NCBI GenBank assembly: GCA_000002435.2
Contig: CM018789.1
From: Giardia intestinalis
Taxonomy: Eukaryota
Length of the DNA: 64,000 nucleotides
Strand: one strand, 5' to 3'
Under the pieces are notes generated by a model. It did not search any database, was not told where the DNA came from, and worked only from the letters and a program-made list of their open reading frames with translations. Below are positions 1 to 64,000 of this stretch, one piece after another. The translations under genes and the position numbers were made by a program. Within the stretch, counting starts at the first letter, position 1, and every line of letters begins with the position of its first letter.

Positions 1-73
1 TCTTGGAGGCCTCGTTAACTTCCTGGAGCTCCTCTACCTGGTCTGCGGCCAGGGCAGCGACCTCGTCAGTCAT
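1..73 (-). CDS. 5' end (N-terminus, about 24 codons) of an unknown gene that continues past the left edge of the window
   Basis: Minus-strand ATG at 71-73 opens a stop-free frame reading MTDEVAALAADQVEELQEVNEASK to position 1. An AT-rich stretch at 74-133 lies upstream, between it and the stop of the next minus-strand gene. Confidence 0.3.
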   Translation of the reverse strand, partial: MTDEVAALAADQVEELQEVNEASK

Positions 74-133
74 TTATTTATTTTGAGATGAGTTAAAGAC
101 CTATAGATATGCTTTTTATGGACGTAGAGGGAG

Positions 134-2980
134 TTAGATAAATCCCTCGTCAATGGGCATGTCTCCACTGTCATTCTCAAAATAGTCAGCTAGCCTTTCA
201 TTGTCCTGGTCCTCCAGGTCGTATGTGCAGTCCCTACTAAAGGCCTTCCGGGGGAGCTGATTATCCTGGCTTCCAGTCAGATAGACCCCCGGGCCAATAT
301 CGTCCAACTCACGGACCCCGTCCGCTCCCAACTCACTTTCTCCACATGTGGTCACTGCTGATGCATGCGGCGGCTCGCTCACCTGTGGTCTGTTCAATAT
401 GCCAGACAACAAGTAGATTGCATCCGGATCTCTGACTAAGCCCATGGTTATGGTGCGCACGTCCTGATCTGTAATTAGCAGAGCCCTTCTTGTTTGATTG
501 AGCAACCTTGCAAGGAAATGATTGGTCAATTGCTCCAGATTGGAAAACTGTAACTCAAACTTAGATAGCCCAAGAGTCCAATCTTCTGTGTACAGATTGG
601 GGAGGAGAAGTGTGCGGAGTTCATAGATGATAGAGGGCAGCATACCTGGACCCCTACTATACAGGACTTGTAGAGCGTTTAGAGGCATGCTAGAGATCCA
701 TTGCAATATCCTTCCAGATATATTAATTGTGTACTGAAGCGCCTTACTGGCCACAGCACGATGGGTACCAGAAGACATAGGTGAGGTAACAAAGGCCAAG
801 GTGGCGTGGATGGCGCTAGCGTGAAGATATAGTAGTGATGCTAGAGAGTGTACGGTCAGGCCTTGAAGACCGCTGGGCTGTTGGTGTATGCCCTGGGCTT
901 TCAGCTCTTCAAGGTATTCTGTCTGAACGGATCTCTCTTCGTCTGTTTGGGGCAAAAACTTACTAATAGCATGTATTGCCACGGTATTATCTCTGGTTAC
1001 CTTATGATAAGTCTTTGGTCCGTGCTGTGAGAGATTACCGACATAGCCAGGATCGTGATCGCTTTTAAGGCCGGATGGCTTAGTGATAATAGTACTAGAC
1101 ATTTTAATTAGGTCCACTAGGACAGCATTTAGAGCTTGGGTGGTATAGGGAAGCAGGACAAATCCAAACGAATAGTTAAGCCTACACAGAACAGCTAAGG
1201 AAACGTGAAGCATAGTTGACGTATTGACTTGCGTGAAAGTTAGTCTATCGACCAATAGCCGCCCCGTAAAGTCAGCTAGTTGGCCCATGAATTGCCCTGT
1301 GAAGAAGGCATCCTTTATCCCAGGTCCAACTAAACATAGAACGGAGGCCGCATGCACCAAAAATGCGAATGTTCGCGGCCGCTTCGAGGCAACCGTTAAT
1401 TCCAGAAGCTCTGTCGTCGGCTCTATTGATAGATTTGCCAGAAGCTGCAGTCGATTCAGTATGGTGTACGCAGGCGAAAGGTATCTGGTAAGCGCGCTGT
1501 TTGCCGAACTATGCACTTCTTTACGTTGGCTAGTGAGGATCTGCTGTTCTATAACTGTCTTCCCACAGGTGTATGACATGCTTTCTGCCAACAACTGTTT
1601 AATAGTACCAATCAAGTTTTTGCTGATCATAGTAGCTACCGTTCTAATTGAGACATCAGCGTCCGTTTTAAGGTTCTCCGCACTCTCCGTTGGGTCACAG
1701 AGTGTATTATCTTCTTGGATTGCTAGGAGGCAAGTGTCTATTAAAGAAACCAAACACTCTGGTAGCGTCCCAGATGTGACAGAAGCAGTTGCTAGCCCAT
1801 CAATTATTCTTGTAGCGGCAACTAACGCTGCTGTTTGCTTAGCACTAGACTTCTGGATATTTATAGTGATGTTGTCCGTTAGCTTCGAAAGATGCGGAGA
1901 TGGCCTTCTAGACGGACTACCAATATACCGTCCATTCGCGCTGCCGCGTTGCTGTATCTGCATAGACGATGTCCATGGAGAGATTGGTATATATGCATTA
2001 GTGCTCTTAGACTGCACTGACAAGTAATCGGTACAGTCTTCCACGCCTGGACAGTTTCTAATGGGCAAGACATCGTACAATCTCAAGTACGCAATGTTTC
2101 TTAGGGCAGAGGCGCGCTGAAGACTGTCAGAAAATGCAGATTGAGGTTCCTCTGTGATAAAATAAAGAATGGTTGACGCTGGAAATAACGGTATTATCTC
2201 TAGCAGCGATGGAAATTGAAACGTAATCCTTTGCTGCTGTATTGGCCCAAGTGGTCTTGGTTCATTCTTTTTTCTAAGGCTTGATTGCCGCGCTTGATGA
2301 GCATATGGGCGTGCAATTGGAGATTTACCTCGTGTGGTGGTTCTCTCCATTCGACTCTGTTGTTTATGATTGGATCCGTGGGCTTGGGTAGCATCTGACT
2401 GCACTTTCTGTGAGCTCACTGCCATGACCTCCGGGCTCTGAGAAGCTTGAGAGCCATCCTTTCTATTTGCCAAAGCACTTACTAATTTGTCTGGGCGAAA
2501 TCCAGAAGCAATCAGTGCCTCTGTGCTGGAGGAAAAGGAGGGCTTTTCTCTTTTTTCTACAGGGACACCTAAATCTATGACCAATGGCCGTTGTACCGTT
2601 CTTCTTGTAGAGTGTGTTGTTTCTGCGTCTACTTGAAGATGGTTGGTGCTACTTTGCAGCTGATTAGACGCTAGGATATAGTTTGTCAACGCCTTGAATT
2701 TCTCTACGGATCTAGCAGACGGTGACACAACTCTTCTTGACGGTGATATAGGTTTATGAGTATGGATCTTTTCTAAGTGAGTAGTATCAAGGTAGTATCC
2801 ATGCTGGGGGTTGATACCCTTTATCACCTCAGGGTTCCAAATCCCTCTAGTCAAGGAGACCTTGTGCTGCGGTGAAGCACTGGTTAAGTCGGTTACTACC
2901 GAGACTGCACTAGAACTCCGGTAGCGTTGAACGGCCGGTTTATCATTGTCCATTCTATCGAAATTGAAACTGAAAGACAA
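134..2980 (-). CDS. hypothetical protein, 948 aa, no recognisable domain
   Basis: Long uninterrupted ORF. The plus-strand ORF antisense to it (1224..2027) is much shorter and low-complexity. The N-terminal ATG overlaps the divergent neighbour by 35 nt, so either start may be over-extended. Confidence 0.6.
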   Translation of the reverse strand: MSFSFNFDRMDNDKPAVQRYRSSSAVSVVTDLTSASPQHKVSLTRGIWNPEVIKGINPQHGYYLDTTHLEKIHTHKPISPSRRVVSPSARSVEKFKALTNYILASNQLQSSTNHLQVDAETTHSTRRTVQRPLVIDLGVPVEKREKPSFSSSTEALIASGFRPDKLVSALANRKDGSQASQSPEVMAVSSQKVQSDATQAHGSNHKQQSRMERTTTRGKSPIARPYAHQARQSSLRKKNEPRPLGPIQQQRITFQFPSLLEIIPLFPASTILYFITEEPQSAFSDSLQRASALRNIAYLRLYDVLPIRNCPGVEDCTDYLSVQSKSTNAYIPISPWTSSMQIQQRGSANGRYIGSPSRRPSPHLSKLTDNITINIQKSSAKQTAALVAATRIIDGLATASVTSGTLPECLVSLIDTCLLAIQEDNTLCDPTESAENLKTDADVSIRTVATMISKNLIGTIKQLLAESMSYTCGKTVIEQQILTSQRKEVHSSANSALTRYLSPAYTILNRLQLLANLSIEPTTELLELTVASKRPRTFAFLVHAASVLCLVGPGIKDAFFTGQFMGQLADFTGRLLVDRLTFTQVNTSTMLHVSLAVLCRLNYSFGFVLLPYTTQALNAVLVDLIKMSSTIITKPSGLKSDHDPGYVGNLSQHGPKTYHKVTRDNTVAIHAISKFLPQTDEERSVQTEYLEELKAQGIHQQPSGLQGLTVHSLASLLYLHASAIHATLAFVTSPMSSGTHRAVASKALQYTINISGRILQWISSMPLNALQVLYSRGPGMLPSIIYELRTLLLPNLYTEDWTLGLSKFELQFSNLEQLTNHFLARLLNQTRRALLITDQDVRTITMGLVRDPDAIYLLSGILNRPQVSEPPHASAVTTCGESELGADGVRELDDIGPGVYLTGSQDNQLPRKAFSRDCTYDLEDQDNERLADYFENDSGDMPIDEGFI

Positions 2981-3632
2981 ATTCCATATGCTAAGCGCAG
3001 AAGAGGCAGTTCTTTACGATCGCCAGTTGCGTGCATTTGGTGCATCTACCCAGCAGCTTCTTAGTCGATCAGTCGTCGTCATTGAGTTAAGGGACCAGTT
3101 ATTTGAGGAGCTCGCAAAGACATGCGCCATTCTGGGATTCCACACTCTGATTTGCCTTGGCCGGCAAAAGAGCAATGCATTTGATCTGCGCAACTTGAAT
3201 CGATACTGTACTGTTGAAGTTGTAGATACGAGCTCTTCTGTCTCCACGGCCCTGACGGAAGCGGTTAGATATCGTGCAACAGACGCTGTATATTTCTTAT
3301 TAGCATCATCTTCGTTGTATGACGATCTGCATGAGTGTATTTCATCTTTAAGCACTGCTCATTCGCGCCCTCAGCCCTACTTTCTAAACTTTACTCAAGA
3401 AGACCCGTCCATGCTCCAAGTCTCTATTGACAAAAGGCCTGATGACTCTTACACACTAAGTGAGCACTGTGAGATAGAAGATATGTGCTTTCTTGCTGAT
3501 ATGCTTGGATATTTTCTCTTTAATCTCCTTCGTAGTCGTGCAGACACTGATGCGGAGCACACCGGGCAGCCTCCTCCGTGCTCCTGTACATTGAGACGAG
3601 ATGGGCTATTCTGGAAAATAACTAACGGTTAG
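2946..3632 (+). CDS. hypothetical protein. The N-terminus carries a weak ThiF/E1-like 'LYDRQLRxFG' motif, possibly a ubiquitin-like-activating-enzyme regulatory-subunit relic
   Basis: ORF of 228 aa. The more likely start is the internal Met at 2985 (MLSAEEAVLYDRQLRAFG...), which removes the overlap with 134..2980. The motif match is short and the call uncertain. Confidence 0.45.
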   Translation: MSILSKLKLKDKFHMLSAEEAVLYDRQLRAFGASTQQLLSRSVVVIELRDQLFEELAKTCAILGFHTLICLGRQKSNAFDLRNLNRYCTVEVVDTSSSVSTALTEAVRYRATDAVYFLLASSSLYDDLHECISSLSTAHSRPQPYFLNFTQEDPSMLQVSIDKRPDDSYTLSEHCEIEDMCFLADMLGYFLFNLLRSRADTDAEHTGQPPPCSCTLRRDGLFWKITNG

Positions 3633-3657
3633 AATACTTCATTGGCGTTTACCCTGG

Positions 3658-4323
3658 TCACTTGCGTTTGCGTCTAGAATTCTTTCCAGTGTTAGCGTAG
3701 AAAATGTTCTCCTTGGGAACCCCAGCTGCAACGAAGATGGCTGCAACCTCCTTCGTATACTTTCCCTGAATGGTTATAATGTCCCCGCCCAATTGGTCCA
3801 AGACTGTTTCAGAAACAGCACACGCAAGGGCTTTGCGCAACGTTATCATTATGTTTTTCGGCTCAATGCTAAAGTCTTCATAGTTGAATACCTGTGTCAC
3901 ACCCTTCTTGTTTCCCCGTTTAGCGAACCGTATTTGCAAAACTGGGACGTATCCCTCCTGCCTCTTTACGTGAGGCTTTATCGGGACACCGAAGGGAGGA
4001 ACTTTTGCCTTATCGTATGCAAAGCAGGTGATGCCATTATCTCTTGCGGCATCTTCCTCTTCCTCACCTTCCTCCTCACTTTCTTCGGCCTCCTCTTCAG
4101 TCTTTTCATGCTGTTCTGGCCCTTCACTTTCAACTTTGTCCGGAGCATTGTCGTTCACATCATCTCTATTAAGGTGCGGATAGACAAGTGCCCATAGAGC
4201 CTCGTCCTCTCGCTTGAGCACGGCCTCGCACCCCAGCTCTGCTTGCTTTGACGGCTTTCGATACTTGCAATAATGCACCGGCCAGCCGCAGCACGAGCAG
4301 TAGCGGACATCGACGGCCTCCAT
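3658..4323 (-). CDS. DENR: density-regulated protein / TMA22-like translation reinitiation factor (N-terminal Cys-rich zinc motif plus C-terminal SUI1 domain)
   Basis: N-terminus VRYCSCCGWPVHYCKY...GCEAVL matches the DENR zinc-binding Cys motif. There is an acidic linker (EEEAEESEEEGEEEED). The C-terminal 90 aa (ITIQG...KEVAAIF...) has the SUI1/eIF1 fold signature. Length is 221 aa. Confidence 0.75.
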   Translation of the reverse strand: MEAVDVRYCSCCGWPVHYCKYRKPSKQAELGCEAVLKREDEALWALVYPHLNRDDVNDNAPDKVESEGPEQHEKTEEEAEESEEEGEEEEDAARDNGITCFAYDKAKVPPFGVPIKPHVKRQEGYVPVLQIRFAKRGNKKGVTQVFNYEDFSIEPKNIMITLRKALACAVSETVLDQLGGDIITIQGKYTKEVAAIFVAAGVPKENIFYANTGKNSRRKRK

Positions 4324-4340
4324 CCAAAAATTTAATTAAA
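4324..4340. promoter_or_regulatory. 17-bp AT-rich bidirectional promoter/initiator region between divergent start codons
   Basis: Sequence CCAAAAATTTAATTAAA lies between the minus ATG at 4321-4323 and the plus ATG at 4341. Diplomonad promoters are short AT-rich initiators. Confidence 0.4.
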
Positions 4341-4700
4341 ATGCCGAGACCGTATGATCCGGATCTTTTAAACGCTATCTTGAACTCTCTCCCAGCTGGG
4401 ACAAAAATTTCGAAGATATATTACCTGCCTAGTATTTCTTCCGGAGATAACTACGATCAGATCCCCGTACTGCTGCCCAAATGGAAGGCCAACGAAATTC
4501 TTAGGTGGATTGAGAGCGAGGCGAACAAACTGACTACTAAGGCTGATGCCAGATTTGGAAAACCTCTGGTGCGCGAGACCAAACGAACCCGGCCGACCTT
4601 CATCGACCCAACCGATCTCCACACAGGCACAGACGTGGTTGGCATAAGGACAGGATCATTACCACGGAATACATTTACTGCTCCCGATAGCCTAGATTAA
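4341..4700 (+). CDS. hypothetical small protein of about 119 aa (MPRPYDPDLLNAILNSLPAGTK...)
   Basis: The ORF track extends it to 4248, but that extension is antisense to the conserved Cys-motif N-terminus of the DENR gene. The internal ATG at 4341 is the plausible start. Confidence 0.45.
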   Translation: MPRPYDPDLLNAILNSLPAGTKISKIYYLPSISSGDNYDQIPVLLPKWKANEILRWIESEANKLTTKADARFGKPLVRETKRTRPTFIDPTDLHTGTDVVGIRTGSLPRNTFTAPDSLD

Positions 4701-4782
4701 TCCCTTCTGGTGCGCACCGAAGAAGGCAATGGATGGGGTGATGGGGTTCTCCTTTTTCCAAGAATTCTCTGCAAGCGGCCGA

Positions 4783-5205
4783 TCACACATTGACCGTTGC
4801 ACGGAAGCTATCTGCGTCTGTTTTAAAGTAGCGTCCTTTGAAGAATTGTGATGTGAGCTTATAGCTCTCGTCGTACGCGTCCAGGACGTAATTTGGCTCA
4901 ATCTGGCGGCATATTGAATAAATGGACTGTATACATTCAAAAAAGATCAAGTTCTTCTGGGGGAGGGAGGGGAGAGCGCGCTCCAGAAGCTTGCGCATGG
5001 CATCCTCCTCTTCGTCGTTCTTCACGTAGAACATCAAAAGGACTATGCACCCTTTGTCAACCAGCTTTGAGACGTGGGCGACGTTGGCGGCATTCAAATT
5101 CCCGGTGGAGTCGACGAGGTTTATGTTGCCCGTAATCAAAAGTGTATTTCCAGACTTGGGTGCTATGGTCATCTTATTTTCACGGATGGTTTTATGCAAT
5201 TTCAT
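4783..5205 (-). CDS. hypothetical protein, 140 aa
   Basis: Clean ORF filling the gap between flanking genes, with a divergent AT-rich promoter upstream (5206-5404). No confident family assignment. Confidence 0.45.
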   Translation of the reverse strand: MKLHKTIRENKMTIAPKSGNTLLITGNINLVDSTGNLNAANVAHVSKLVDKGCIVLLMFYVKNDEEEDAMRKLLERALPSLPQKNLIFFECIQSIYSICRQIEPNYVLDAYDESYKLTSQFFKGRYFKTDADSFRATVNV

Positions 5206-5404
5206 TTTAAATTCATTTAGAATTGCAATGGTGCAGGGAAATGGCGAAAATTAAAATTTAGCTAAGGAATAGGGTCTGTGACTGCTTACATTCTCATTGC
5301 ATTCCCTGCTGTGCTTGGCCGGTAGAGCTAGAGGGCGAGGCTAAATAACACTGTAATTTATGCTAGATTAAAACAAAAATTCATTCATACAAACGCCTGG
5401 AGGG

Positions 5405-6013
5405 ATGGACCAAATAAACGGGGGGCTTTTTCCTAAGGCACTTGCACTGACGCGGTATGCGTCAAGGGGGCTCATACTAGGCATTATCTCTGCGGCAGGG
5501 GCGGAGCTTGAGAATCAACTTGCAGGGTTTCTGACACGGAGGTACCCCAGATCCCTATTCCTACCAAATGCTCAGAACTCTGTGTCTCGCTTTCTAATGC
5601 CAGTGTGTGCTCCCTTGGCAACCGTTTCTCGCGGCCTTGAAAGGACGTCTGACCTAAACGCTACCCTGGCGCAGAGCGAATCCATCAAGCAGGAGCTCAA
5701 GATGTTTATTCTTCCGCAGATCCGAGAGCTTCTGGCAGAGAACCCCGTCGTTTTGTTCATGAAGGGAACCCCGGACTCACCAGAGTGCGGGTTCTCCAAG
5801 TTTGCTAGTATGCTCTTGAAGTACAACAACATAAGCTTTGTCGGCGTGGACGTGCTTGATGATCCTGCGCTGAGGCAGGGAATTAAACTCTATGGGAACT
5901 GGCCGACCATACCTCAGCTGTACGTCAAAGGGGAGCTCATTGGCGGTTCAGACATAATCCAACAGCTACACGAGTCGGGAGAGCTGCGGAAGGTGTGTGG
6001 CCTACCAGACTAA
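5405..6013 (+). CDS. GRX5: monothiol glutaredoxin (Grx5-type, CGFS active site) with a long N-terminal extension, probably an organellar (mitosomal) Fe-S assembly protein
   Basis: C-terminal domain VVLFMKGTPDSPECGFSKF...WPTIPQLYVKGELIGGSDI has the CGFS motif, the WPTIPQ/cis-Pro and the GGxD glutathione-binding signature. About 95 aa N-terminal extension that is Arg/Leu-rich (MDQINGGLFPKALALTRYASRGL...). Confidence 0.8.
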   Translation: MDQINGGLFPKALALTRYASRGLILGIISAAGAELENQLAGFLTRRYPRSLFLPNAQNSVSRFLMPVCAPLATVSRGLERTSDLNATLAQSESIKQELKMFILPQIRELLAENPVVLFMKGTPDSPECGFSKFASMLLKYNNISFVGVDVLDDPALRQGIKLYGNWPTIPQLYVKGELIGGSDIIQQLHESGELRKVCGLPD

Positions 6014-6041
6014 AGTTTACTGTGGCTTCTGCGTGTAAAAG

Positions 6042-7175
6042 CTAGTTGGAAGACTTGTGCAAGCTGTGGTATAGATTTTCGAAGCACCAGTTCTCGTTCA
6101 TGTTATAAGTCATGTCTTCGAAGAGTGTCTCTGGAGTCGTATACACAAATTCTATTATGAACTCGTCAAGACTGAAGAGATCGTTAATCGATTCGCCGTC
6201 TGGACCCGTTATGGCATCCGCAGAAAATATCGTATTGCTCTCGGCCAAGAACTGCTTGTGCTTCTCGTTGATTGCTCCCAGCTGTTCTAGAGCGTCTCCA
6301 ACAATGGAATTGATAAAGAATCCCGAGTTATCAATCTGTAAATTTCCGGAGTACATTTGCCAACCTTCTAGAGAGTTTTGGTCAAGCGGGGTGTGAGGCT
6401 CAATCTTGAGGTCCTTCTGCGGTACACCAGAGAGCTTGATATCTGTGTAGCTTACGTTCTGTGCGGCTAACACTATCCGCCTGAGAAATGCATATGTTGG
6501 CAATTCAAAGAACAGCTTAATAAGGATTTGCGAGGGGATTGCAGAAAGGTCTGTGCCAGGAATGGTGACATCGCTTTCACCCGGGCCTATTAGCTGAGTG
6601 ATGGTGGCGCACTTCAAGATGGCTGCAGTTGTGGTATTAACAACGGTAAACAAAGAAATTCCAGAATCCGAGTCTCCTTCGGGGAGGGTTGGAAGCACTG
6701 CCACATGCCAACTGTTGGACTGAAGGGAGATATCTTCTTCGTATAGCAGCACGGCGCAGTGGCCTAAAAGAGTCGGTGCAGGCACTTGGCCTGCTGCCCG
6801 TAGCTTGTCGGCCTTTCGCTTGAGGGCCAATGTGATGGGGTGGTGGGGCTCCAAACCCGGCCACCGAAGAACATGGGGCTGAAGAGTCTTGAAGAACTCT
6901 ATCAAGGTATCATGATCCCCCTCGAGATGTATGATGACAAAGGACCCCAAAACAAAAGTATTTCCATAGAGATATGGCTGCTTTGTTGACGACGGCTGCC
7001 CTCTATAAACTAGACTGGAAATCAAGTCTATCACGTTGATCGGGACCCCCGCGTTTATAGTGCTCACCAATATTGCGCGTGCTGAATAGCGCGGATATGA
7101 AAGGATGCCGGTGCTCTCGTTCCGCGCCAGAAGCGACGAAAAGGCGGTACGGAGCTGGGGAAGACTACCTTTCAT
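6042..7175 (-). CDS. hypothetical protein, 377 aa
   Basis: Long ORF with a divergent AT-rich promoter region (7176-7333) shared with the Cys-rich gene. No recognisable motif. Confidence 0.55.
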   Translation of the reverse strand: MKGSLPQLRTAFSSLLARNESTGILSYPRYSARAILVSTINAGVPINVIDLISSLVYRGQPSSTKQPYLYGNTFVLGSFVIIHLEGDHDTLIEFFKTLQPHVLRWPGLEPHHPITLALKRKADKLRAAGQVPAPTLLGHCAVLLYEEDISLQSNSWHVAVLPTLPEGDSDSGISLFTVVNTTTAAILKCATITQLIGPGESDVTIPGTDLSAIPSQILIKLFFELPTYAFLRRIVLAAQNVSYTDIKLSGVPQKDLKIEPHTPLDQNSLEGWQMYSGNLQIDNSGFFINSIVGDALEQLGAINEKHKQFLAESNTIFSADAITGPDGESINDLFSLDEFIIEFVYTTPETLFEDMTYNMNENWCFENLYHSLHKSSN

Positions 7176-7333
7176 GCAATTTTGTAAAATTAGGCATATT
7201 TATTTTTTAGTTCTCTCTCAAAACATCAGCAAACATCTCTGCGCACTTGAATAGCAGAGAAAAGACAACTTAAGTATTGACCATAAAGTTGTCTGGGATT
7301 TTTTTCTTTTTTATAAAAAGTCAAACTAGTTAA

Positions 7334-9151
7334 ATGCTCCTGCTTGCAGGTCTGCTGGCTTTTGCTCTAGGATCTGACGAGTGTCCTTACTACACCACTA
7401 AGGTAGGCCTCAAGTGCGTGCATAATGGGTGCGTGGTTTTCGACTACCGTGGCATTCCTTCCGAATGTGGGGGCCTGGGATACTGTTCCGAAACACCTGC
7501 TAACTCTTGGGGCTGTGTTTGCATGTATGGGTCTATTGCCGTAGGGAGCAACTGCGTTTCACAATCCTGCGTTAAGCCAGGCACAGACCTTGAGTGTTCC
7601 GGCAACGGAATGTGCATTAGAGAGAAGTGCATCTGCTCTCTCAGGCACAGCGGACTCTACTGTGAGAAACCTATCGACGACCTTTGTCCAAGTAACATGG
7701 TGAGCGCGGAGGGATATTGTGTTGTTGAACGATGCCGAAGTGACAACGGATTGATATGCGGAGGCCGTGGTTACTGTTTCAACAACCCCAAGTACGCTGT
7801 CCCGTGTTCCTGCGATGAGAACTTTGAGTATATTAAGTCCGGGTGTCACCCAACTAACTGTCTCGGAGTGGTAAGCGAGACCAGTGAAGTCCTTGTTTGT
7901 AATGGACACGGTGAGTGTGAGTTTGATGCAGAGAACAGCAAGTGGGGCTGCGATTGTGACGCTGGCTATGTGCGCGCGGGCCACACGTGCGTGCCTCCTA
8001 CTTGCGCTAGCTCTGGCGCTGAGCATATCTGTAGTTCTCATGGATATTGCACGCTTAACTCTGAGACAAACAGCTATTCTTGTCTTTGTCTTCACGGATA
8101 TGCAGGAGACTATTGTGAGATGTGTGCAGAGGACGCCATTCCCATCTGGAGCGGTCTCTGTCTTGCCGGTGCATGTGCCAGCTATGATGACAGTGGTAAC
8201 TTGCTAATATGTAACAACTTGGGAGGTTGCGACGAAGACGCCTCTCTTCCTGCTCCTAGATGCACCTGCTCTGAGGGCGCATTCTTTAAAGACGGCAATT
8301 GCTACCCACTGTACTGCAGGACTGGGCCCCATGAGATATGCTCTAATCACGGGACATGCAGCTATGATGGTTGCAGGTGTGAAGAAGGATATTGCGGTGG
8401 CTATTGTGAGAACAAGGTCATCACTTGTCCTGATGGAGAAACCTTCCTGGACGGGTCTTGCTATCCGTCTGCGTGTGTCATCAACAATACTGTTTGCAGC
8501 TACTTTGGCCAGTGCGTCAGAGACGAGGCGACGGGAACAGCTCGCTGTGTTTGCCCGAAGAATCTTCTCCAAGCAAACGACGGTTCGTGCATCCCAATGG
8601 CATGCATTTTCAATGGAGAGGTGTGTCCAAATATGGGCCCCTGCCAGATTGTCGGCGAGGACGAATATGAGTGCTTCTGTAACTTCATCACCAGCACAAT
8701 CGTTGACGGACAATGTGTGCCATATAAATATCTCAGCAAGAATCTTTTTGGCGAGTATGTCATATGTAATGGCCGTGGGAAGTATGATGTGGGTTCCGAC
8801 AGCTGTATCTGCCACTCACTATACAAGGGGCCTTCCTGTGAGTTCTGCGCGGAGAATGCTGTGGTGATCAATGGAGAGTGCTACCCCATGTCCTGTGTGA
8901 ACATACACCACGACGGGACTGCAGCTGTCTGCGGAAATTATGGTCAGTGTATGCTATCGCACGAGACCCACAATCCTGCCCGTGAAATATACAGCTGCAT
9001 ATGCCGCGGATACAGCCATGAGAGCAACCTCTGCGTCTCCAATGTCTGCATGCCCTTCGTCGACGGTCCTGTGTGCAGCGGCCACGGATACTGCGATGGT
9101 GGCGCCTGTATATGCGATAGCGGATATCGTGGTGTGCAGTGCGAATATTAG
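7334..9151 (+). CDS. secreted high-cysteine EGF-like / tenascin-like repeat protein, with N-terminal signal peptide and no C-terminal TM or CRGKA tail
   Basis: N-terminus MLLLAGLLAFALGS is a signal peptide. About 14% Cys arranged in repeated CxxxGxCxxxxxxCxCxxGYxGxxC EGF-like modules over 605 aa. Ends ...GYRGVQCEY without a hydrophobic anchor. Confidence 0.8.
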   Translation: MLLLAGLLAFALGSDECPYYTTKVGLKCVHNGCVVFDYRGIPSECGGLGYCSETPANSWGCVCMYGSIAVGSNCVSQSCVKPGTDLECSGNGMCIREKCICSLRHSGLYCEKPIDDLCPSNMVSAEGYCVVERCRSDNGLICGGRGYCFNNPKYAVPCSCDENFEYIKSGCHPTNCLGVVSETSEVLVCNGHGECEFDAENSKWGCDCDAGYVRAGHTCVPPTCASSGAEHICSSHGYCTLNSETNSYSCLCLHGYAGDYCEMCAEDAIPIWSGLCLAGACASYDDSGNLLICNNLGGCDEDASLPAPRCTCSEGAFFKDGNCYPLYCRTGPHEICSNHGTCSYDGCRCEEGYCGGYCENKVITCPDGETFLDGSCYPSACVINNTVCSYFGQCVRDEATGTARCVCPKNLLQANDGSCIPMACIFNGEVCPNMGPCQIVGEDEYECFCNFITSTIVDGQCVPYKYLSKNLFGEYVICNGRGKYDVGSDSCICHSLYKGPSCEFCAENAVVINGECYPMSCVNIHHDGTAAVCGNYGQCMLSHETHNPAREIYSCICRGYSHESNLCVSNVCMPFVDGPVCSGHGYCDGGACICDSGYRGVQCEY

Positions 9152-9171
9152 AAACTTTATTTTGAGATGTA

Positions 9172-9178
9172 AGTGAAT
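9172..9178 (+). promoter_or_regulatory. putative Giardia-type polyadenylation signal (AGTRAAY) 21 nt after the stop of the Cys-rich gene
   Basis: AGTGAAT matches the AGTPuAAPy consensus and lies immediately 3' of the stop at 9149-9151. Confidence 0.4.
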
Positions 9179-9224
9179 ACCTTGAGGTTTTTCACCTAGT
9201 CCTTTTTCTCCAAAAAAAAAGTCC

Positions 9225-9629
9225 ATGCCTATAACACGAGAGCAGCGATCGGCCCTGATAAAAGCAGCCATAGAGGGGAGTGAGCATGCGTATATACCGT
9301 ACTCTAAGTACAAGGTCGGCGCCGCCATCTTGACTGAGAGCGGGGAGATTTTTAAGGGCTGCAACGTCGAGAACGCGGCGTATCCTATCGGTGTATGTGC
9401 TGAGCGCACTGCTGTTGTCAAAGCTATCAGCGAGGGCAAGAAGGACATGGTCGCGTGCGCCGTGGTTACTCGTGATGGGGGCTCGCCGTGCGGTATGTGC
9501 CGACAGACCTTGAACGAATTCAACCCCAAGATGCACATGATATTGGCCAAGTTAGACGGGGAGGTCATAACTGAAATGCCGTTGGACGAGCTCCTCCCCC
9601 TGGGCTTCGGGCCTGCAAACCTGCTCTGA
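9225..9629 (+). CDS. cdd: cytidine deaminase (homotetrameric zinc-dependent CDA family)
   Basis: CAERTA (the HxE/CAE zinc and catalytic-Glu motif) and PCGMCRQ (the PCGxCRQ zinc motif) are both present. Length of 134 aa is typical for tetrameric CDA. Confidence 0.85.
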   Translation: MPITREQRSALIKAAIEGSEHAYIPYSKYKVGAAILTESGEIFKGCNVENAAYPIGVCAERTAVVKAISEGKKDMVACAVVTRDGGSPCGMCRQTLNEFNPKMHMILAKLDGEVITEMPLDELLPLGFGPANLL

Positions 9630-9703
9630 TTAGTCGGGCATTTGCACTGGGCGCCTAACACGGATAACCCGCGGAATAAATCTTAGTTAACGTTAGTGGA
9701 GAC

Positions 9704-12700
9704 TCACTGCATCAGTTCAAACGATTGAATGTATGTCAGGAAGGTCTGGGCCTTCATCGCCAGGGCTGTTCGTGCGTGCCCGTCTGTGCCATTCTCAGTA
9801 GCCGGCCGTTCATAAGACAGAACAATCATCAGTTTTCTAATATTATATCTGGTGATGAGCTGCCGTGGGTGAGACGAATGCAGATAGATATGCTCAAATA
9901 TATCCATACACCCCTTCCGCGTCGTGTTCTGCTTGCTTGCGCGGAGATTGACGAATAGTCTCTGGAGGAACTGCTGATCTGACGACAAAAATTGTGGAAT
10001 GCTTTCGTGCTGCTTAATAAACCGCGTCAAGTCGCCTATCACCTCGGATGCGATCTTTTCAGTACTCAGCAGAACAGAGAGCTTGGCCAGATTAGCGGGG
10101 GAGACGATTACGTTGATAATTCTCCGCCAGGACTGTTGTATGTGGCTATATTTAGAGCAATCAAAGAACCAGCTAAGTAGACAGAGCACTTTGTTGGGAT
10201 ATGTTGCAGCAAGATTGAATATTTTTGACAGCCATTGCTCCCTTCCATCTTCAACGGTAGAGAACTCCTTGAAGATCTTTTCCAAAAGACTCTGGTAGGG
10301 GACCATCAACCGGTTTTGCCGTTTTTGTTGATTTGGGAAGCGCTTTGTCGGCCGCAGCGCAGACGTTCTAAGTATTATCTCCATCGCCAGCTCAACTACG
10401 TTACCAGAGAACTCTGTTATGGGCGACGGGGAGTAGGATGACGATGCCTCCGGTGCTTGAGATGTCATCTTCTTGGATGGCTTCCGTGGAGAAGATCGTT
10501 GAGAATGTGGTCTGCTAGCATCTCCTTCGATGACTGGCGTCAGGCTGCCGTAGATAATCCTATAGCACACAGGTATGAGGCCCTTATTGAGTGCAATGGC
10601 GTGTATCTCCGGAAACTGGATGATGCTGTGGCAGAGATAGGTGGCCGAGTCCAAGATGTCGTCTGTTCGGTAGTTCTGAATGTTTATTAACAAATCTACC
10701 AGTATGTCAATTGTCTGTGATGTAAGAGATTGCACAAAATCCGGTGTGAGAACAAATTTTCGCAGTGAAGCAAAGAACGTGGTAACAATCGTGTGTATGC
10801 GATAGGGCAAAGAGGTAGAAGAGTAGTTGCTTAGGGGAGAGGCTGTGTAAGAAGCTGGTAGACAACTCATCAAGACGCAGCTTATAAAGTTGATGTAGGT
10901 TTTCAAAACGTCCTTGGAGAAGATGATGTGTGCATAGTCCAGGTCTACCAGCTTAGTGTATACCTCGATACCCTGCTCTAGAGCCTGGATCCTCTTCTCA
11001 TTCATTGCTAATATGCTCAAATAGTACTTTAATTTGGTTTCGTTATAGTCCTTGCCCTTATCAGCAAAGAATATTGACCGGAGTCTATCGCTAGTCTCCC
11101 CAGAAAGGTCCAAGTCAAAGGGATTGTTCCAGTCGACTCGCTGGCCAATGACCTGGACTTCACAGGTGGGGTAATTGTAGGGCGAACCCTCTAAGATTGG
11201 GGGCAGGAGCTTCCAGAACAGAAGAATGTTAAGCGATTTTGCAATGTACTCGTATGCATTTTCAGTTATTAATATCGTTGCATAGGATTGTGTTGAGATT
11301 GTCGGTATTTCCATTATGGACTTTGCTGGCTGAATGGCAGACGTGGAGCCTACCCGGCTATTTTTGGTGGATACGGCCTTTTCAGATGGGAGGACAGAGT
11401 CTAGTTGATACAGTTTTACCACGTGATCAAGGACCTCTCTCTCATCGGTCAAGAACTTGGAGTTGAGAATACCTACCTTCCGTGCTTTAGATGTCTTGTC
11501 TTTAAACACCAGCTTATAAATTATGCCAATGACTTGAATAACAAAGCGTGCATCCTTGGTAGACAGGAGGCAGTCGCACAGCTGCAAAATCTGAGAGTGT
11601 AGGATGAGACAGTAATCTATGGAAATGAACTCTGCAGATGCAAAGTTTCCGTCAATAAACACCTGCAGAAGATCAGAGACCACGGTCCGCGTCTCACCCT
11701 GGAGCACATTGATCAGTGCATCTTTGTCACAGGGGTACGAAACTAGTTTCTGTGACGAGTCTGCCGCAGAGGGGTCTATTTGGAAGCCTACGCATGAATC
11801 TTCACCATAGATTGACGAATTCGTATGACCCGTATCTTTATCAACAATAGGCACAACGGTAGGGATATTAGTGGGCACAATGCTCGGGGTTTCGCGACCG
11901 GTTAGCATAGATGGGTAGTGAGACAAGCCAGCATGGTCATTTTCTAGTGTCTTTGAGGTACATGAAAATCTGGGAACGTTGGGGAGCTGCAGAAGGTGAG
12001 CGTAAGATCTCGCCGGTACTGTGGTACTGTGGATTATTTCATAATAGTCTTTAGTCCCCTTCCTAGCTGAGTATTTTGGGCGTTCCTTGTCCTTTTCACT
12101 TACTCTATCTGCCCCAACGTTGATTGGCAGAGATGAGTACGTAAAGCTACGAAATGCTAGAAGCGTCCGATCAGCTGTTGCTTTAAATTCTCCCAGGAAA
12201 CTCTTCAGTGCATACTTGTCGTCAGTGTTTTGATTCTTCAGCGTGGTGTATGTTAGAAATAAATGCGTCGTGAGATGGCAGTCAAGAGATCTGATTGTAT
12301 CGTGCTGTATTTGGGATTTTTGATTGGTGGTTGTACCTGAATCGAATTGGCCGTTAACACGACCGGATCTGGCTGTGCTGATAGTATCATTCTGTAGCGT
12401 GGTCTGGGCGTCTTGGCTGTGCCGCATGAACTTGAAGCCCCGTGATTCGGAATTAACTGCCTCACATGTTTGACTTTTTATCGCTCTAAAAAAATCAGAG
12501 ATTGATTCTACAAAAGTAATAGAATTGGAGATTTTAAAATCTATTAACCTTTTCATCAACGGAGGAAGGCCCAGGGCGGTTAGGTTCATTATCAACCGCG
12601 GTGAATACTGACACAGCACATACAAAATCTTGCACAACTCTATACAGTACTCATACATGTACAGGGTCAATGCCGCATTCCAAAAGATGGCTCTGCGGGT

Positions 12701-15217
12701 TGCAAGCGACATAGCAGCTTTAGGATCTCCTCTTTTACTTTTGTTGTTTCTATCCCGCAGATCTGCATTTAAATAGTATTTCTCATCAAATTCCTTTCCG
12801 AAAAACTCCTGAGCCGCACCCAGAAACGGAACATTAGTGGATTTGGAGGGGAGTGCTTCATCGAGCAAGGAGTGGTTGGATTCCGGAAACGATCCCAGCT
12901 CACCAAATTTCTTCAAGACCAGAGGCTCTAGCGACGATGAGTGCAAGTTACTCTGAAGAGTATTTGTGAGAGAATGATACTGGGGGCGAACCATAGATGT
13001 TTTTTGCATGCCAGCTGCATAGGAACTTGGCATGTGTCTGCCCCTTGATGATGGTTTTGCCGGAGAATGCAAGCTTGCTGTGTTGTGCACTTTGAGCGTA
13101 CTAAAGGACATTTGGATCGAGTCATAGCCACTAGCAGTTGAGGATTGGTTAGAGTCTGCGTCAGGATTGCTGGAGTACAAGGCCTTGGTTCTATGTGTCG
13201 ACTCCTGGTCTCTTGGAGTAGTAAGCGGTAACCCCTGATAGTTCTGCTGTCTCTCGCGAAGAGCCTTGAGCTTGTTCTTTAGAACGCTGGTCTCTATTGG
13301 GTGAGTGTTATACAAGTTATTTAGATTAACGCAAACCTCATTGAAGTGATCCATGGACGAAGCCAATGAAGAGTTCTCTATATTGATTAGAATGTTATCA
13401 ATGTGTTGTATCACAGACAAGAAGCCACGCTTTTCCATTATGTTTGAGATTAGGACCCCCGCTGTCTCCGTTGGCTGCAGACTCTCTAGGTCCAATTCAT
13501 ATGGCAAGAAGGGTGAGGGATCCTCTTCCCCGTTGGTAGGGTTTTGGTGCCCTCCGCTACCATCAGCAATAGCCTCTTGCTGTTTCTGGGGAAACATATG
13601 ACCTCTAAAGATGCAGGAGAGCTTCTTACGCTTCTGCGAAGTTGAGATTGCTTTTAGTAACTTGTGTGCGTCTATTATGGAATATGATGCAAAGACGTTC
13701 TTCTCTAGTATGCGGAGATGCTGCTTTATTGCTTTCTTGTTAATCTTGGGAGTCATAAGGATATTGCTCATAAAGGTGTGTCGCATAACTCCGTCAATAA
13801 TTACAGAGTCTTGGCCCGGGGGTTCCTTGCAAGAAACGTCTAAGATATCATTGCTCATAGTCCCGATCAGGGAATTGTATTTGTTGTCGTCGCTGAGGTC
13901 CTGGATGTCTGGAAAGAGAGTTAGGTCATCACTGTCAGAGTTGATGCTTAAAATGGAATCTGTCTGGATATTTATGAGCGGATCTGCTCCGAAAAGAGAT
14001 TCTGAGCGCTCAAAGTCCCGTTCCAGACGCCTTGTCCTCACAGTTTCAAGTCGTGTGGCCAAGGTGTCATGTGTAAGGCTGGAAAACTGTGGAGCCGAGG
14101 AGCCTGCGTTGTGTCTGACAGAGGACTTTGAGAGGGGCTTTTCCGAGACCTTTGGGCTTGTTGATTTTGGATAGCTTGGATTCTGTAATGTGTGCATGTC
14201 TAAAGTGCTGGAATTGGGCTCCTTGGTGGGCGGGAGTGCTTGAACATCTTTCCCTGTGCTCGATTCTCTGCTTGATCTTCTGCTCGACTCCTTGGGTGAT
14301 CCTGGTAGCGAAAAGCCTTTCGGTGGTGGGAGCATGTTATTGGTCAATGTAAGCTTTGCTGACTCTCTTGGGCCAACAAGCTGCTTTTGCCTCATAAGGC
14401 TGTTTGCATTTTTGATGAGCCACGGGTGATTCAGAAGCTCAGCACAACTGTGCCGCTCATGCGGATCAATTTTGAAGCAGCACGAAAGGAAATCTGCGCA
14501 CTCGGGGGAGATGTTGGGGGGAAGCGGCATCTCCGTGAGCGTTGCAATGTTATACATTGCTGCAAACCCCGTAAGGTTGTGAAAGGGCGGCTTCTTAGTT
14601 AGTAGCTCAATCATCGTGGCACCTAAGGACCAGACATCAGACTTAGTGGATACACCCTCTTCGTTGATCACCTCTGGGGCAAGCCAATAAGGAGACCCCT
14701 CGACGACGGTCGGATCCACATCTTGAAGCCGTTGAGAGAGGCCAAAGTCAGTCAGTTTGCAAAGTCCAGAAGAGGTCATCAAAATGTTTGCCGCCTTAAT
14801 ATCTTTGTGGATTATGCCCTGCTCGTGTAGATATTTAAGTCCCAACAATATTTGGTAAATATAGCATGCTACCACATTTTCTCCCAAATCATCATATTGC
14901 TTAATTAACGTCTGCAAAGAGCCAAAATCTACTAATTCTAGAATAATATAAAGGTAATTCTGCTCTAAGAAGCACCCCCGGTACTTCACTATGTTGGAGT
15001 GGTTCAGTTTAGACAAAAGGTTTATCTCAGACATCACTTCCTTGATAAATCCCTGGTCAACAGCTTTCTTTTTGCCCTTAGGCTCCAACTGCTTGAGTGC
15101 CACAAAACCACCTGTTACTTCATCTGCTGCTTTCCACACCTTCGCGAAGGCCCCTTTTCCTATGAGGCAATGTAAAGTGTAGCGGCCACGTATGGTGAGG
15201 GGATTGTCTGTCTGCAT
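9704..15217 (-). CDS. giant STE-group Ser/Thr protein kinase, Cdc15 / Cdc7(S. pombe) / SepH / MAP3K-epsilon-like, with an N-terminal kinase domain and about 1550-aa ARM/HEAT-like tail
   Basis: The kinase domain carries these motifs: [11 protein letters not shown] (Gly loop), VALKQ (VAIK), [11 protein letters not shown] (catalytic loop), [14 protein letters not shown] (APE), [13 protein letters not shown]. The pattern IIHxDIKxANIL followed by a long C-terminal tail is characteristic of Cdc15/MAP3K-epsilon kinases. Confidence 0.8.
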
Positions 15218-15237
15218 TTTTTTATGCTAATAAAAGG
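15218..15237. promoter_or_regulatory. 20-bp AT-rich divergent intergenic/promoter region between the kinase gene and the RNA polymerase subunit gene
   Basis: Sequence TTTTTTTATGCTAATAAAAGG lies between the minus ATG at 15215-15217 and the plus ATG at 15238. Confidence 0.35.
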
Positions 15238-15543
15238 ATGGAGGGGAGGAACGCCACCTTTGTCATTGTCAACGAGGACCACACGCTAGGGAATTGCATT
15301 CGCTACTGTCTTACTTGTAACCCAGCCGTCTCTTTTGCTGGCTACTCTGTCCCTCACCCCGCAGAGCCGAAGCTAAACCTTCGCATTCAATCTGACACTC
15401 AGTCCGCCACTGACTGCCTTTTGCAGGCGGCTGACCTCATGTACGCTATAGCAAGTGTCTTGAGGCAGCGACTTGCAGAGGCCTGTGGGGTTAGTCCTCC
15501 TCCTTCCTCCAGAACCAGCGAAAACCGGTCTATCACCCAGTAA
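15238..15543 (+). CDS. DNA-directed RNA polymerase subunit of the Rpb11 / AC19 (RPAC2) family
   Basis: [44 protein letters not shown] matches the conserved EDHTLGN...F.GY..PHP.E.K.NLRIQ core of the Rpb11/AC19 dimerisation fold. Length 101 aa. Confidence 0.6.
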
Positions 15544-15680
15544 ACCAAGAATGGAAAAGGCTGGTAGCTTGTGCTGGTGCCAAACTTGGTGCCCAACTTG
15601 TGTCTCCAATACACAGGCTCAACCTCTACCCACCCTACTAGCTAGATCGTTATGTTTACTTTACCCCAAGCTATGATGTG

Positions 15681-15697
15681 CAGAGCAGAGCAGAGCA
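15681..15697. repeat. short (CAGAG)3 microsatellite in a convergent 3' intergenic region
   Basis: The sequence cagagcagagcagagca is visible directly. Confidence 0.5.
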
Positions 15698-15763
15698 ACG
15701 CCCACAAGAATAAAAGGTTAGAACAGTAGCAAAAAGGACAGCAACAGAAGCAGCGAAACCGGA

Positions 15764-16384
15764 TTACTTGTTAGAGATCGTGTTGACATCACCAGAGCCA
15801 GGGACCCACTGTGCACACTCAGCCATGTACGAGTCCATGTCTAACAACTTCTGCTTCTGGAGGAGGTCGAACTCGCTCATCACCATGTCAACCTCCTTGC
15901 TGGCCTGAGAGCTCTCGTTGTCGATTCGGATCGCAGAGTCCAAGCTGTCCTCCATATAGCTTTGCCTAATTTGAAGGTTTTGCATTTCGCGCGAAAACTT
16001 TGCCAACTGCTGCTGCATCTCCTTATTATTAACGTTCTTATTTAAACTGGCCATGATTGCGGCGGACTTAGAGATGATTCCGCCCACAACTTCGAAGGAC
16101 TTGGCCAACTGCATGTTCATTTGGAGAGATAGGATTTGAGCCTTCGAGACACTCAAGCGCTTGATATTGTCCTTAATTCTAACCAAGCACTTTGCGTGGA
16201 TTTCGGCAGAGGAGCGATCACCGTCCTGCGCAGCCTTTCGAATTTGCTGTTCAACTTTTTTTCTTTCGAACTCCAGCTGCATCCTCTCTCGTTCAATGCT
16301 CCTTATAGTTTCTCTGGCTTTCTCTTTGTATGCCTCGAGACTAGCTGCGATAGTACGCTCCTTCATTTCTTTTTTGTCCCACAA
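15764..16384 (-). CDS. ESCRT-III subunit, Snf7-family charged MVB protein, closest in pattern to Vps2/CHMP2 (or Vps24/CHMP3)
   Basis: Length 206 aa. Basic N-terminal helical half (RETIRSIERERMQLEFERKKVEQQIRKAAQ...AKCLVRIK) and acidic C-terminal half with a terminal amphipathic MIM-like helix (EFDLLQKQKLLDMD). This matches the charge polarity typical of ESCRT-III. Confidence 0.7.
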   Translation of the reverse strand: MWDKKEMKERTIAASLEAYKEKARETIRSIERERMQLEFERKKVEQQIRKAAQDGDRSSAEIHAKCLVRIKDNIKRLSVSKAQILSLQMNMQLAKSFEVVGGIISKSAAIMASLNKNVNNKEMQQQLAKFSREMQNLQIRQSYMEDSLDSAIRIDNESSQASKEVDMVMSEFDLLQKQKLLDMDSYMAECAQWVPGSGDVNTISNK

Positions 16385-16748
16385 TCAAGTAAATTTTTTT
16401 CGTACCCTTTTTAGCCCGCAAAAAGACTTTAGAAATTGAGCTTAGTTTATGTGGATGGTTTGCAAGGTTGCCCACTCACATACAGATAGCCTGCACTCTG
16501 GTCATCAAAAGCCTTTTCTGATATTGTTTACTTCTTTACTTATAAGAATTACGGCGCTGCCCTGCGTCATTAAGGTTTGAATGCTCATGTAGTAAGTGGT
16601 AAGATTGTATGTCCCGGGTCAATTAGCTTTCAGGGCAAAGTATTTTTTGAAGTTGCTACAATTAAAGTTATTTTAATAGAGCCCAATAGAAGCATGAAAT
16701 CGTGGATAGGTGGTGAGGAAGCCTCTTGATGATGTTTACAGACTGACA

Positions 16749-18317
16749 TCAACTAAACCCCAAAGCAGATCTTAGAAACTCAAGCTGCGTGGCGCGCAAG
16801 CTGTCATTGATCGACCACGATGTGTACAGATCTGTGCAGTGCGACCCATTCGGTATGTACGATGTGGTCGAGCCATTATGGAGATGATGCCCTGTGGACC
16901 AGGTCTCCCCTTCACGATAACTGAGCTCGCTCCACGGGTCCACGTGACCATTCGTAATGTAGATGTTAGACATCTTGATGTTTCTGGCACCATAGTACAC
17001 GTTAGTGAACCGGACAGCCTTGTTGACGAGGTCATCGCTCTGGGAACGTGTGAAGCTAGGGGCACCCGGCGGTGTAGCGCCCGGGGCAAAGTACGCTTTG
17101 TAGCACATCTCGAGGAAGTAGTCTAGGGTGATCATGGTGCCAAAGCCCGCAGCAGGGCTCGACGTCTGATAATAACCAAACTCCACACACGTCTGCCACA
17201 GCCACGATCGATCTACTGCAAACTCTGAATCTATGCTGGTATCCTGTATGGCCTTAATATACCCATCGAATGAAAGGTCAATCTCTTCCATTGAACCCCC
17301 GTAGTAGTCTAGTAGCCATGAAGCATATGCTTTAAGGTCCTGGTAGCTCTCTCCAGTGTCGTAGCTATCATAGGATGCCTCAATAGCCTTGCACATCTGC
17401 TTGATATCACCATCCTTCGTGGTGTTGTAATACCCATCGTGCTTAGCGTACTGCACAACACCAGAGGGAGCGCCCATAGCAGACATGAAGCTGGCCTTAT
17501 CATACCCTGTGCTATTGTAAATGCTTTCCTCTTTGAGCTTAAAGATTGTAGCCAAGGTCGCCTTGTCGTGACTTAGCAGGTATTCCGCATCCTTGTGGGC
17601 GGCAGAAATGATGTCCATGCAGCGGTCCCCTCCATACTTCCGTACCTGAGAATCAATGTGCTGAAGGTATTCTGGATAGTCTGTCTGTGCCAGATATGGG
17701 CCGCTGGAAGAGATTGCAGCGTCAATAATGAACGGAAACTGAATGCGGGCCCACGCAGCCAGATTGCCCGAATAGGATCCGCCGACTGCCACAATCTTTG
17801 TACCCTCTGGAAGATTATACTCTCGCTTCAAATATGCAAGAAACGTAGCTATATCGGCCAGTGCTTGGTCTGAACGGAGGAGGCTCAGGTTAGCTGAATT
17901 CGTGCTTGGAAACGAAGCTCCGTAGAAGCGATGCTCAAGTGCAACCTTGAGGCCGTTCATGTTCTTTGCAAAGTAGTCAATGCTGAAGTAGTCTCCGACA
18001 TCTCTTGGAGTAGCCGGTCCCTCCCCGCCTATCATGAGAAAGACGGGCCCCCCTGCCTTGTAGTAGGTGTCATTGTAGTAGTACCTTTGCGACCACTTCT
18101 TGGTATTCGTAGAGTCAAAGTGATCCACGTGCTGTTCACGGAACCAGAGTTCCCCGGGGTAGTGTTGGACCCTCACTGGTTTTGGTGCCTTTAAAGGGAC
18201 AGGAGAGCCATCTGGAGACAGGTCGGTGTCCAGGCTGCGGGTGAAGATAGAGGAGACGCGGGAGAGGGGCTTCTTTGAAATGCTTCCGAGAAGGAAGATA
18301 AAGAGAAGCGAAATCAT
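16749..18317 (-). CDS. serine carboxypeptidase S28 family (lysosomal Pro-X carboxypeptidase-like), secreted
   Basis: N-terminal signal peptide MISLLFIFLLGS. GGSYSGNLAAW is the S28 catalytic-Ser GGSYGG motif. QRYYYNDTYYK..GPVFLMIGGEG conforms to the S28 N-terminus. Length 522 aa. Confidence 0.75.
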   Translation of the reverse strand: MISLLFIFLLGSISKKPLSRVSSIFTRSLDTDLSPDGSPVPLKAPKPVRVQHYPGELWFREQHVDHFDSTNTKKWSQRYYYNDTYYKAGGPVFLMIGGEGPATPRDVGDYFSIDYFAKNMNGLKVALEHRFYGASFPSTNSANLSLLRSDQALADIATFLAYLKREYNLPEGTKIVAVGGSYSGNLAAWARIQFPFIIDAAISSSGPYLAQTDYPEYLQHIDSQVRKYGGDRCMDIISAAHKDAEYLLSHDKATLATIFKLKEESIYNSTGYDKASFMSAMGAPSGVVQYAKHDGYYNTTKDGDIKQMCKAIEASYDSYDTGESYQDLKAYASWLLDYYGGSMEEIDLSFDGYIKAIQDTSIDSEFAVDRSWLWQTCVEFGYYQTSSPAAGFGTMITLDYFLEMCYKAYFAPGATPPGAPSFTRSQSDDLVNKAVRFTNVYYGARNIKMSNIYITNGHVDPWSELSYREGETWSTGHHLHNGSTTSYIPNGSHCTDLYTSWSINDSLRATQLEFLRSALGFS

Positions 18318-18383
18318 TTATCGCTGAATTTTATTTTTTGAAAGGAGAAGGAAGAAGAATTAAGCAGAAGACAGCAGATTTCC
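18318..18383. promoter_or_regulatory. 66-bp AT/purine-rich divergent promoter region between the S28 peptidase (-) and the OSCA-like channel (+)
   Basis: Contains ttatcgctgaattttattttttgaaaggagaaggaagaag between two divergent ATGs. Confidence 0.3.
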
Positions 18384-20855
18384 ATGTCTGGCCCAGGTCG
18401 CCGTGGTGTAAAGAACCGCTGCAATGCACTATTCATTAACATGGCTACCATTTGGAATACCTATGGGTTTGACGTAATGATGTATCATCTTCTATGTAAC
18501 GAAATTCTTGTCTACACCTTCTTTCTGATGAGCATCTACTCTGCTATCTATACCATCTATGGTATAATTGATTTCTCCTCCTCTCAGGCCCTTCTAACCT
18601 CAAACCTCTTCACGGTTATGCAAGGATATGGATATGATTGGATTTCCTTTGCCGTACAGATGTCTGCCATACTTGCTTTTGTTCTCTATACCAAGTTCCT
18701 GCTCATTTATAGACGCGACTTACTGAGAATCCAGGAATTGACACATCTAGACGTGAGTTTATATACACTTTTCCTTTACAACGTTAGGGCTAAGACGCGC
18801 GATGAAGACATAATTGCGCGCATCGACAAGGACTTAACATATCTAAAAGGTACATTTGCTGTTCCCAAAGAGGTACAGCGACCAGTAACCAAGGAGCAAG
18901 ACCCTAGGGGCGATAGAGGCGAAGCGTTCCATGTCTCAATGCATGAGAAGGTCATCAAGTGCGGGCAGAAGAGGTGGGGAAGAAAGGGTGATTGCGAAAG
19001 AGAGCATCACATAGATCACATCTTCTCATTGGAGAGGATTCGCGACTTAAATGTCTATCATGCTAAGAGACGTCTTGCAGAACTTGAGACGCAATACTAT
19101 AATCAGATTAAGGCAAATCCCCAGAAGCTTGTACCAAAGCGTGGTCGTGGAGCATCCTGCCTAAAGGCGCTTGGGATTATCAAGTGCATGCAAAAATATG
19201 GGCTTCTGCGGGATGCTATTTGGTATAATGAGGCTATTAAATGGGAGAAAATGAAAGTACAAAAGATGGAGGCCATGAGTTCAGAGACAAGCAAAGGAAT
19301 GGCTATTGTCATTTTCAAGTTGGCCTCAGCAAAAACGGCTTTCTACAATCATCGGCAGTCTTACTTGGGAGACAGATATGTCGCGGTTAAAGGAAACATC
19401 ATACGTGTCACCAAAGCACCATCACCCAGCGATGTGAATTGGGATAATGTGCACAGAGGGAGAGCTATTTTCCTTGTGATGTTCCTCTGTTGTCTTCTCC
19501 TTTCATTACTGCTTACATCCGTTGTTTATTTGATCACCGCAGTGATCAGAGCTTATCAGCGAATCATTGCGTCTCAGACAACCTCTGTCATTACGTCGCT
19601 CGCGCTAAGTGGAAGTATGTACCTTGTTATATTACTTTCCGATTATCTGGGGAGGGTCTTGATGACCAAGATCGTCCAACTAGAGCGCCATCACACAACC
19701 TCTGCGTATGAAACATCGTATCTGCTCCGTTACTTTATCTATATCTTTATCAATAGACTGACACCTCTATATTCCCGAACAATCTTGGAATATTTAACCA
19801 ATCTATTCACCAATCTATTCAAGCCATTGAACCTGAACAATTATTATTTTTTTAAAATAATAGACTTCACGAAAGATTGGCGGTGGGGAAAAGATACTCC
19901 GGGGCGCGACATATTAATGTATGTGATACTAGCAACTGTCCTTGATAACACACTTGATGTTATCCTGCACTATTTGCAACCCGCTGCATGGGGTGAATGC
20001 TGTCATAAACGTCACACAAGTAGCCCTGAACATCTCATAGAACGTGGTGATAGCGTTGTTGAGGAGAACACAGAAACAATAAGCTTGGTGACTACCAAGG
20101 CAAAGTACTACTGTGGCTGTCACTGTGAGTTCTGCAGAGTGCGGTCACATGACGAAGAAGCTTTGCGGCTAAAGCTAGAGTACAGCATGCTCTATTGCAG
20201 ACTGGCATCTATATTCACTTACAGTCTATCATTCGGATATACTCAGCCCGTAATACTCCCTATCGCATGTGTGTATTTTCTTTTGCAGAACATTGTGGGC
20301 AAATGCAAGCTCGTCTACTTGTCTAAACCGGGAAGGAAATTCTCAACCTCTCTGTCATCATATTTTTGTAACGTATTGCTGACCTTTAGCTATCTATTTG
20401 CAACAGCTACATTAGCTCAAGGGTATCTGTCCAGCGCGGTTGTGCCAGCTGGAATAGCTCTCTCTATTGGCTTCCCAATCGTCATTCTCTTCTCAGCTAT
20501 CTTCAATACTGCAACTATATGTGCTCTTATTAAAATCTGCCGCTGCAGAAGGAAAATTGAAAAGGAGACGTCCCTTCGCAAGAGCATCATAAGCCATAGT
20601 TATGGAATGCTCAGCAAAGAGATAGAAGAGGAAAGGCGGTTCAACAAGATGCCCATCTATGATCCTGACCTGCATGGAGAATATATATTTCAGCCAACAA
20701 CGGGCTATTCTGAAAAAGAATGTGCAAAGCTAAAGACTCTCTTATCTAGTGCAATCTCAGGAAAGGCAGATGACTCCAGCGCCACGCCTGAGGTAACAGA
20801 GGCGATGGCCGTATCGAAGTTAAGAGCCTCTCCTACATCGTCACAGATAGACTAG
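18384..20855 (+). CDS. OSCA / TMEM63 / CSC1-like (DUF221, RSN1_7TM) putative mechanosensitive or osmosensitive cation channel
   Basis: Multi-pass membrane protein of 823 aa. N-terminal TMs, then a cytosolic domain ending in RYVAVKGNIIRVTKAPSPSDVNWDNV, which matches the OSCA 'AP.P.DI.W.NL' signature. About 8 further TM helices follow. The start could instead be the internal Met at 18441. Confidence 0.6.
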   Translation: MSGPGRRGVKNRCNALFINMATIWNTYGFDVMMYHLLCNEILVYTFFLMSIYSAIYTIYGIIDFSSSQALLTSNLFTVMQGYGYDWISFAVQMSAILAFVLYTKFLLIYRRDLLRIQELTHLDVSLYTLFLYNVRAKTRDEDIIARIDKDLTYLKGTFAVPKEVQRPVTKEQDPRGDRGEAFHVSMHEKVIKCGQKRWGRKGDCEREHHIDHIFSLERIRDLNVYHAKRRLAELETQYYNQIKANPQKLVPKRGRGASCLKALGIIKCMQKYGLLRDAIWYNEAIKWEKMKVQKMEAMSSETSKGMAIVIFKLASAKTAFYNHRQSYLGDRYVAVKGNIIRVTKAPSPSDVNWDNVHRGRAIFLVMFLCCLLLSLLLTSVVYLITAVIRAYQRIIASQTTSVITSLALSGSMYLVILLSDYLGRVLMTKIVQLERHHTTSAYETSYLLRYFIYIFINRLTPLYSRTILEYLTNLFTNLFKPLNLNNYYFFKIIDFTKDWRWGKDTPGRDILMYVILATVLDNTLDVILHYLQPAAWGECCHKRHTSSPEHLIERGDSVVEENTETISLVTTKAKYYCGCHCEFCRVRSHDEEALRLKLEYSMLYCRLASIFTYSLSFGYTQPVILPIACVYFLLQNIVGKCKLVYLSKPGRKFSTSLSSYFCNVLLTFSYLFATATLAQGYLSSAVVPAGIALSIGFPIVILFSAIFNTATICALIKICRCRRKIEKETSLRKSIISHSYGMLSKEIEEERRFNKMPIYDPDLHGEYIFQPTTGYSEKECAKLKTLLSSAISGKADDSSATPEVTEAMAVSKLRASPTSSQID

Positions 20856-20948
20856 TGTACTCTGTCTAGTTACCCTTTCCCTGCGCCTATACAAAGTTAT
20901 GCTGTCTCTGAAGGGCGCCAGTAATCTCTTGTCTCAGAATGTTTCAAA

Positions 20949-21758
20949 ATGATTAAAATGAACTCGCAAGATGACCAGAGTGAAGAGCTCTTTATGCCAG
21001 AGGCGGAGTTCTCTGATGTTCAGCTTAACCTAGAGTTCGCTGACTCGTCAGAAGACTTTAAACCGGAGATTGAGACGCTAGCTGGTGCATTTTGGGCACA
21101 GACGCCACACAGTGAGCTTGCCTTTGAATTGGCCAAAATAGTTTCAGCCCAGCCTGAAATTGGTACAGTTGCTTGTGGCGACGACTCGGCTGTCCTAGGA
21201 TACCATAGTATAATTAACTTAGGACAGCACATGCATATCTCAGCCATAGAGGCCCTCTTTGACTTGCTATTAAATGCCTTAGAAGAATACAAAGACACGT
21301 TGCCGCCTGCTAAGCTTTTCTGGCAACGCCTTAAGGCTGGGACTGTTTGCCTAGGGTTTCTGACTACAGGCCGCTACACAAATTTGCCTATGAGTGCAAT
21401 TGCAGCCTTCTATCAGGTTGTCAAGGACGACATAGAGTGGGCCTCTAGTGCAAAATACAATAGCAGCACTCCGTCACATCTCTTTAAGTTCACTCACATC
21501 CTTTACATCACCAAGGCCGTGCTGAAGGATACTGAGCCTTCCATGAACCAAACAACTGGGTGCACAACTAATCCATTAAACCGCCTCAAGAAACGAAGCC
21601 TGGCTCGGCCAGAGGACACAACCATTATTGAATGTTCTCTATTTACTCTTCTTGTACCAGCTTCCTTGGGCTCATTTACCTGCTGGGTGATCTCTGTTCT
21701 AGATTTGGCCGGGTACCTTCGTGTCTCGAAAGCATTAGCTGATGAGGACTTCGATTGA
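20949..21758 (+). CDS. hypothetical protein, 269 aa, acidic N-terminus
   Basis: ORF with codon usage consistent with its neighbours. No motif recognised. Confidence 0.5.
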   Translation: MIKMNSQDDQSEELFMPEAEFSDVQLNLEFADSSEDFKPEIETLAGAFWAQTPHSELAFELAKIVSAQPEIGTVACGDDSAVLGYHSIINLGQHMHISAIEALFDLLLNALEEYKDTLPPAKLFWQRLKAGTVCLGFLTTGRYTNLPMSAIAAFYQVVKDDIEWASSAKYNSSTPSHLFKFTHILYITKAVLKDTEPSMNQTTGCTTNPLNRLKKRSLARPEDTTIIECSLFTLLVPASLGSFTCWVISVLDLAGYLRVSKALADEDFD

Positions 21759-21823
21759 GTCAATATAGGTGTTGCATACGTGCCATCCGCCGGAAGTTGT
21801 TTGCATAACAGGTGATTGTCATG

Positions 21824-24800
21824 TCAGCGTGGTCCCTTCAGTAGTTCCCGAATGCGGTTATCGTTAGCCCAGTACAGCGCGTTCTTCTTGTCTGGCTGGG
21901 TGATGTCCAGCTCCTCATCTAATAGTAAACGAACACATGCTTCATGCCCATTTGTTGCAGCAGCCATGAGCGCAGTGAAGCCTTCACCAAGCTCATAAGC
22001 TGCGGTAGTCGTCATTCTGACCTCCATATCCTTCAACAATTTGACACAGTCAGTGTACCCATTCCAAGCGGCAAACATGAGCGCCGTGCGGCCCTCCTTA
22101 TTCTGCATACGTCCCTCTACGGGAAGAAGCATGCGGCAGGCCTCCAAATTCCCCTTACTTGCGGCAAGCATTAACGAAGTTGTTCCATTGTTCCAGCCGC
22201 GGCCAGTCATCTGCATTTTCGCCTCATAAGGTATGAGCAAACGCATTATTCCGAGATACCCCCGTTCTGCAGCAATCATGAGACCCGTGCGGCCATTTCT
22301 ATCTGTGAGCTTAGCCTGCTTGGCCAGTAATGAATATACCTGAACAATGTCATTAAGTTCAGCCGCTTGCATGAGTTCTGTGCAACTCTTTCCGTCGTGC
22401 GGAAGAATATCATCTGTGCTGGGTGTCTCCCGACGAGCTAGTATTTCCGCTGTCTGTAAATTGCCAGCCTCCAAGGCGAAAGCCAGCGCTGTCTGCCCAT
22501 CTTTTGTCATTATTCCAGCTTCAGCGTTCAAAAGGCAATAAACTGCATCAGTGTAGTCGAGCTTTGCAGCTATCATTAGGGCTGTTTCCCCATTACTATT
22601 TTTCTTCCCAGCCTCCACAGGAGCAAGAAGTTTGACGAAGTCCAACTTTCGCCGAGTTACGGCTATCATAAGTGCCGTGTAAAGTGGATAGGGAGGAATG
22701 TCTCTAGTCTGCATGCCCGCCTCTCTATTTATTAAGCGCCGCGCAATATCAAGTCTATCATGTTCTACTGAATACATCAGTGCGGTCCTGCCGTTAATAT
22801 CCATCAATCCAGCTGAGAGATCTATCAGCAACAAGGCTGCATCGGTAAACCCAACTTGGATGGCATACATCAACGGCGAAATACCTTGTTGATCTTGCCT
22901 TCTTGAAAGGCTATCCATAGCTTGTTGCACAGCCGTGATATCCTTATTAGTTATGGCACGGAAAAGAACGTTGTCATCGTGCTGTCTTTGCATGGTTGTG
23001 CGTACAATATTTGTATTAATAGTTGGGGACACTGCTTCGGAGACAGTCACTGTTTCCACCATAGGGCTTATGGTAGTGTTGACGACGCTGACTCGCCGAT
23101 CTATAGGTTTGGGTACATTTGCCAGAGCCGTGGACGCTGAGGAGGGACGATAAATTACATCCTGCAAAAGACCATGTGAAGCATTTGCATTAGGCTCCAA
23201 GAGCGGCTGTTCCTTATGTGACTGGTGGGCATTAGGGGCATGGCCTCCCGGTAAGTAATCATCGTTTCCGGTATGTGCTTGCTGAATCGTAGCAAATCCA
23301 GGAGTGAACAGAGACGGGGTTGCTGTTGTCACAGAGTCCTCAATTGGTGCTGATGTTATGCTGCCGCGCCTATTCTCAATAGCGTGCTGCAACGCGGAGA
23401 GGATGTCGTCTTCGGAGATACGTGCTGGCGTTTCGTGCATCCGTCGAGGATCCAGTGAGCTCATTTCATGCATATCGGGGATACCTCGCAATGCAGAATT
23501 GGGGCCGGCTGCAGACGCAGAGCCTGGGCGTGATGATCCCTGCTGCTTGGCATGTCCAGAACTCTGAAAAGTGTATGTACCTGAACCTGCAGGATAAGAC
23601 TGTCCCGAAACAAGCCTTATGGCCTCTAACTCAGCGACCCGTTGCTTCAGTTCTGAGCATTCCCTGATGTACTTTTGAATATTTGCCTCTTTGTTTTGAC
23701 GTAGAGGCTGCAAAATACTGATGAAATCTTGCCGTAACTTGTCTTGGGCTATAGCCAGAGCAGAATCTATATCACGTAACTCAAACATGATGCTTTTGCT
23801 CAAAAGGGCAGACAATGCAACTGTGGATCCACCCATCACGGCATAATAAAGAGCCGTGTTACCTGCTGCATCCCTCTCTGTGCATAGTTTTTCCAGAAGT
23901 ATGTTTATGGATTGCACGCTTCCACTGTGTGCTGCAAGCATCAAAGCAGTGCAACCAGCCGGCCATGTGGAAAGTTGTGTTGTGGAGAAGTAGGCCTCAT
24001 AGTCTAATAGTAGCTTGACGATGAGATAGTGTCCAGAGATCACAGCATGCATGAGAGCTGTAAATCCATCAGATTGCTGAATCCCTGCTTCATGCTCTGC
24101 TAAGACAAAAGCTATGTCAATAAAGCCATTGCATGCAGCATGCATGAGTGCTGTCTTGTTATCTCTATCTCTTACCCTCGCCATTATACCTACATGAGCC
24201 TTTACATATGCGACATTATTTTGCTGGACGGCAGAGAACCAGGCATCGCCGAGATCTGTCTGGGTTCCAATAGAGTTACTGGCCATAATTTGAGATATAT
24301 TGAGCCTGCTACTAGAGAGACTCGGCGGAAGGGCATAGGCTGGGCCCTTTTGAGAGTCTTTGGCATCTGGAAATTCAAGGCCGTGCTGCTGCTTGAGCTG
24401 TGCCAGTTCAGTAGTCAGAGCTTCTATTATTCCTGCTTGAGAGGTGATTTCGAACTTCTGTAGCATGTAATCGTTTCGAAGCTTTTCAAGCTCTTTGTTA
24501 TCAGCATTCTCAGAAAAATTTAATTGCGATGATTCCATAATACAAACATTAGAGTACAGTTTAGATACAAAGTCTGTTACTTTCTCTTTTTTAGTTTCAG
24601 GTAAATCTAAAAGAATTTCATGAAACGTACAATCCATATCTTTGTCGGGAAAATGAAGTGTGCGGAGCGGTGTCTTAAGCTTTTCTGCAAGGCGGGAAGC
24701 TGGAGACATTCGTATGGATGTAATTGCATCTAGCGCCGACAGAATAGTCTTATCTTCATACACCTTGCTGCCATCTAGGTTCAGCATTGGAGAGGTAAGC

Positions 24801-26398
24801 CTGTTATGACTCAGCGGAGGGGTAGCAGCAATTTTACTTTTAACCAACGTGTGCCCTTCTAATGCAGTTATATATTTTTGAACATCCTTCCAACTTTCTA
24901 TTGCATCTAAAGGAGAAATACCGTTAGGCATATTCGATAAGTCTTCTGCAGTGGTTACCATGGCCAGCTTTCCTGGAGTGTTTGACGATTGATGATTAAT
25001 TAGGTTGACCATTGGTGCCATCGCACTAATAAGCTGCTTGGTGGTCTTGACTGCAGGACTATTAACGACCTCAAGCACGCTTTGATATGTCCGCGCAGAT
25101 GGCGGGGTATTCGTTCCATTTGCTACTGTTCCTATATGTGACAACGCTAAGCGCAGATTTCGCTCAATTTCGCTAAAGGAGCTAAAAGAACGGTCAGTCT
25201 GCACAACGGGAGCAGGAGCAGACGATGCACCGGCGAATGGCTGCATGTTCAATGTTGGCAGAGTCGACTCCGTATTGATAAATGTGTGCAAAGTAGAAGG
25301 GTTAGAAGACGTGATCCCCGTGGGGATATGCTGTGATAACGTGCTCACATCCGAAAGAGTGCTAAAATCGTAAGGCACATAAGGTTTGTACGTGGATGAT
25401 GTATTGGTGCTTATCTTTGGGGCTGTAAAGTTGGCTAACGGTGAAAGAGATCCATGAGTAGCTGTGGTAGAGTCGATCACGTTGGAGTCTGGTAACACAG
25501 AGAAGCCGTCAACTGACGTCTTTGTATCAGCCTGCTTCTGTTGCTGTGCACCAAAGTGGTAACTTCGTTGCATAGGTTGCTGAGTCTGTTTCCCGGGGGT
25601 GAGTGACTCTACTCCCATTGACTTCGATAGGGAGGGTCTTAAATTGTCAATGAATCCATCAGGACGAGGGATCTTAGACGTGACATTCATAGAGGACGCC
25701 TGTGAAGCGTCGCTATCTGCTGTAAGGATATTATTTGCCGAGGCTGCTGGCTTGAAGCCATCTTTGACATCTGTCTTGAGTGATTTAACATTTATTTGGG
25801 AACTTGCAAAGGAATGATGATGCTCAAGAGCCTCCTTCAACGCTGTCTCAATTGCACCAAGGTCCTTAGCCCGTGCTAAAGAAAGAGAGAGCTCAAGCAC
25901 CTCCTCTTGGAAGACCATTCTTTGTAGCAAGAGGCGAACACAAACAAGGCTCTCCGCTAGAACCGCATAGTCCAGAGCACAGAGATCGTGACTGTCCCGC
26001 CTGTACGACACATATTTTAGGAGCACAGAAAGAGACTCCACAGAGACCGATTTGGCGGCAATCATAAGGCAGTCTCGCCCTCGGTCACAATAGATATTGG
26101 CCTCGTACGGAGCTAAAAGTTCGCAAACGTCAGGGTAATCCCTCGAGGCAGCAATCATTAACGCTGTCCTGCCATCTCTTGTCATTCGCCCATGTTCGTG
26201 GGCAGCCAGGATGCGAACAATGCCTATTTTGTTCAAACGGGCAGCCAAAATAAGAGCTGTATCTCCAGCATCATTCACGGTGAGCTTATACTGTGGCAGA
26301 AGCTGTTGAATAAGGCTCGTGTCACCTGCCTCCACGGCACCAAACCAGTCTGCGCTTCCTGGCATCAGAATTTTAATGAAATATTTACTTAACTTCAT
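21824..26398 (-). CDS. ankyrin-repeat protein of the Giardia 'Protein 21.1' type, with ANK arrays at both ends flanking a long Ser/Thr/Pro-rich and coiled-coil middle
   Basis: Many 33-aa repeats of the form G.TALM.AA..G......LL (for example DGRTALMIAASRDY, NGETALMIAAKLDYTDAVYCLL). The central region contains LKQRVAELEAIRL coiled coil. Length 1524 aa. Confidence 0.8.
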   Translation of the reverse strand: MKLSKYFIKILMPGSADWFGAVEAGDTSLIQQLLPQYKLTVNDAGDTALILAARLNKIGIVRILAAHEHGRMTRDGRTALMIAASRDYPDVCELLAPYEANIYCDRGRDCLMIAAKSVSVESLSVLLKYVSYRRDSHDLCALDYAVLAESLVCVRLLLQRMVFQEEVLELSLSLARAKDLGAIETALKEALEHHHSFASSQINVKSLKTDVKDGFKPAASANNILTADSDASQASSMNVTSKIPRPDGFIDNLRPSLSKSMGVESLTPGKQTQQPMQRSYHFGAQQQKQADTKTSVDGFSVLPDSNVIDSTTATHGSLSPLANFTAPKISTNTSSTYKPYVPYDFSTLSDVSTLSQHIPTGITSSNPSTLHTFINTESTLPTLNMQPFAGASSAPAPVVQTDRSFSSFSEIERNLRLALSHIGTVANGTNTPPSARTYQSVLEVVNSPAVKTTKQLISAMAPMVNLINHQSSNTPGKLAMVTTAEDLSNMPNGISPLDAIESWKDVQKYITALEGHTLVKSKIAATPPLSHNRLTSPMLNLDGSKVYEDKTILSALDAITSIRMSPASRLAEKLKTPLRTLHFPDKDMDCTFHEILLDLPETKKEKVTDFVSKLYSNVCIMESSQLNFSENADNKELEKLRNDYMLQKFEITSQAGIIEALTTELAQLKQQHGLEFPDAKDSQKGPAYALPPSLSSSRLNISQIMASNSIGTQTDLGDAWFSAVQQNNVAYVKAHVGIMARVRDRDNKTALMHAACNGFIDIAFVLAEHEAGIQQSDGFTALMHAVISGHYLIVKLLLDYEAYFSTTQLSTWPAGCTALMLAAHSGSVQSINILLEKLCTERDAAGNTALYYAVMGGSTVALSALLSKSIMFELRDIDSALAIAQDKLRQDFISILQPLRQNKEANIQKYIRECSELKQRVAELEAIRLVSGQSYPAGSGTYTFQSSGHAKQQGSSRPGSASAAGPNSALRGIPDMHEMSSLDPRRMHETPARISEDDILSALQHAIENRRGSITSAPIEDSVTTATPSLFTPGFATIQQAHTGNDDYLPGGHAPNAHQSHKEQPLLEPNANASHGLLQDVIYRPSSASTALANVPKPIDRRVSVVNTTISPMVETVTVSEAVSPTINTNIVRTTMQRQHDDNVLFRAITNKDITAVQQAMDSLSRRQDQQGISPLMYAIQVGFTDAALLLIDLSAGLMDINGRTALMYSVEHDRLDIARRLINREAGMQTRDIPPYPLYTALMIAVTRRKLDFVKLLAPVEAGKKNSNGETALMIAAKLDYTDAVYCLLNAEAGIMTKDGQTALAFALEAGNLQTAEILARRETPSTDDILPHDGKSCTELMQAAELNDIVQVYSLLAKQAKLTDRNGRTGLMIAAERGYLGIMRLLIPYEAKMQMTGRGWNNGTTSLMLAASKGNLEACRMLLPVEGRMQNKEGRTALMFAAWNGYTDCVKLLKDMEVRMTTTAAYELGEGFTALMAAATNGHEACVRLLLDEELDITQPDKKNALYWANDNRIRELLKGPR

Positions 26399-27072
26399 GT
26401 CCAGGAAAGCGCCTCTAGAACATCATTCTTCGACTCGCCCAACGTAACATCATGATTGTGCCCAGGGTAGATTCTGAAATCGTCAGACAGTTCTTTGTAA
26501 ATTCGTTTCACAGATGCTTTTAATTGCTTTGAAGATCCACCGGGGAAATCTGTTCGTCCGACGGAGTTAGCAAATATGGTATCACCCGTGAAAACGACCT
26601 TGGCCTTATTACAGTACAACAGAGAGGAGCCCGGCGTATGGCCTGGGGTGTGCATAATCCTGAAGATGTTATCGTTGCCTAGATCAAAGGTCGACTCCTC
26701 ACTGAATGTTTCATCCGGTTCAGCTGGAAAGTCAGCTGGAACGGACTCCCCAAAGAGAGGAGCAAACATTCTGTTTGCCTTCCAATGGGTAACATCATCT
26801 GCGTGGGAATATATCTTAGGGGAGCCAAATCTGTCACCCTCCTTTTTCAACTCATTCACCACATAACCAGTCCCAAAGACGTGATCGAAGTGCGTGTGAG
26901 TAAGGAGGATGAAGAGGACCTTGAGTTTTTGCTTCTTCACATAGTCTAAAACATCGGGACAGCTCGCACCAGGATCGACAATCAGTGCGTTGCAGCTTTT
27001 CGGATCAAACGCAACATAGCAGTTTGCTTGCAGGGGGCCCGTAGGGAATGTAGCAACGGTCAGAGACATCAC
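26395..27072 (-). CDS. metallo-beta-lactamase-fold hydrolase, hydroxyacylglutathione hydrolase (glyoxalase II)-like
   Basis: LLTHTHFDHVFG carries the HxHxDH zinc motif, and the downstream HTPGHTPGS and DTIFANSVGRTD motifs match glyoxalase-II/MBL conserved blocks. Length 225 aa. The stop overlaps the start of the upstream ANK gene by 4 nt (ATGA). Confidence 0.8.
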   Translation of the reverse strand: MMSLTVATFPTGPLQANCYVAFDPKSCNALIVDPGASCPDVLDYVKKQKLKVLFILLTHTHFDHVFGTGYVVNELKKEGDRFGSPKIYSHADDVTHWKANRMFAPLFGESVPADFPAEPDETFSEESTFDLGNDNIFRIMHTPGHTPGSSLLYCNKAKVVFTGDTIFANSVGRTDFPGGSSKQLKASVKRIYKELSDDFRIYPGHNHDVTLGESKNDVLEALSWT

Positions 27073-27131
27073 AGGCTGTTTTTGACCTTAGTTTTCAAAA
27101 CTGCGCCAAGCTGAATTAAAACGGCGAAACA

Positions 27132-27518
27132 ATGCCGATACCGGAGGTGCGTCGACAATTGGCGGCACTCATCAAAGCTGTTCAGCGTGGGGAATGGCCG
27201 GCCATACTGCCGCCTGAAATTACCGCAAAAGATTACAGCATTCTTGTGCAGTACATATCTAACCCAGACCAGCGCGTTGAGGCAACACGAAAGCTGGCAG
27301 GACTGATAGTGGACCTGAAGACCAACGCACGCTTGCTTCTGGACTCCAATCCGTTTGCTACAGAGAAGGAGCAGCTGCGGCAGATCTTCCGGGAGCAGGA
27401 GCAGCTTATTCCGAACGCGTCGATCGGGTGCTCCTTCAGCCGGCGCAGCCTCCTGCTTTCGCACAACACGAGTAGGGCGAGCGTCCTTCAGTCACAGAGC
27501 GCCTCGTTCAGCGAGTAA
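27132..27518 (+). CDS. hypothetical small protein, 128 aa
   Basis: ORF filling the gap between the MBL gene start and the tRNA. No motif recognised. Confidence 0.4.
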   Translation: MPIPEVRRQLAALIKAVQRGEWPAILPPEITAKDYSILVQYISNPDQRVEATRKLAGLIVDLKTNARLLLDSNPFATEKEQLRQIFREQEQLIPNASIGCSFSRRSLLLSHNTSRASVLQSQSASFSE

Positions 27519-27573
27519 ACCCAACCAATACAACCATACTACCTATACAATTTATATGTTCTCGCGCAGGCGA

Positions 27574-27655
27574 CGGCGCTATGGCCGAGTGGTTAAGGCG
27601 ACAGACTTGAAATCTGTTGTGCGTCGCACGCGTGGGTTCGAACCCCACTGGCGCC
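27574..27655 (+). tRNA. tRNA-Ser, anticodon UGA, class II with long variable arm
   Basis: Manual fold. Acceptor GGCGCUA pairs with UGGCGCC (one G-U). D-arm is GCC-GAGUGGUUAA-GGC. Anticodon stem ACAGA/UCUGU encloses loop CUUGAAA, giving anticodon UGA. Variable arm is 15 nt (UGUGCGUCGCACGCG). T-arm is GUGGG-UUCGAAC-CCCAC, and the discriminator is G. No CCA is encoded. Confidence 0.8.
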
Positions 27656-27889
27656 GCTTTCGTCTGGGCTTCCGCCGGGATAACGCTTCATGCTATGCGC
27701 TCACTTCTCCGTCGAGCACTGCATCCACCTCCAACTCTGGTGCTACCAGCGGACCCCAAGACCTTTTGGACGAGCGTCGATATGTTATGGCTGTCCTAGC
27801 GCACACTAATAAAGCTGGAGATGGCAGAGCAATTTTGAGCCTAGAAGCCACACATAATGGAAAGTACATATTAACTGCAAACGTGTGAT

Positions 27890-28500
27890 GATGATTCACT
27901 CCGCCCACCGGCTGCCCCCGGCGCTAGCTATTGAGCTCCGCGACGGACCCTCCATCCTTGGCCGTGGAGCGGGGCTCCTCAAGGCAGCAGGGGGCCAGCG
28001 CGGTCGCCGCTCCCATCCCCAGCCGCCGGGCTAGCACGCCCACTGAGCCGCGACAGGCCCATCAGAGTCTACTTGTTTGCATGTTCTGCGGAGGGCGGCG
28101 CGTTTCTACCGTGGGTCAGGGGGCGAGGGATCTCGTCGGAAGCCGTGCAGATGCACCGATCGGGCAGCAGCCCCAGAAGATCGCCAGCCTGGCCTGTGCT
28201 GGCAAGTCGGGCAGTGGCGACGAGCGCTCCGGTCCGGGAGAACATGGTCTGCCCGTGTCTTCGCGCTGTCCACCGGCGGCCCCTCGCCTCCCGATCTGCT
28301 GCCCACGGGTGAGGACGGGGGCGACAATCGTTGCGGCCCTTGATGGCCCGCTGGGGGCCGGGCTCCTGCCATGTCAGAGGCAGATGCGCAGCCCGGCCCT
28401 AGAGCCAGCCCTGGATGAGTCCCTGCACCGCGCCCCGGGCGGCCTCGCTGGCGGCGGCGGCGGCCCTGACCCCGTGTGCCTTCGCCTCGTAGGGGGCCAG
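27890..28500. other. GC-rich island (about 68% GC versus 48% background), mostly non-coding, 3' of the ANK pseudokinase gene and 235 bp from the tRNA
   Basis: Abrupt composition shift is visible directly (ccgcccaccggctgcccccggcgc...). Only Arg/Pro/Gly-rich artefactual ORFs occur, in several frames. Confidence 0.5.
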
Positions 28501-31500
28501 GGCTCCGACGCACTCGATACGGCCATGCTTTGCGGCATAGGTGAGTGCAGTATCACCTGCCGGTGTCACTATGTTGGCCTCAAGTTTAGCCAAGATTTGC
28601 ACGCATTCTACATGTCCATACGTAGAAGCAAACATAAGTGCAGTTAGGTCGAAGTTGTCTTGAGATCCAGCTTCATATGGAGCAAGCACTTTACACGCGT
28701 CCGCGTGTCCATAAATAGCTGCTAACATTAATGCAGTCCTTCCCTTAGAATCAGTGAGAGTAGCTTCAGTTGCAACTAGCTCTTTGATGGAGTTACAGTC
28801 GTCTACCATGGCCGCTATCATAAGGGCCGTTGGCTCAACCACTGGGAAAATCCCTCTTGTGTTGAAGCTGCCCTGAAGTCTTGTCCCGCTCTCCACACTC
28901 TTTAAGACGCTAACACACTCATGATGACGGTTAAGCACAGATAAGTGTAGCGCGTTATACCCCCTCTTGTTATAGTTGCCGTGCATATACAAAAACGCTT
29001 TTACATATCCTACCTCTCCAGAGATAGCCTTCTGCATGAGCTGCGTATTTCCATCATCATCTAGCAAAACATCTACCCTTAATGAGTTGACTAATTCATT
29101 AGTAAAGCAGTCCTTGCGTGCGAAAGAAGTAGCAATAGCGTATGCGGTAACACCGTTTGTCATGCAAAGATCGCGCTCTTCTAGGAGCAGTGGGATAAGT
29201 GTAAGTCTAGCGAGCAACACAGCTATCATAAGAGCTGTTTGACCTGCTGTAGTTTGTTGACGCAGTAAGCCTTCCTTAATATACCTTTTTACGGCATGAA
29301 TATCATCTGCTAGAACCGCAAACATAAGCTGCGTATATCCTGCGCTCATCAAGAGAGCCCTTTCGACAGACGCTAAAATTGCTATGGAAGTTAAGTCTCC
29401 TGAGATCATAGCTAACTCTGCAGCAAAGTGACCATCTGCATCGACCATGTTTGCTTCGTAATGCACGAGAACTTCAACAATTGCTGAGTGTCCCTGAGAT
29501 GCTGCAAACATAAGCGCCGTTTGGTGCATGTTGTTGGTGGTTTTTGCTAAGTATATACTTGCATGCACTCCGGCTAGATCTCCATGTAATGCAGCACGAT
29601 GCAGCGTAGTATTTCCATTACTATCTGCGGACGGAGAAGGACCAATAATCCGTTGTAGAGCTAAATGGTTGTGCCTCATTTGCTTCTCCCAGCGGCTCAG
29701 CATTTCTGGATCAAGATGTAGCGATGAAATCATGCTCGTGACCATGTCACCTTTAGCTAGGTTTGCGCTTGAAGTTTGCAGATCATCAGTTATAGTCTCT
29801 GTTGTACTAGCCTCAGAGCCGTGTTCAGACGTGTTAGAATATATGGACACTGGTGGGACAAAACCCAGTTCGAGAGGAACGATAAGATTACAAAGCTCCT
29901 TGTTACCGGATTGAATGGCAAGTTGGGACGCTTTTATTCCCTGCTTAGTTTGAAGTCCCACTTCGCTTCCTAGTAATATCCTCGCTACATCAACATGCCC
30001 AGCTGCACATGCCAGCATCAACGCTGTTGTTCCATCGTTTGCCTGAAGACCATAGAGTGTTGTCTTGGAAGTGACCTGGTCCATACGACCATAGAAGGCA
30101 TCGATCATGAGATCTGTGTAGCCATCTTCAACTAAAAAATCTCGCTCTACTGGCAATAATACATCAACCATATCTTTGTTACCGGCCAAGAGCGCGCACT
30201 TTAGAGCATAGGATTGCCCATCTGTTGACCGCATTCCTGATTCTGCCTCTAAAAGTGACTGATCGACGCACCTGCATCCACGCGTACCTGCTCTCAACAT
30301 CAGTGCAGTTAATCCGGCGCCATTGTATAATTTATACTGATAGGAATATTGCTTAGTAATTATAGGACCTTTCGTAATGGCTATTCGATGCAGATCATAG
30401 TTTCCTTGCTCATCAACTATGCTGTCAGGCTCGAGCATGGACAATAAGTGCTTGTGACTATTACGTTGCGCAATTTGCCAAGCTGTCTCCCCATCTGCAG
30501 AGACGATACTCTTTGTATCAAGTAGAAGCTCACAACAATCTGCATGACCTTTGGCTGCTGCATACATTAGTGCTGTCCATCCCTTGCTATCAACAAGGTT
30601 TTTCTGAGACTGAAGACACCATGTGTAATTAAAATTGCCTGCATCTGCTGCCTTCATGAGAGGTGTCATCACATGCTCAGAGCCTTGCTCGCAGAATGTG
30701 ACATCGGTAGCAGGTGGCCCTTCATAGTCCTTCAAGATAGCGCACGCCTCTTGATAGCCCATGCGAATAGCTATAGTAAGTGCGGTAGCATCTGTAAAAC
30801 TTCGTATATTATTCTCTAGTGGCGCCAAAAGATCGATGATATCCGTATGATTCATTATGGTGGCTTTCATGAGAGCCGTTTCACCGGCCTTATCTACCAG
30901 CCCTGCCTCTACACTTGCTAGTCTTGCAACAGCAGAAAGAGATCCTGCTTCTGCCGCAAACATAAGTGCGGTCTTTCCAATAAGACTGGTCGAATCTGGA
31001 TCAGCTATCCAATCTTGCTGATCAACCTGCATGCCACCTTCGACATCAATTAAGTATTCGATAGCCTGCTGATTTCCGTACTTGGCCGCCAACATCAATG
31101 CAGTCATGCCAAAGACATTCCTTAATCGTGCCTGTCGTAAGTAACAAAATGTGCTAAAGGGATCCTTATTAACTACGGCTAGCATTAGGTCAGTGTTGAA
31201 ATCACTTTCTGCCGTGGGGACGGTGTCGCTGGGACCTTCATACTGAACGAGCTCCCGTGCCAACTCCAAGAATCCGTTGGTATATGCTATTTGAAGTGCT
31301 GTAAGGCCATCAGGAGTGCGGCTACCTTGCTCATATGGAGCTAATATCCGCGCTGCATCAATATAATTCTTCTCTGCACAATAGTGAAGTGCAACCCTTC
31401 CGTCCCTGTCTGCAATGCCATGTCCATGTTGTGCAAGAATCCGAATCGCAGGGAGATAGTCTTTCTGCGTTGCTTTGTGTAGTGCAGTAAATCCGTCTTC

Positions 31501-32796
31501 GTCTGGTATGGCTGATTGTTTCTCACGCCAATACCATACTGAATCAATGTCTTCTGCCTCAACGGCAAACAAAAGGTTCGTCATGTTGTGGTTTGAAACC
31601 ACCAATGAATGATCTTGTCTTTCTAAATCGTGCAGAGCCAGTGCTATGTCAAGATGTCCGCTTTTTAGTGCATAGTGGAGTGCTGTGTGTCCCTCAGATG
31701 ATATGCGCATTGCTTCTGTGTTTAGTAACACTTGGACAATTTCATAATATCCCAAGCTCGCAGCCTCCATGAGAGCTGTCTTTGGACACAATGGAGGCGA
31801 AGTCAGACCGCGTCCAAGAAGTGCTGTAACACGGTCGAGATTCTTCTGCCTAACAGCATCTACTAAGGCGTCATACGGTGGCATAGTAAAGGCCAATCCA
31901 GTGCGTGATAGATCCTGCACGGATATGCGAGGATCAAACGTTCGTGCGGTTGAAGTTACCTTCGTCGCGCTCAGCTCAACTTGCGGGGCATTTGTGCTCC
32001 CAGGGGACATAGCGACTTGATGGTGTTGTGACAGCGTAGATAATAGTAGCTGGTTTTGAGTAGTAGCTCCATATTCTTCAAGATCAAAAACACCTACCCC
32101 TGCTGATCCCTTAGCACAGCTTATTGTAGATGGAAAGTCATCACCCATCTCTAGTGCTTGAATTAATAAGTCCAATTCCTTAGTGTATGCCTTTGATTCT
32201 TGAGTTGGAAGATTGATCCCTACAATCTTGGTCAAGAGTCTTGCAACGCTCCTAATATCGGTAACTAGGTTAGCACTCGCATCCAGACCATATCCTAATA
32301 AGGCAATGCGTGATGTGTCTGTAAGAATAACAGTCTCAGCTGAGATGGCCCCATGAGATGAAAAGAGACCATTGTATCCCGGGGTATTAGAAAGAAATGT
32401 AACTGCATCACGCAGCTGACTATAGATATCATAAATTTCTGCCTCTGTGAATGGTTCATTCCCCGTGCTCTTCACATTAATAACTTCCGCGAGAGAGGGC
32501 TTATCGGAAAACAAAGAGACAAGGTATCCTCTGTGTGCGGAGTCGCTTATATAATCGATATATGGAACCAGGGTCCGCGGTGCACGACTAATAAGCCCCA
32601 CAGCGTACTGAAAAACACCTTCTATTGTATCAGCGCAAATACCGGGTACTTGGAAGAGTAAGCACTGTTTCCCATCAGATTCTCGCTGGGCATGTTGCAC
32701 ACGCGCATTGTTTAACGGCTCCAGTAAAATGTAGCTGTCAAACTTCCCTCTCAGCATCTCCTTTCTTTGCCAAAATTGAAGCTCAGTTAAAAACAA
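28399..32796 (-). CDS. NEK-like pseudokinase fused to a long ankyrin-repeat array (Protein 21.1 / NEK family of diplomonads)
   Basis: The N-terminal 270 aa have a kinase-fold pattern with degenerate catalytic motifs: no VAIK Lys, HGAISAETVIL in place of HRDxKxxN, and LLGYGL in place of DFG. More than 25 ANK repeats follow (GxTALMxAAxxGH...). Length 1465 aa. Confidence 0.8.
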   Translation of the reverse strand: MFLTELQFWQRKEMLRGKFDSYILLEPLNNARVQHAQRESDGKQCLLFQVPGICADTIEGVFQYAVGLISRAPRTLVPYIDYISDSAHRGYLVSLFSDKPSLAEVINVKSTGNEPFTEAEIYDIYSQLRDAVTFLSNTPGYNGLFSSHGAISAETVILTDTSRIALLGYGLDASANLVTDIRSVARLLTKIVGINLPTQESKAYTKELDLLIQALEMGDDFPSTISCAKGSAGVGVFDLEEYGATTQNQLLLSTLSQHHQVAMSPGSTNAPQVELSATKVTSTARTFDPRISVQDLSRTGLAFTMPPYDALVDAVRQKNLDRVTALLGRGLTSPPLCPKTALMEAASLGYYEIVQVLLNTEAMRISSEGHTALHYALKSGHLDIALALHDLERQDHSLVVSNHNMTNLLFAVEAEDIDSVWYWREKQSAIPDEDGFTALHKATQKDYLPAIRILAQHGHGIADRDGRVALHYCAEKNYIDAARILAPYEQGSRTPDGLTALQIAYTNGFLELARELVQYEGPSDTVPTAESDFNTDLMLAVVNKDPFSTFCYLRQARLRNVFGMTALMLAAKYGNQQAIEYLIDVEGGMQVDQQDWIADPDSTSLIGKTALMFAAEAGSLSAVARLASVEAGLVDKAGETALMKATIMNHTDIIDLLAPLENNIRSFTDATALTIAIRMGYQEACAILKDYEGPPATDVTFCEQGSEHVMTPLMKAADAGNFNYTWCLQSQKNLVDSKGWTALMYAAAKGHADCCELLLDTKSIVSADGETAWQIAQRNSHKHLLSMLEPDSIVDEQGNYDLHRIAITKGPIITKQYSYQYKLYNGAGLTALMLRAGTRGCRCVDQSLLEAESGMRSTDGQSYALKCALLAGNKDMVDVLLPVERDFLVEDGYTDLMIDAFYGRMDQVTSKTTLYGLQANDGTTALMLACAAGHVDVARILLGSEVGLQTKQGIKASQLAIQSGNKELCNLIVPLELGFVPPVSIYSNTSEHGSEASTTETITDDLQTSSANLAKGDMVTSMISSLHLDPEMLSRWEKQMRHNHLALQRIIGPSPSADSNGNTTLHRAALHGDLAGVHASIYLAKTTNNMHQTALMFAASQGHSAIVEVLVHYEANMVDADGHFAAELAMISGDLTSIAILASVERALLMSAGYTQLMFAVLADDIHAVKRYIKEGLLRQQTTAGQTALMIAVLLARLTLIPLLLEERDLCMTNGVTAYAIATSFARKDCFTNELVNSLRVDVLLDDDGNTQLMQKAISGEVGYVKAFLYMHGNYNKRGYNALHLSVLNRHHECVSVLKSVESGTRLQGSFNTRGIFPVVEPTALMIAAMVDDCNSIKELVATEATLTDSKGRTALMLAAIYGHADACKVLAPYEAGSQDNFDLTALMFASTYGHVECVQILAKLEANIVTPAGDTALTYAAKHGRIECVGALAPYEAKAHGVRAAAAASEAARGAVQGLIQGWL

Positions 32797-32835
32797 GGCC
32801 TGCTCACGGTCTCAAAATTCAATATCTGGATTTCA

Positions 32836-35800
32836 ATGGAAACACCATGCTTTTCTATACCAACATCTACAACGGTAATCCAGCCCGAGCAGCCGATCGT
32901 TAGCACAGTCAATGAGTCTACTCCTTGTGCGGAGTACTCTATTCCAACCCAGATTTGGCTCGCTGACCAGCTTACAAAATTGAGCCCTGCACGTTTGGCT
33001 CCATTTGACGATTTACTGGAACCAATAGAGGTCCCTACAAAAACAAAAGTCCCGTTCTTGCAAGATGAGGAGCTAAAGGCTCGGGTTATCCAAGAGGCAG
33101 TACAAGCAGAGAAGGATCGGAGGGACTCAATGATGCTCAAGGCAAGAGGGCGGTTTGCACAGCTGGTGCATGAAAGCGCAACAGAAGGTAGGCCAAAGTC
33201 TGCAATCTTTCTGGCTCCGGAGCGAGCAGCCACTCAGTATTCAAAGTTAACCATTAATGAACCCGTCAATAATAGCGAGTTACACCGACCTCCGAGCATA
33301 GATTATGTAAAAAGTAGAACCGTGAGCTCAAAACTGGACAAACACATATCCGAGTACCCCGAATACAAAGAAGCAATGACAAATCAGCGGCAACAACGTA
33401 AAACAAGTAGAAAAGCTGCCTCTCCATCTTGGAGAAGTGTCCGTGCAAAATCTCCAGAGTCCGTTGATGGCATTCTTGCTAAAACTGCCCCACAACTGTT
33501 AGATAATAAGAGATTCAAGCCTCAATACCACCTCGTCGAGACATACGTTGATAACCTCAGTACAACGCCGTTACAGAACTACAAAAGCATCGGGACAAAA
33601 GATACACGGCCTTCGTCGTGTTTTCTTTCATCAGAGAGAGATAAATATGTGCCATCTCTGGCGTACAGACAAAACAAAACAGAATCGGAGCTAAAAGCGC
33701 CTCGCCTTATGGCAGAAAAGGCTTCAGATCCTAAGCGTGCAAGGTGTACTGTTAGGTGCTCTTCTGCTAACGTAGAAGCACGAGAGAGACAGAACGAAGA
33801 TAGCAATGGTCTAAACCCAGTACCTTCGGAGCCCGCAGGAAAGCCTTCTCGTGAAAGAACATTGGCGCGAGAAACATTAGATAATAGAGATTTTTGCGTA
33901 GAGCGCTCCGCCCCGGATAGACTTATGCGAGAGACAGATAAAACCAAGCCAAGCAAGGAGCAGGTCACTAGAGCATTGGGAACACGATCTATAGCGTCTC
34001 GCTCTGTAACCAATCATACATATAAGCGCAACGAACGGTCAGTCAGCCCATGGAAGGATTGGCGTATAAAGAATAGTCTTTCCGTGCGTCAGCCAGAGGT
34101 GGTAACAGATCTACTTGTGACTGACGATAAGGGGAATGATCCACAGAAGCAGAAGGATTCTCTCATGGCTATAGCTAAACAAAAGGGCAAGGTTGATGAA
34201 CGCCTTCGTGACCAGGGTGTGAAAGCTAAGAGGAACATGAGTGGCGCACAAGAGAACCTACCGAACGATCCTGCTAGCGTTGATGCCCAGTATGAGACAA
34301 AAGATATAGATGCTAAAGCAATCAAGGCAAAATTAGATGAGAAATATGGGCAAAAACGCTTTAGGAATAATGTGTCAATGGAAAATAGCAGAATAGATAT
34401 AATAAAAGAGAATACAAACGCTATACAAGGTACTCAGCCAATCGACCGTAGGCTGGTGGCACAGTTGAGACAAGAGCACGTCAGGAAACTTGGCGCAGGG
34501 AGAAATTCTTCAGAACTTAGGTATAGCCCAAATAGGCGGGCACAGAGCATCATTGCAAAGGCCAAACAGTCTGCATTTTGTTTGGAGGACGAAGAATCAA
34601 GTACGGTATATGCCGACGGAAATGCACGCTCCCCAAGCTCTCGCAGAGGAGCCTCACTTCCACCGGATGAGCCCCACAGGATATCTGGTTGTTCAAGCAC
34701 GACAGCTCGATTAACGAATCGAATCCCGGTACATGATAGAATTAAGTACAAGACCAGTGCATATATTCCCGACTATTCTAAAACGTCTGGTAGAGACCAG
34801 AGCCCTGGACACAGGCACCTTTGTAATGTAAGTCCTATGGAGGCCCCGCAGTCAGCCCCAGCAAGAGCACGAGGAACCTCGTGTGGGAAAAGAGGTGCCC
34901 CTACTAGTCCGAGATATCATGATATGCAAGGTCTGCTATATACGCCAGCAGGCTTACCGGTTCCGAAATCTCTTGTATCTATGTTATCTGATAATATTCT
35001 CGGAAATATCAAGGAGATTCCCGCGTCCACCATTACTGCAGATGTAGAAGGAGCACAAACATTTCTCGTAGCCAGAGAACATACAGACTATACTGGGGTC
35101 AGGAGGTTTTCTGCGCAACGACCGATCTCAGTCAATGATTTGCACTCAAGTCCAGGGCGCAACCATGTCCCCATGTCCCAGCAATCTCCTCGCTCCAGGC
35201 CAATCACTCAATCTGGTATGCGATACGATTCCAAGAGAGCCGCAGAGCCATTCCAGCCTGTTGTAGACAACTTTGACTTCATGCCAAATGCGGAAGCGAC
35301 CATAGAAGAAGCGAACTTGGAACGGAAGCGCTATAACATGACACATCCGACCCTTACACTGGCAAGTAAGATGCCTAAAACGGGGAGGGAGGTTGTCCCA
35401 GGAAAGATGGCGGCTTACACGCTGACAAACCTGAATGTGCCTATGTCGACTATGATCACAAAAGCGAACGAGACTCAAGCAGGAGCAGAACTTCATAGAC
35501 CCATAATCTCGACAAGTCACTTTGACTATATAGAACAGCTAGACGTGCGCAGCGCTGGAGCATACGTGAAGCCAAGAGTCAAGGTCCCACGTATAATGCC
35601 AAACAAGTTTGAGGGAAGCAACATGGAAGCCAGCCGGTTGGGCCTAGACCTAAAGATTGGTCTTCTAGACGATGAATATATGCAAGGCAGTAAGTTTTAT
35701 GACAAGACGCACATAGATGACTGCTTTAAGAGTGTTGCCAGTTCTCCCTGCTTTTCCCTACAAACCACTAGACCAGAATTCGTTAAGAAAGGACATGATA

Positions 35801-35886
35801 TCACGTATAAAGTTAACTACAGTGCAGTTGAGCCTAGAATTGCAACAAGTCCGTCTATGGCGCGGCAAAGACGCCGTTTCAAGTAG
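32836..35886 (+). CDS. hypothetical basic, Ser/Arg/Lys-rich low-complexity protein, 1016 aa
   Basis: Long ORF. Composition rich in R/K/S/P, suggesting a disordered, possibly nuclear protein. The antisense ORFs within it are short. Confidence 0.55.
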   Translation: METPCFSIPTSTTVIQPEQPIVSTVNESTPCAEYSIPTQIWLADQLTKLSPARLAPFDDLLEPIEVPTKTKVPFLQDEELKARVIQEAVQAEKDRRDSMMLKARGRFAQLVHESATEGRPKSAIFLAPERAATQYSKLTINEPVNNSELHRPPSIDYVKSRTVSSKLDKHISEYPEYKEAMTNQRQQRKTSRKAASPSWRSVRAKSPESVDGILAKTAPQLLDNKRFKPQYHLVETYVDNLSTTPLQNYKSIGTKDTRPSSCFLSSERDKYVPSLAYRQNKTESELKAPRLMAEKASDPKRARCTVRCSSANVEARERQNEDSNGLNPVPSEPAGKPSRERTLARETLDNRDFCVERSAPDRLMRETDKTKPSKEQVTRALGTRSIASRSVTNHTYKRNERSVSPWKDWRIKNSLSVRQPEVVTDLLVTDDKGNDPQKQKDSLMAIAKQKGKVDERLRDQGVKAKRNMSGAQENLPNDPASVDAQYETKDIDAKAIKAKLDEKYGQKRFRNNVSMENSRIDIIKENTNAIQGTQPIDRRLVAQLRQEHVRKLGAGRNSSELRYSPNRRAQSIIAKAKQSAFCLEDEESSTVYADGNARSPSSRRGASLPPDEPHRISGCSSTTARLTNRIPVHDRIKYKTSAYIPDYSKTSGRDQSPGHRHLCNVSPMEAPQSAPARARGTSCGKRGAPTSPRYHDMQGLLYTPAGLPVPKSLVSMLSDNILGNIKEIPASTITADVEGAQTFLVAREHTDYTGVRRFSAQRPISVNDLHSSPGRNHVPMSQQSPRSRPITQSGMRYDSKRAAEPFQPVVDNFDFMPNAEATIEEANLERKRYNMTHPTLTLASKMPKTGREVVPGKMAAYTLTNLNVPMSTMITKANETQAGAELHRPIISTSHFDYIEQLDVRSAGAYVKPRVKVPRIMPNKFEGSNMEASRLGLDLKIGLLDDEYMQGSKFYDKTHIDDCFKSVASSPCFSLQTTRPEFVKKGHDITYKVNYSAVEPRIATSPSMARQRRRFK

Positions 35887-35908
35887 ATGAAGATGGGAAT
35901 AGATACAT

Positions 35909-37264
35909 TTAGCTCCTCTCTTCATATTTATCTAAGCACAGAAGACAATCTGTGGCCTGAAACTCTTCACACCACTGTCTCACGGTTTTCCCATGGGGGA
36001 ATTGTGAAGATGGAGGTTGCGATAGGTGGTATTCTTTAGGAAGAAGCAGCTCAAATGCTGCCTTTGCATTTGCCTGGCCGGCAGCCATCAGGGCGGTGAA
36101 TCCTGATCCGCACCTATGATGTCCACGTGTTATCAGTGAGCACTCCTTGGCCATCAGGAGTTGCACAGCAAAGACCCAATTATTTGCTGCTGCGATCATC
36201 AGCGCTGTCTCGCCAAAGTAATCGGATTGACCTGCCTCAGCCGGTGCCAGGATTGGAATTGCTTCCATAAAGCCTTCTTTGCATGCAATGATAAGTGCCG
36301 TTTCCCCACAAGCCATTTGCTCACCACCCTCAGCGGAGGCAAGAATATGTAGGGGTTCGATGTGATGATGAATTACAGCTGTTGCTAGGGCGGTATACCC
36401 AAGAAAATTCTTCTGTTTGCGCTGCGCTAAGTTTCTTTGAATCATGGGCAAGTCATTGACGGCGGCGGCTACAATGAGCGGAGTCGAGCCTACTGCGTCA
36501 AGAATACGATACTCTCCGTGAAGCACCTCAAAGGCCTGGAGAATATATGGAGAAGTGTTAAACTCGTGAGAGGTAATTCTATTCGATGGAGACGGGGCAA
36601 CAAAGCGGGTTAAAAGAGCTACCAACGACGAAGATGCCAGACTATAGGCTTCAGTACAGTGTCTGCGGTGTATTTGCGTATTGATGGCATATAGCTCCAA
36701 CATCAGAATACCAATACTATAAAGTGCAGAGCTAAAACTGGTTCTAGTAGGCTTGTGGTCTTTTTGGAGCAAAAGTGGATCAGCTGCTGGAAGTTTTGTA
36801 AAGAGAGACGGGTTTAGTGAAAAATAAATAGAGTCACAAAGAGAAAAGGCCAAAGAGCCGTTGTTTTCAAAGTACAAGGATGTTGGGAGAAAAGTAATGG
36901 TAAGAGGATAGCGTTGAAGCCAACCACCAAGCTTATAGTGCTCTAAGAAGAGCATCACTTGAAGGAGTATTTTGTAGAGATAGCTAACGTCTATGGTGTC
37001 TTCATGAAACAGACACGCAGCAGCAAAAGATTCTAGATTAATACCACTAGTACTAGGCTCTATGATGGCTGTAATCTGATTATCAGTACTTTCCACCTCC
37101 AAGATGCGACCTCTTGGCAAGGCCCCGGGTCTAATTTCTCCAGCGGACGTCACAATCATCCTCTGAAGGGCTCTAGCGTTGATACCTGTTACTGGAGGAA
37201 TGGTCGTGCAAACTCCCAAGCGCCCGCACTTCATCCGTGTCAGATGCCTTTCAAATGTACACAT
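35909..37264 (-). CDS. short Protein 21.1-type protein, with a degenerate kinase-like N-terminal region plus C-terminal ankyrin repeats
   Basis: C-terminal repeats (GYTALATAVIHHH, GETALIIACKEGF, GETALMIAAANNW, GFTALMAAGQANA) follow the ANK consensus. The N-terminus is not catalytically competent. Length 451 aa. Confidence 0.7.
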   Translation of the reverse strand: MCTFERHLTRMKCGRLGVCTTIPPVTGINARALQRMIVTSAGEIRPGALPRGRILEVESTDNQITAIIEPSTSGINLESFAAACLFHEDTIDVSYLYKILLQVMLFLEHYKLGGWLQRYPLTITFLPTSLYFENNGSLAFSLCDSIYFSLNPSLFTKLPAADPLLLQKDHKPTRTSFSSALYSIGILMLELYAINTQIHRRHCTEAYSLASSSLVALLTRFVAPSPSNRITSHEFNTSPYILQAFEVLHGEYRILDAVGSTPLIVAAAVNDLPMIQRNLAQRKQKNFLGYTALATAVIHHHIEPLHILASAEGGEQMACGETALIIACKEGFMEAIPILAPAEAGQSDYFGETALMIAAANNWVFAVQLLMAKECSLITRGHHRCGSGFTALMAAGQANAKAAFELLLPKEYHLSQPPSSQFPHGKTVRQWCEEFQATDCLLCLDKYEERS

Positions 37265-37279
37265 CGACCAATTTTAAAA

Positions 37280-38128
37280 ATGTCCATAGCAGATGCTGAA
37301 AAGCTGATCAAGTCTGCTGAAAAGAGTGCCAAGAAAGGTCTCTTTTCGAAGCCAAATCCAGATGCTGCACTATCTGACTATAGAGAGGCAGGAAAGATAT
37401 TCAAGCAGTTGGGTGCCATGGACCGGGCACAGATTGCTTTCACCCGAGCAGCAGAGTCTGCCGTCAGTGCTAAAATGGAGCAGCCTGCTGCCGTGCTATA
37501 TAGAGAGGCTGCAGAGTGTGCGAGACAACAGCTTGGAGTGGGAAGTGTTAAAAAGGCTGACGTGGCATCTTTGCATCGGAGATGTGCGGAATACATGTGT
37601 CTCGCTGGCAAGTTTCTAGAGGCGGCGCGAGAGTACGTCAATATGTGCAAATATCTTGACAGTACTAAGGATGTCGACTCGACAATGAAGCAAGCCCTTG
37701 CGTTGTTTGAACAGGAAAAAAGACCGATGCAGGCATGTAGCACAATAATGGAGCTTATAGATGCCATCTGTTTGGATAAGACACAACTAGGCAATGTACT
37801 CCAGCTTGTTGAGAAGGCCACGGAAATGTACCGTTCCATGGCCGGCTATGGATTTAAAGTAGACATGCTCACGCTCTTCCACATAGTACTTCTTCTTACT
37901 GCTGATGACCCCGAAAGAGCAAGAGAACAATTGCTAAGATTTGACAGTTTCAAAGATTCGGCAGCCATGGCGGAGGACATTATAAATGCGTATGAGAGTG
38001 GAGACAAGGAGGCCATGGACACCGCGAGAAGCAACAATGGTGCCCGCATCACCTTGACCAACAACATGCTCCGCGTCCTCGACCAGCTAGTGCCATCTGA
38101 AAAGACAGATGCCGAGAAGTACCTTTGA
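37280..38128 (+). CDS. alpha/gamma-SNAP (soluble NSF attachment protein) family, TPR-like
   Basis: MSIADAEKLIKSAEKSAKKGLF...PDAALSDYREAGKIFKQLGAMDRAQIAFTRAAE matches the SNAP N-terminal block. Length 283 aa is typical. The ORF track start at 37244 overlaps the upstream minus gene, so the Met at 37280 is preferred. Confidence 0.7.
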   Translation: MSIADAEKLIKSAEKSAKKGLFSKPNPDAALSDYREAGKIFKQLGAMDRAQIAFTRAAESAVSAKMEQPAAVLYREAAECARQQLGVGSVKKADVASLHRRCAEYMCLAGKFLEAAREYVNMCKYLDSTKDVDSTMKQALALFEQEKRPMQACSTIMELIDAICLDKTQLGNVLQLVEKATEMYRSMAGYGFKVDMLTLFHIVLLLTADDPERAREQLLRFDSFKDSAAMAEDIINAYESGDKEAMDTARSNNGARITLTNNMLRVLDQLVPSEKTDAEKYL

Positions 38129-38130
38129 GC

Positions 38131-38137
38131 AGTGAAT
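38131..38137 (+). promoter_or_regulatory. putative polyadenylation signal AGTGAAT 3 nt after the alpha-SNAP stop
   Basis: Matches the diplomonad AGTPuAAPy motif. Confidence 0.4.
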
Positions 38138-38527
38138 TTACCCTTTGACTTTGCTTTTGGCTACACGCCCAAGTCCTGGAATGACAAACGAGGGCTTTGT
38201 GGGCTTTGTAGGGGCGGACTTGTGTGCAGATTCCGTTATCGTAGGCCTTTGGGGTGGCGCAGGCTTTACTCTTTGGGTTGCGCTTGATGTGGAGGGCTTC
38301 ACAGGGATAACATCCTTATCCTGTGTAAAGAATGCCACCTCCTCGCCCCGAAGAACAACCAAGCCAAGGCTGCGGGCACTTTCTTTAACGCGGCAGCAAC
38401 AAGACGAAATAACCATGTTCATATGCCTATCAATGGCTAGCAGCGTCCCTGTGTAAACGTAACCATTCAATGCATGCACCGTCAACGGAGAACCCACGTA
38501 GTTCACTAACTTTGGGGCCCTTACCAT
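38138..38527 (-). CDS. Sm-fold small nuclear ribonucleoprotein, SmB-like with a Pro/Lys-rich C-terminal tail
   Basis: The Sm1 motif (LNGYVYTGTLLAIDRHMNMVIS) and Sm2 motif (RSLGLVVLRGEEVAFF) are both present. The tail KPAPPQRPTITESAHKSAPTKPTKP resembles the SmB/B' Pro-rich extension. Confidence 0.7.
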   Translation of the reverse strand: MVRAPKLVNYVGSPLTVHALNGYVYTGTLLAIDRHMNMVISSCCCRVKESARSLGLVVLRGEEVAFFTQDKDVIPVKPSTSSATQRVKPAPPQRPTITESAHKSAPTKPTKPSFVIPGLGRVAKSKVKG

Positions 38528-38542
38528 TTAATCACGCCTCTT

Positions 38543-39628
38543 TTAGAAATTGCGGGCCTCAAAGTCCTCTACAATGCGTGTCACGACAGCCAGTGCCGTG
38601 TCACGGTCCTTTGCGCCCCCAAGGAAACCGCTCTTATGAACAAAAGACATGCCCTGGTACCCGCTGACATTCTGAAGCGCTTCGTCCCTCAGCCCGCGCC
38701 AGGCCTCCGGGAGTCCCAGCCTGAATGCAAATGAGCCCTTCTGTGTCGAAACGGTCCTAATACGGTAGCCAGCTTGGTAGTCGTCTGGATGTATGAGAAA
38801 CAGGATAGTGTCACCGCCAGGCCCGTCTTTGCATAGAGATAGATCATGTTCCACCGAATGAATAAATTGTTGATATGGCCCCGGGCTAGAGAGCTCAATG
38901 ATGCGACCACTGGGGTGAAGCTTATGTGCTTGCTCAATAGCTCTAACAAGCTCTCTGCGCGCGGGCAAGTAAGTTATTACTACGGTCTGTATCCACTCCA
39001 TGAAGTCCTGTCCAGCCATCTTGTAAGCTGTTCCAAAACCCTCATCACCGGCAATCTCATAAATGCGAGTGATTCGTGCACTCATAGATGTGGGGTCAGT
39101 CCATCGGCAAATAGGCTCAGACCCATCAGTGTTATAGTGACTCTCTACCCCGTTGTCCACAGCGTCAACCACGCGGATATAGTTGTCATACACATAGTGA
39201 TAGAGAAACTCAAGCTCTGTGGGCCCGTCTAAACGCGGGAAGAGCTGCTTTAGAATACTTCTTCCATAGTGCACATATATTAGTCCTGCAGAACTTAAAC
39301 ATATGTCTTTGTACGCATCTGAAAAGAACACCTGGAAGCCCTTCATGTGATGATCGAAGCACAGCTTCTCGCTATCGTAAACATCCCCCACATCCACTGT
39401 GATGGTAGCAAACTCTAGCTCTTCAGGGTCGCGCGTACGCATGATGCGTGCGTCAATATAATCTGGAAGCTGCTTAATGAACCAAACCGCAAGACATTCG
39501 TCCCAGTGAAATTTACCGTCATGGGTGGCAATAATTTTAAATGGTGTGCCTGAACCCTGCTTAGGGGAGTCAGATGAAACTATGCTTGACGTGGAGGCCA
39601 CGAATTTGAGCTTCGAGGTGTCAATCAT
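38543..39628 (-). CDS. MYG1: MYG1 / UPF0160 / GAMM1 family metal-dependent hydrolase
   Basis: ATHDGKFHWDECLAVW matches the MYG1 'THxGxFHxDE' motif. The downstream block DVGDVYDSEKLCFDHH also fits. Length 361 aa is family-typical. Confidence 0.85.
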   Translation of the reverse strand: MIDTSKLKFVASTSSIVSSDSPKQGSGTPFKIIATHDGKFHWDECLAVWFIKQLPDYIDARIMRTRDPEELEFATITVDVGDVYDSEKLCFDHHMKGFQVFFSDAYKDICLSSAGLIYVHYGRSILKQLFPRLDGPTELEFLYHYVYDNYIRVVDAVDNGVESHYNTDGSEPICRWTDPTSMSARITRIYEIAGDEGFGTAYKMAGQDFMEWIQTVVITYLPARRELVRAIEQAHKLHPSGRIIELSSPGPYQQFIHSVEHDLSLCKDGPGGDTILFLIHPDDYQAGYRIRTVSTQKGSFAFRLGLPEAWRGLRDEALQNVSGYQGMSFVHKSGFLGGAKDRDTALAVVTRIVEDFEARNF

Positions 39629-39649
39629 TTTTTAAGTCGGTGTATCTTT

Positions 39650-40204
39650 TTACTCTATCATATAAATTCGTCCGTTCTCATGCATGTCTGCCGGTGGCAT
39701 TTGCACAGCCGGATACCCTATGGCTAAAGCACAGAGTACTCTTCTGTTTGGCGAGTTGAGTAACCGTAAAACATCCAGGACAATCCTTTCCGAATCTTCT
39801 CCGTAAACGTTCTTGCGGCCATAGAATTGCTCCCAGGAACAGGCGAGGCCAAAGTCTGAGCATGCTAGCTGGATCATGGCGGCGGCTATCGACATGTCCG
39901 TCGCGATGCTTGTTACCCCGTCATTTTGTATTCCCATAACGACAATCAGCAGCTTTGCATGCTGCATATATTCTGCTTTTTCGCCCTTGGCCTGCGAAAT
40001 CGTCTTTATTATGCGCGGATTAGTCACAAACGCGAACTCCGTGTGTCGCGTGTTATGCCCCGTGGGGATAGCGACGGCAACTTTGCGTAAATATTCGATG
40101 GCCTCTATTGAAACGGATTCCTTCGTGTACTGCTTGATTGCGCGCCTCCGTAAGATAGCGTCACAAATGGGAGGCATAGACCTTTGAAATTTCCAGTTTT
40201 TCAC
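39650..40204 (-). CDS. bacterial-type nitroreductase (NADH/FMN-dependent nitroreductase fold) lacking a ferredoxin domain
   Basis: Length 184 aa. AILRRRAIKQY matches the nitroreductase N-terminal RRS.R motif. The overall size and pattern fit the family, and there is no N-terminal 2x[4Fe-4S] domain. Confidence 0.65.
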   Translation of the reverse strand: MKNWKFQRSMPPICDAILRRRAIKQYTKESVSIEAIEYLRKVAVAIPTGHNTRHTEFAFVTNPRIIKTISQAKGEKAEYMQHAKLLIVVMGIQNDGVTSIATDMSIAAAMIQLACSDFGLACSWEQFYGRKNVYGEDSERIVLDVLRLLNSPNRRVLCALAIGYPAVQMPPADMHENGRIYMIE

Positions 40205-40240
40205 GTCTTTTTACATTTCTCACAAGGACTGAGGATTTGC

Positions 40241-40274
40241 ATCTATATCTATATCTGTATCTGCATCTGCATCC
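40241..40274. repeat. imperfect hexanucleotide microsatellite, (ATATCT)n then (GCATCT)n
   Basis: The sequence atctatatctatatctgtatctgcatctgcatcc is visible directly. When translated it yields ICIYIYICICICI inside the over-extended 40184 ORF. Confidence 0.7.
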
Positions 40275-40291
40275 ATAACTTCACCCTTGCC

Positions 40292-43200
40292 TTTATGGCT
40301 TCCAACATAGATCTGGTACAGGTCGTCTTCCCCACTGCAGTAGTTCATAACGTCTGGAACTGGATAGATACTACCGAGCAGAGGTCAAAGGTCGCTGTCT
40401 TCCTTGTTGACTTCTTGGATCTGCACGACTCCGTCATCTCTGAGCGATGTGACCATCTATTTACCTGTTCGTTCAATAATAAGCGCCCCCAAAAGCTCGG
40501 CCACAGAGCCGCATACGCCGGTGCAGGTGTCTGCGAAGTATCTTCTCTTTTGCCCAGCACGTGGACCAGCAAAAGTCTATTGATAGGCGTGCTTTGGTCG
40601 GCAGGCGAGTTGGCTGACACAACCAAGATCTGCACTGAGATGGCAGAGGTAGTGTTTGCCAAAGGATCTGAGAGGCGCAAATTTCTTATCCAGATACCTG
40701 TATATAGCGAACCACTATCCTTTCTTACGATGTTTACCATAGTCATTGTTCTCTTTCTTTTCTGTATTGCATTAGGGTTTACAATCTTGGCCTGTTTCCT
40801 CATCCAAAGAAGTTACACACAGAAATTTATCGTTCTCACATCACTGAATCGCGCTGCAACCAATTATGCTTACTTTGATTACATTACCAAGCAGATAATC
40901 GCTAAGTGTAAAGACATGCATTCAGTAACCGAGCAGCTTAGGCCATTGGGCCCAAAGCACAAGGAGTTACCGGATTATGCATCCACTAAGGAACCGAAAA
41001 GATCAGCATCCAGGAAGATTGGTATACTTGAGGCTGACCCATACGCTGGAAAGGGCAAAGAACGCAAGCAGGACAACGCTGGCACAGCTCTTACATTGTT
41101 GTCTTCACTTCCTCATATGCCCAACGACGCAGCCGATAACTCAGCGCAACACAGAAGAAAGACACGTCAGCTACGGCATCGGCACAACTTAGGTCCACGA
41201 TTGGCCCCTACTAGACAACTCAGTAGTTTATCCCTTGAAAAGCTGAGAGAACGAGCACTTCCACATTCTAACAATTACGCCGTTGATAACATGACTTCCG
41301 AAGACCAACGTAAGGTCTGCTCATTCCTTCCGAAGCAACCTAATATCATCCAAACTCTTGACGACAATCTTCGCTACTTATCAAGCTATCCCATTGAGCA
41401 CATCTCCAATCTTGACACGAATTATTCATATGAAGTTCATAAATATAACAATGCAAATGTGCTTTTTTCACAAATCGTTATGCCAATCTGGGCCAGCGCC
41501 CTAATATTTTCCAAAACAATGAAGCTACAGGCCATGTCGGACAATAGAAAGGCCGATGTTGCAGCTATCAAAGGGGTCTTCATTTTAGTCGTAGATAAAA
41601 TCTACGATAATAGGTACGTGCTTCCTAGAGAGCTTGTGGGCATCTGTGCCTTCAATAAAAATAGTAAGTTTCACTTCTGCATGATCACTGATTTGAATAA
41701 TTATATGCCTTTGCCGGACTTCCTCCAAGGTGTAAGAGCTAGCGTCAGCAGGCATGGACTTACCTCTGAAAGCTTCTGTTACAATATTAATCTAATCCAC
41801 GAGCTCCTTAGGCTATGCAGACAACGAATGCGAGACAGGAAAGAACCAACTAACATATCGAAAGACGATCAGGCCCACCAAGATTCAAGCACCGACTTGG
41901 AGCCGGACTTGTTGAACACATCTGGCACTAAGCACTTTGTATCACCGGCTTCATCTTTTGTTACGGCACATCCGTCTAAGAGTCCATCCACTGTCTCTAC
42001 TAAAGAATCATCTATTTCTGTCCCTTCCCTCAAAGAACTTAAGAGGATGAACTCTCAAGAGCTGATAGATCTCCTCAGACCAGATGTTTTTACCATCTTG
42101 AATAGGCCTGCCACGAGATTCATTACGATAATCCATGCACTGAATGCTCAGCATATTCGTCGGTCATCGGGTGCAGCCTTTCTGCAGCTAAGGTCTGGCC
42201 AATCCCTGGAAGCCGCGGGAAAGTGTCAGCAACGGCAGACGGATAGCGCTGTAGACGATAAACCTGATAGAACTAGCTCTTTTTCGGGCTCCCGACGAAA
42301 CAAGACTCTACTTTATAAACTTCCGCCTTCCCATCTTCAGAGCAAGCTGCGAAACTCTAAAAACATATCAGAGACATCTGAAGTAACAGAGTCGTCAAAT
42401 GATGATAGATACAGTGACAACTTACCGTTAACTCCTTTGTTTGACGGGTTGCAAGGCACAAGAGACAGCACTGACAGTTCAGACCCTGATAATTGTGACA
42501 TAGTTGCGTGCTTGTGCCACAAGCTAGAGCAAACAGCAGACGTCAAATCTGGCGACACTCAGCTTCGGGCAGTGCCGTTGGACACTGTAGCGACGCAGAG
42601 CGTTTCGCAATGTATTTCACAGAGCATTTCGCGGTCATCCTATACTATGCTCCCACCACTTCCATTGAAGTATAGCACTAGCCCTACACCTAGCTCTACA
42701 TTCACGCCATGCACAGATACCCAAGTCTATATGGAAGCCCACAGCAGCTTTATGTTCGGTAGCTGCTTAGTTGAGGACTGTGCTCTGCAAGAAATTTATG
42801 ACGCTTTGGCATACTTGGGATCATCTGCCAGGGAGCGTATGGCTCGACTTTTAATAAAAGAGATTGCTACACGCAGGCACAGCCTTAAGGACATACAATA
42901 TTTTGACAAGGATTGCATACTAATTAGCATGGATCGTGTATTAACTGATTCTGAGATGGAAGTCGAGATTGACATTAAGCTGGAGCCATTCTCTATGTTG
43001 CTGCGAAACATCAATATGATACCCCGACCAGTTACCGCGAAGACAGACTGTGGGAATACGTCAAGTGTCGACATGTATGTGCGGATTCTGCTTATCTATT
43101 TAGAGCTTATCACTCTCCTGGATTGTACGCAGAGCGATTTGGAGGAACTTTCTATCTTCTTACCTGAGCTCAGAGGCGACGCAGACTACGGGACTGCAAT

Positions 43201-43345
43201 TCAGCGTCTGCTGCTATTGATCAAGGACTTCTCCACAATAGTATCGGGGGAAAGAAACGACACAAGCGGCGGAGCTAGCGGAGCCGGTGCTAGTTTAACG
43301 AAAGCAGACTTGTGGAGAGGATATTTACTCCCTATATTCACATGA
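40292..43345 (+). CDS. hypothetical protein of about 1017 aa with one predicted TM segment (FLTMFTIVIVLFLFCIALGFTILACFLI)
   Basis: The long ORF beginning at 40184 would overlap the nitroreductase start and read through the microsatellite. The Met at 40292 (MASNIDLV...) is the likelier start. No family recognised. Confidence 0.55.
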   Translation, partial: FMASNIDLVQVVFPTAVVHNVWNWIDTTEQRSKVAVFLVDFLDLHDSVISERCDHLFTCSFNNKRPQKLGHRAAYAGAGVCEVSSLLPSTWTSKSLLIGVLWSAGELADTTKICTEMAEVVFAKGSERRKFLIQIPVYSEPLSFLTMFTIVIVLFLFCIALGFTILACFLIQRSYTQKFIVLTSLNRAATNYAYFDYITKQIIAKCKDMHSVTEQLRPLGPKHKELPDYASTKEPKRSASRKIGILEADPYAGKGKERKQDNAGTALTLLSSLPHMPNDAADNSAQHRRKTRQLRHRHNLGPRLAPTRQLSSLSLEKLRERALPHSNNYAVDNMTSEDQRKVCSFLPKQPNIIQTLDDNLRYLSSYPIEHISNLDTNYSYEVHKYNNANVLFSQIVMPIWASALIFSKTMKLQAMSDNRKADVAAIKGVFILVVDKIYDNRYVLPRELVGICAFNKNSKFHFCMITDLNNYMPLPDFLQGVRASVSRHGLTSESFCYNINLIHELLRLCRQRMRDRKEPTNISKDDQAHQDSSTDLEPDLLNTSGTKHFVSPASSFVTAHPSKSPSTVSTKESSISVPSLKELKRMNSQELIDLLRPDVFTILNRPATRFITIIHALNAQHIRRSSGAAFLQLRSGQSLEAAGKCQQRQTDSAVDDKPDRTSSFSGSRRNKTLLYKLPPSHLQSKLRNSKNISETSEVTESSNDDRYSDNLPLTPLFDGLQGTRDSTDSSDPDNCDIVACLCHKLEQTADVKSGDTQLRAVPLDTVATQSVSQCISQSISRSSYTMLPPLPLKYSTSPTPSSTFTPCTDTQVYMEAHSSFMFGSCLVEDCALQEIYDALAYLGSSARERMARLLIKEIATRRHSLKDIQYFDKDCILISMDRVLTDSEMEVEIDIKLEPFSMLLRNINMIPRPVTAKTDCGNTSSVDMYVRILLIYLELITLLDCTQSDLEELSIFLPELRGDADYGTAIQRLLLLIKDFSTIVSGERNDTSGGASGAGASLTKADLWRGYLLPIFT

Positions 43346-43586
43346 TTTATGTACTAGCTTTTATATATGAGCTCCCTCCTTCCCTCTAAGTTGCTAATTG
43401 ACATCTGAGCATGAGGTCAAGAGTTTAGTACAGATCATGTTCATTTATAGAGTCAGAGAATGCAATATCTCTGAGTAGGGATTTACAATGACTGCTATAT
43501 TAAGACTACTACATTAAATACAACTCGTGAATAACTTACCGGTCTATCATCACAAGAATCCTATAATTCAGAAGGATTGAAACTTT

Positions 43587-44579
43587 TTAACGTTTCGAGC
43601 GCATGATCTGCTGTATCTTTACCCCTATTGTCATTAAGATCTTGGCCTGAACTGACAAGTGCTCACCAATTTGCTTTACTATGGACGGATCTTTAAGAGC
43701 AGGGTATCTGGCCATAAAGTCCTTTTCCACTTTGTCCTTATCCCCGTCTAGAACCTCCTTCAGTAACAGAAAGCGGCTACGCAGTGTATCTCCGTATTGT
43801 GATTCTAGGGATTGGTTAATTTTCTTACATGCAAGCTCGTGCGTTATTGGTATCCCCGTTTGCTCCTCTAATCTGGACCCTATGGAGAAAATTAACAGCG
43901 TTGACTTCTTAGACAGCTCTTTGAGCTTCTTACTATTATCTAGCACTTTATCTGTTTCTTGGTAAATAGATTCCATATCTTTCTTTATCTCTTGTAGCGT
44001 CGTGGTGTGTGCAGCTGCCCGTGCAGCCAGCTGTTCAAACCCGTACACGAGGACGGGGGAGTATCGCGTGCAGTCAGGGCAGCACCGCCTTGCCTCCAGC
44101 CAGAGCTTTTCATCGTTATACGGTGGAACGTTGGGGTCGGCAGAGGGAGGTTGCGGGGCCGGTGGAGCCCCAAAACCGGGTTTGGAGAAGCTTCCGAAGC
44201 CAGAACCAAACCCGCTAAGGCCTGTCGTGAGAGGCGCAGGTGGAGGATCCTTTTTAGAGGCAAGCTCATCGTAAAAGAAGCCGGAGAGAGGGGTCTGGTA
44301 AGATGAGGCGTAGATATTAAGAAGAGAGCTGAAAACGTCGACAAGCCTGCCCTTCTGTGCCATAAGATGAAGAGATTGAGGAATGTCTATCTGCTGTTGA
44401 TGGCTGCACGGCCCCTGCACCTCCCGTTTTGCATTGTCGTTTGTAGGAGCATTAAGGCCAAAAATACCCTTATCTGCAGACAAAGAAACACCGATGGATG
44501 AAGACGTTAGCGGGGCAGACGGTTTTGATACTCCAGAGAAGGCTGCAATAGACATGGGCTGAGCGTTGAAGGACCGCAT
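43587..44579 (-). CDS. FG-repeat protein with C-terminal coiled coil, candidate central-channel nucleoporin (Nup54/Nup58-like)
   Basis: The middle region GLSGFGSGFGSFSKPGFGAPPAPQPP carries FG repeats. The N-terminus is Ser/Thr-rich. The C-terminal 150 aa are predicted alpha-helical/coiled coil (LEEQTGIPITHELACKKINQSLESQYGDTLRSRFLLLKEVL...). Confidence 0.5.
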   Translation of the reverse strand: MRSFNAQPMSIAAFSGVSKPSAPLTSSSIGVSLSADKGIFGLNAPTNDNAKREVQGPCSHQQQIDIPQSLHLMAQKGRLVDVFSSLLNIYASSYQTPLSGFFYDELASKKDPPPAPLTTGLSGFGSGFGSFSKPGFGAPPAPQPPSADPNVPPYNDEKLWLEARRCCPDCTRYSPVLVYGFEQLAARAAAHTTTLQEIKKDMESIYQETDKVLDNSKKLKELSKKSTLLIFSIGSRLEEQTGIPITHELACKKINQSLESQYGDTLRSRFLLLKEVLDGDKDKVEKDFMARYPALKDPSIVKQIGEHLSVQAKILMTIGVKIQQIMRSKR

Positions 44580-44607
44580 GACTCAATGAAATTTATTCTT
44601 AGAAACA

Positions 44608-45654
44608 TCAGGTTAAATGGCTAATGCTCAGGTTATCCGATGGCGCTGCGTCCGATTCTGCCCGTTTGTGGACAAGCTTGACACGCAGCTGCTCCAAAAA
44701 CTCCAGCTCTTGGGCAATGAAAGCTCTTAAATCTGCAGTGGTCCGGGAGTCAAGGGTCATCCAAAGAGTGTTGAAATCTCCAAACCCGCTACGCATCGAT
44801 GAGAGGGTTACAAGCTCTCTTGTCGTCCCTTCAACCATATCACCTAGCTGAGTCGCTGCACTGAGTATTGCTTTCCGCTGAGCCGGATTGGAACACCCAT
44901 ACTCCCGCTCTTCAATAATCTTCATGAGTTTAAAAGAAATAGCTCCGTAAAGGGAGGTGCATTGAGATAAAAGAGATGAAATGACATTCGAGTGATTGAC
45001 CAAGTCGTTTAGACGCTCGTCAAAGTTATAAGCAGACGGCGAAGACAATCCATCCTTGAGCTCGCTAAGTTTAGCAGTGTGGGTATTTGCGCGTGTAACC
45101 AGCCCCTCTATCCCGACAACTTCATTTGCATCTGACTTACCTTGAGCAGGCTTTTGTTGGAAGCCAAGGCCGAAACCAAAACCAGATCCTCCACTTTGCC
45201 CCAAAACGCCTCCTCCTCCGAAGCCGCCAAACCCTCCTGGCTTTGTCCCAAACCCTAAAGTGCCCGAGGACCCTAGCGTACCAGATGTGGCTGTGGTAGT
45301 TGGTAACGGCTTGTCTAACTTTAGTCCTGCTGATTTAAAGTTCGCCTTGAAGAGGCAAGTATCTGATTCGGTTGGCAGATAGGCCTTTTCCAGTACTGTG
45401 GCAAACACTCCAGCTCCTATTGTGTTGATAACCCGTGCCATCTCACTTTGCTGAGTCGTGTTTTGGGCTTGCCCGGCTAGGCTTCCAAACTCCATGCTGG
45501 GCTTGGCCCCAAAGCCCCCGCCAAACGTCGTGCCTCCTGCTGAAGTAGACCCAGAACCGAAGGTACCGAAGGTACCAAAGCCCGTGGGCTTGGCCCCAAA
45601 GCTGAAGCCCGACGTGGGAGCGCCTGCAGAAAATGCACCGGCCTGCATTTCCAA
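44608..45654 (-). CDS. FG/GFG-repeat protein with C-terminal coiled coil, candidate Nup62/Nsp1-like nucleoporin
   Basis: The N-terminal half is SGFSFGAKPTGFGTFGTFGSG...GFGGFGGGG...GFGFGLGF, which are FG, GFG and FGxxP repeats. The C-terminal 130 aa are heptad-like (ELVTLSSMRSGFGDF...LEFLEQLRVKLVHKRAE). This architecture is the Nup62 family's. Confidence 0.55.
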   Translation of the reverse strand: MEMQAGAFSAGAPTSGFSFGAKPTGFGTFGTFGSGSTSAGGTTFGGGFGAKPSMEFGSLAGQAQNTTQQSEMARVINTIGAGVFATVLEKAYLPTESDTCLFKANFKSAGLKLDKPLPTTTATSGTLGSSGTLGFGTKPGGFGGFGGGGVLGQSGGSGFGFGLGFQQKPAQGKSDANEVVGIEGLVTRANTHTAKLSELKDGLSSPSAYNFDERLNDLVNHSNVISSLLSQCTSLYGAISFKLMKIIEEREYGCSNPAQRKAILSAATQLGDMVEGTTRELVTLSSMRSGFGDFNTLWMTLDSRTTADLRAFIAQELEFLEQLRVKLVHKRAESDAAPSDNLSISHLT

Positions 45655-45704
45655 CTTGATTTTTCCACTTTACCAAAATTTAAAACAAAAACTAAAATTG
45701 CAGG

Positions 45705-46448
45705 ATGAGCAGGAACACCTTCATGAAGAAATTGGCCGACAAGATAAACTACAAGGCCGACGACAATGAGATTTATGAGAAACGATTGGCCTTGGCACAG
45801 TTGCTGGAGGAGTTTGGTTCGCTGCCAATGCTTGTTGTAAGTGGATTTTTGCAAAAGAGTATCGGTGGGATGTTTTTCAATGGAACGGTCGCCTTTGTCG
45901 GCATCGTTATGGCGTGGATCTTGCCGGCCAACGCCTTGTTTGATGCTTTTCTTTTTCTTTCAATATTCACGCTTTTGAAGATCGTGTTTTCGGCGGCTGC
46001 AGTTGATAAAGCGATCGATGACATGCTAAAGAATGTCAAGAATAGAGAGATTATTTACGAAAAACTCCTGAAGAGTATGGCCAAGCACGCAGTCTGTACC
46101 CGTACCGCCTTCGAGACCCTCGGAGCTCAGAACCAACTTATGCTTATGATAGTACTAACCTTTTTCGCCTTCTTTATCCCCCTGCCCGTCTTCGCCACCA
46201 TCGGCCTTCTGCTCGTCGCATTATTCCCCGTTTATAACATAATCTCGAAACAGGAGGCAGAACGATTCCTGGCCTCACCACCGGTCTCTCCACGTGTGCG
46301 AACAAACCACCCTATTCGCGGTGGGGTTCCCGACTCTCTTGTCAATTCCCTGCGTAATGATCAAGCAGCTAATGATGCAGGGTCTCAACTGGTCACATCT
46401 CTCATCCCGCCGCCACCACCACCACCGCCAGCTAAGCTTGGTGAATAA
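45705..46448 (+). CDS. double-hairpin membrane protein (reticulon / Yop1-DP1 / PRA1-like topology) with a poly-Pro C-terminus
   Basis: Two hydrophobic hairpins of about 40 aa each (FNGTVAFVGIVMAWILPANALFDAFLFLSIFTLLKIVF and LMLMIVLTFFAFFIPLPVFATIGLLLVALFPVY) are separated by a hydrophilic loop of about 50 aa. It is a paralogue of 49185..49763. Confidence 0.55.
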   Translation: MSRNTFMKKLADKINYKADDNEIYEKRLALAQLLEEFGSLPMLVVSGFLQKSIGGMFFNGTVAFVGIVMAWILPANALFDAFLFLSIFTLLKIVFSAAAVDKAIDDMLKNVKNREIIYEKLLKSMAKHAVCTRTAFETLGAQNQLMLMIVLTFFAFFIPLPVFATIGLLLVALFPVYNIISKQEAERFLASPPVSPRVRTNHPIRGGVPDSLVNSLRNDQAANDAGSQLVTSLIPPPPPPPPAKLGE

Positions 46449-46465
46449 GAAGCGTCGACACTTTC

Positions 46466-46472
46466 AGTAAAC
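46466..46472 (+). promoter_or_regulatory. putative polyadenylation signal AGTAAAC 18 nt after the stop
   Basis: Matches AGTPuAAPy. Confidence 0.4.
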
Positions 46473-46524
46473 ATCATTCCCTGCGCGATCGACTTTTCTG
46501 TAATTTAAAACTAAAGATTGCGGC

Positions 46525-49143
46525 ATGGACAGCCGCCCAGAAGAACCTGCAGACCCGACGGAGGTTGTGGATAATCCGTTGCCGCCCAGTGTCCCATATG
46601 CCTCTGTGCCTCTTCTTGTCGGGGAGGAGTATGCTGCTCCTCTTAGCTGTGCAATAAACCCAGCAAAAGATCTTATCGCATGCGGAACGGAGACAGGAGT
46701 GCTTCTCATTTATCACTCCTTTTCGATGCAGCTTGTCCGTTCACTGAAAGTGGATGAAAATGCCATCTATAAACTTATTTGGGCCCCAGATAGCCAATCT
46801 ATATTGGCCATCACTATGGGCTCAATCCTATGGGTCTCCCTTGCCAGAGATACTAGCATAACTAGGATGGTGAGCGGAGACTCGATCTACGTTCCCGGGC
46901 AGGCAGCCAAGGGAGGTTCGAACGAATACTTAACTACGCAGGGAACTGGCAGGGAAGATCCACTCAGGGAACCCCAGGGAGACATTATAGAGGCGTGGAG
47001 TCTAGAGGATCAAGAGCTCTCCCTATTGTCATATTCTATTTCAGCATGGTTAATAGAAGTCGATCCTTCTGCTCTCCATTATACAAAGTTCGGTGCTGAA
47101 AATTTCCGCTATAGATCTTGCTTCCGGGTCATAGGAGTAGAGCTACTCATTACCGTAGCACTAAACTACTATGAAGCCACTGGGCTGAAGTCTATAATCT
47201 TTCTTGCAAATAAGTGCAACGATCCATCGTCAGACATGCACTCCTGGGCAGCTATCAACGAAGTCGACTACACAGCTGCCCTTGCCGATGCCTTTGGTGT
47301 GACCAGCATTCCGGCCACATCTGATGTCCTGGCGATCACGGGGCACGTCTTTGTAGTCTCAACTGGTCTTAAGTATGTCATTTTTCGTCGCAATACACTA
47401 TTTACGCCTTACAATCTCGCTGGAAAGGTGGATTATGCATCTCAGTTGCTAATCCAGGGTATAGGGTACACAGGGTCTGTTAATGAGCGGCGATTTGAAG
47501 CCCATAAGCAAACCCTTCATACCAATGAAGAGCCAACAATTGCCGTCACGTTTGTAACAACTAAGCAAACGATGGCGGTTACCAATTTCAGCACTGGTAT
47601 CGATACTAAGAACACAGGTGTCAGTAGAGGGACAAGTGCAGATGCATACGAAGTTCTGAGGGCTTTGATGTCTATTCCTCGGCAAGGAGAGGGCAATCAA
47701 TCTTATGTTGCGGAGTTTCGGTCATTCCACCATTTTTTTCTGTTCATTTATGCATATCACGCGTCTCTTTGTAGAGCAAGCATTACTTATGGACGCTCTC
47801 GCTTCTATCAAGCGCTAACAGACCTCACCTTTCAATCCCTATTCACTTCGGCAGCCAACGCAGCACGGGAAGGAGATGCCTTTACAAAACTAATGACAAT
47901 CCTATCATTTACCTTTTCTGCTGACATATGTGACTTCAGTTCGGTAATATACGATGAGCTAATAGCATCTTTCACTCTTGTAGAGGTCAGCGACGGTTGT
48001 AAGAGTACAGAGAAAACGGCAACAATAGATATGTACATGACAGGTGTGTTCAACTTGGCAGACATATTTAAAGCACTCGGAGATGATGTTCTGAAGCAGG
48101 CACCGGACCTATGTCTTCTTTATCCCAATCCCAGCCTTGCAGAGCTGCTCCTCAACTATCGCATCATCTCCTTCAAAACGAGTATTGACAAGCAGTGGTT
48201 GTATGTGGCCAATCCTCGATTCATACTGACTCTTTCTACCAAGCATAATGTGTGTGAGATATATGAATATGGGGAGAACTTCCTCATCAGCGACCTAGTT
48301 TTTGATATGAGGCCCTTCCCGGCCATTCACGTTGAATTTGGCTATGCTCCCTACGAGCTAGTGATGGCATCAGTAGGGTATTCTCCCCCATACACTCCAG
48401 AGAACATACGGTTACTGTCTGCCAATTGTAGCAAAACTACTATAAAGCAGACAAACGTGCTGTACGCAAATCTGGCCTCGCTGTCACAAGCAAGCAGGGT
48501 CACCAGTAGAAACGCAAGTCGGAGGCTAAGGCTAGTTCCACAGAGGAAGTCAAGGAGAAGGATAGACAAACGGAAACGAGATGCCCCTAGCCCAATCAGC
48601 ACCCTGTCAGAAAACAGGGGTTTCAGAGGAAAGAAGGTGAATCAGCAGAGAACACAGGCTAACCCAGAATCTAGTGCAACAGGTCCATTAACCAGTGATG
48701 ACCTTTCAAGCATAACAACCAGCTCTATGGTCAATCCAAATGAAGCAGGAGCCCAGGAGGAGAACCTAGCTATTACTACTTCAGACATAGACTCACTGCA
48801 GCGCCTCCTTCTGCAAGTAGAGCCACAGCTGGTGTTTTGGGCGTGCAGAGAAGTGCAGGACTTCAACAGCTGTTTCCCAGGCTTTGAAACTGTTAGCACC
48901 AATGTACTATATATAGAACGCGAGGACGAACTAGACATAGATCAGTCAGATCTATATCCCCCGACTGCGCTACCCCGGGCTGTTGACGTGGATTACAGAG
49001 AACTCCAATATCCGACGAAGACCGTGCAGGATGACGAGTTAGATATATTATCACTGGAAGACAGCATCCCAGCATACCATTACTTGCGATCTTATGCAGA
49101 GGTTCATGAGCTTCCCATAAAACTGACCATAGAAATAATATAA
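46525..49143 (+). CDS. hypothetical 872-aa protein. The N-terminus has WD/beta-propeller-like character, and the C-terminus is acidic
   Basis: Long ORF. N-terminal blocks such as LIACGTETGVLLIYH and IYKLIWAPDSQSILAIT resemble propeller blades. No confident family. Confidence 0.55.
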   Translation: MDSRPEEPADPTEVVDNPLPPSVPYASVPLLVGEEYAAPLSCAINPAKDLIACGTETGVLLIYHSFSMQLVRSLKVDENAIYKLIWAPDSQSILAITMGSILWVSLARDTSITRMVSGDSIYVPGQAAKGGSNEYLTTQGTGREDPLREPQGDIIEAWSLEDQELSLLSYSISAWLIEVDPSALHYTKFGAENFRYRSCFRVIGVELLITVALNYYEATGLKSIIFLANKCNDPSSDMHSWAAINEVDYTAALADAFGVTSIPATSDVLAITGHVFVVSTGLKYVIFRRNTLFTPYNLAGKVDYASQLLIQGIGYTGSVNERRFEAHKQTLHTNEEPTIAVTFVTTKQTMAVTNFSTGIDTKNTGVSRGTSADAYEVLRALMSIPRQGEGNQSYVAEFRSFHHFFLFIYAYHASLCRASITYGRSRFYQALTDLTFQSLFTSAANAAREGDAFTKLMTILSFTFSADICDFSSVIYDELIASFTLVEVSDGCKSTEKTATIDMYMTGVFNLADIFKALGDDVLKQAPDLCLLYPNPSLAELLLNYRIISFKTSIDKQWLYVANPRFILTLSTKHNVCEIYEYGENFLISDLVFDMRPFPAIHVEFGYAPYELVMASVGYSPPYTPENIRLLSANCSKTTIKQTNVLYANLASLSQASRVTSRNASRRLRLVPQRKSRRRIDKRKRDAPSPISTLSENRGFRGKKVNQQRTQANPESSATGPLTSDDLSSITTSSMVNPNEAGAQEENLAITTSDIDSLQRLLLQVEPQLVFWACREVQDFNSCFPGFETVSTNVLYIEREDELDIDQSDLYPPTALPRAVDVDYRELQYPTKTVQDDELDILSLEDSIPAYHYLRSYAEVHELPIKLTIEII

Positions 49144-49184
49144 TGATTAAAAAATTAATTTAAGGTTTCGGTAGTTAAAAAAGG

Positions 49185-49763
49185 ATGCCGAGCAAGTGCC
49201 CCCTCCGTGATCACATTGAGAAGCTCAAGACTGGAATCGCGCCAGACGACCTTGCTAGATGCAAGACAGAAGTCGCCGAGTGCGTGTCAAAGTTCAAGAC
49301 ACCAGTCAAGATCTTCCTGGGTGGTGTGACCTATGAGCACCTCTACGCAGTCGTGTTCAACGCCGTCATTTCTGTCATCATCCTGGTTATCGCATGGAGC
49401 CTTCCGCAGAATGCTCTCTTCAACGTTTGTTTGATCATTACCTTGCTCATGGGGGCGAAATTTGTATTCCAGCATCCGATCGTCGAGAGCAAGCTCGGGC
49501 TCATTTCTGGGAAGCTCGGTCCAGGGGACGCCAAGCTCGACATGCTAGTCGACACCCTCGCTGCCCTTCGTGCCCGACGCATTCAGCTCAAGGACACATT
49601 CTTCAACGACAATAAGAAAGTGCTCGCCCTCCTTGCCGGCCTCGCCTTTCTCTCCTTCTTCATCTCGACCCCTGTCATCGTCACAGTCGTTCTTGTTGTC
49701 CTTAATCTAGTGCCTTTCTATGTCAGATACGTTGTGGCGTCTCACAAGCAACCGGAGAACTGA
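49185..49763 (+). CDS. double-hairpin membrane protein, paralogue of 45705..46448 (reticulon/PRA1-like)
   Basis: Shares the motif VIAWSLPQNALFNVCLIITLL with AWILPANALFDAFLFLSIF in the paralogue, and has the same two-hairpin architecture. Length 192 aa. Confidence 0.55.
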   Translation: MPSKCPLRDHIEKLKTGIAPDDLARCKTEVAECVSKFKTPVKIFLGGVTYEHLYAVVFNAVISVIILVIAWSLPQNALFNVCLIITLLMGAKFVFQHPIVESKLGLISGKLGPGDAKLDMLVDTLAALRARRIQLKDTFFNDNKKVLALLAGLAFLSFFISTPVIVTVVLVVLNLVPFYVRYVVASHKQPEN

Positions 49764-49773
49764 GTTTAGTCAA

Positions 49774-49780
49774 AGTAAAT
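49774..49780 (+). promoter_or_regulatory. putative polyadenylation signal AGTAAAT 11 nt after the stop
   Basis: Matches AGTPuAAPy. Confidence 0.4.
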
Positions 49781-49799
49781 GCGCACTGGCGGTGTCTGG

Positions 49800-50135
49800 T
49801 CAGTGGAGTACCTTGACCAGATGTATGTCGTAGATCAAGTCTGTGTTGGGTGGGACTATCTCGAAAAGTCCTCTGGGCCCATACCCGAATTCTGCTGGGA
49901 CCTGGAGGATGGCGTGCTCTCCCTCAGACATTGTCGGGATAGCTATGTCCCATGCCCGGATTGTTTGGTTTATCCCAACTTTGAAGCTGATTGGCTTGTT
50001 GGTGAAGCGCGTCGAGTCGAATACCTTCCCGTTTTTAAAGGCTGCAGTATAGTGTACCAGCACAGAACTGCCCTTTTGCGGATACGTGCGTCTGTCCCCG
50101 TGGCGTAGAATGTGTTTGTAGAGCGCTAATGACAT
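49800..50135 (-). CDS. FKBP: FKBP-type peptidyl-prolyl cis-trans isomerase (FKBP12-like)
   Basis: GDRRTYPQKGSSVLVHYTAAFKNGKVFDSTRFTNKPISFKVGINQTIRAWDIAIPTMSEGEHAILQVPAEFGYGPRG...IPPNTDLIYDIHLVKV matches the canonical FKBP12 signature throughout. Length 111 aa. Confidence 0.85.
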   Translation of the reverse strand: MSLALYKHILRHGDRRTYPQKGSSVLVHYTAAFKNGKVFDSTRFTNKPISFKVGINQTIRAWDIAIPTMSEGEHAILQVPAEFGYGPRGLFEIVPPNTDLIYDIHLVKVLH

Positions 50136-50147
50136 TGCTGAGAGTTT

Positions 50148-53027
50148 TTAAACCTTGCTACCTCGCTTATCGGGAAGCATCGCATCGACACGCTTGGCAA
50201 GCTCCTCTAGAGATTCTATTAGTTCCTGGCTCATAGCGGGACTGCACATGGCGGCATGCTCGGACCTGGCCCGCCTAGGGCACAGATTGTGATGTTGCAT
50301 CATGTCTTGCTTCCCAATAACGGCCTCAGCATACTTGGTTTGCTCTGATTTATGTCTAGCAAGTTGCCGCACTTGGTGCTGAAGCTTTAATATTCGTTCC
50401 TCATATACGTCGTGTTCTCCCGCTTCATCTTTGCCCTTTAGCAGTCTGTATTTCTTTTCTCCTTGTCTCAACGCTTCGGCGCCATGTGTGCGCAGTGACA
50501 TGAGCTTGGTTACGTAGACAATAGCTTTTCTGAGATTCTGCTTGTATGCGTCGCGCTGCTGCAGTGCTTTATTCAGATCTAACAACAGCTTTGTTTTTTC
50601 TACATTAACATTATCAATCTCAATTGTCGACGAGACCCGAGGGGAAGAGGATCTGATTCTCTGCCGTGACAGCTCCGCGTTAAGCCTTGTGCACTCAGCA
50701 ACTAGCTTCTGGTTGCAATCGTTGAGCTTCTGATGCTTTTGTAGAAGAGCTTTAAGTTCAGTTTCTCGAGCGGCACACTCCGCTTTCAGCTCACTGCACT
50801 GCTGCTTTGTTTCTCGCAAAGCCTCCTCAAATCGGGGCGCTTGAAGCACGCTACTTATGAGCTCGGCAGGCCCCATCTCCGGGCATACGTCCGTTTGAAC
50901 CGCACAGCTGGTGGTGTGGATGGGGCTTTGGAGCGAGTAGCACTGTAGGGATACAGGCTCAGAGTCGTCGCCGCTTGCTTGACATGCAACCGACTTCGTG
51001 ACGAGTGTCACTGTTGATATAAGCATCGTGTGTGTGGCTTTGTTAGAAGTTGCCATAATATGCTGACATGCAGTGGATACACTATTAGTGGCCTTGTCTG
51101 TCTGAGTTGCTGCGCAAGAGGCGGCGTGGATACCCTCCCCTGGTGGACTTGATACGCCAAACCGCGTGAGAGACGCTAGCATGCATTTCTTGCAGTAACC
51201 TTCCTCTATCACAGCAAGCTCTGCCTCCTGCAGTTTAATTTGATCTGTCATGCTGACGATATTATCCTCCAGCAAGCGAATGTGGGCGTTAGCCTCCATC
51301 ATCTTGCCGGTAATGGTCATCTCTGCTTCTGCCATTGTTGATTCTCGAATAGCAGCTAGCTCAGCTCGATGATTTTCAATTGTGGAGGCTAATTCCTTCT
51401 CCACTCGGGAAAGATTGGAGGCTAAATCGTCGCGTTCGGCAGTCATTTCTTGCAAATTCTCCTGCGTAGTTCCTACGGCGTTCCGCAGCTGCTCTATCTC
51501 CTCTGTAAGATTAGAAATGGCTCTTCGCGCCTTTGCTAGTTCTGCTTTGTCATGGTAGCTCGACTGCTCCTCTTCGTTGTGAACCTGCACAAGGGCATCT
51601 ACAAGGATTTTAATTTCATCATTCTTCTGCCGTATCTTCTGATTGAACTGGCTATACAAGTCCTCGGTTACCATTCCGATTCTGTTGCATTGTACCTCAG
51701 CCCTTGCCAGAGCTATGCTTTCAGACAGCAATCTGAAGGTGCTTGAGACTTCATCGATGGAGTGCTCTGGACGCTTATCGAGGAGATGCAGAGGATAATT
51801 CTCTTGAAGAGGGTCCTGGCACGGAAGCATTGGTCGAGAAGGTTGTGCTGCAACAGCCCGACTGACAGATGGTACCAACAGCCCAGGGTCCGTCTGAGTT
51901 TCTGCCACTGCCGATGAACAGAGTTGTTGTTGTTGCTGTAATGATAAGGATAATGATGGTGATGAGTCTGTTAGTTTTAGAGGAGCAGCAGTCCCAGAAA
52001 GTTCAGGTTGATGCGTGCTGCAGAATGTCTGTGCACTAGCACCAAGATAGTCTAGAAGATCATTGCTTTGAGATAGTCTGAGATTGCTGGACCTCAGTGT
52101 GGCACACGTGGCAGACAGCGAAAGTACCTCCTCTTCTAGATGCTCCTTCTCATGCTTAGTCTCAGCTAGCGCATCCTTCAGACTCTTGATTGTCTCCCCT
52201 CGCTTGTTGAGCTGCATAATCGTTTCTTCGAGAAGGCCCTTCGCATCTTGTAGCCGAGCTCTCATAGAAAGAAGGAGCTCAGATGCCCGGCTTCGTGATA
52301 GGCTCTGCAGTTGGTCCGTTATCTGGACTGTGTTATACGTTTGCAAGTTTGGAAAAGCAACCAGTAGGCCGACAATGTGTGCAAGATCGGTGTGCGTTGT
52401 ATCGGAACTGTTGGCTTGAGATTGGAGGTCTAGCTGAAGCTCGCACAGAGTAAGTGCATTGAGTGCAACAGAGGCCATGGTAATAAATGTTTGGACTGGC
52501 GTTTTTCCCGGAATGAAGACTCCGGATATGGCTAATTTGCGGACATGGCTATAGCGCCGCCGAACAGAGGCGCTAAGAGAAGGGTGCTCCTTTAAAAGCG
52601 TCTGCTCTTCCTCCCTTGCTTGAAAAACAACATTATCAATGCTGATCTCCTTGACCATTGGAAATTTGTCTGCATCTCCTAAGAAGATCAGCAGCTCTGA
52701 AAGGCTAGTGTCAAGCCGCAGGTGAGCCAGACTTATGGTACGAATATGCTTATAGTTTGCTAGAAGACCAATATCGCGAATTGAGTGGTTGTTTATCAAT
52801 ACCGATTCAATCCGAGGATTGATGCGCACAGTAGACAAAGCACGAATAGGCTCCTGTTGGACGCGAGGATAATCTAGATTAAGGAAGAGATCAGCCATTG
52901 CGCTCATCCCTACAAATCTGCCGATGCGACGAGCTGTTGGCGGAATTGTTAGATTGAAATGGATTTTGGACAAAAAGCATGAAAGTAAATTTAACACAAA
53001 AGCAAATGGCTTCGGCTGCACTGGCAC
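50148..53027 (-). CDS. hypothetical large coiled-coil protein (about 920-959 aa) with a possibly LRR-like N-terminus
   Basis: Extensive heptad and charged regions (LEEEVLSLSATCATLRSS..., AELAAIRESTMAEAEM..., ELKALLQKHQKLNDCNQKLVAECTRLNAELS). The track start at 53027 overlaps the divergent neighbour, so an internal Met at about 52907 or 52898 is the likelier start. Confidence 0.6.
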   Translation of the reverse strand: MPVQPKPFAFVLNLLSCFLSKIHFNLTIPPTARRIGRFVGMSAMADLFLNLDYPRVQQEPIRALSTVRINPRIESVLINNHSIRDIGLLANYKHIRTISLAHLRLDTSLSELLIFLGDADKFPMVKEISIDNVVFQAREEEQTLLKEHPSLSASVRRRYSHVRKLAISGVFIPGKTPVQTFITMASVALNALTLCELQLDLQSQANSSDTTHTDLAHIVGLLVAFPNLQTYNTVQITDQLQSLSRSRASELLLSMRARLQDAKGLLEETIMQLNKRGETIKSLKDALAETKHEKEHLEEEVLSLSATCATLRSSNLRLSQSNDLLDYLGASAQTFCSTHQPELSGTAAPLKLTDSSPSLSLSLQQQQQLCSSAVAETQTDPGLLVPSVSRAVAAQPSRPMLPCQDPLQENYPLHLLDKRPEHSIDEVSSTFRLLSESIALARAEVQCNRIGMVTEDLYSQFNQKIRQKNDEIKILVDALVQVHNEEEQSSYHDKAELAKARRAISNLTEEIEQLRNAVGTTQENLQEMTAERDDLASNLSRVEKELASTIENHRAELAAIRESTMAEAEMTITGKMMEANAHIRLLEDNIVSMTDQIKLQEAELAVIEEGYCKKCMLASLTRFGVSSPPGEGIHAASCAATQTDKATNSVSTACQHIMATSNKATHTMLISTVTLVTKSVACQASGDDSEPVSLQCYSLQSPIHTTSCAVQTDVCPEMGPAELISSVLQAPRFEEALRETKQQCSELKAECAARETELKALLQKHQKLNDCNQKLVAECTRLNAELSRQRIRSSSPRVSSTIEIDNVNVEKTKLLLDLNKALQQRDAYKQNLRKAIVYVTKLMSLRTHGAEALRQGEKKYRLLKGKDEAGEHDVYEERILKLQHQVRQLARHKSEQTKYAEAVIGKQDMMQHHNLCPRRARSEHAAMCSPAMSQELIESLEELAKRVDAMLPDKRGSKV

Positions 53028-56000
53028 TCTTGCATGCCCCGGGATTCTCGACCAATGAAGAGGCCATCAAGCTTGTGCAAGAGCAGATTGAAACAATCCA
53101 CTATCAAGTCGACACGGGAACTATCGTTGATCTTTGCCGTGTGGCTCTTCAGACCAAGGCTCCATCTCTCTGCTTACTTCTTTCACGCTTCTACCACGCA
53201 GAATCGAGGATAGGACTCGCTGCCTTTTTCGCCCTTCTTCCTGACCCGGCAGTGCTTTCCCTCACAGAGTCTGACCTCTACAGCCAGGAGATCATGACAT
53301 CTATCGTCGATTTTTATATAGCCTACCGTTCTGGGTTGGTCGCTGGCTCGCTAGCGTCTGTAAGGTATACAGAGGACAGCACAACAGGGAATCTGCGCCA
53401 AGTCAGCCAGCCCCATGGGTCCTCCAGTGTCAATTGTAGTGCACATGGTAGCTCTGTGATCTTTGGCAAGCAGTCTGCCACCGATTTACTTGCGTCCAGG
53501 CAAAGTGTGCATTTTGCCAATAAGAACGCCACACTCTTTGGACTCGATCAAAGTGGGTCTGTGCTTCTAGACGACCAGTCCAGAGCTGGTGCCGCGGGGT
53601 GCTCTTCTTCCACACTTATTGGGAAGAGCGTCGTGGGCCATTCCTCGCAAGCAGATCGCAACCGTACACGCATGTTGACCGACGACGAGTTTGTAAAAAT
53701 GTACATCACTTCTAGGCCGACCACGACGTACCAAGAGCTTTGCACTATCGGTAATCCAGACAGCATTGTTTTTAGTGAGCTTTTGCATGCTGATCTGAAC
53801 AAGATAACCGCGGTTATCGATGCAATCATCGAAGGATCCAAGATGCACTCTAAACTTAGCTTCCTATTGCAGACACAGCACATTGAGCCTACGCGAAAAG
53901 CCGAAAATGTGACTATTGATTTGTCCTATTTGCAGATACCAGGGATGCCTGACCTACAACCAACAGACATTCAAACCAATGCCGACAATGACTTTGTTAT
54001 TCCGCGGCTCTCTGAATTGACCAGCGTCACTGCAACTCCTTTTATCCGGCAACTACCCCTTGACACCTTGCGGACGATGGAGAAGGATGCTCACTTTATA
54101 ACTGATTTTGCCTTTTGCTCTAGTATTTTGTGTGCTGTTGGAGACGAATACAAAAGAAGATGCTTGTTCGAAGACGCAGCCCGCTGCTATGCACAGAACA
54201 GCAATCTTGAGCCATTGGCAACGCTGTTTTTGGATATGATAAAGCTTATATCTGAGCCATCTGGCGCCGCCTCTACTGTTTCTGTTCCTGCACCAGAAAA
54301 CAAGGTGCGCAACATAATCATCTCTCATACCATACAGCTGGCGTTCCAAGTATTTCAGGACTTGCCCGGCGCTATGCTAGACAATCTCATTTCGATGCTG
54401 AAGGAGGAAAGCATCCCAACGCCCTTCGGCTCTGCATTTCTCGGCTCTCTCAAAAACCATATCTTAACAGGAAAATGCCAGAGCTCTCTTTACAAAACCG
54501 TTTTTGCTGAAAAGACTAATACGCGGATCGACCGCAACATCCTCCTCAAAATCCAGCAAAACATCCACAGGTCCTCTTCGGACTCGTTTATAATCACTAC
54601 CGCCTTCTTTATGGCCAGTCTTATGCATGCGCAGCTAGGGCACTCGCTACAATCAACAAAGGACCCCTCTGTCAATCTTTCGACATGGGATAAATTTGGG
54701 CGTATATCTTACGAGGGGATAATCTTCCGGGGTGTAACAATGCCTGGTGACGTGGGTGTCTACAATAAATACTACTCTGTCATGAAGGCTGGAAACCTCA
54801 CTGCCGACATTGATGGGTATGCCTGCGGCGGTATGCTCCTTGGCCTAGGCATCATGACCTCAGAGATGCCTTCAGTTGACGGATTTTCCTCGTACACCCT
54901 TTTGAACGCAGCTGAGCCGATCCTCTCCAATCCTGGAAGGTACATGCTGCTTTTTGATGAGAACGGGATGCTCGCCCCCCGCCCTTCAATGTCGGTTCAG
55001 GGCTATGAGGCCTTTGTTTTCGGATATGCCGTCTCAGCAGGGCTCATGTGCTTGGGGACTAGCAACGAGAAGCTCACTACCCGCCTGAAGTCACTCTTGA
55101 CTTCTCCAGCTGCGTCTCACCCTGACGCAATCTATGGTATATTGTTTGGCTTGGGCCTAATTCACTTAGGTGATCCTCTATTTCTCAAAGCATTCAATTT
55201 CAATGAGTTCTACATTTCCAAGTTTGGAATGGGCATGACAACGTCAAAGACAACGATCACAGTAACGGATGAGCCTCCTAAACTTTATACAGACCTTGCG
55301 GCGACCGTTCTTGAGTTTCTTGTGTCCAAACATGAAAAGGTGCGGACAGGTGCCGCAATGTGCATTGCTCTTTGCTGCTACTGTATTGACGCTCAGGCCA
55401 ACCAAGCCATAGAGTTTCTTCTGGACTTTGAGCCGCGGATTCAGACTTCGCATCTCACGTCGAACAAGCTTTGTGATGGCATTCAGAAAGCGGGGCCAAT
55501 CGCCCTGGGCCTGGCATATGCTCATACTAACTCCCTCGAGGTGGCGACCCAGCTTGTCAGCATAGCTTCTCGCTCCACGGTGGATGAGGTGAGCTATCAC
55601 GGACTGGTAATGATAGCCTTTGTGCTCTCCTCCCAGCGTAGCTTTGCTAATGAGCTCCTCATCCTCGCTGCCAAGTCTCACCGGGTTGCATGCAGACAGG
55701 GTGCAGCTCTGGCATTGGGGTATATTAACGCGGGAACATGGGACCCAGTTGTCGTTAAGGAGTTGCGCGATTTGATGAGCGACCAAGTTGAGGCCGTGCG
55801 CACGCACGCCATTATTGCACAGGCGTTGGTCTTGCAGACGTGCAGCGCCCCGACGCTTCCTGAGAAGATTAAAATTGAGTCGGATGCTCCATTAGGAGAT
55901 AGGCAGAAGAATGTTATCTATAAACAGGACCATGATCCCACGTTCATTAGAAAGGTCGCGGCTTTAAACAAGCTTCGACATATTCCAGGAAGAGTCCAAG

Positions 56001-57025
56001 ACCGATCCCGCGAATTTGCTGCTTTTGAAACCTCACTGGCTGCCAAGCCAGAGAATATATCTTCTCAAGAAAACGCTGATTCAGAACAGGACACGGCAAA
56101 GAAGGAAAAGCGATCGGAGAAACACACCAACGAGGCAAACGAGGCTGCAAGGAAGCTCTTCAACGACAAAACTAATACAGATGCTGGCATAGTGCAGAGT
56201 CGAGAGTTTGCCAAGAAGGTTGAGGAGCAGTTGGAGAGAGGCTTCACCCTTGAAGATTACTGCTCCCAGTTTCGCGCTGACCTTCTGGGATCTTTCACAG
56301 AGCATAACTTTATCGATCTGTTTGCAACGGATCTTGGTCTACGCGCGTGCGCGATTGCACTGGGCCTCTTGAACTGTGGGGGAATGAATTCGAGCTTCTC
56401 CATTCTTACCCCAGCAGGCCTCCCGAAGACCACTGCCACAATAGGAGCGCTCTTATTTGCAGAATCACACATGTGGCATCCGTTTTCTCCCTGTATTGCC
56501 ATGTGCCTCGCACGCGACATCTGTATAACGGTCACTCCATCCGTCGATGAAGCAGGACAGCTGACCATGGAGATAGCCGAGGGCATTCTCTTGATAGATA
56601 AGGCGCACGACTATCCTTATCCGGACCTGTCAGTGGAGAGGACAGCCACAATGTGGGACAAGTACGTTAAAAATGCCAAGCTTTCTCTGGGTACAGCGAG
56701 ACGACATGTCAGCGAGATTGACACAGAAGGTACAGAGATATCGAACTTCTCTTATGTGAGGAAGGCGAGTCGAACGGCTACTCAGCGCTTTTTGCACGAG
56801 GCTATGAATGCAAATCTAGGGGATGTCGTGGTAGACGATACTGTTAAAAAAGAGAGTGAGCAGAAGCTTCACTCTAACGAAGGAGCTTACAGCATCTTGC
56901 AAACGCCGTGTCGTATACTTAAGAGACAGGTGGAGCATGTGATAATCCCAGAGAATAGCGATTTAGTACCCATATCCTCAATGTCCCAAGGAATCGTTGT
57001 TATGTGTGAAATCGTCGATCTCTGA
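52979..57025 (+). CDS. proteasome/cyclosome (PC)-repeat protein, most likely 26S proteasome regulatory subunit RPN2 (alternative: APC1-like)
   Basis: Repeated PC-repeat blocks include GMLLGLGIMTS, YGILFGLGLIHLGD, GPIALGLAYAHTNSLEVATQLV, RQGAALALGYINAGTWDPVVVKELRDLMSDQVEAVRTHAIIAQALVL and CAIALGLLNCGG. There is a charged KKEKRSEKH segment near the C-terminus, as in Rpn2. Length 1348 aa. Confidence 0.55.
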   Translation: MKVNLTQKQMASAALALLHAPGFSTNEEAIKLVQEQIETIHYQVDTGTIVDLCRVALQTKAPSLCLLLSRFYHAESRIGLAAFFALLPDPAVLSLTESDLYSQEIMTSIVDFYIAYRSGLVAGSLASVRYTEDSTTGNLRQVSQPHGSSSVNCSAHGSSVIFGKQSATDLLASRQSVHFANKNATLFGLDQSGSVLLDDQSRAGAAGCSSSTLIGKSVVGHSSQADRNRTRMLTDDEFVKMYITSRPTTTYQELCTIGNPDSIVFSELLHADLNKITAVIDAIIEGSKMHSKLSFLLQTQHIEPTRKAENVTIDLSYLQIPGMPDLQPTDIQTNADNDFVIPRLSELTSVTATPFIRQLPLDTLRTMEKDAHFITDFAFCSSILCAVGDEYKRRCLFEDAARCYAQNSNLEPLATLFLDMIKLISEPSGAASTVSVPAPENKVRNIIISHTIQLAFQVFQDLPGAMLDNLISMLKEESIPTPFGSAFLGSLKNHILTGKCQSSLYKTVFAEKTNTRIDRNILLKIQQNIHRSSSDSFIITTAFFMASLMHAQLGHSLQSTKDPSVNLSTWDKFGRISYEGIIFRGVTMPGDVGVYNKYYSVMKAGNLTADIDGYACGGMLLGLGIMTSEMPSVDGFSSYTLLNAAEPILSNPGRYMLLFDENGMLAPRPSMSVQGYEAFVFGYAVSAGLMCLGTSNEKLTTRLKSLLTSPAASHPDAIYGILFGLGLIHLGDPLFLKAFNFNEFYISKFGMGMTTSKTTITVTDEPPKLYTDLAATVLEFLVSKHEKVRTGAAMCIALCCYCIDAQANQAIEFLLDFEPRIQTSHLTSNKLCDGIQKAGPIALGLAYAHTNSLEVATQLVSIASRSTVDEVSYHGLVMIAFVLSSQRSFANELLILAAKSHRVACRQGAALALGYINAGTWDPVVVKELRDLMSDQVEAVRTHAIIAQALVLQTCSAPTLPEKIKIESDAPLGDRQKNVIYKQDHDPTFIRKVAALNKLRHIPGRVQDRSREFAAFETSLAAKPENISSQENADSEQDTAKKEKRSEKHTNEANEAARKLFNDKTNTDAGIVQSREFAKKVEEQLERGFTLEDYCSQFRADLLGSFTEHNFIDLFATDLGLRACAIALGLLNCGGMNSSFSILTPAGLPKTTATIGALLFAESHMWHPFSPCIAMCLARDICITVTPSVDEAGQLTMEIAEGILLIDKAHDYPYPDLSVERTATMWDKYVKNAKLSLGTARRHVSEIDTEGTEISNFSYVRKASRTATQRFLHEAMNANLGDVVVDDTVKKESEQKLHSNEGAYSILQTPCRILKRQVEHVIIPENSDLVPISSMSQGIVVMCEIVDL

Positions 57026-57095
57026 GTTTGTAGCCGTGTAAACCCCCACAAGAAGTTTTAATAATTAATTGCAAAGCTGCATTTTTAGTTAGATC

Positions 57096-58208
57096 ATGTC
57101 TGACAAACGCAAGCTTGCCATTGCCTACACAACTGCGTCGGAGCCCCTTGCACGGCGCATTATTAAACTCATCCAGCCACTATATGAGTATTCTGTAGTT
57201 ATCACCCTCAACATAAAGCAGTTCAGTGATGGAGAGATTAACCTTCAGTACGAGTCCAATATCCGCGGCTGCGACCTTTTCATAGTCGGAGCTATCTGCC
57301 CTCCCCGCTGCAACGACAATCTCATGGAATTGCTGCTCGCCATCGATGCGGCAAAGCGTGCGTCGGCCGCCCACGTTACTGCCATTATTCCATACTTTGG
57401 ATATGCACGCCAGGACCGTAAGGCTGCCTCGCGCACGCCCATCTCAGCAAAGCTGGTAACGGACCTTTTAATTGCATCTGGTGTGGATCGTGTCGTGGTC
57501 CAGGATATTCACGCCGCCCAGATCCAAGGCTTCTTCCCGTCGTCCATACCCTTTGATCACATTGACGGCTACCTCGTGTTCATCCAGGCGATAATTGACA
57601 GATTTGAAGAAGATATTAAGAACCTGATTGTTGTGTCTCCCGATGCCGGAGGGGCTACCCGGTGCCGTAACCTGGCAACCCAGCTGCATGCCGACATCGC
57701 GATTATAGATAAGCGCAGGGTTGTCGCCAACATGTGCGACGTGATGAACGTTGTTGGGGACGTCAACGGCAAGATCTGCCTTCTCTATGATGACATTGTG
57801 GACACTGCCCGGAGCCTTACCAAGGCCGCCCAAGCCCTCAAGGAAAAGGGTGCAGAGCAGGTCTTTGCGTGTGCGTCACATGCAGTGCTCTCTGGAGAAG
57901 CCACGAGGAAGATAAAGGAAAGTTGCATCGACTACATTCTTTTCTCTGACTCCATTCCTCTGTCTCCTAAGCAGATTGAGGAGCTTGGCGAGAAGCTCCA
58001 GATTGTCAGTGGGGACTTCATGTTCGCCAACTGCATCAATTGCATCCACACAGACACCTCCTTTGGCGAGAGCATCAAGTCTGTAAAGGTGCTGGCCGAG
58101 CAGAAGCTCTCAAAGATCACAAAGGGGTACAGTAGCAGCGATGGGGTTGTCGTTAGCCGGGAACAATCAGTCGATCTTCGTCGCTTTGATGTCGGTACAA
58201 AGCAGTAG
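57096..58208 (+). CDS. PRPS: ribose-phosphate pyrophosphokinase (PRPP synthetase)
   Basis: FSDGEINLQYESNIRGCDLFIV is the N-terminal flexible-loop region. AIIPYFGYARQDRK is the hallmark PRS motif. The PRPP-binding loop is VVSPDAGGATR...LLYDDIVDTARSL. Length 370 aa. Confidence 0.9.
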   Translation: MSDKRKLAIAYTTASEPLARRIIKLIQPLYEYSVVITLNIKQFSDGEINLQYESNIRGCDLFIVGAICPPRCNDNLMELLLAIDAAKRASAAHVTAIIPYFGYARQDRKAASRTPISAKLVTDLLIASGVDRVVVQDIHAAQIQGFFPSSIPFDHIDGYLVFIQAIIDRFEEDIKNLIVVSPDAGGATRCRNLATQLHADIAIIDKRRVVANMCDVMNVVGDVNGKICLLYDDIVDTARSLTKAAQALKEKGAEQVFACASHAVLSGEATRKIKESCIDYILFSDSIPLSPKQIEELGEKLQIVSGDFMFANCINCIHTDTSFGESIKSVKVLAEQKLSKITKGYSSSDGVVVSREQSVDLRRFDVGTKQ

Positions 58209-58320
58209 TTTCTGTACTGTTATTGGCTTCCAGGAAGCATAATATTAGAGTGTAAATGGCACGGACGCCTGCTCATTGATTTTCTTGTGGGCGGTAGGTC
58301 CCCGAGAAAGAATTAATTAA

Positions 58321-61300
58321 ATGTCATCCCTCCAGCAGCAGCTCAGTCGGCTGTCCTCTGAGACCATAGTCTTCAGCTCGACCGGGGCTCGTAAGAATGT
58401 CCCGTCTCTACTGTATGGAGACAATGCAAAGTCAATTTCCGTGGAGACAATTCATGAAATAGCGCTCGCCGCCCTTACAGAACTGCAGGGTATCGACCCC
58501 AGTTTCGCCGCCTTCAGAGCCAATATCTTCCATCCCAGTGCCCCACAATATGACCGGGAAGCCCACACAGAGGAACACAATCTGACATTTATAGACAAGC
58601 CGATGTCTCTCTTCCTGGACCAAGTAATCCCATATCTTCATCTTCCTGCGGCTCACAGGGCCATCGAGTTCCTTATTCGTCGCTTCCGTGCAGATATTAA
58701 GTGCGTTGAGCAGCTTGTAATGGCCTTTCTACCTTATCATGAAACGGTAATCTTCAGTTATCTGGTTACCTGTCTTTTCAGCATGAATGATCCTGAAAAA
58801 CTCCCTAGCTCTCATATTTTGCTTTTGCTGGGCCGGGATGGGTGGCCAGGTCCTCGATCTATACTTCTGAAGCAGCTCCGGAGAAATTCATACAGTCTTT
58901 ATGCTAAGCTGATCTCTAAGGTCGTTGACCTCGAAAGGGTTTCGCCAGAGTCGTGCCTCTTCTACATGCGGTTCTGCTTTGCCGTCACGTATGACCTTCT
59001 GGGATTCCCTTCCCTGGGCCAGGATCAGGTGCTTCTTCGAGAAACGCTTCGGCTTGTCTCCTGGGCTCTGGGTCCCAAGGCTCACTCAGAGTGCCGAGAT
59101 GCGGCGTGTCTTCTGCTCCTGAGGGCCCCTCCTGTACTCTTGCATGGCCTTGCAGAGTCGAAGCAAGGCAGAAATGTCATGAAGCTTTTCCTCTTGCATC
59201 CTGTTAGCGGGGATCGTCGGAGGGCTCTCAAGGTTCTTTTAGGACTTACACACAACGCTCTGGAGAATAATGTCCCCACTGTACTGACCCTGACTGACAT
59301 GCTTTACAGCCTGTGCCAAGGAGATTGGGTACTAGAGCTCACGGGGAGCGCGTTTTCTGACCTTGTCAACACAGCAGCTAAGAGGAAGACAGACGATAAA
59401 TGCCGCACTCTGCTGGTATCCTTCACATATATCTTCTCTGACTCACTCTTCCGCTTCACAGTTGTTCCCTGGAAGTCCACAAGTGTGCCAGACAAAGATC
59501 GGCCAAGTCTGCTGGCAGCTTTTAGAAACGGGCTTCGGAGCATCACTGCTGCACTCCGGGCCATTGTTGAGGGGGATAAGCAGAAGGAGAAGACTCTTCG
59601 TGTTGGACTCTCTAAGCTGATCAGGCACGTAGCGTTTCTCATTGCAAAGTACACCCTTGTCGATCCAGACCCGTCGTCAAACTTAGAGCTCCAGGAACTT
59701 GCACGGTTAGCAGCTGACATCGATGTGCGTAGCTTCGCCAGTGGGGCTATGCAATCGGTAGAGGAAACATCGGCGGAACCCCGTGACTCTGGTGCAGACG
59801 TCCCAAATCGTGTATTGGCACTTTTGTTTGGAGAGAATAGAGAGGAATACTGGATGTTAGCCCCAGTGGCGGCGCCTTCAGGCGTGCCCTGTATATTGGC
59901 CCTTGATAGTAGCTCAACGGAGCTGAGGACAATGGGCTACAGCCAGGTTCAGGTTCTGATAGAAAAATTCGTGAACCAGAAGCCGGTAAACATTAACGGA
60001 TTGCTGAAAACTCTTCCTCTATTATGCACTCGCCTACTTTCGGAGGGAGACACAAAGCTCCTCGAGACTCTGTGCGGCTGTATATCCCATCTCATATCGT
60101 CCTTACCCCGAAGGCTATCTACCTCGCTTCCATCGGATGAGCTAATGACGCTTCTTTCTGAGACAGTCTTTTTCTACAAGCGTCTGATATCTAACGGGAT
60201 GCTGACTGATACCTATTTGTCCACGCTTGCACAGCTGCGGGAGTGTCTCTTTTGCCTTACAAAAGAGGAGATCGGCCAGGAGTATGCCTATCTTGGGGCA
60301 CACTTAGAGTTGCTGCAGTCCCCTGATGCATCGCATAGAGTGCTTTCCGTCGAGGAGCTCATCTTTCCATTTGGTAGTATAGCAGGAATGCTTGAAGCTG
60401 TGATGCTCTCTATAAAGAATGGTTATGCGTCTAAGCATTCAGATATAATTATAACGCACGTTTTGCAGATTGATGCCGCCGTCTCAGAAGGCTCTAAGGA
60501 GGGTGCCGTGTTTGAGGCATTTATATCACAGGTCCTTGCGTCTCCGGGCTACTCACATTTATTTGTTGATGTCCTTTGCCAGCATATTGCGGGATGCTCT
60601 GCATTTTTGCTAAACACAGCGATAAAGCACAGTACCAGCCCTGACGTTTTGACGAGAATAGGGACAGCTTATGTAGCAGACAAGGACTTGTCTGCGTGGT
60701 CCACTCCCTTATTTAGCGGGTCGTTCGATAAGTTACTTGCAAGCTGCATATTGCACAACATTTTCACGGACCAAACCTGGGTCTCTAGGGCAGTGGAGCA
60801 TTTTCAAAGCGCGTCTTCGAAAAAGGCATCTAAGCGCTCTTCCGCTAAAGCCTCAAGAGGATCGTCGAAGCGTGAGTCAACTGTTATTCAGTCTCCCAAT
60901 GTAGAGGGGAATAGCACATGCGACCCTGACTTTCTTATTGCCTGTGCATTTTATGTCTTGGACAATAAGGATGAGCAAGGCACAGAGCTTCTTAGGACTG
61001 CAAGCCAGGGGTTACATCTTCTTGGCAGCAAGATCAGTAAGGACATCTATGGCCCTATTTGCGAGGCTTTGCAAAGCGCCCTGGGTACAGGAGAGCCATT
61101 TGACTTGTCCGGTTCCATCACCGAGCTCCTGACTTTGATAGCAGGCTCGACGCGTATGTGCCATGTGTTCATAGCACAGTTCATTAGCAAGGCTCTGATA
61201 TGCTGCATAGATCAATGCGAGGAAGGTAGCAACCCTGTAGAAATGCTCACAGACATAGCCATGTTCATTAATAACGCCTCCTCTGAATCATCGCCTACCA

Positions 61301-64000
61301 CGATGGTGTTGTTTGGGCACGCCCTAGAAAAGTCCGTCCTTACATTGCTGGGGAGGCTCTCATACACAGATCGCATAGGGATGCTGCTACTGCCTGATCA
61401 TGGCGATTGCGCTGATCCTATGATTTCCACCTTCTGTGAACAGTCGTCTCTGAGTCCCAACTTCCTTCAAACGTCTCTTTCCAGCTCACGCATGACAAAT
61501 CCAGTTAAGAGTTCACTGATTAACCTTGCAGAATCCTGCTATGTTTGTATGGTTTCCATTGCAGACTCCATTACAGACAAGGAGGTCTCTGCGTGTGAGA
61601 TCCCTCTTCAGCAGGCACGACTCTACGCTGTCTTAGCTGTACTCGGAACCATTCCAGAGCTTGTCTCCCTGTCACATGACATATCGTCACTGGCTTTTAT
61701 TCTGCTAGGAGGCTGCGACTGTGCATCTGTTCCTGAGGAGCTAGCCACTATCTACAAGGATCTGGCAGTAAGCAGCTTTGAATATTTGCTTCCCATACCA
61801 CTTTCAGTGGCTACTGAGCTAAGGCGTCTGGCATCTGACTACGTTTCTCGTGCTCCTCTGGCAGTGGCGTATGTTAACGATTATATTTCAACATTCCCCA
61901 TAGAATTTCTCGAATCCTTGACGCGCAGAAGACATCTAATAGATGACCCTGGTGCTCTTCTGAGCATTCTTATTGCACAGATTGCAGGCGGAGACATTCA
62001 GATTAATCCTGAAAGCCGACGTGAGGTTCTTATCCTGCGGCTGGTGCTGCGGATGATGTCCTTTAGCTCCTCTGATAGATCGATAGATAGCTATCAGGAG
62101 AAAAATGTCTATGGGGAGTTTGCCGACAAAGACCAGAAGACGCCAGAAGACGACGATAACTCTAAGACCCTGTCTCTTTTGAGATCTTTGGAGGCCTTTG
62201 ACCAGATGTCTTGCATTGTGCCGTCGCAAACAGACGCAGAAAGCCTCTCGGGCCTTTGCTTTTATCATCCCGAGCTTCTGGCATGCGCACAAACAGTCGC
62301 TCCCGATCGCTTTCAGACGTTATTCATTGCCCGTATGGTCAATAGATTGACGGCAGAGCCGTATCCCTCACCACTGCCCCCAGAGAAGATAAGTCAGGTC
62401 ATTATTAATCTCTTCCAACTCGCAACTAAAATTTACCCGGATACCTCTTTGTTCTGGAGCACGGCAGTCACGCTAATCAGGACCAGTGTAGACCTGACCT
62501 CACGTGAGCTAATCTCAGCTCTTGATCAGCAAAGAATCTTCCTGGCTATTCTTTCTCTGACGGAACAGGTGCACCACAGCATTTACCTCCTGATCTTCAT
62601 CCTTTCTAACATATACTCCAAAGCCAATGACACAGAAACTAAGAAGGCCCCAAAGGTCTTGCAGGATCAGTTGATAGGACACTTTGTTACACGAGTGGAT
62701 ATGGAACGTCAACTGCAGGCGCTTTATCTTCTCTGCCACGGGGTTGTCTGGAACTTTCTAAAGACAGGAGTACATGAGCAGAATCTTGAAGATGCCATCA
62801 ATGTACTGTCTAAGACGGCACACTGCATAGATCCTGACAGGAAGATGCTTGAATCATCAGCGACCATGCGGTCTCTGGGGTTCTCTCTACTATTCGATGA
62901 TCTTAGCTCCAGTTTGAATTTTCTCAATAGAAACGTTTCTGAAGAAGAGGATGTTAATTCCGTATTCGAAGATAATCCCGTAGGAGGAGAGAGGGGCAAC
63001 AGTGAGCAGGATGACGAGGCAGTTGCATGTGAGGATAACTTCCTTTCGACTCTCTTAATCCATGTTATGCGTGAAATTTGGAAGATACGGTCAATTGATG
63101 GTACGGAGAAGTCGTTGAAGAAAAAGGCACAATCCGACCCTGCACTTATGGGAGCGTTGAAGGCCGTGCAAATGAGCATCGACACTATGATAGTCTACTT
63201 GGACACATACGCATTCTATGTTACTACCCAGACAGAGCAATCTGTTGTCCGCTATGCCATGTCATCCATTATTGGAGCCTCCATTCTGCGGGTTAACGAT
63301 AAGGAGCGGGGAAGCAAGCTACTGGAAAAGCTCGTCGCTAATCTTAGCGTCACATCATTGTCCATGGCGTGCGTGAAGCTGTATCAAAATATCTTAGACG
63401 GTATAAATCTACAACAGCCATGCGTGACTCTCTTCCTGCTTCTTCGGCAAAAGATATCAGGCACACTTGAAGGCCGTAGAGTGGACGTAGAAGACGTGAA
63501 GCAGGCTTTTCTCGTACTATATAATGTTTTTGTCGATGTTATTGCCGAAGACGTTGACAGAGATTTGAAGAAGTTGATTTTAGATGTTTTGGTAGAATTC
63601 TGTACTGGATTTCCTACTGTCTTAGACCCTGCAGCCGCGGTGGCAATAACGAAGGCTATTTCCTCCGCAGAGTTCTATGTGTCACTTTCATCATTGACTG
63701 ACGGGGCGTCTAACATCCTACATGGTAGCTTGTACGCTCTTGGACACTTAGTTGAGGCGTGCGACTGCTCCATCATTCCCGTGCTCAAGGAACTTGTTCC
63801 GCCTTTACTCGGCTATCTTAACGCCCAGGTGGTCAGGGAGGGGATATCAGCCCGCATGGAATCCTTCGATGTCTCTTTCTATTCAGAAACAACTCTTGCT
63901 GTTGTCACTGTACTCTCTAGCTTGATGATCTCCCAGGGGCGCTTCATGACTCCTTATCTCTCTGAGGTTATCACCCTGCTCTGTATCTTATGTCCACTTG
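58321..64000 (+). CDS. very large hypothetical alpha-helical (HEAT/ARM-like) protein, 5' partial with 1893+ aa inside the window, continuing past the right edge
   Basis: I translated the frame from the ATG at 58321 and found no stop through 64000. Leu-rich helical-repeat character. It is absent from the ORF track, probably because it is not terminated within the window. Confidence 0.6.
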   Translation, partial: MSSLQQQLSRLSSETIVFSSTGARKNVPSLLYGDNAKSISVETIHEIALAALTELQGIDPSFAAFRANIFHPSAPQYDREAHTEEHNLTFIDKPMSLFLDQVIPYLHLPAAHRAIEFLIRRFRADIKCVEQLVMAFLPYHETVIFSYLVTCLFSMNDPEKLPSSHILLLLGRDGWPGPRSILLKQLRRNSYSLYAKLISKVVDLERVSPESCLFYMRFCFAVTYDLLGFPSLGQDQVLLRETLRLVSWALGPKAHSECRDAACLLLLRAPPVLLHGLAESKQGRNVMKLFLLHPVSGDRRRALKVLLGLTHNALENNVPTVLTLTDMLYSLCQGDWVLELTGSAFSDLVNTAAKRKTDDKCRTLLVSFTYIFSDSLFRFTVVPWKSTSVPDKDRPSLLAAFRNGLRSITAALRAIVEGDKQKEKTLRVGLSKLIRHVAFLIAKYTLVDPDPSSNLELQELARLAADIDVRSFASGAMQSVEETSAEPRDSGADVPNRVLALLFGENREEYWMLAPVAAPSGVPCILALDSSSTELRTMGYSQVQVLIEKFVNQKPVNINGLLKTLPLLCTRLLSEGDTKLLETLCGCISHLISSLPRRLSTSLPSDELMTLLSETVFFYKRLISNGMLTDTYLSTLAQLRECLFCLTKEEIGQEYAYLGAHLELLQSPDASHRVLSVEELIFPFGSIAGMLEAVMLSIKNGYASKHSDIIITHVLQIDAAVSEGSKEGAVFEAFISQVLASPGYSHLFVDVLCQHIAGCSAFLLNTAIKHSTSPDVLTRIGTAYVADKDLSAWSTPLFSGSFDKLLASCILHNIFTDQTWVSRAVEHFQSASSKKASKRSSAKASRGSSKRESTVIQSPNVEGNSTCDPDFLIACAFYVLDNKDEQGTELLRTASQGLHLLGSKISKDIYGPICEALQSALGTGEPFDLSGSITELLTLIAGSTRMCHVFIAQFISKALICCIDQCEEGSNPVEMLTDIAMFINNASSESSPTTMVLFGHALEKSVLTLLGRLSYTDRIGMLLLPDHGDCADPMISTFCEQSSLSPNFLQTSLSSSRMTNPVKSSLINLAESCYVCMVSIADSITDKEVSACEIPLQQARLYAVLAVLGTIPELVSLSHDISSLAFILLGGCDCASVPEELATIYKDLAVSSFEYLLPIPLSVATELRRLASDYVSRAPLAVAYVNDYISTFPIEFLESLTRRRHLIDDPGALLSILIAQIAGGDIQINPESRREVLILRLVLRMMSFSSSDRSIDSYQEKNVYGEFADKDQKTPEDDDNSKTLSLLRSLEAFDQMSCIVPSQTDAESLSGLCFYHPELLACAQTVAPDRFQTLFIARMVNRLTAEPYPSPLPPEKISQVIINLFQLATKIYPDTSLFWSTAVTLIRTSVDLTSRELISALDQQRIFLAILSLTEQVHHSIYLLIFILSNIYSKANDTETKKAPKVLQDQLIGHFVTRVDMERQLQALYLLCHGVVWNFLKTGVHEQNLEDAINVLSKTAHCIDPDRKMLESSATMRSLGFSLLFDDLSSSLNFLNRNVSEEEDVNSVFEDNPVGGERGNSEQDDEAVACEDNFLSTLLIHVMREIWKIRSIDGTEKSLKKKAQSDPALMGALKAVQMSIDTMIVYLDTYAFYVTTQTEQSVVRYAMSSIIGASILRVNDKERGSKLLEKLVANLSVTSLSMACVKLYQNILDGINLQQPCVTLFLLLRQKISGTLEGRRVDVEDVKQAFLVLYNVFVDVIAEDVDRDLKKLILDVLVEFCTGFPTVLDPAAAVAITKAISSAEFYVSLSSLTDGASNILHGSLYALGHLVEACDCSIIPVLKELVPPLLGYLNAQVVREGISARMESFDVSFYSETTLAVVTVLSSLMISQGRFMTPYLSEVITLLCILCPL

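Follow-up and report, generated by a model that had tools for sequence, protein, structure and literature searches.

The GL50803_16834 locus and its published record

We analyzed a window of 64,000 nucleotides from Giardia intestinalis (contig CM018789.1 of assembly GCA_000002435.2), in which the list of open reading frames (ORFs) places a minus-strand ORF with an ATG start at 9704..15217, encoding 1837 aa. Its translation is 100% identical to the G. intestinalis WB protein XP_001709184.1 / A8B7B0, found by homologue search, and its sequence is that of GL50803_16834 in Additional file 1 of Manning et al. 2011 (PMC3218828); the existing annotation of XP_001709184 / GL50803_16834 reads "Kinase, STE STE11." Since the identical annotated WB protein is present on 147 contigs and full-length orthologues exist at 81% and 66% identity, together with a Giardia muris orthologue, the ORF is confirmed as a genuine gene rather than a chance reading frame. 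An alignment of five Giardia orthologues showed the frame to be unbroken from end to end, the extreme C-terminus included. The features of the gene product are collected in Table 1.

Table 1. Layout of GL50803_16834 in window coordinates
Feature	Position	Strand	Basis
Complete CDS of GL50803_16834, 1837 aa plus stop codon (9704-9706)	9704..15217	(-)	ORF listing, translation
Protein kinase domain, aa 14-267; STE group, Cdc15 subfamily	14417..15178	(-)	Pfam PF00069, E 4.9e-70
Catalytic loop, aa 135-147; HKD replacing the usual HRD	14777..14815	(-)	translation
Activation segment DFGLS...SPYWLAPE, aa 157-182	14672..14749	(-)	translation
Low-complexity linker, aa 268-575; S/T/P-rich, likely disordered	13493..14416	(-)	composition
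Middle region, aa 576-1149; conserved helical islands at ~aa 586-660 and 840-895, poorly conserved inserts between	11771..13492	(-)	alignment
Tail, N-terminal part, aa 1150-1417; helical, conserved within Giardia	10967..11770	(-)	alignment, AF2
Tail, C-terminal part, aa 1418-1837; homologue of the last ~310 positions of the tail domain in Cdc15/Cdc7/SepH/SepA/MAP3K-epsilon, predicted armadillo-type	9707..10966	(-)	

The Cdc15-type classification of this protein is already known, having been published between 2009 and 2011: Franzén et al. 2009 gave Giardia homologues of Tem1, Cdc5, Cdc14, Cdc15, Bub2, and Mob1 (PMC2723961), and Manning et al. 2011 put GL50803_16834 in STE/STE11/CDC15, the kinase.com class (PMC3218828, Table 2 and Additional file 1). 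Naming the gene brings nothing new beyond these kinome and genome papers, which were all that literature searches by gene ID and by function returned; no study of localisation, knock-down, or biochemistry was found. Serial analysis of gene expression (SAGE) recorded the gene as differentially expressed, in the cluster "Trophozoites & Encyzoites" with R = 27 (PMC3218828). An earlier note on this DNA had described the gene as single-copy, which does not hold: Manning et al. list a paralogue in the same genome and the same kinase.com CDC15 subfamily, GL50803_6199, which lies outside the window (PMC3218828). The best class HMM for this paralogue is also Cdc15 (118 bits vs 81 for MEKK and 89 for STE20), but it is a catalytically dead pseudokinase.

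Kinase domain

A Pfam search of the ORF product found the kinase domain and no accessory domains beside it. The kinase motifs that had first drawn attention to the ORF lie at the expected positions: the Gly-loop GKGAFAKV at aa 20, Lys42 of VALK, the catalytic Asp139 and N144 in the catalytic loop, Asp157 of DFG within DFGLS at aa 157, and SPYWLAPEV at aa 175, with the GSPYWLAPE motif in place. With K42, D139, and D157 all intact, the N-terminal STE-group kinase domain is predicted to be catalytically competent. The domain is 98%, 96%, and 69% identical to those of three orthologue classes, the first two figures referring to G. intestinalis lineages and the last to G. muris, and the activation segment is unchanged across the five aligned Giardia orthologues. 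The catalytic loop reads HKD in all Giardia orthologues and in the homologue P0277, and HRD in the Cdc15/SepA/MAP3K-epsilon relatives compared. This substitution suggests that regulation through the activation loop may differ.

In the homologue search, the best full-length matches outside Giardia were yeast Cdc15 proteins and a SepA-like protein, with a kinase-domain identity of 43-46% to the yeast Cdc15-like proteins. Pairwise comparison of the kinase domain by phmmer gave 227-236 bits to Cdc15/SepA/MAP3K-epsilon relatives, the top scores (229-236 bits) belonging to Dictyostelium SepA and plant MAP3K-epsilon 1/2; human MAP3K2 (MEKK2), which is the best PDB match, scored 176.7 bits and MST3 158.8. 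A homologue search with the kinase domain by itself yielded no protein of 500 aa or more, its matches being for the most part fragments of plant MAPKKKs, and was of no use for classification.

Class HMMs run on the kinase domain gave 315.7 bits for Cdc15, 280.1 for MEKK, and 249.1 for STE20, the lead of Cdc15 over MEKK being only 18-36 bits. In a neighbor-joining (NJ) tree with bootstrap, the only tree built, GL50803_16834 fell within the Cdc15 clade and separately from both MEKK and STE20, with a modest bootstrap of 44-52%; it was sister to family members in 52% of replicates vs 14% for MEKK. Another Giardia kinase, GL50803_1656, joined MEKK2 and plant MAPKKKs instead. The kinase domain is thus nearer to the Cdc15 subfamily than to MEKK or STE20, a placement that the tree favors weakly, and the reading agrees with the class of Manning et al. 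2011.

Two other classes were considered and rejected. On HMM score the protein does not fit a MEKK/Ste11-type MAP3K class (280.1 vs 315.7 bits for Cdc15). Kinases of that type, such as human MAP3K2 and Giardia GL50803_1656, belong to the same STE11 family but score lower in both HMM and pairwise comparisons, form a separate clade, and are without the Cdc15-type armadillo (ARM) tail. For the STE20/GCK class (Hippo/MST-type), the HMM score was the lowest of the three, the STE20 clade is separate, and Pfam found no SARAH or CRIB/PBD accessory domain.

Spacer and C-terminal tail

The earlier note had seen a very long helical-repeat tail behind the kinase domain. This stands for the last ~420-690 aa, which model as a helical solenoid, but not for residues ~290-1150, which are mostly low-complexity (pLDDT ~37), rich in S/T/P/N/Q, poorly conserved, and largely absent from G. 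muris. Within the linker, the S+T+P+N+Q+G fraction rises to 0.51, the orthologues share 69%, 60%, and 32% identity with it, and G. muris lacks 186 of its residues. For the middle region, we detected no homologue outside the diplomonad lineage and obtained no confident hhalign match to the family tail; the AF2 model of aa 575-1160 was uninformative, with a mean pLDDT of 37.5. About 860 aa of GL50803_16834 are mostly a lineage-specific, fast-evolving, and largely disordered spacer.

Yeast Cdc15 is regulated through a cluster of CDK sites, and the Giardia protein, differing in this from its yeast counterpart, carries no sign of one. A yeast-like cluster was rejected because S/T-P dipeptides number 18 against 16.5 expected from composition and show no conservation; of the protein's two full CDK consensus sites, neither is conserved. 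Since S/T-P is not enriched and the CDK sites are unconserved, a yeast-like CDK/Cdc14 switch is not indicated.

An exhaustive HMMER search with the Giardia tail profile against 1.84 billion representatives recovered only Giardia orthologues and P0277. As this sequence-to-profile search revealed no link to the family, profile-profile comparison was needed, for which we built a tail-domain profile of ~520 aa from SepA/MAP3K-epsilon tails. Overall, the comparisons gave probabilities of 89.6-96.9% and E values of 2e-6 to 2e-10; hhalign aligned aa 1418-1834 to family positions 208-520 at 96.4-96.9% (E 1e-9 to 2e-10). The family-tail HMM also matched the G. muris orthologue, and P0277 serves as a bridging homologue, with an E value of 8e-15 to the Giardia tail profile and its own match to the family-tail HMM at 1.6e-12. 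These results match the last ~420 aa confidently to the family-specific tail, to which they are homologous.

For the family tail's first half, hhalign gave no confident mapping onto the Giardia protein. Only greedy hhalign aligned aa 1150-1417 to family-tail positions 3-217, with low per-column confidence, and the AF2 model of this segment is helical at pLDDT 30-70. This segment may plausibly represent the opening half of the tail seen in the Cdc15 family. In AF2 models, the C-terminal tail folds as ARM repeats, so that its predicted fold is of the armadillo/HEAT type the earlier note expected. That note's assignment to the Cdc15/Cdc7/SepH/MAP3K-epsilon type is likewise upheld, by the best pairwise and class-HMM scores, by the homologous C-terminal tail, and, weakly, by the topology of the NJ tree, which places the protein in no other STE subfamily.

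The protein shares with Saccharomyces cerevisiae Cdc15, Schizosaccharomyces pombe Cdc7, and Aspergillus SepH an N-terminal STE kinase, a long spacer, and an ARM-type tail that runs to the C-terminus, a tail common to S. pombe Cdc7 and Ogataea Hcd2 (PMC9105162). It differs in being almost twice as long, in its lineage-specific sequence, in having HKD and not HRD, and in a tail that is alignable over its second half only. SepA and MAP3K-epsilon 1/2 are alike in giving the top kinase scores and in supplying the tail profile that the Giardia C-terminus matches; however, among themselves these tails share 40-60% identity even between eukaryotic supergroups, but only ~17% with the tail of Giardia, which sits on a very long branch. 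What is added to the published record is small: a formerly "undetectable" C-terminal region is the armadillo tail of the Cdc15 family in a very divergent form, and the lineage carries an HRD-to-HKD change.

Possible role in mitotic exit and cytokinesis

In yeasts, kinases of the Cdc15 family set off mitotic exit and cell division, and plant and Dictyostelium members have functions beyond mitotic exit. We consider it probable, at roughly 60%, that GL50803_16834 is a catalytically competent member of the family that would act in a MEN/SIN/Hippo-like module; a mitotic-exit/cytokinesis role in Giardia is something we infer from orthology only. Judging from yeast Cdc15 and Cdc7 and from plant MAP3K-epsilon, the tail would serve as a targeting and regulatory scaffold that binds both a GTPase of the Tem1/Spg1 type and a scaffold at the spindle pole; the corresponding sites in Giardia would be basal bodies or spindle poles. 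GL50803_16834 would in turn switch on an NDR-family kinase that is bound to Mob1, and the resulting module would link mitotic exit to cytokinesis.

In both yeasts and plants, members of the family work together with Mob1 (PMC7761452, PMC8910673); plant MAP3K-epsilon binds MOB1A/1B (PMC8910673). Giardia is reported to have Mob (PMC7761452) as well as two NDR kinases and MST (PMC3218828). Since the genome is reported to encode homologues of Tem1, Bub2, Polo, Cdc14, and Mob1 along with two NDR kinases, a MEN-like module is plausibly complete in Giardia. The partners named in the earlier note (Mob1, Dbf2/NDR, and Spg1/Tem1) are accordingly on record in the literature for the genome, but none lies in the window, where we found no MEN partner genes and the neighbors are unrelated. 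A Snf7/ESCRT-III gene adjoins GL50803_16834, which we take as coincidence.

A true Cdc15 orthologue might instead have been redeployed to flagellar, basal-body, or ventral-disc morphogenesis or to encystation signaling. This is unlikely in our estimation, even though several observations suit it: the life-cycle expression seen by SAGE, the divergent regulation that the ~860-aa insert and HKD would imply, and the roles of plant MAP3K-epsilon in pollen germination and cell expansion (PMC8910673). The loss of the actomyosin-ring targets of MEN/SIN suits it too: Giardia has neither myosin nor an actomyosin ring (PMC2723961), and the classical downstream targets are therefore absent. Against it, both upstream and downstream MEN-like parts are kept in the genome, other flagellated protists, e.g., Trypanosoma brucei, rely on NDR/Mob1 modules to control cytokinesis (PMC7761452), and nothing ties GL50803_16834 directly to flagella, disc, or encystation.

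We think it quite improbable that the protein is a conventional MAP3K feeding the single Giardia MAP2K (GL50803_22165) and ERK1/ERK2 rather than NDR-Mob1. The Cdc15 subfamily does lie within the STE11 (MAP3K) family, and the protein is one of Giardia's three MAP3Ks above one MAP2K (PMC3218828); the MEKK class HMM score of 280 bits, the PDB match to MAP3K2, and the 14% of NJ bootstraps that join it to MEKK-type kinases point the same way. However, the Cdc15 class scores 18-36 bits higher, the C-terminal tail is that of the Cdc15 family and not a MEKK regulatory region, and there is a separate, STE11-unclassified MAP3K in GL50803_1656, which groups with MEKK2 and plant MAPKKKs. That the gene is decaying or nonfunctional, a long frame with a kinase remnant, is effectively refuted: although poorly conserved, low-complexity sequence makes up over half of the protein and the sister CDC15-class gene is catalytically dead, all catalytic residues are intact, the kinase domain is strongly conserved within G. 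intestinalis and to G. muris, the uninterrupted ORF persists to the extreme C-terminus in five orthologues, and SAGE tags were detected.

Beyond membership in a MEN/SIN/Hippo-like module, a bolder version, which we hold to be doubtful, is that Giardia has kept a complete Tem1-Cdc15-NDR/Mob1 module without myosin or a ring, and that the kinase controls flagella- and membrane-traffic-driven cytokinesis from the basal bodies, aided by the diplomonad-specific HKD loop and ~860-aa insert. If this were true, the ancestral MEN/SIN/Hippo output would predate, and be independent of, constriction of an actomyosin ring. For reverse genetics on the timing of division in a cell without myosin or a contractile ring, the gene is a sensible choice, and a MEN/SIN-type kinase from the upstream end of the cascade in a flagellate that branches deeply could reveal what the cascade governed before there was an actomyosin ring.

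Class of the kinase domain

The motifs quoted in the earlier note are present in the translation of GL50803_16834: a 13-residue motif (aa 135), DFGLS (aa 157), and SPYWLAPEV (aa 175). Over the full protein, the protein kinase domain (aa 14-267, E 4.9e-70) is the sole above-threshold Pfam match, and its catalytic core is complete (K42, D139, N144, and D157). The product matches XP_001709184.1 (UniProt A8B7B0) of Giardia intestinalis WB at 100% identity; that entry carries the database name "Kinase, STE STE11." Full-length orthologues occur in an assemblage B-type genome (ESU42007.1, 81% identity) and in a further Giardia lineage (66%), and the G. muris orthologue is 1403 to 1408 aa long.

When the full protein was used as the query, the best matches outside Giardia were Cdc15 and Cdc15-like proteins of yeasts together with a SepA-like kinase from a protist, with 43 to 46% identity over the kinase domain. 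A search seeded with the protist kinase returned more than 100 family members, including Dictyostelium SepA, plant MAP3K-epsilon 1, an Anaeramoeba homologue, and a fungal "protein kinase of the Mitotic Exit Network." By phmmer, the kinase domain scored 227 to 236 bits against Cdc15-family members, 176.7 bits against human MAP3K2, and 158.8 bits against human MST3. Class HMMs from a single source alignment gave 315.7 bits for Cdc15, 280.1 bits for MEKK, and 249.1 bits for STE20.

The closest relative outside Giardia is P0277 (277 bits over the kinase domain), a 1928-aa Ala/Gly/Pro-rich protein encoded on a 20-kb contig from a publicly available sequencing-run assembly, whose source is probably another fornicate or diplomonad-like organism. 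P0277 and every Giardia orthologue share an HKD catalytic loop in place of the canonical HRD; the roughly 119 Cdc15/SepA/MAP3K-epsilon relatives retrieved have HRD, never HKD.

A neighbour-joining tree was built from 68 kinase domains, including the Giardia STE kinases from the kinome supplement, with the MAP3K2 and MST3 sequences taken from PDB alignments. GL50803_16834, its G. muris orthologue, and P0277 fell within the Cdc15-family clade, outside the MEKK and STE20 clades. Bootstrap support was modest: in 300 replicates with rogue taxa removed, the Giardia clade had family members alone as its sister group in 52%, and a clade of Giardia plus the full set of core family members, with no other sequence, appeared in 44%. 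The Giardia clade joined MEKK-type kinases in 14%. Because of these modest values, the kinase domain by itself favours the Cdc15 class but does not settle it.

A divergent family tail and a low-complexity middle

Cdc15/SepA/MAP3K-epsilon proteins have in common a domain of ~520 aa that reaches the C terminus; its sequence is strongly conserved across amoebae, plants, and fungi, and it can still be detected in several budding-yeast Cdc15-like proteins. This domain has no Pfam match in GL50803_16834, and the Giardia tail profile, run exhaustively against 1.84 billion representative proteins, did not recover it, matching only the Giardia orthologues and P0277 (E 8.3e-15). Profile-profile comparison aligned the Giardia tail with the family tail over 272 columns (Prob 89.6%, E 1.9e-6). 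Adding P0277 raised this to Prob 96.9% and E 1.7e-10, and a longer query (Prob 96.4%, E 1.2e-9) placed aa 1418-1834 on family positions 208-520; the first half of the family tail found no confident placement in these comparisons. P0277, which bridges the two tails, was matched on its own by the family-tail HMM (E 1.6e-12); this HMM also reached the C terminus of the G. muris orthologue. The alignment is colinear up to the extreme C terminus on both sides, and in it the family block ...R.NLLKIL..LYE.HP.PK.LI..Y.L... is set against a 32-residue Giardia segment. The new detail is that the C-terminal region, formerly without a detectable domain, is a highly diverged version of the Cdc15-family armadillo tail.

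GL50803_16834 has the family-type architecture, and the Cdc15/MAP3K-epsilon identification made in the earlier note is upheld by the top-scoring class and the matched tail; it also withstood the refuting conditions set in that note. The "very long helical-repeat tail" described there holds for the C-terminal part only: aa ~268-1149 are rich in S/T/P/N/Q, not helical repeats, and AF2 gave the middle region a pLDDT of 37.5 with a few helical islands. Identity to the closest orthologue is 69 to 76% in the linker and middle versus 98% in the kinase domain and 87 to 88% in the tail; kinase and tail are under strong purifying selection. The G. intestinalis protein exceeds its G. muris orthologue by ~430 aa. 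Most of its "giant" size stems from ~365 linker/middle residues absent from G. muris, and since these lie in low-complexity stretches, the inserts arose or expanded recently. A yeast-like cluster of CDK sites was considered and rejected (18 S/T-P sites versus 16.5 expected); there are two full CDK consensus sites, neither conserved.

Published record and genomic neighbourhood

Both the gene and its CDC15 classification are already published. Manning et al. 2011 (PMC3218828, Additional file 1) give this same sequence as GL50803_16834 (GK077) and class it as STE / STE11 / CDC15 and "Active (K,D,D present)." That kinome counts three MAP3Ks in Giardia, two of them homologous to S. cerevisiae Cdc15, and also includes a pair of NDR kinases and one MST-like kinase. 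The second Cdc15 homologue, GL50803_6199, is catalytically dead (PMC3218828), and its existence contradicts the earlier description of the gene as single copy. SAGE data in the supplement (R-value 27.04, cluster "Trophozoites & Encyzoites"; PMC3218828) show that GL50803_16834 is expressed and differentially regulated. Our literature search on this kinase found no localisation, knock-down, or biochemistry paper.

Features of the kinase gene and its neighbours
Feature	Coordinates	Strand	Details
GL50803_16834 ORF	9704-15217	-	uninterrupted, ATG start, 1837 codons + stop
Linker and middle region	11771-14416	-	aa 268-1149
HKD catalytic loop	14801-14809	-	aa 137-139
Cysteine-rich protein	7334-9151	+	605 aa; EGF-like and teneurin-type EGF matches
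Snf7/ESCRT-III	15764-16384	-	206 aa; PF03357, E 1.5e-14
S28 serine carboxypeptidase	16749-18317	-	
Anoctamin/TMEM16- or OSCA-like membrane protein	18384-20855	+	
BCCIP	20949-21758	+	
Ankyrin-repeat protein	21824-26398	-	1524 aa; Ank_2, E 1e-102
Ankyrin-repeat protein	28399-32796	-	1465 aa; Ank_2, E 2e-121
Third, smaller ankyrin-repeat protein	35909-37264	-	
Alpha-SNAP	37244-38128	+	
MYG1 exonuclease family	38543-39628	-	
Nup54	43587-44579	-	

The Snf7/ESCRT-III ORF is the immediate upstream neighbour of the kinase and shares its strand. ESCRT-III has a role in abscission in other eukaryotes; the adjacency is probably coincidental. The cysteine-rich protein, downstream on the opposite strand, probably belongs to the high-cysteine membrane or VSP-like proteins of Giardia, and the ankyrin proteins resemble the expanded Giardia ("21.1"-type) set. 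None of the six housekeeping neighbours (carboxypeptidase, anoctamin-like protein, BCCIP, alpha-SNAP, MYG1, and Nup54) is a MEN/Hippo partner.

Predicted role in division

By analogy with yeasts and their mitotic-exit and septation networks (MEN/SIN), plants, and trypanosomes, the kinase would activate an NDR-Mob1 complex in late mitosis, and the armadillo tail would target and regulate it through GTPase and scaffold binding, possibly also by autoinhibition. Homologues of Tem1, Cdc5, Cdc14, Cdc15, Bub2, and Mob1 were reported in Giardia by Franzén et al. 2009 (PMC2723961), who argued that control of its cytokinesis is similar to that in other eukaryotes even though it has no myosin; Giardia Mob genes are also mentioned in a MOB review (PMC7761452). 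Actomyosin targets are absent from Giardia. Less probably, the kinase acts as a conventional MAP3K on Giardia's single MEK or has been redeployed to morphogenesis or encystation. As a Cdc15-family kinase, GL50803_16834 is a sensible, if obvious, choice for functional study of Giardia cytokinesis.

Follow-up and report, generated by a model that had tools for sequence, protein, structure and literature searches.

A Nup54 gene and its FG-rich, putatively Nup54-like neighbour form a tandem pair in Giardia

Two adjoining open reading frames (ORFs), both on the minus strand, are present in Giardia duodenalis WB within the window, by which we mean the whole 64-kb stretch of DNA that was analysed. 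The original prediction had placed two same-strand neighbours at exactly these positions, and it was correct in this respect, as it was in taking the DNA to come from a diplomonad. The genes and the spacer between them are as follows.

43587..44579, minus strand: gene A, 330 aa, an exact sequence match to XP_001709163.1 / KAE8301760.1, 'Nucleoporin complex subunit 54'
44580..44607, no strand: A/B spacer, 28 nt, A/T-rich, from the stop of B to the ATG of A
44608..45648, minus strand: gene B, 346 aa, 100% identical to GL50803_0014400, annotated 'hypothetical protein'

When read from a TTG, gene B covers 44608-45654; the annotated start is the ATG at 45648, two codons later. The reading frames of A and B differ, each gene has an ATG and an A/T-rich upstream stretch of its own, and G. 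muris also carries two separate genes, so that the idea of a single gene split by a frameshift was rejected. G. muris and a second G. muris-type lineage retain the order of B followed by Nup54, the orientation of the two genes and their close packing, the gene coordinates giving spacers of 7 and 12 nt, respectively. The genes flanking these G. muris-type pairs are rearranged, and map elsewhere in the 64-kb window. The conservation of the adjacency in G. muris lends support to the idea of a linked pair, with the reservation that, across a spacer of 7-28 nt, B and Nup54 could remain neighbours without selection.

Gene A is the Giardia orthologue of Nup54/Nup57. Three of its regions were delimited.

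43905..44126, minus strand: Pfam Nup54 domain of A, aa 152-225 (Pfam; alignments to 5c3l_A and 5ijn_F; file 53 of Neumann et al. 2010)
44166..44219, minus strand: GFG patch of A, aa 121-138, 3 FG (FG positions and orthologue alignment)
44247..44402, minus strand: conserved region of A, aa 60-111 (conservation; collinear hhalign alignment to an extended Nup54 profile)

That one of the two genes would be Nup54-like had been anticipated, and A indeed matches Pfam PF13874 (Nup54) with 40.9 bits, above the cutoff of 30.5 (E=2.6e-10), over a segment that spans the motif 'W.EA..CPD...P.LVYGFEQLAAR' and reaches into the first coiled-coil segment. The orthologues of A bear PF13874 in precomputed annotation. 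When compared by hhalign with a pan-eukaryotic Nup54 alignment from which Giardia was left out, A reaches 97% probability (E=6e-11 to about 1e-10), and its family profile matches the Nup54/Nup57 chains 5c3l_A, 5ijn_F, 7wkk_G, 5cws_E and 7tbi_O1 of the PDB (E 0.006-0.02). The Nup54 identity of A was already known, given that Neumann et al. 2010 had a sequence identical to it among their aligned Nup54 proteins (file 53), and gene A alone adds nothing new.

A shares the motif and, presumably, the helical tail of Nup54/Nup57 (PF13874; e.g. 5c3l_A, 5ijn_F, 5cws_E, 7tbi_O1), but it is short, at 330 aa, and nearly devoid of FG repeats. Gene A itself has 4 FG dipeptides (shuffle p about 0.007), and their number is 3-4 across G. 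duodenalis (p 0.004-0.03). The GFG patch, with 3 FG in 15 aa (123-137), lies inside an insertion of ~30 aa that is absent from the Nup54 of G. muris, an orthologue with 1 FG and no enrichment. With so thin an FG content, and with the patch confined to an insertion missing from G. muris, the term 'FG-repeat protein' overstates A. In the conserved region at aa 60-111, a degenerate form of the Nup54 N-side motif was found (LLNIYAS-SYQTPLSGFFYDE, to be compared with W[DN]-P..P.C.F..FYN), which is not significant when taken alone.

Gene B, on the other hand, is the most FG-dense ORF of the 64-kb window, and is built of four parts.

45484..45609, minus strand: FG block 1 of B, aa 14-55, 7 FG of the FSFGAKP, GFG and FGAKP types
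45304..45471, minus strand: non-FG island of B, aa 60-115 (conservation; predicted helix at aa 64-89)
45163..45261, minus strand: FG block 2 of B, aa 130-162, 5 FG, very Gly-rich
44647..45123, minus strand: predicted helical C-terminal domain of B, aa 176-334 (hhalign alignment to the A family and to Nup54 profiles; AlphaFold2)

B contains 13 FG dipeptides where its composition predicts 3.4, a number reached in none of 5000 shuffles. The enrichment is kept in its orthologues (12-14 FG in the G. duodenalis lineages, 7 in the G. muris-type lineages), and the Phe and Gly positions of FG block 1 are invariant among the G. duodenalis lineages. The FG blocks hold 5-7% charged residues and 28-34% Gly, and B displays the clustered, low-charge and enriched FG motifs by which FG nucleoporins are generically recognised. 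The Pfam Nucleoporin_FG model gives a sub-threshold match in G. muris B alone (E=0.03). FG repeats had been predicted for both genes; the description fits B, with its two blocks, and goes too far for A.

Coiled-coil tails had likewise been attributed to both proteins, and this was borne out in part. The C-terminal 150-160 aa of both A and B are poor in Pro and Gly, and helices are predicted in the ~160-aa tail of B at aa 180-201, 209-248, 255-284 and 303-334 by AlphaFold2 models of low confidence (pLDDT 35-57). A simple score of heptad a/d hydrophobicity did not distinguish the tails from the rest of A and B.

Relatives of B are confined to Giardia, as judged from a profile of its C-terminal domain that was run exhaustively, by HMMER, against 1.84 billion representative proteins. 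A repetitive protein of 3137 aa was also retrieved (E=5e-5, in 8 short stretches) and was treated as a low-complexity match. The original prediction had proposed profile searches of the helical domains, and these recovered Nup54 for A; for B, together with its G. duodenalis orthologues and the G. muris orthologue, a Pfam scan at E<=10 returned no Nup54, no Nsp1_C and no Nucleoporin_FG2. Searches of the PDB with the B sequence itself and with two profiles produced chance coiled-coil alignments alone (E 0.1-3), and its matches to coronavirus spike HR1 (E 0.1-0.5), Dad2 and the like were set aside as noise. In a literature search on GL50803_14400, on Giardia Nup62/Nup54 and on FG-Nups, Giardia nucleoporins were treated by Neumann et al. 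2010 alone.

Comparison of family profiles was more informative. The B family aligns with the A family by hhalign at 90-92% probability (E about 1e-6) and in register, aa 178 of B falling on aa 178 of A; the scores range from 33 to 54 depending on the settings, and reversed and shuffled controls do not exceed 27. Against the coiled-coil part of the pan-eukaryotic Nup54/57 profile, B obtains 40% probability and a score of 31.3, with a null maximum of 19.2. When the N-side motif is added, these values rise to 56% and 36.0 over 165 collinear columns (null maximum 18.4). The corresponding E values are 1e-4 to 3e-4, and a probability of 40-56% is suggestive but falls short of what is commonly taken as proof, coiled-coil profiles being prone to spurious matches. 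With HMMER, a Nup54 HMM gives G. muris-type B 6.6-8.9 bits, just below the Nup54 orthologues and above all 93 other ORFs of the window; the same HMM finds nothing in G. duodenalis B.

The similarity of B to Nup54/Nup57 is weak, and is distributed over several motifs. In the C-terminal domain, VVGIEGLVTRA may correspond to GF.dL..R, with which the first Nup54 coiled-coil segment opens, EEREYGCS to the R..G kink and FNTLWMTL to ELW.RL. Of the Nup54 start motif W..A..NPDP....P...GF..L..R, B has the second half alone (EVVGIEGLVTRA); W..A..NPDP, where the Nup54 domain is most conserved, is absent, and FG block 2 occupies its site. In the island, VLEKAYLPTESDTCLFKANF aligns with the Nup54/57 N-side motif W[DN]-P..P.C.F..FYN in the collinear hhalign alignment, a match that is suggestive only, the island alone scoring 16.9 (1.9% probability). 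To the eye, A and B seem alike in their middle regions (aa 56-120), a resemblance for which hhalign finds nothing (0.4% probability); only as part of the full-length profile does each of these regions align, and then weakly, with the Nup54 N-side motif. In sum, B carries degenerate counterparts of four Nup54/Nup57 elements in the same order (N-side motif, beginning of the first coiled-coil segment, R..G kink, LW motif), whereas it fails the Pfam model, carries an FG block in place of W..A..NPDP and is restricted to Giardia. Since its appearance is that of a second, strongly diverged Nup54, and not of a Nup62, B is a candidate for a missing subunit of the pore channel. A linked pair of FG and coiled-coil channel nucleoporins is plausible, and the more specific proposal that the two genes code for paralogous nucleoporins of the central channel, A being Nup54 and B Nup54-like, seems to us evenly balanced between right and wrong.

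The partner of Nup54 had been predicted to be Nup62-like, and this part of the prediction was not supported. The B family compared with a 31-species Nup62/Nsp1 core gives 0.9-1.4% probability and a score of 17-19 (18.8 against a null maximum of 16.8), which is near the null. A 26-species Nup58/Nup49 alignment gives 0.2% and 14-15 (14.8 against 15.8), which is at the null. In the Nup58 alignment of Neumann et al., fungal Nup49 was mis-registered relative to metazoan Nup58, and the sequences were re-aligned by MAFFT before use. HMMER assigns B at most 3.4 bits with Nup62/Nsp1 and at most 4.3 bits with Nup58/Nup49. Neither the Nup62 motif 'I..W...L......F..QA..V..WD' nor the 'F..LP' that begins the first coiled-coil segment of Nup58/49 is found in B. 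Given that the B profile is shallow, with 7 sequences in 2 deep lineages, these negatives against Nup62 and Nup58 are not strong exclusions. An extremely diverged orthologue of Nup62/Nsp1 or Nup58/Nup49, whose likeness to Nup54 would stem from common origin and a shared three-segment coiled coil, has to be weighed. The architecture of B, FG repeats followed by a helical tail of ~160 aa, is generic to all three subunits, and neither Nup62 nor Nup58 has been recognised in Giardia. Moreover, the profiles of the Nup62 and Nup54 families show a low cross-signal of 12.9%, which makes the two families hard to separate at this depth. With Nup62/Nsp1 (PF05064, Nsp1_C), B has in common an FG region that precedes a coiled-coil-type tail, and one FSFGAKP motif, besides FGAKP/FGTKP motifs in Nsp1 style. 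The FSFGAKP type of motif is characteristic of Nsp1 repeats. As for Nup58/Nup49, B bears its FG blocks on either side of the conserved island, and FG likewise flanks the helical region of vertebrate Nup58 (Neumann file 54). Orthology to either subunit nevertheless seems unlikely to us, as the scores and missing signatures speak against it, and it is the Nup54-specific motifs that align in register and collinearly.

It is also conceivable that B is a Gly/Phe-rich coiled-coil protein of Giardia that has no part in the nuclear pore (e.g. cytoskeletal, or of RNA granules) and happens to lie beside Nup54, the Nup54 signal being a coiled-coil artefact. Coiled-coil proteins peculiar to its lineage are numerous in Giardia. 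B belongs to no curated family by its matches, its best matches among PDB sequences are chance alignments to spike HR1, the hhalign probabilities are modest, and the conserved synteny is weak evidence, because genes that lie so close together are not easily separated. Such a protein would nonetheless have to account for an FG enrichment that is strong and conserved over about 70% sequence divergence, and for a bona fide Nup54 as the partner gene. The similarity is, furthermore, specific to Nup54 with respect to other coiled-coil profiles, lies ~17 score units over the reversed and shuffled nulls, and extends in register and collinearly over two separated conserved regions. This explanation, too, strikes us as improbable.

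Under the reading that we prefer, of A and B as paralogous channel nucleoporins, A would serve chiefly as a structural subunit, with hardly any FG repeats, and B a fast-evolving and Giardia-restricted subunit that carries nearly all the FG motifs. The non-FG parts of B would be collinear with Nup54, with 'P...C.F..F', then a first coiled-coil segment beginning 'V-G-[FI]-E-x-L-x-x-R', the 'R..G' kink, a second segment ending in 'LW.xL', and a third helix. The helical tails of A and B may zip into a heteromeric coiled coil of the Nup62-complex type on the inner ring, which a third chain, or a second copy of A or B, may join. The two FG blocks of B would then project into the channel and bind transport receptors of the importin-beta type. 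We infer that B localises to the nuclear pore, interacts with A and originated by duplication of Nup54.

Few model eukaryotes have a nuclear pore as poorly defined as that of Giardia. The survey of Neumann et al. 2010 listed about seven nucleoporin candidates, and found Nup54 and no Nup62, Nup58 or Nup93, which leaves the channel partner subunits of Giardia unaccounted for. A bolder and rather doubtful proposal, to which we give slightly more credit than to either of the alternatives above, is that Giardia has lost a recognisable Nup62 and Nup58, and that its channel module consists of Nup54 and the Nup54-derived paralogue B, with the FG barrier almost all provided by B. If so, the B/Nup54 pair, kept in tandem across the genus, would represent a variant, by paralogue replacement, of the otherwise pan-eukaryotic Nup62-Nup58-Nup54 trimer. 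Should B be the channel partner of Nup54, it would offer a further point of entry, by tagging, pull-downs and proximity labelling, to the transport channel of this binucleate and deeply divergent parasite, and would show that paralogues can serve to rebuild the channel trimer. A precedent comes from Trypanosoma brucei, where TbNup62, TbNup53a and TbNup53b were assigned as the equivalents of Nsp1, Nup49 and Nup57 by reciprocal affinity capture and domain architecture (Obado et al. 2016, PMC4758718). The two cases have in common a divergent excavate with FG and coiled-coil nucleoporins; the three trypanosome proteins were assigned by experiment, whereas the Giardia locus holds two candidates, which are adjacent in the genome.

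Our results indicate that the stretch, which comes from Giardia duodenalis (intestinalis) assemblage A, isolate WB, encodes, in conserved adjacency to Nup54, a protein that is restricted to Giardia, is rich in FG, and combines a helical tail with a weak Nup54-type signature. Its ORF (gene B) is 100% identical to GL50803_0014400, and the ORF downstream (gene A) exactly matches XP_001709163.1 / KAE8301760.1. The pair is arranged as follows:

45648 to 44608, minus strand: gene B, annotated protein of 346 aa, ATG start
Between genes B and A: A/T-rich spacer of 28 nt, the two genes being in different reading frames
44579 to 43587, minus strand: gene A, 330 aa

The coordinates and gene model of the original prediction were borne out, except that its far end, 45654, lies 6 nt too far, because the annotated B protein and all orthologues begin at the ATG at 45648 and not at the TTG (M-E-M...) two codons before it, taken by the mechanical ORF call. 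As only 28 nt separate the B stop from the A ATG, the 3′ end of B and the promoter of A must overlap. No AGTRAA-type Giardia polyadenylation signal was clearly seen between them (44580-44640), and coupled transcription or read-through of the pair is possible.

That one member of the pair is of Nup54 type holds for gene A, which by sequence is Nup54. It matches Pfam Nup54 (PF13874) at E=2.6e-10 and 40.9 bits (curated cutoff 30.5), and a pan-eukaryotic Nup54/57 alignment with Giardia removed at 97% probability and E about 1e-10 (hhalign). With its orthologues as a profile, A matches the PDB Nup54/Nup57 chains 5c3l_A, 5ijn_F, 7wkk_G, 5cws_E and 7tbi_O1 (E 0.006-0.02), the residue-level match spanning W.EA..NPD...P...GF..L..R. 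This identity is not new, having been in databases since at least 2010: NCBI and UniProt name the protein 'Nucleoporin complex subunit 54', and Neumann et al. 2010 (PMC2951903) already include the identical sequence in their supplementary Nup54 alignment, as 'nup54_giardia_l_gi|159117887'. The value left lies in gene B, a concrete, testable second channel nucleoporin candidate in Giardia, which is annotated as 'hypothetical protein' and of which no mention was found in the searched literature.

The description of the two genes as a tandem pair of FG-repeat proteins fits B and is overstated for A. Gene B carries 13 FG dipeptides where its composition predicts 3.4, and none of 5000 shuffles came up to 13. 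Its FG density is far ahead of every other ORF in the 64-kb window. The enrichment extends to the orthologues: those from other G. duodenalis assemblages have 12-14 FG, the G. muris-type ones 7. The dipeptides form two blocks rich in Gly and poor in charge (aa 14-55 and 130-162), on either side of a non-FG island (aa 60-115, window 45304-45471) that is strongly conserved and predicted to contain a helix. This layout is unusual among channel nucleoporins; the island is possibly a docking motif, and its weak resemblance to the Nup54 N-side motif extends over only ~20 of its 55 residues.

Gene A has only four FG (p about 0.007), three of them in a single GFG patch (aa 123-137) inside a ~30-aa insertion. 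G. duodenalis Nup54 has no other FG patch. Comparison of A aa ~107-138 (window 44166-44260) with positions 6992-7831 of L001, the G. muris stretch holding the pair, shows that the G. muris orthologue has a single FG and lacks the insertion; there, judged by eye, the YFYD motif and LWYEAQQNNPDP are spaced much as in other eukaryotes. The patch thus looks like a recent gain rather than an ancestral FG domain.

Direct searches placed gene B in no family. Neither B nor its orthologues, including that of G. muris, had a Pfam match at E<=10, and in the PDB, sequence and profile searches alike turned up nothing beyond chance matches to coiled coils, coronavirus spike for example. When 1.84 billion representative proteins were searched exhaustively by HMMER with a B-tail profile, the only matches, apart from one to a repetitive 3137-aa protein taken as low-complexity, were to G. 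duodenalis and to a protein of 327 aa (E=5e-11), whose gene was located in the G. muris genome GCA_006247105.1. The B family profile (seven sequences) was compared by hhalign with profiles built from supplementary files 53-55 of Neumann et al. 2010 (PMC2951903): 31 Nup62/Nsp1 cores, 26 Nup58/Nup49 helical domains, and 35 Nup54/57 cores with Giardia removed, later lengthened N- and C-terminally. The Nup58/Nup49 set was re-aligned by MAFFT, as the published alignment mis-registers fungal against metazoan sequences. In file 54 fungal Nup49 has its first coiled-coil segment set against later metazoan Nup58 segments; after MAFFT, a common 'F..LP....' segment start appears in fungi, animals, plants, Naegleria, Phytophthora and Leishmania.

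Comparison of the B family profile with other profiles (hhalign probability; score; null)
Nup62/Nsp1: 1.4%; 18.8; maximum 16.8 (40 column shuffles and reversal)
Nup58/Nup49: 0.2%; 14.8; maximum 15.8 (40 column shuffles and reversal)
Nup54/57, coiled-coil part: 40%, E=3e-4; 31.3; maximum 19.2 (40 column shuffles and reversal)
Non-metazoan Nup54/57 with N-side motif: 56%, E=1e-4; 36.0 over 165 collinear columns; 18.3 reversed, maximum 18.4 (45 shuffles)
Giardia Nup54 family (A): 90-92%, E about 1e-6; 51.5-54.0; maximum 27 when the C-terminal tails alone were compared separately, with 32.7 observed

The match to the A family begins at aa 178 of both proteins, and their middle regions share no direct similarity. 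Features of B are collinear with those of Nup54/57:

Gene B features along the Nup54/57 alignment
VLEKAYLPTESDTCLFKANF: aligned to the N-side motif W[DN]-P..P.C.F..FYN
FG block 2: insertion at the position of Nup54 W..A..NPDP
EVVGIEGLVTRA: aligned to P...GF.dL..R, start of the first coiled-coil segment
EEREYGCS: aligned to the R..G.. kink
GDFNTLWMTL: aligned to ..ELW.RL

These comparisons moderately support a Nup54-like B. The Nup62-like partner that had been proposed is not supported by its profile check (1.4%, score close to the null maximum), nor is a Nup58-like one, the shallow, fast-evolving profile giving no strict exclusion of either. B might still be a diverged Nup62 or Nup58 orthologue whose Nup54 signal stems from the remote common origin of the three subunits, a reading that we consider unlikely. 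That the signal is an artefact, and B a Gly/Phe-rich coiled-coil protein with no relation to these subunits, is likewise improbable. No motif is significant singly (the N-side motif alone scores 16.9, 1.9% probability), and with a Nup54 HMM in HMMER, where the A family reaches 29-37 bits, the two G. muris-type B proteins rank next at only 8.9 and 6.6 bits, above all 93 other window ORFs, G. duodenalis B not being among the best 12 matches. What makes the Nup54/57 match credible is collinearity and register. On weak but consistent evidence, B is probably a Nup54 paralogue.

The B orthologue of G. muris lies 7 nt ahead of a same-strand 279-aa gene with Pfam Nup54. A second G. muris-type lineage (Logan SRR30592944; B protein 82% identical to that of G. 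muris) shows this arrangement too, there with a spacer of 12 nt. The G. muris pair maps to 44.0-45.0 kb of the window and its flanking genes to 4.3-12.8 kb and 32.8-37.9 kb (L001 1-5800 and 9553-12983; window 4296-12760 and 32851-37897). Since the flanks map elsewhere, B and Nup54 have stayed together, in order and orientation, despite rearranged surroundings, which indicates a local rearrangement or insertion around an intact pair between the two species. Breakage between the genes is unlikely anyway, given such short spacers. The direct G. muris flanks encode a kinase, dCMP deaminase, glutaredoxin, an 892-aa protein and a SNAP-domain protein, and lie 7-40 kb from the pair in the window.

Gene B may have arisen by an old duplication of Nup54 that predates the G. 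duodenalis / G. muris split. The A and B tails would form a heteromeric coiled coil of the Nup62-complex type at the inner ring, possibly joined by a third chain or by another copy of A or B, in which B would contribute transport-receptor-binding FG motifs and A would be mainly structural. AlphaFold2 modelled full-length B (7-sequence alignment) at a pLDDT of 34.6; restricted to the tail, and with the G. muris orthologue included, it reached a pLDDT of 57 and a pTM of 0.39. The tail helices that it predicts (aa 180-201, 209-248, 255-284, 292-296 and 303-334) are compatible with a three-segment coiled-coil subunit, but as an isolated chain they fold back into a bundle. T. brucei offers the precedent: three proteins with FG and coiled coils were assigned there as Nsp1/Nup49/Nup57 equivalents on the basis of reciprocal affinity capture and a common domain architecture (PMC4758718). 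The survey alignment files hold Giardia rows only for Nup107, Nup155, Nup35, Nup54, Nup98, Rae1 and Sec13, and none in the Nup62, Nup58 or Nup93 files (Neumann et al. 2010, PMC2951903); in Giardia a slot is open.

Six long ORFs around the pair, typical Giardia 'hypothetical' genes, have no Pfam match at E<=0.001, and the ORF of 247 aa directly upstream of B codes for a hydrophobic product whose C terminus carries a poly-Pro run. Other neighbours are recognisable housekeeping genes:

32836-35886 (+), 40295-43345 (+), 45705-46448 (+), 46525-49143 (+), 49185-49763 (+), 50148-53027 (-): ORFs with no Pfam match
38543-39628 (-): MYG1-family exonuclease (E=1e-86)
35909-37264 (-): ankyrin-repeat protein
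52979-57025 (+): 1348-aa protein with proteasome/cyclosome (PC) repeats
57096-58208 (+): ribose-phosphate pyrophosphokinase

Follow-up and report, generated by a model that had tools for sequence, protein, structure and literature searches.

The closest described systems to the products of the Giardia intestinalis locus analysed here are the Nup62-Nup58-Nup54 coiled-coil complex of the central pore channel (Pfam PF13874; Nsp1_C, PF05064), the RHD proteins (reticulon, ARL6IP1/RETREG), and RbBP5/Swd1 of Set1/MLL COMPASS, of which the RbBP5/Swd1 motif activates Set1/MLL histone methyltransferases. REEP/Yop1 (TB2/DP1/HVA22), PRA1/Yip3, Promethin/LDAF1, and Got1/Sft2 are small too, and sit in early secretory/ER membranes by means of paired hydrophobic hairpins. 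Within Giardia itself, the description of gGSP as a calcium-binding protein of secretory granules reportedly goes back two decades. A survey of Giardia nucleoporins found Nup54 but neither Nup62 nor Nup58 (PMC2951903 Table 2). In Giardia, reticulon, ARL6IP1, PRA1, TMEM33, and lunapark are all undetected (PMC9804665 Tables S2 and S6), and separate REEP homologues, GL50803_12160 and 31339, are already present (PMC9804665). H3K4 methyl marks have been probed in Giardia by immunoblot (PMC7743719).

The window, that is, the whole 64-kb stretch of DNA analysed, is 95% coding and carries 37 genes, about one per 1.7 kb, with typical gaps of 20 to 110 bp. The initial annotation had singled out positions 43587 to 49763 as a possible nuclear-envelope or membrane-shaping neighbourhood, in which two FG-nucleoporin candidates precede two reticulon-like proteins that flank a propeller-like protein. 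All five open reading frames are present at these coordinates and match annotated proteins of G. intestinalis WB exactly. The genes and the one intergenic region of interest are as follows.

43587..44579, minus strand: Nup54 homologue, 330 aa (Pfam PF13874; exact match to XP_001709163, "Nucleoporin complex subunit 54")
44608..45648, minus strand: FG2 (GL50803_14400), 346 aa, with FG repeats and a Pro/Gly-poor C-terminal domain
45649..45704, no strand: divergent intergenic region between FG2 and hairpin protein A, 56 bp, AT-rich, at which synteny with G. muris ends
45705..46448, plus strand: hairpin protein A (GL50803_7242), 247 aa, exact annotated match, with a Pro-rich C-terminal tail
46525..49143, plus strand: 872-aa protein, encystation-specific secretory granule protein-1 (gGSP) by annotation and by its match to AAK97081
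49185..49763, plus strand: hairpin protein B (GL50803_7244), 192 aa, exact annotated match

Five genes within 6 kb, correctly placed as they were, are normal at this density and coding fraction, so their closeness carries no weight. No Rfam family and no tandem repeat was found between 40 and 51 kb. We put the probability at about 70% that this is an ordinary gene-dense stretch of Giardia in which two unrelated gene groups abut, with no functional tie between the groups. The first group is a tandem, same-strand pair of FG proteins, the Nup54 homologue and FG2. The second is the start of an older synteny block common with G. muris, running from hairpin protein A through the WD-type 872-aa protein, hairpin protein B, an FKBP, a coiled-coil protein, a PC-repeat protein, and PRPP synthetase to further genes.

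The first of the two proposed FG nucleoporins is a Nup54 homologue: the 330-aa protein matched Pfam Nup54 (PF13874) with an E value of 2.6e-10 and 40.9 bits, above the curated gathering score of 30.5. It contains four FG dipeptides, and a heptad-like helix begins at about residue 176. The second, FG2, has an annotated ATG start at 45648, where the open reading frame list gave TTG at 45654. Its 13 FG dipeptides fall in two patches, clustered within low-complexity regions rich in Gly, Ser, and Thr, and give it the highest FG density among the 38 open reading frames in the window that reach 150 aa. The relevant segments of the two proteins are listed below.

43905..44126, minus strand: helical domain of the Nup54 homologue, residues 152-225, matched by Pfam PF13874
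45484..45606, minus strand: FG2 patch 1 of FG dipeptides, residues 15-55
45169..45258, minus strand: FG2 patch 2 of FG dipeptides, residues 131-160

FG2 had no family match in Pfam or the PDB, and its profile search of the PDB returned only coiled-coil noise (spike proteins, Dad2). Aligned with Nup54 orthologues in hhalign, it gave a weak match of 28 columns at the start of the Nup54 helix (E = 1.7e-3, probability 15%); with the C-terminal Nsp1_C domain of human Nup62 the probability was 0.25%. The structured domain of FG2 thus shows no detectable homology to the Nsp1_C/Nup62, Nup58, or Nup54 families. The Nup54 homologue and FG2 are nevertheless built alike: two FG patches are separated by an ordered segment of about 50 residues and followed by a helical domain that begins at residue 176 or 177. 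FG patches followed by a C-terminal, heptad-like helical domain are also the plan of the Nup62-Nup58-Nup54 proteins, from which the two differ in their low FG content (4 and 13 dipeptides) and FG2 differs further in lacking a significant Nsp1_C or Nup54 match. FG2 is therefore a plausible second FG nucleoporin but only a candidate channel nucleoporin. Most likely, it would belong to the coiled-coil complex of the central channel as a partner that has diverged strongly. Since the survey recovered Nup54 but neither Nup62 nor Nup58, FG2 is only a candidate for a missing partner. Lying beside Nup54 and built on the same modular plan, it is open to testing as one of the Nup62/Nup58 partners that escaped comparative surveys.

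The 872-aa protein is, by sequence identity, the protein published as gGSP: 474 of 477 residues (99%) are identical to AAK97081, at residues 397-872. The published clone represents the C-terminal 55% of a longer, conserved open reading frame of 872 codons. The features of the full-length protein are as follows.

46630..46842, plus strand: WD-type blade, residues ~36-106, from sub-threshold Pfam matches
residues ~650-760, plus strand: basic disordered region
48832..48996, plus strand: RbBP5/Swd1-like "WD40-repeat-proximal" motif, residues 770-824, from phmmer, profile, and hhalign searches

The full-length protein has no signal-like hydrophobic stretch at its N terminus, and its AlphaFold2 model (five orthologues) has a pLDDT of 28, too low for use. 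The propeller-like N terminus that had been described is borne out weakly, by the single WD-type blade, for which the Pfam matches (E about 1e-3) fall far below the cut-offs; no other blade is recognisable. Searches of Pfam and the PDB, in line with the check that had been proposed, revealed no similarity to a nucleoporin propeller (Nup133, Nup155, Nup160, Sec13/Seh1, Nup37, or Nup43). At E ≤ 1, they gave no Nup family in Pfam for any of the five orthologues and no Nup chain in the PDB.

The matches that were obtained lie elsewhere. With phmmer, the C-terminal motif matched the PDB at E = 0.005; the family profile matched RbBP5 residues 319-359 at E = 7e-4, with yeast Swd1 matched as well; and hhalign aligned 41 columns with RbBP5 at 37% identity (E = 2.8e-4). 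Residues 770-814 align with RbBP5 320-364, which comprise the activation segment and the ASH2L-binding motif (318-364; motif limits from PMC6821195). Few stretches of the protein vary less than this motif between G. intestinalis and G. muris, and it is almost unchanged among Giardia species. The likeness to RbBP5/Swd1 is collinear, as the N-terminal WD blade aligns with RbBP5 26-90, and it may extend to the WDR5-binding motif, where the Giardia protein has an acidic run followed 18 residues later by its single VDV, at residues 820-822 (24 residues in human RbBP5). There are differences as well. The Giardia protein is 872 aa long, against 538 in human, and some 650 residues separate its first blade from the motif. 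RbBP5 has a seven-bladed propeller, of which one blade is recognisable here. The E values, from 3e-4 to 5e-3, give moderate support, and the published function of gGSP, that of a granule calcium-binding protein, is entirely other. The 872-aa protein thus looks like a much-expanded WD protein of the RbBP5/Swd1 type rather than a nucleoporin, which counts against the part assigned to it in a nuclear-envelope neighbourhood. As the best-conserved stretch of gGSP is RbBP5/Swd1-like, the gGSP annotation may need reexamination.

The remaining two genes do encode paralogous double-hairpin membrane proteins, as had been proposed. GL50803_7242 and GL50803_7244 (hereafter 7242 and 7244) matched each other with E = 5e-9 in BLASTP and E = 5.5e-10 over 179 residues in tblastn. 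Uncharged, hydrophobic stretches occur twice in each protein (52-91 and 146-180 in 7244; 52-79 and 138-181 in 7242), span 28 to 44 residues, and are split by a Pro-containing turn. AlphaFold2 modelled 7244 as two helical hairpins (helices 53-72/77-95 and 143-159/162-188; mean pLDDT 72). The hairpins are placed as follows.

45858..45989, plus strand: hairpin 1 of hairpin protein A, residues ~52-95, hydrophobic stretch
46116..46247, plus strand: hairpin 2 of hairpin protein A, residues ~138-181, hydrophobic stretch
49338..49469, plus strand: hairpin 1 of hairpin protein B, residues 52-95, with the invariant turn AWxLPxNxLF
49611..49730, plus strand: hairpin 2 of hairpin protein B, residues 143-182, hydrophobic stretch

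Besides 7242 and 7244, a third such paralogue is encoded elsewhere in the Giardia genome, for a total of at least three. Word-indexed searches with 7244 alone and with an eight-sequence profile returned Giardia proteins only. When 1.84 billion representative proteins were searched in full with HMMER, only nine belonged to the family, which added six to those of Giardia and none from a known family. On this evidence from sequence, the hairpin proteins are a small orphan family confined to Giardia and a few other eukaryotic assemblies. The AWxLPxNxLF turn is invariant among the Giardia members, and its P, N, and L are invariant throughout the family.

No homology of this family to reticulon, ARL6IP1, REEP/Yop1, PRA1, Promethin, or Got1 was detectable. 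A Pfam scan of 15 members gave Reticulon (PF02453) at E = 9.7 in one of them and PF24456 in none, and scans of the family consensus sequences gave nothing. In hhalign comparisons, for which the reference sequences (RTN4, ARL6IP1, and others) were validated by Pfam, the probability was 0.1% for the RTN4 RHD, 1.1% for ARL6IP1, and at most 1.1% for REEP/Yop1 (PF03134), PRA1 (PF03208), Promethin (PF16015), and Got1/Sft2 (PF04178). The sole Pfam match among these last four families was that of a distant member, P0074, to Promethin (E = 7.8e-5; 22.9 bits, below the cut-off of 27). Membership in Promethin was rejected, as this match involved one member only and the consensus scans and hhalign were empty. 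Matches to EI24/CysZ (best E = 2.5e-4) were below the cut-off, covered a short hydrophobic stretch, and were taken as compositional. The idea of a diverged Got1/Sft2 paralogue, which came from the adjacency of Got1 in two loci, was ruled out by hhalign.

The term "reticulon-like" therefore holds for the architecture of these proteins, for which no common ancestry with reticulon was detectable. Like RHD proteins, they have two hydrophobic hairpin segments of 35 to 45 residues linked through a helix-containing loop of about 47 residues, and ARL6IP1 (203 aa) is closest to hairpin protein B (192 aa) in overall size and layout. The N terminus, loop, and C terminus are probably cytosolic, also as in RHD proteins, because the hairpin turns are uncharged and, in several members, the N terminus and loop carry Cys clusters resembling palmitoylation sites. 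In sequence and profile, however, the family has no similarity to RHD proteins, and REEP5, PRA1, and Got1 likewise do not match it. The predicted helices, at 17 to 21 residues, are long enough to span the bilayer, so that insertion as a wedge is only a possibility. The window proteins also differ from RHD proteins in having no amphipathic helix after hairpin 2, since 7244 ends 10 residues further on and 7242 continues in its Pro-rich tail; a helix of high hydrophobic moment follows hairpin 2 only in some distant members (P0072, P0074).

By analogy, these proteins most likely stabilise or mark curved membranes of the ER or of ER-derived organelles by inserting paired short helices. They would act on the membrane much as reticulon and ARL6IP1 do while belonging to neither family. 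Given that reticulon, ARL6IP1, PRA1, TMEM33, and lunapark are undetected in Giardia, the shaping of its ER and nuclear envelope must fall to some other protein. The hairpin family is a reasonable candidate, and its restriction to few lineages and reticulon-like topology make it a concrete one. A more elaborate version, in which this orphan family replaces reticulon, ARL6IP1, and PRA1, the copy divergent from the channel-nucleoporin gene stabilises the curved pore membrane of the two nuclei, and FG2 is the missing Nup62/Nup58-type partner of Nup54, strikes us as quite unlikely.

Peptides for 7242 and three for 7244 were reported by mass spectrometry from a mitosome-enriched, dense organelle fraction (PMC3044749). 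Both proteins fell inside the iTRAQ window of "mitosomal distribution" (Jedelsky et al. 2011, PMC3044749), which would fit proteins of the mitosome outer membrane or of contact sites rather than shapers of the ER or nuclear envelope. However, the same window included BiP, V-ATPase subunits, giardins, tubulin, and cysteine-rich surface proteins, and neither 7242 nor 7244 was among the 44 candidates tested there, of which 20 were confirmed as mitosomal (PMC3044749). We consider a mitosomal role quite unlikely and retain the ER or ER-derived membranes as the probable site of action.

Comparison of related genomes separates the two gene groups. In a diverged Giardia lineage (locus L002), the whole gene order is retained, and in assemblage E, consecutive locus tags (GLP15_414 to 418) suggest that it is retained as well. 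In G. muris, the conserved block starts at hairpin protein A and continues downstream as far as the window reaches, interrupted by one inserted PQ-loop gene and altered by a local inversion, and synteny ends exactly between FG2 and hairpin protein A. Ankyrin, PQ-loop, and coiled-coil genes stand in place of the Nup pair, and no homologue of Nup54 or FG2 was found in the 10 kb upstream or the 10 kb downstream of the WD gene.

This break bears on the proposal of a five-gene functional neighbourhood for the nuclear envelope or for pore assembly, in which FG nucleoporins, curvature proteins, and a scaffold-type beta-propeller are kept together for coexpression. The Nup54 homology of the 330-aa protein, the FG-rich gene adjoining it, the modelled double-hairpin architecture of the membrane proteins, and the want of a recognisable reticulon in Giardia are all consistent with such a unit. 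FG2 and hairpin protein A also diverge across a shared intergenic region of 56 bp, the length of which is equal in the diverged lineage, so their coregulation is possible. The retention of gene order within the G. intestinalis complex points the same way but is expected from short divergence alone, and adjacencies of this kind are common at Giardia gene density, which by itself explains the proximity. Together with the loss of the adjacency between Nup and hairpin genes in G. muris, the want of Nup affinity in a protein that matches gGSP and RbBP5, and hairpin proteins with no detectable homology to reticulon or REEP, this makes a functional neighbourhood very unlikely. The gene cluster itself is best read as a coincidence of dense packing and without importance; its three by-products, the hairpin family, FG2, and gGSP, are what is useful, both for Giardia research and for the study of cell biology in early eukaryotes.

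Within the second group, the two hairpin genes and the WD gene between them could instead be a genus-wide functional module, in which the hairpin proteins bring the 872-aa protein, itself soluble, to membranes derived from the ER, for example those of encystation-specific vesicles. Recruitment of this kind would explain why a protein without an anchor has been reported on secretory granules: the full-length 872-aa protein lacks an N-terminal hydrophobic signal yet is named a granule protein, and both hairpin proteins were found in the organelle fraction (PMC3044749). The three genes also keep the same strand and order in G. intestinalis, the diverged Giardia lineage, and G. muris, which has orthologues of hairpin protein A (48% identical) and hairpin protein B. 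The paralogues on either side of the WD gene thus arose by a duplication older than the split of G. muris and G. intestinalis. However, the triad only opens a longer block of at least eight genes common to the two species, including those for PRPP synthetase and the PC-repeat protein, and its conservation is therefore not special. In G. muris, moreover, the inserted PQ-loop gene lies between hairpin protein A and the WD gene, and outside Giardia hairpin genes have no adjoining WD homologue. On balance such a module is unlikely, and the triad is better regarded as part of the older synteny block.

Neither G. muris nor the three non-Giardia loci with hairpin homologues showed a neighbourhood conserved beyond background synteny. 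In none of these three loci do homologues of the WD gene, Nup54, or FG2 lie near the hairpin homologue. At one of them (L006), an 851-aa gene beside the hairpin homologue was considered as a relative of the WD protein and did not match it. In two of the three, the gene adjoining the hairpin homologue encodes Got1.

The five genes at 43587-49763, which the initial annotation had read as a possible nuclear-envelope and membrane-shaping neighbourhood, are best read as a chance juxtaposition of a nucleoporin pair and an older synteny block that contains double-hairpin proteins of an orphan family and a WD protein whose identity is disputed. The observation itself was correct and its descriptions of the individual proteins were largely right, but a functional neighbourhood is not supported. 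The source strain is Giardia intestinalis WB (assemblage A), and the five open reading frames (ORFs) and the adjoining FKBP gene match annotated proteins exactly.

43587-44579, minus strand: "Nucleoporin complex subunit 54" (Nup54), 330 aa; annotated, exact match
44608-45648, minus strand: GL50803_14400 (FG2), hypothetical, 346 aa; annotated, exact match
45705-46448, plus strand: GL50803_7242 (hairpin A), hypothetical, 247 aa; annotated, exact match
46525-49143, plus strand: "Encystation-specific secretory granule protein-1" (gGSP, the WD protein), 872 aa; annotated, exact match
48832-48996: residues 770-824 of the 872-aa protein, resembling an RbBP5/Swd1-type activation segment and ASH2L-binding motif, then VDV
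49185-49763, plus strand: GL50803_7244 (hairpin B), hypothetical, 192 aa; annotated, exact match

The annotated ATG of FG2 lies two codons downstream of the TTG at 45654 given by the ORF lister. Every short antisense ORF listed in the neighbourhood overlaps the five genes and lacks support, and neither an Rfam family nor a tandem repeat was found within 40-51 kb.

Coding sequence makes up 95% of the window, whose 64 kb carry 37 genes typically 20 to 110 bp apart, so five genes in 6.2 kb are normal for it. A diverged Giardia lineage (L002; 68-91% protein identity) shares the whole order, FKBP included, and consecutive locus tags suggest that assemblage E does too; both are too close to the window's lineage for the order to be informative. 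In Giardia muris, hairpin A comes first, then a PQ-loop gene, and after it the WD gene with hairpin B; farther along the locus lie genes for a PC-repeat protein, a coiled-coil protein, FKBP, and PRPP synthetase, together with the next large gene. Since the triad of hairpin A, WD gene, and hairpin B is retained there together with its downstream genes, it opens a block of at least eight genes kept in G. muris with a local inversion. This block stops exactly between FG2 and hairpin A. Ankyrin and coiled-coil genes lie upstream of it in G. muris, where the 22-kb locus yielded no homologue of Nup54 or FG2. The adjacency of nucleoporin and hairpin genes is lost in G. muris, and closeness is normal at this gene density; both count against a functional nuclear-envelope neighbourhood. 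The PQ-loop gene of G. muris (8927-9853 of its locus, L001), a transporter gene, separates the hairpin A orthologue from the WD gene; G. intestinalis lacks it there.

In three loci of other organisms, neither a WD nor a Nup gene lies beside the hairpin homologue. Two of these non-Giardia loci (L006 and L008) have a relative of Giardia's 959-aa coiled-coil neighbour close by, and L006 has FKBP as well; this proximity is residual microsynteny and not functional linkage. A Got1/Sft2-family gene stands tail-to-tail with the hairpin homologue in two of the three (L006 10001-11497 and L008 3801-5102). Kinship of the hairpin family with Got1 was ruled out by profile comparison.

The two upstream genes had been proposed as FG-nucleoporin candidates. 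The 330-aa protein scores above the Pfam cut-off for the Nup54 helical domain (40.9 bits versus 30.5; E = 2.6e-10) and contains only 4 FG dipeptides. FG2 has 13 in two patches, the top FG density among window ORFs of at least 150 aa, but it matched no Pfam or PDB family, either as a single sequence or as an orthologue profile, and it showed no similarity to the C-terminal domain of human Nup62 (a reference checked by its 118 bits to Nsp1_C). FG2 matches Nup54 orthologues only locally, over 28 columns where the helical domain begins (BLASTP E = 8e-4; hhalign E = 1.7e-3, probability 15%). The two proteins (43587-45648) are nearly equal in length with barely detectable sequence similarity, and their modules occupy matching positions, with an ordered segment (about 61-110), an FG patch (about 121-165), and a helix that begins at residue 176 or 177. 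This common plan is compatible with, though not proof of, a possible old tandem duplication. A published HMM survey of Giardia detected Nup54 but not Nup62 or Nup58 (PMC2951903 Table 2), which makes FG2 a reasonable, unproven candidate for a missing channel partner.

Hairpins A and B are paralogous (BLASTP E = 5e-9; tblastn E = 5.5e-10 across 179 residues), and each has two uncharged hydrophobic stretches interrupted by a turn with Pro. An AlphaFold2 model of GL50803_7244 built from 15 family members (mean pLDDT 72) contains two helical hairpins (53-72/77-95 and 143-159/162-188) connected by a 47-residue loop with two helices. "Reticulon-like" holds for this architecture but not for homology. 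In a Pfam scan of the 15 members, Reticulon came up in one of them only, at E = 9.7, and there was no match to ARL6IP1/RETREG RHD, TB2/DP1/HVA22, or PRA1, and two family consensus sequences had no Pfam match. The family profile reached hhalign probabilities of at most 1.1% against RTN4 RHD, ARL6IP1, PRA1, REEP5, and Promethin, human references checked against Pfam (158, 44.5, 140, 112, and 84.5 bits, respectively). Promethin had a sub-threshold match in one distant family member and no other support. Fold searches against PDB were uninformative. Unlike reticulons and REEPs, the window hairpin proteins have no amphipathic helix after hairpin 2.

A word-indexed search returned Giardia orthologues only. 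Among 1.84 billion representative proteins, a full HMMER scan picked out just nine members: Giardia proteins and six proteins from public read assemblies. The first-turn motif AWxLPxNxLF is invariant in the Giardia members, and its P, N, and L are invariant family-wide. One of the six, P0072 (217 aa; L004/L005 373-1026), is a third hairpin paralogue from another locus of the diverged Giardia sample that gave L002. Its gene adjoins kinase and Tctex-1 genes.

Charge is lacking in the turns, and the N-terminus and loop are rich in Lys/Arg and Asp/Glu. Dense Cys clusters (for example, CPCKCPCCCC) occur both at the very N-terminal end and in the loop between the hairpins in the product of 12520-13173 of the G. 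muris locus L001 and in the family proteins P0069, P0073, and P0074; cysteines are few in GL50803_7242 and GL50803_7244. From their sequence, the clusters look like multiple palmitoylation sites and, if palmitoylated, would place the N-terminus and loop on the cytosolic side. Insertion of the hairpins from that side would stabilise curved ER or ER-derived membranes; this favoured role, drawn from topology alone, is a tentative one to which we give somewhat less than even odds. A comparative survey (PMC9804665 Tables S2 and S6) did not find reticulon, ARL6IP1, PRA1/Yip3, TMEM33, or lunapark in Giardia; it identified an atlastin/Sey1 homologue there and, for REEP, the homologues GL50803_12160 and 31339. 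Both hairpin proteins are expressed, since their peptides were recovered in an organelle fraction. That fraction was a mitosome-enriched gradient fraction, and their iTRAQ ratio was mitosome-like; the same iTRAQ window also contained BiP, V-ATPase subunits, giardins, and surface proteins (PMC3044749). A role in the mitosomal membrane and one as a trafficking adaptor are the main alternatives to membrane curvature.

For the 872-aa protein, which had been described as having a propeller-like N-terminus, profile searches gave no link to nucleoporins: five orthologues matched no Pfam nucleoporin family at E <= 1, and no nucleoporin chain was matched in PDB. It is gGSP, a protein already published, whose deposited 480-aa sequence is 99% identical to residues 397-872, so the published clone spans only the C-terminal 55% of the ORF. 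Because the N-terminal half is kept in G. muris with many invariant positions, we infer that the long ORF is the real product. No N-terminal hydrophobic signal was found in it. Human RbBP5 and yeast Swd1 match it best in PDB. Its residues 770-814 correspond to RbBP5 320-364 (E = 0.005 by phmmer, E = 7e-4 with the family profile), and hhalign against an RbBP5 sequence validated at 1238 bits to 6kiu_N gave 41 columns at 37% identity (E = 2.8e-4, probability 41%). Few other parts of the protein vary so little between the species G. intestinalis and G. muris, and across Giardia species residues 770-824 are conserved best. The sole VDV of the 872-aa protein follows the acidic run by 18 residues, compared to 24 for VDV 375-377 of human RbBP5. 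The human VDV lies within the WDR5-binding motif. Furthermore, an N-terminal WD blade is collinear with RbBP5 residues 26-90; it is a single blade seen by alignment, and the AlphaFold2 model (pLDDT 28) was too poor to show a full propeller. RbBP5 residues 330-360 comprise the activation segment and ASH2L-binding motif (PMC6821195). Together, these matches make an RbBP5/Swd1-type protein slightly the better bet, a reading that conflicts with the granule calcium-binding role reported for gGSP according to the summary in PMC13315228.

Elsewhere in the window, the listed ORF of the 1016-aa gene starts at an upstream TTG and so takes in 40184-40294, which translates as ICIYIYICICICI. The translation suggests that this is a short simple repeat of AT/GT type in non-coding intergenic DNA, and the gene likely starts at the ATG at 40295. 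Three minus-strand ORFs (21824-26398, 28399-32757, and 35909-37264), two of them very large (1524 and 1452 aa) and the third smaller, match the ankyrin-repeat gene in the G. muris locus many times over and probably belong to the expanded family of ankyrin-repeat proteins in Giardia.
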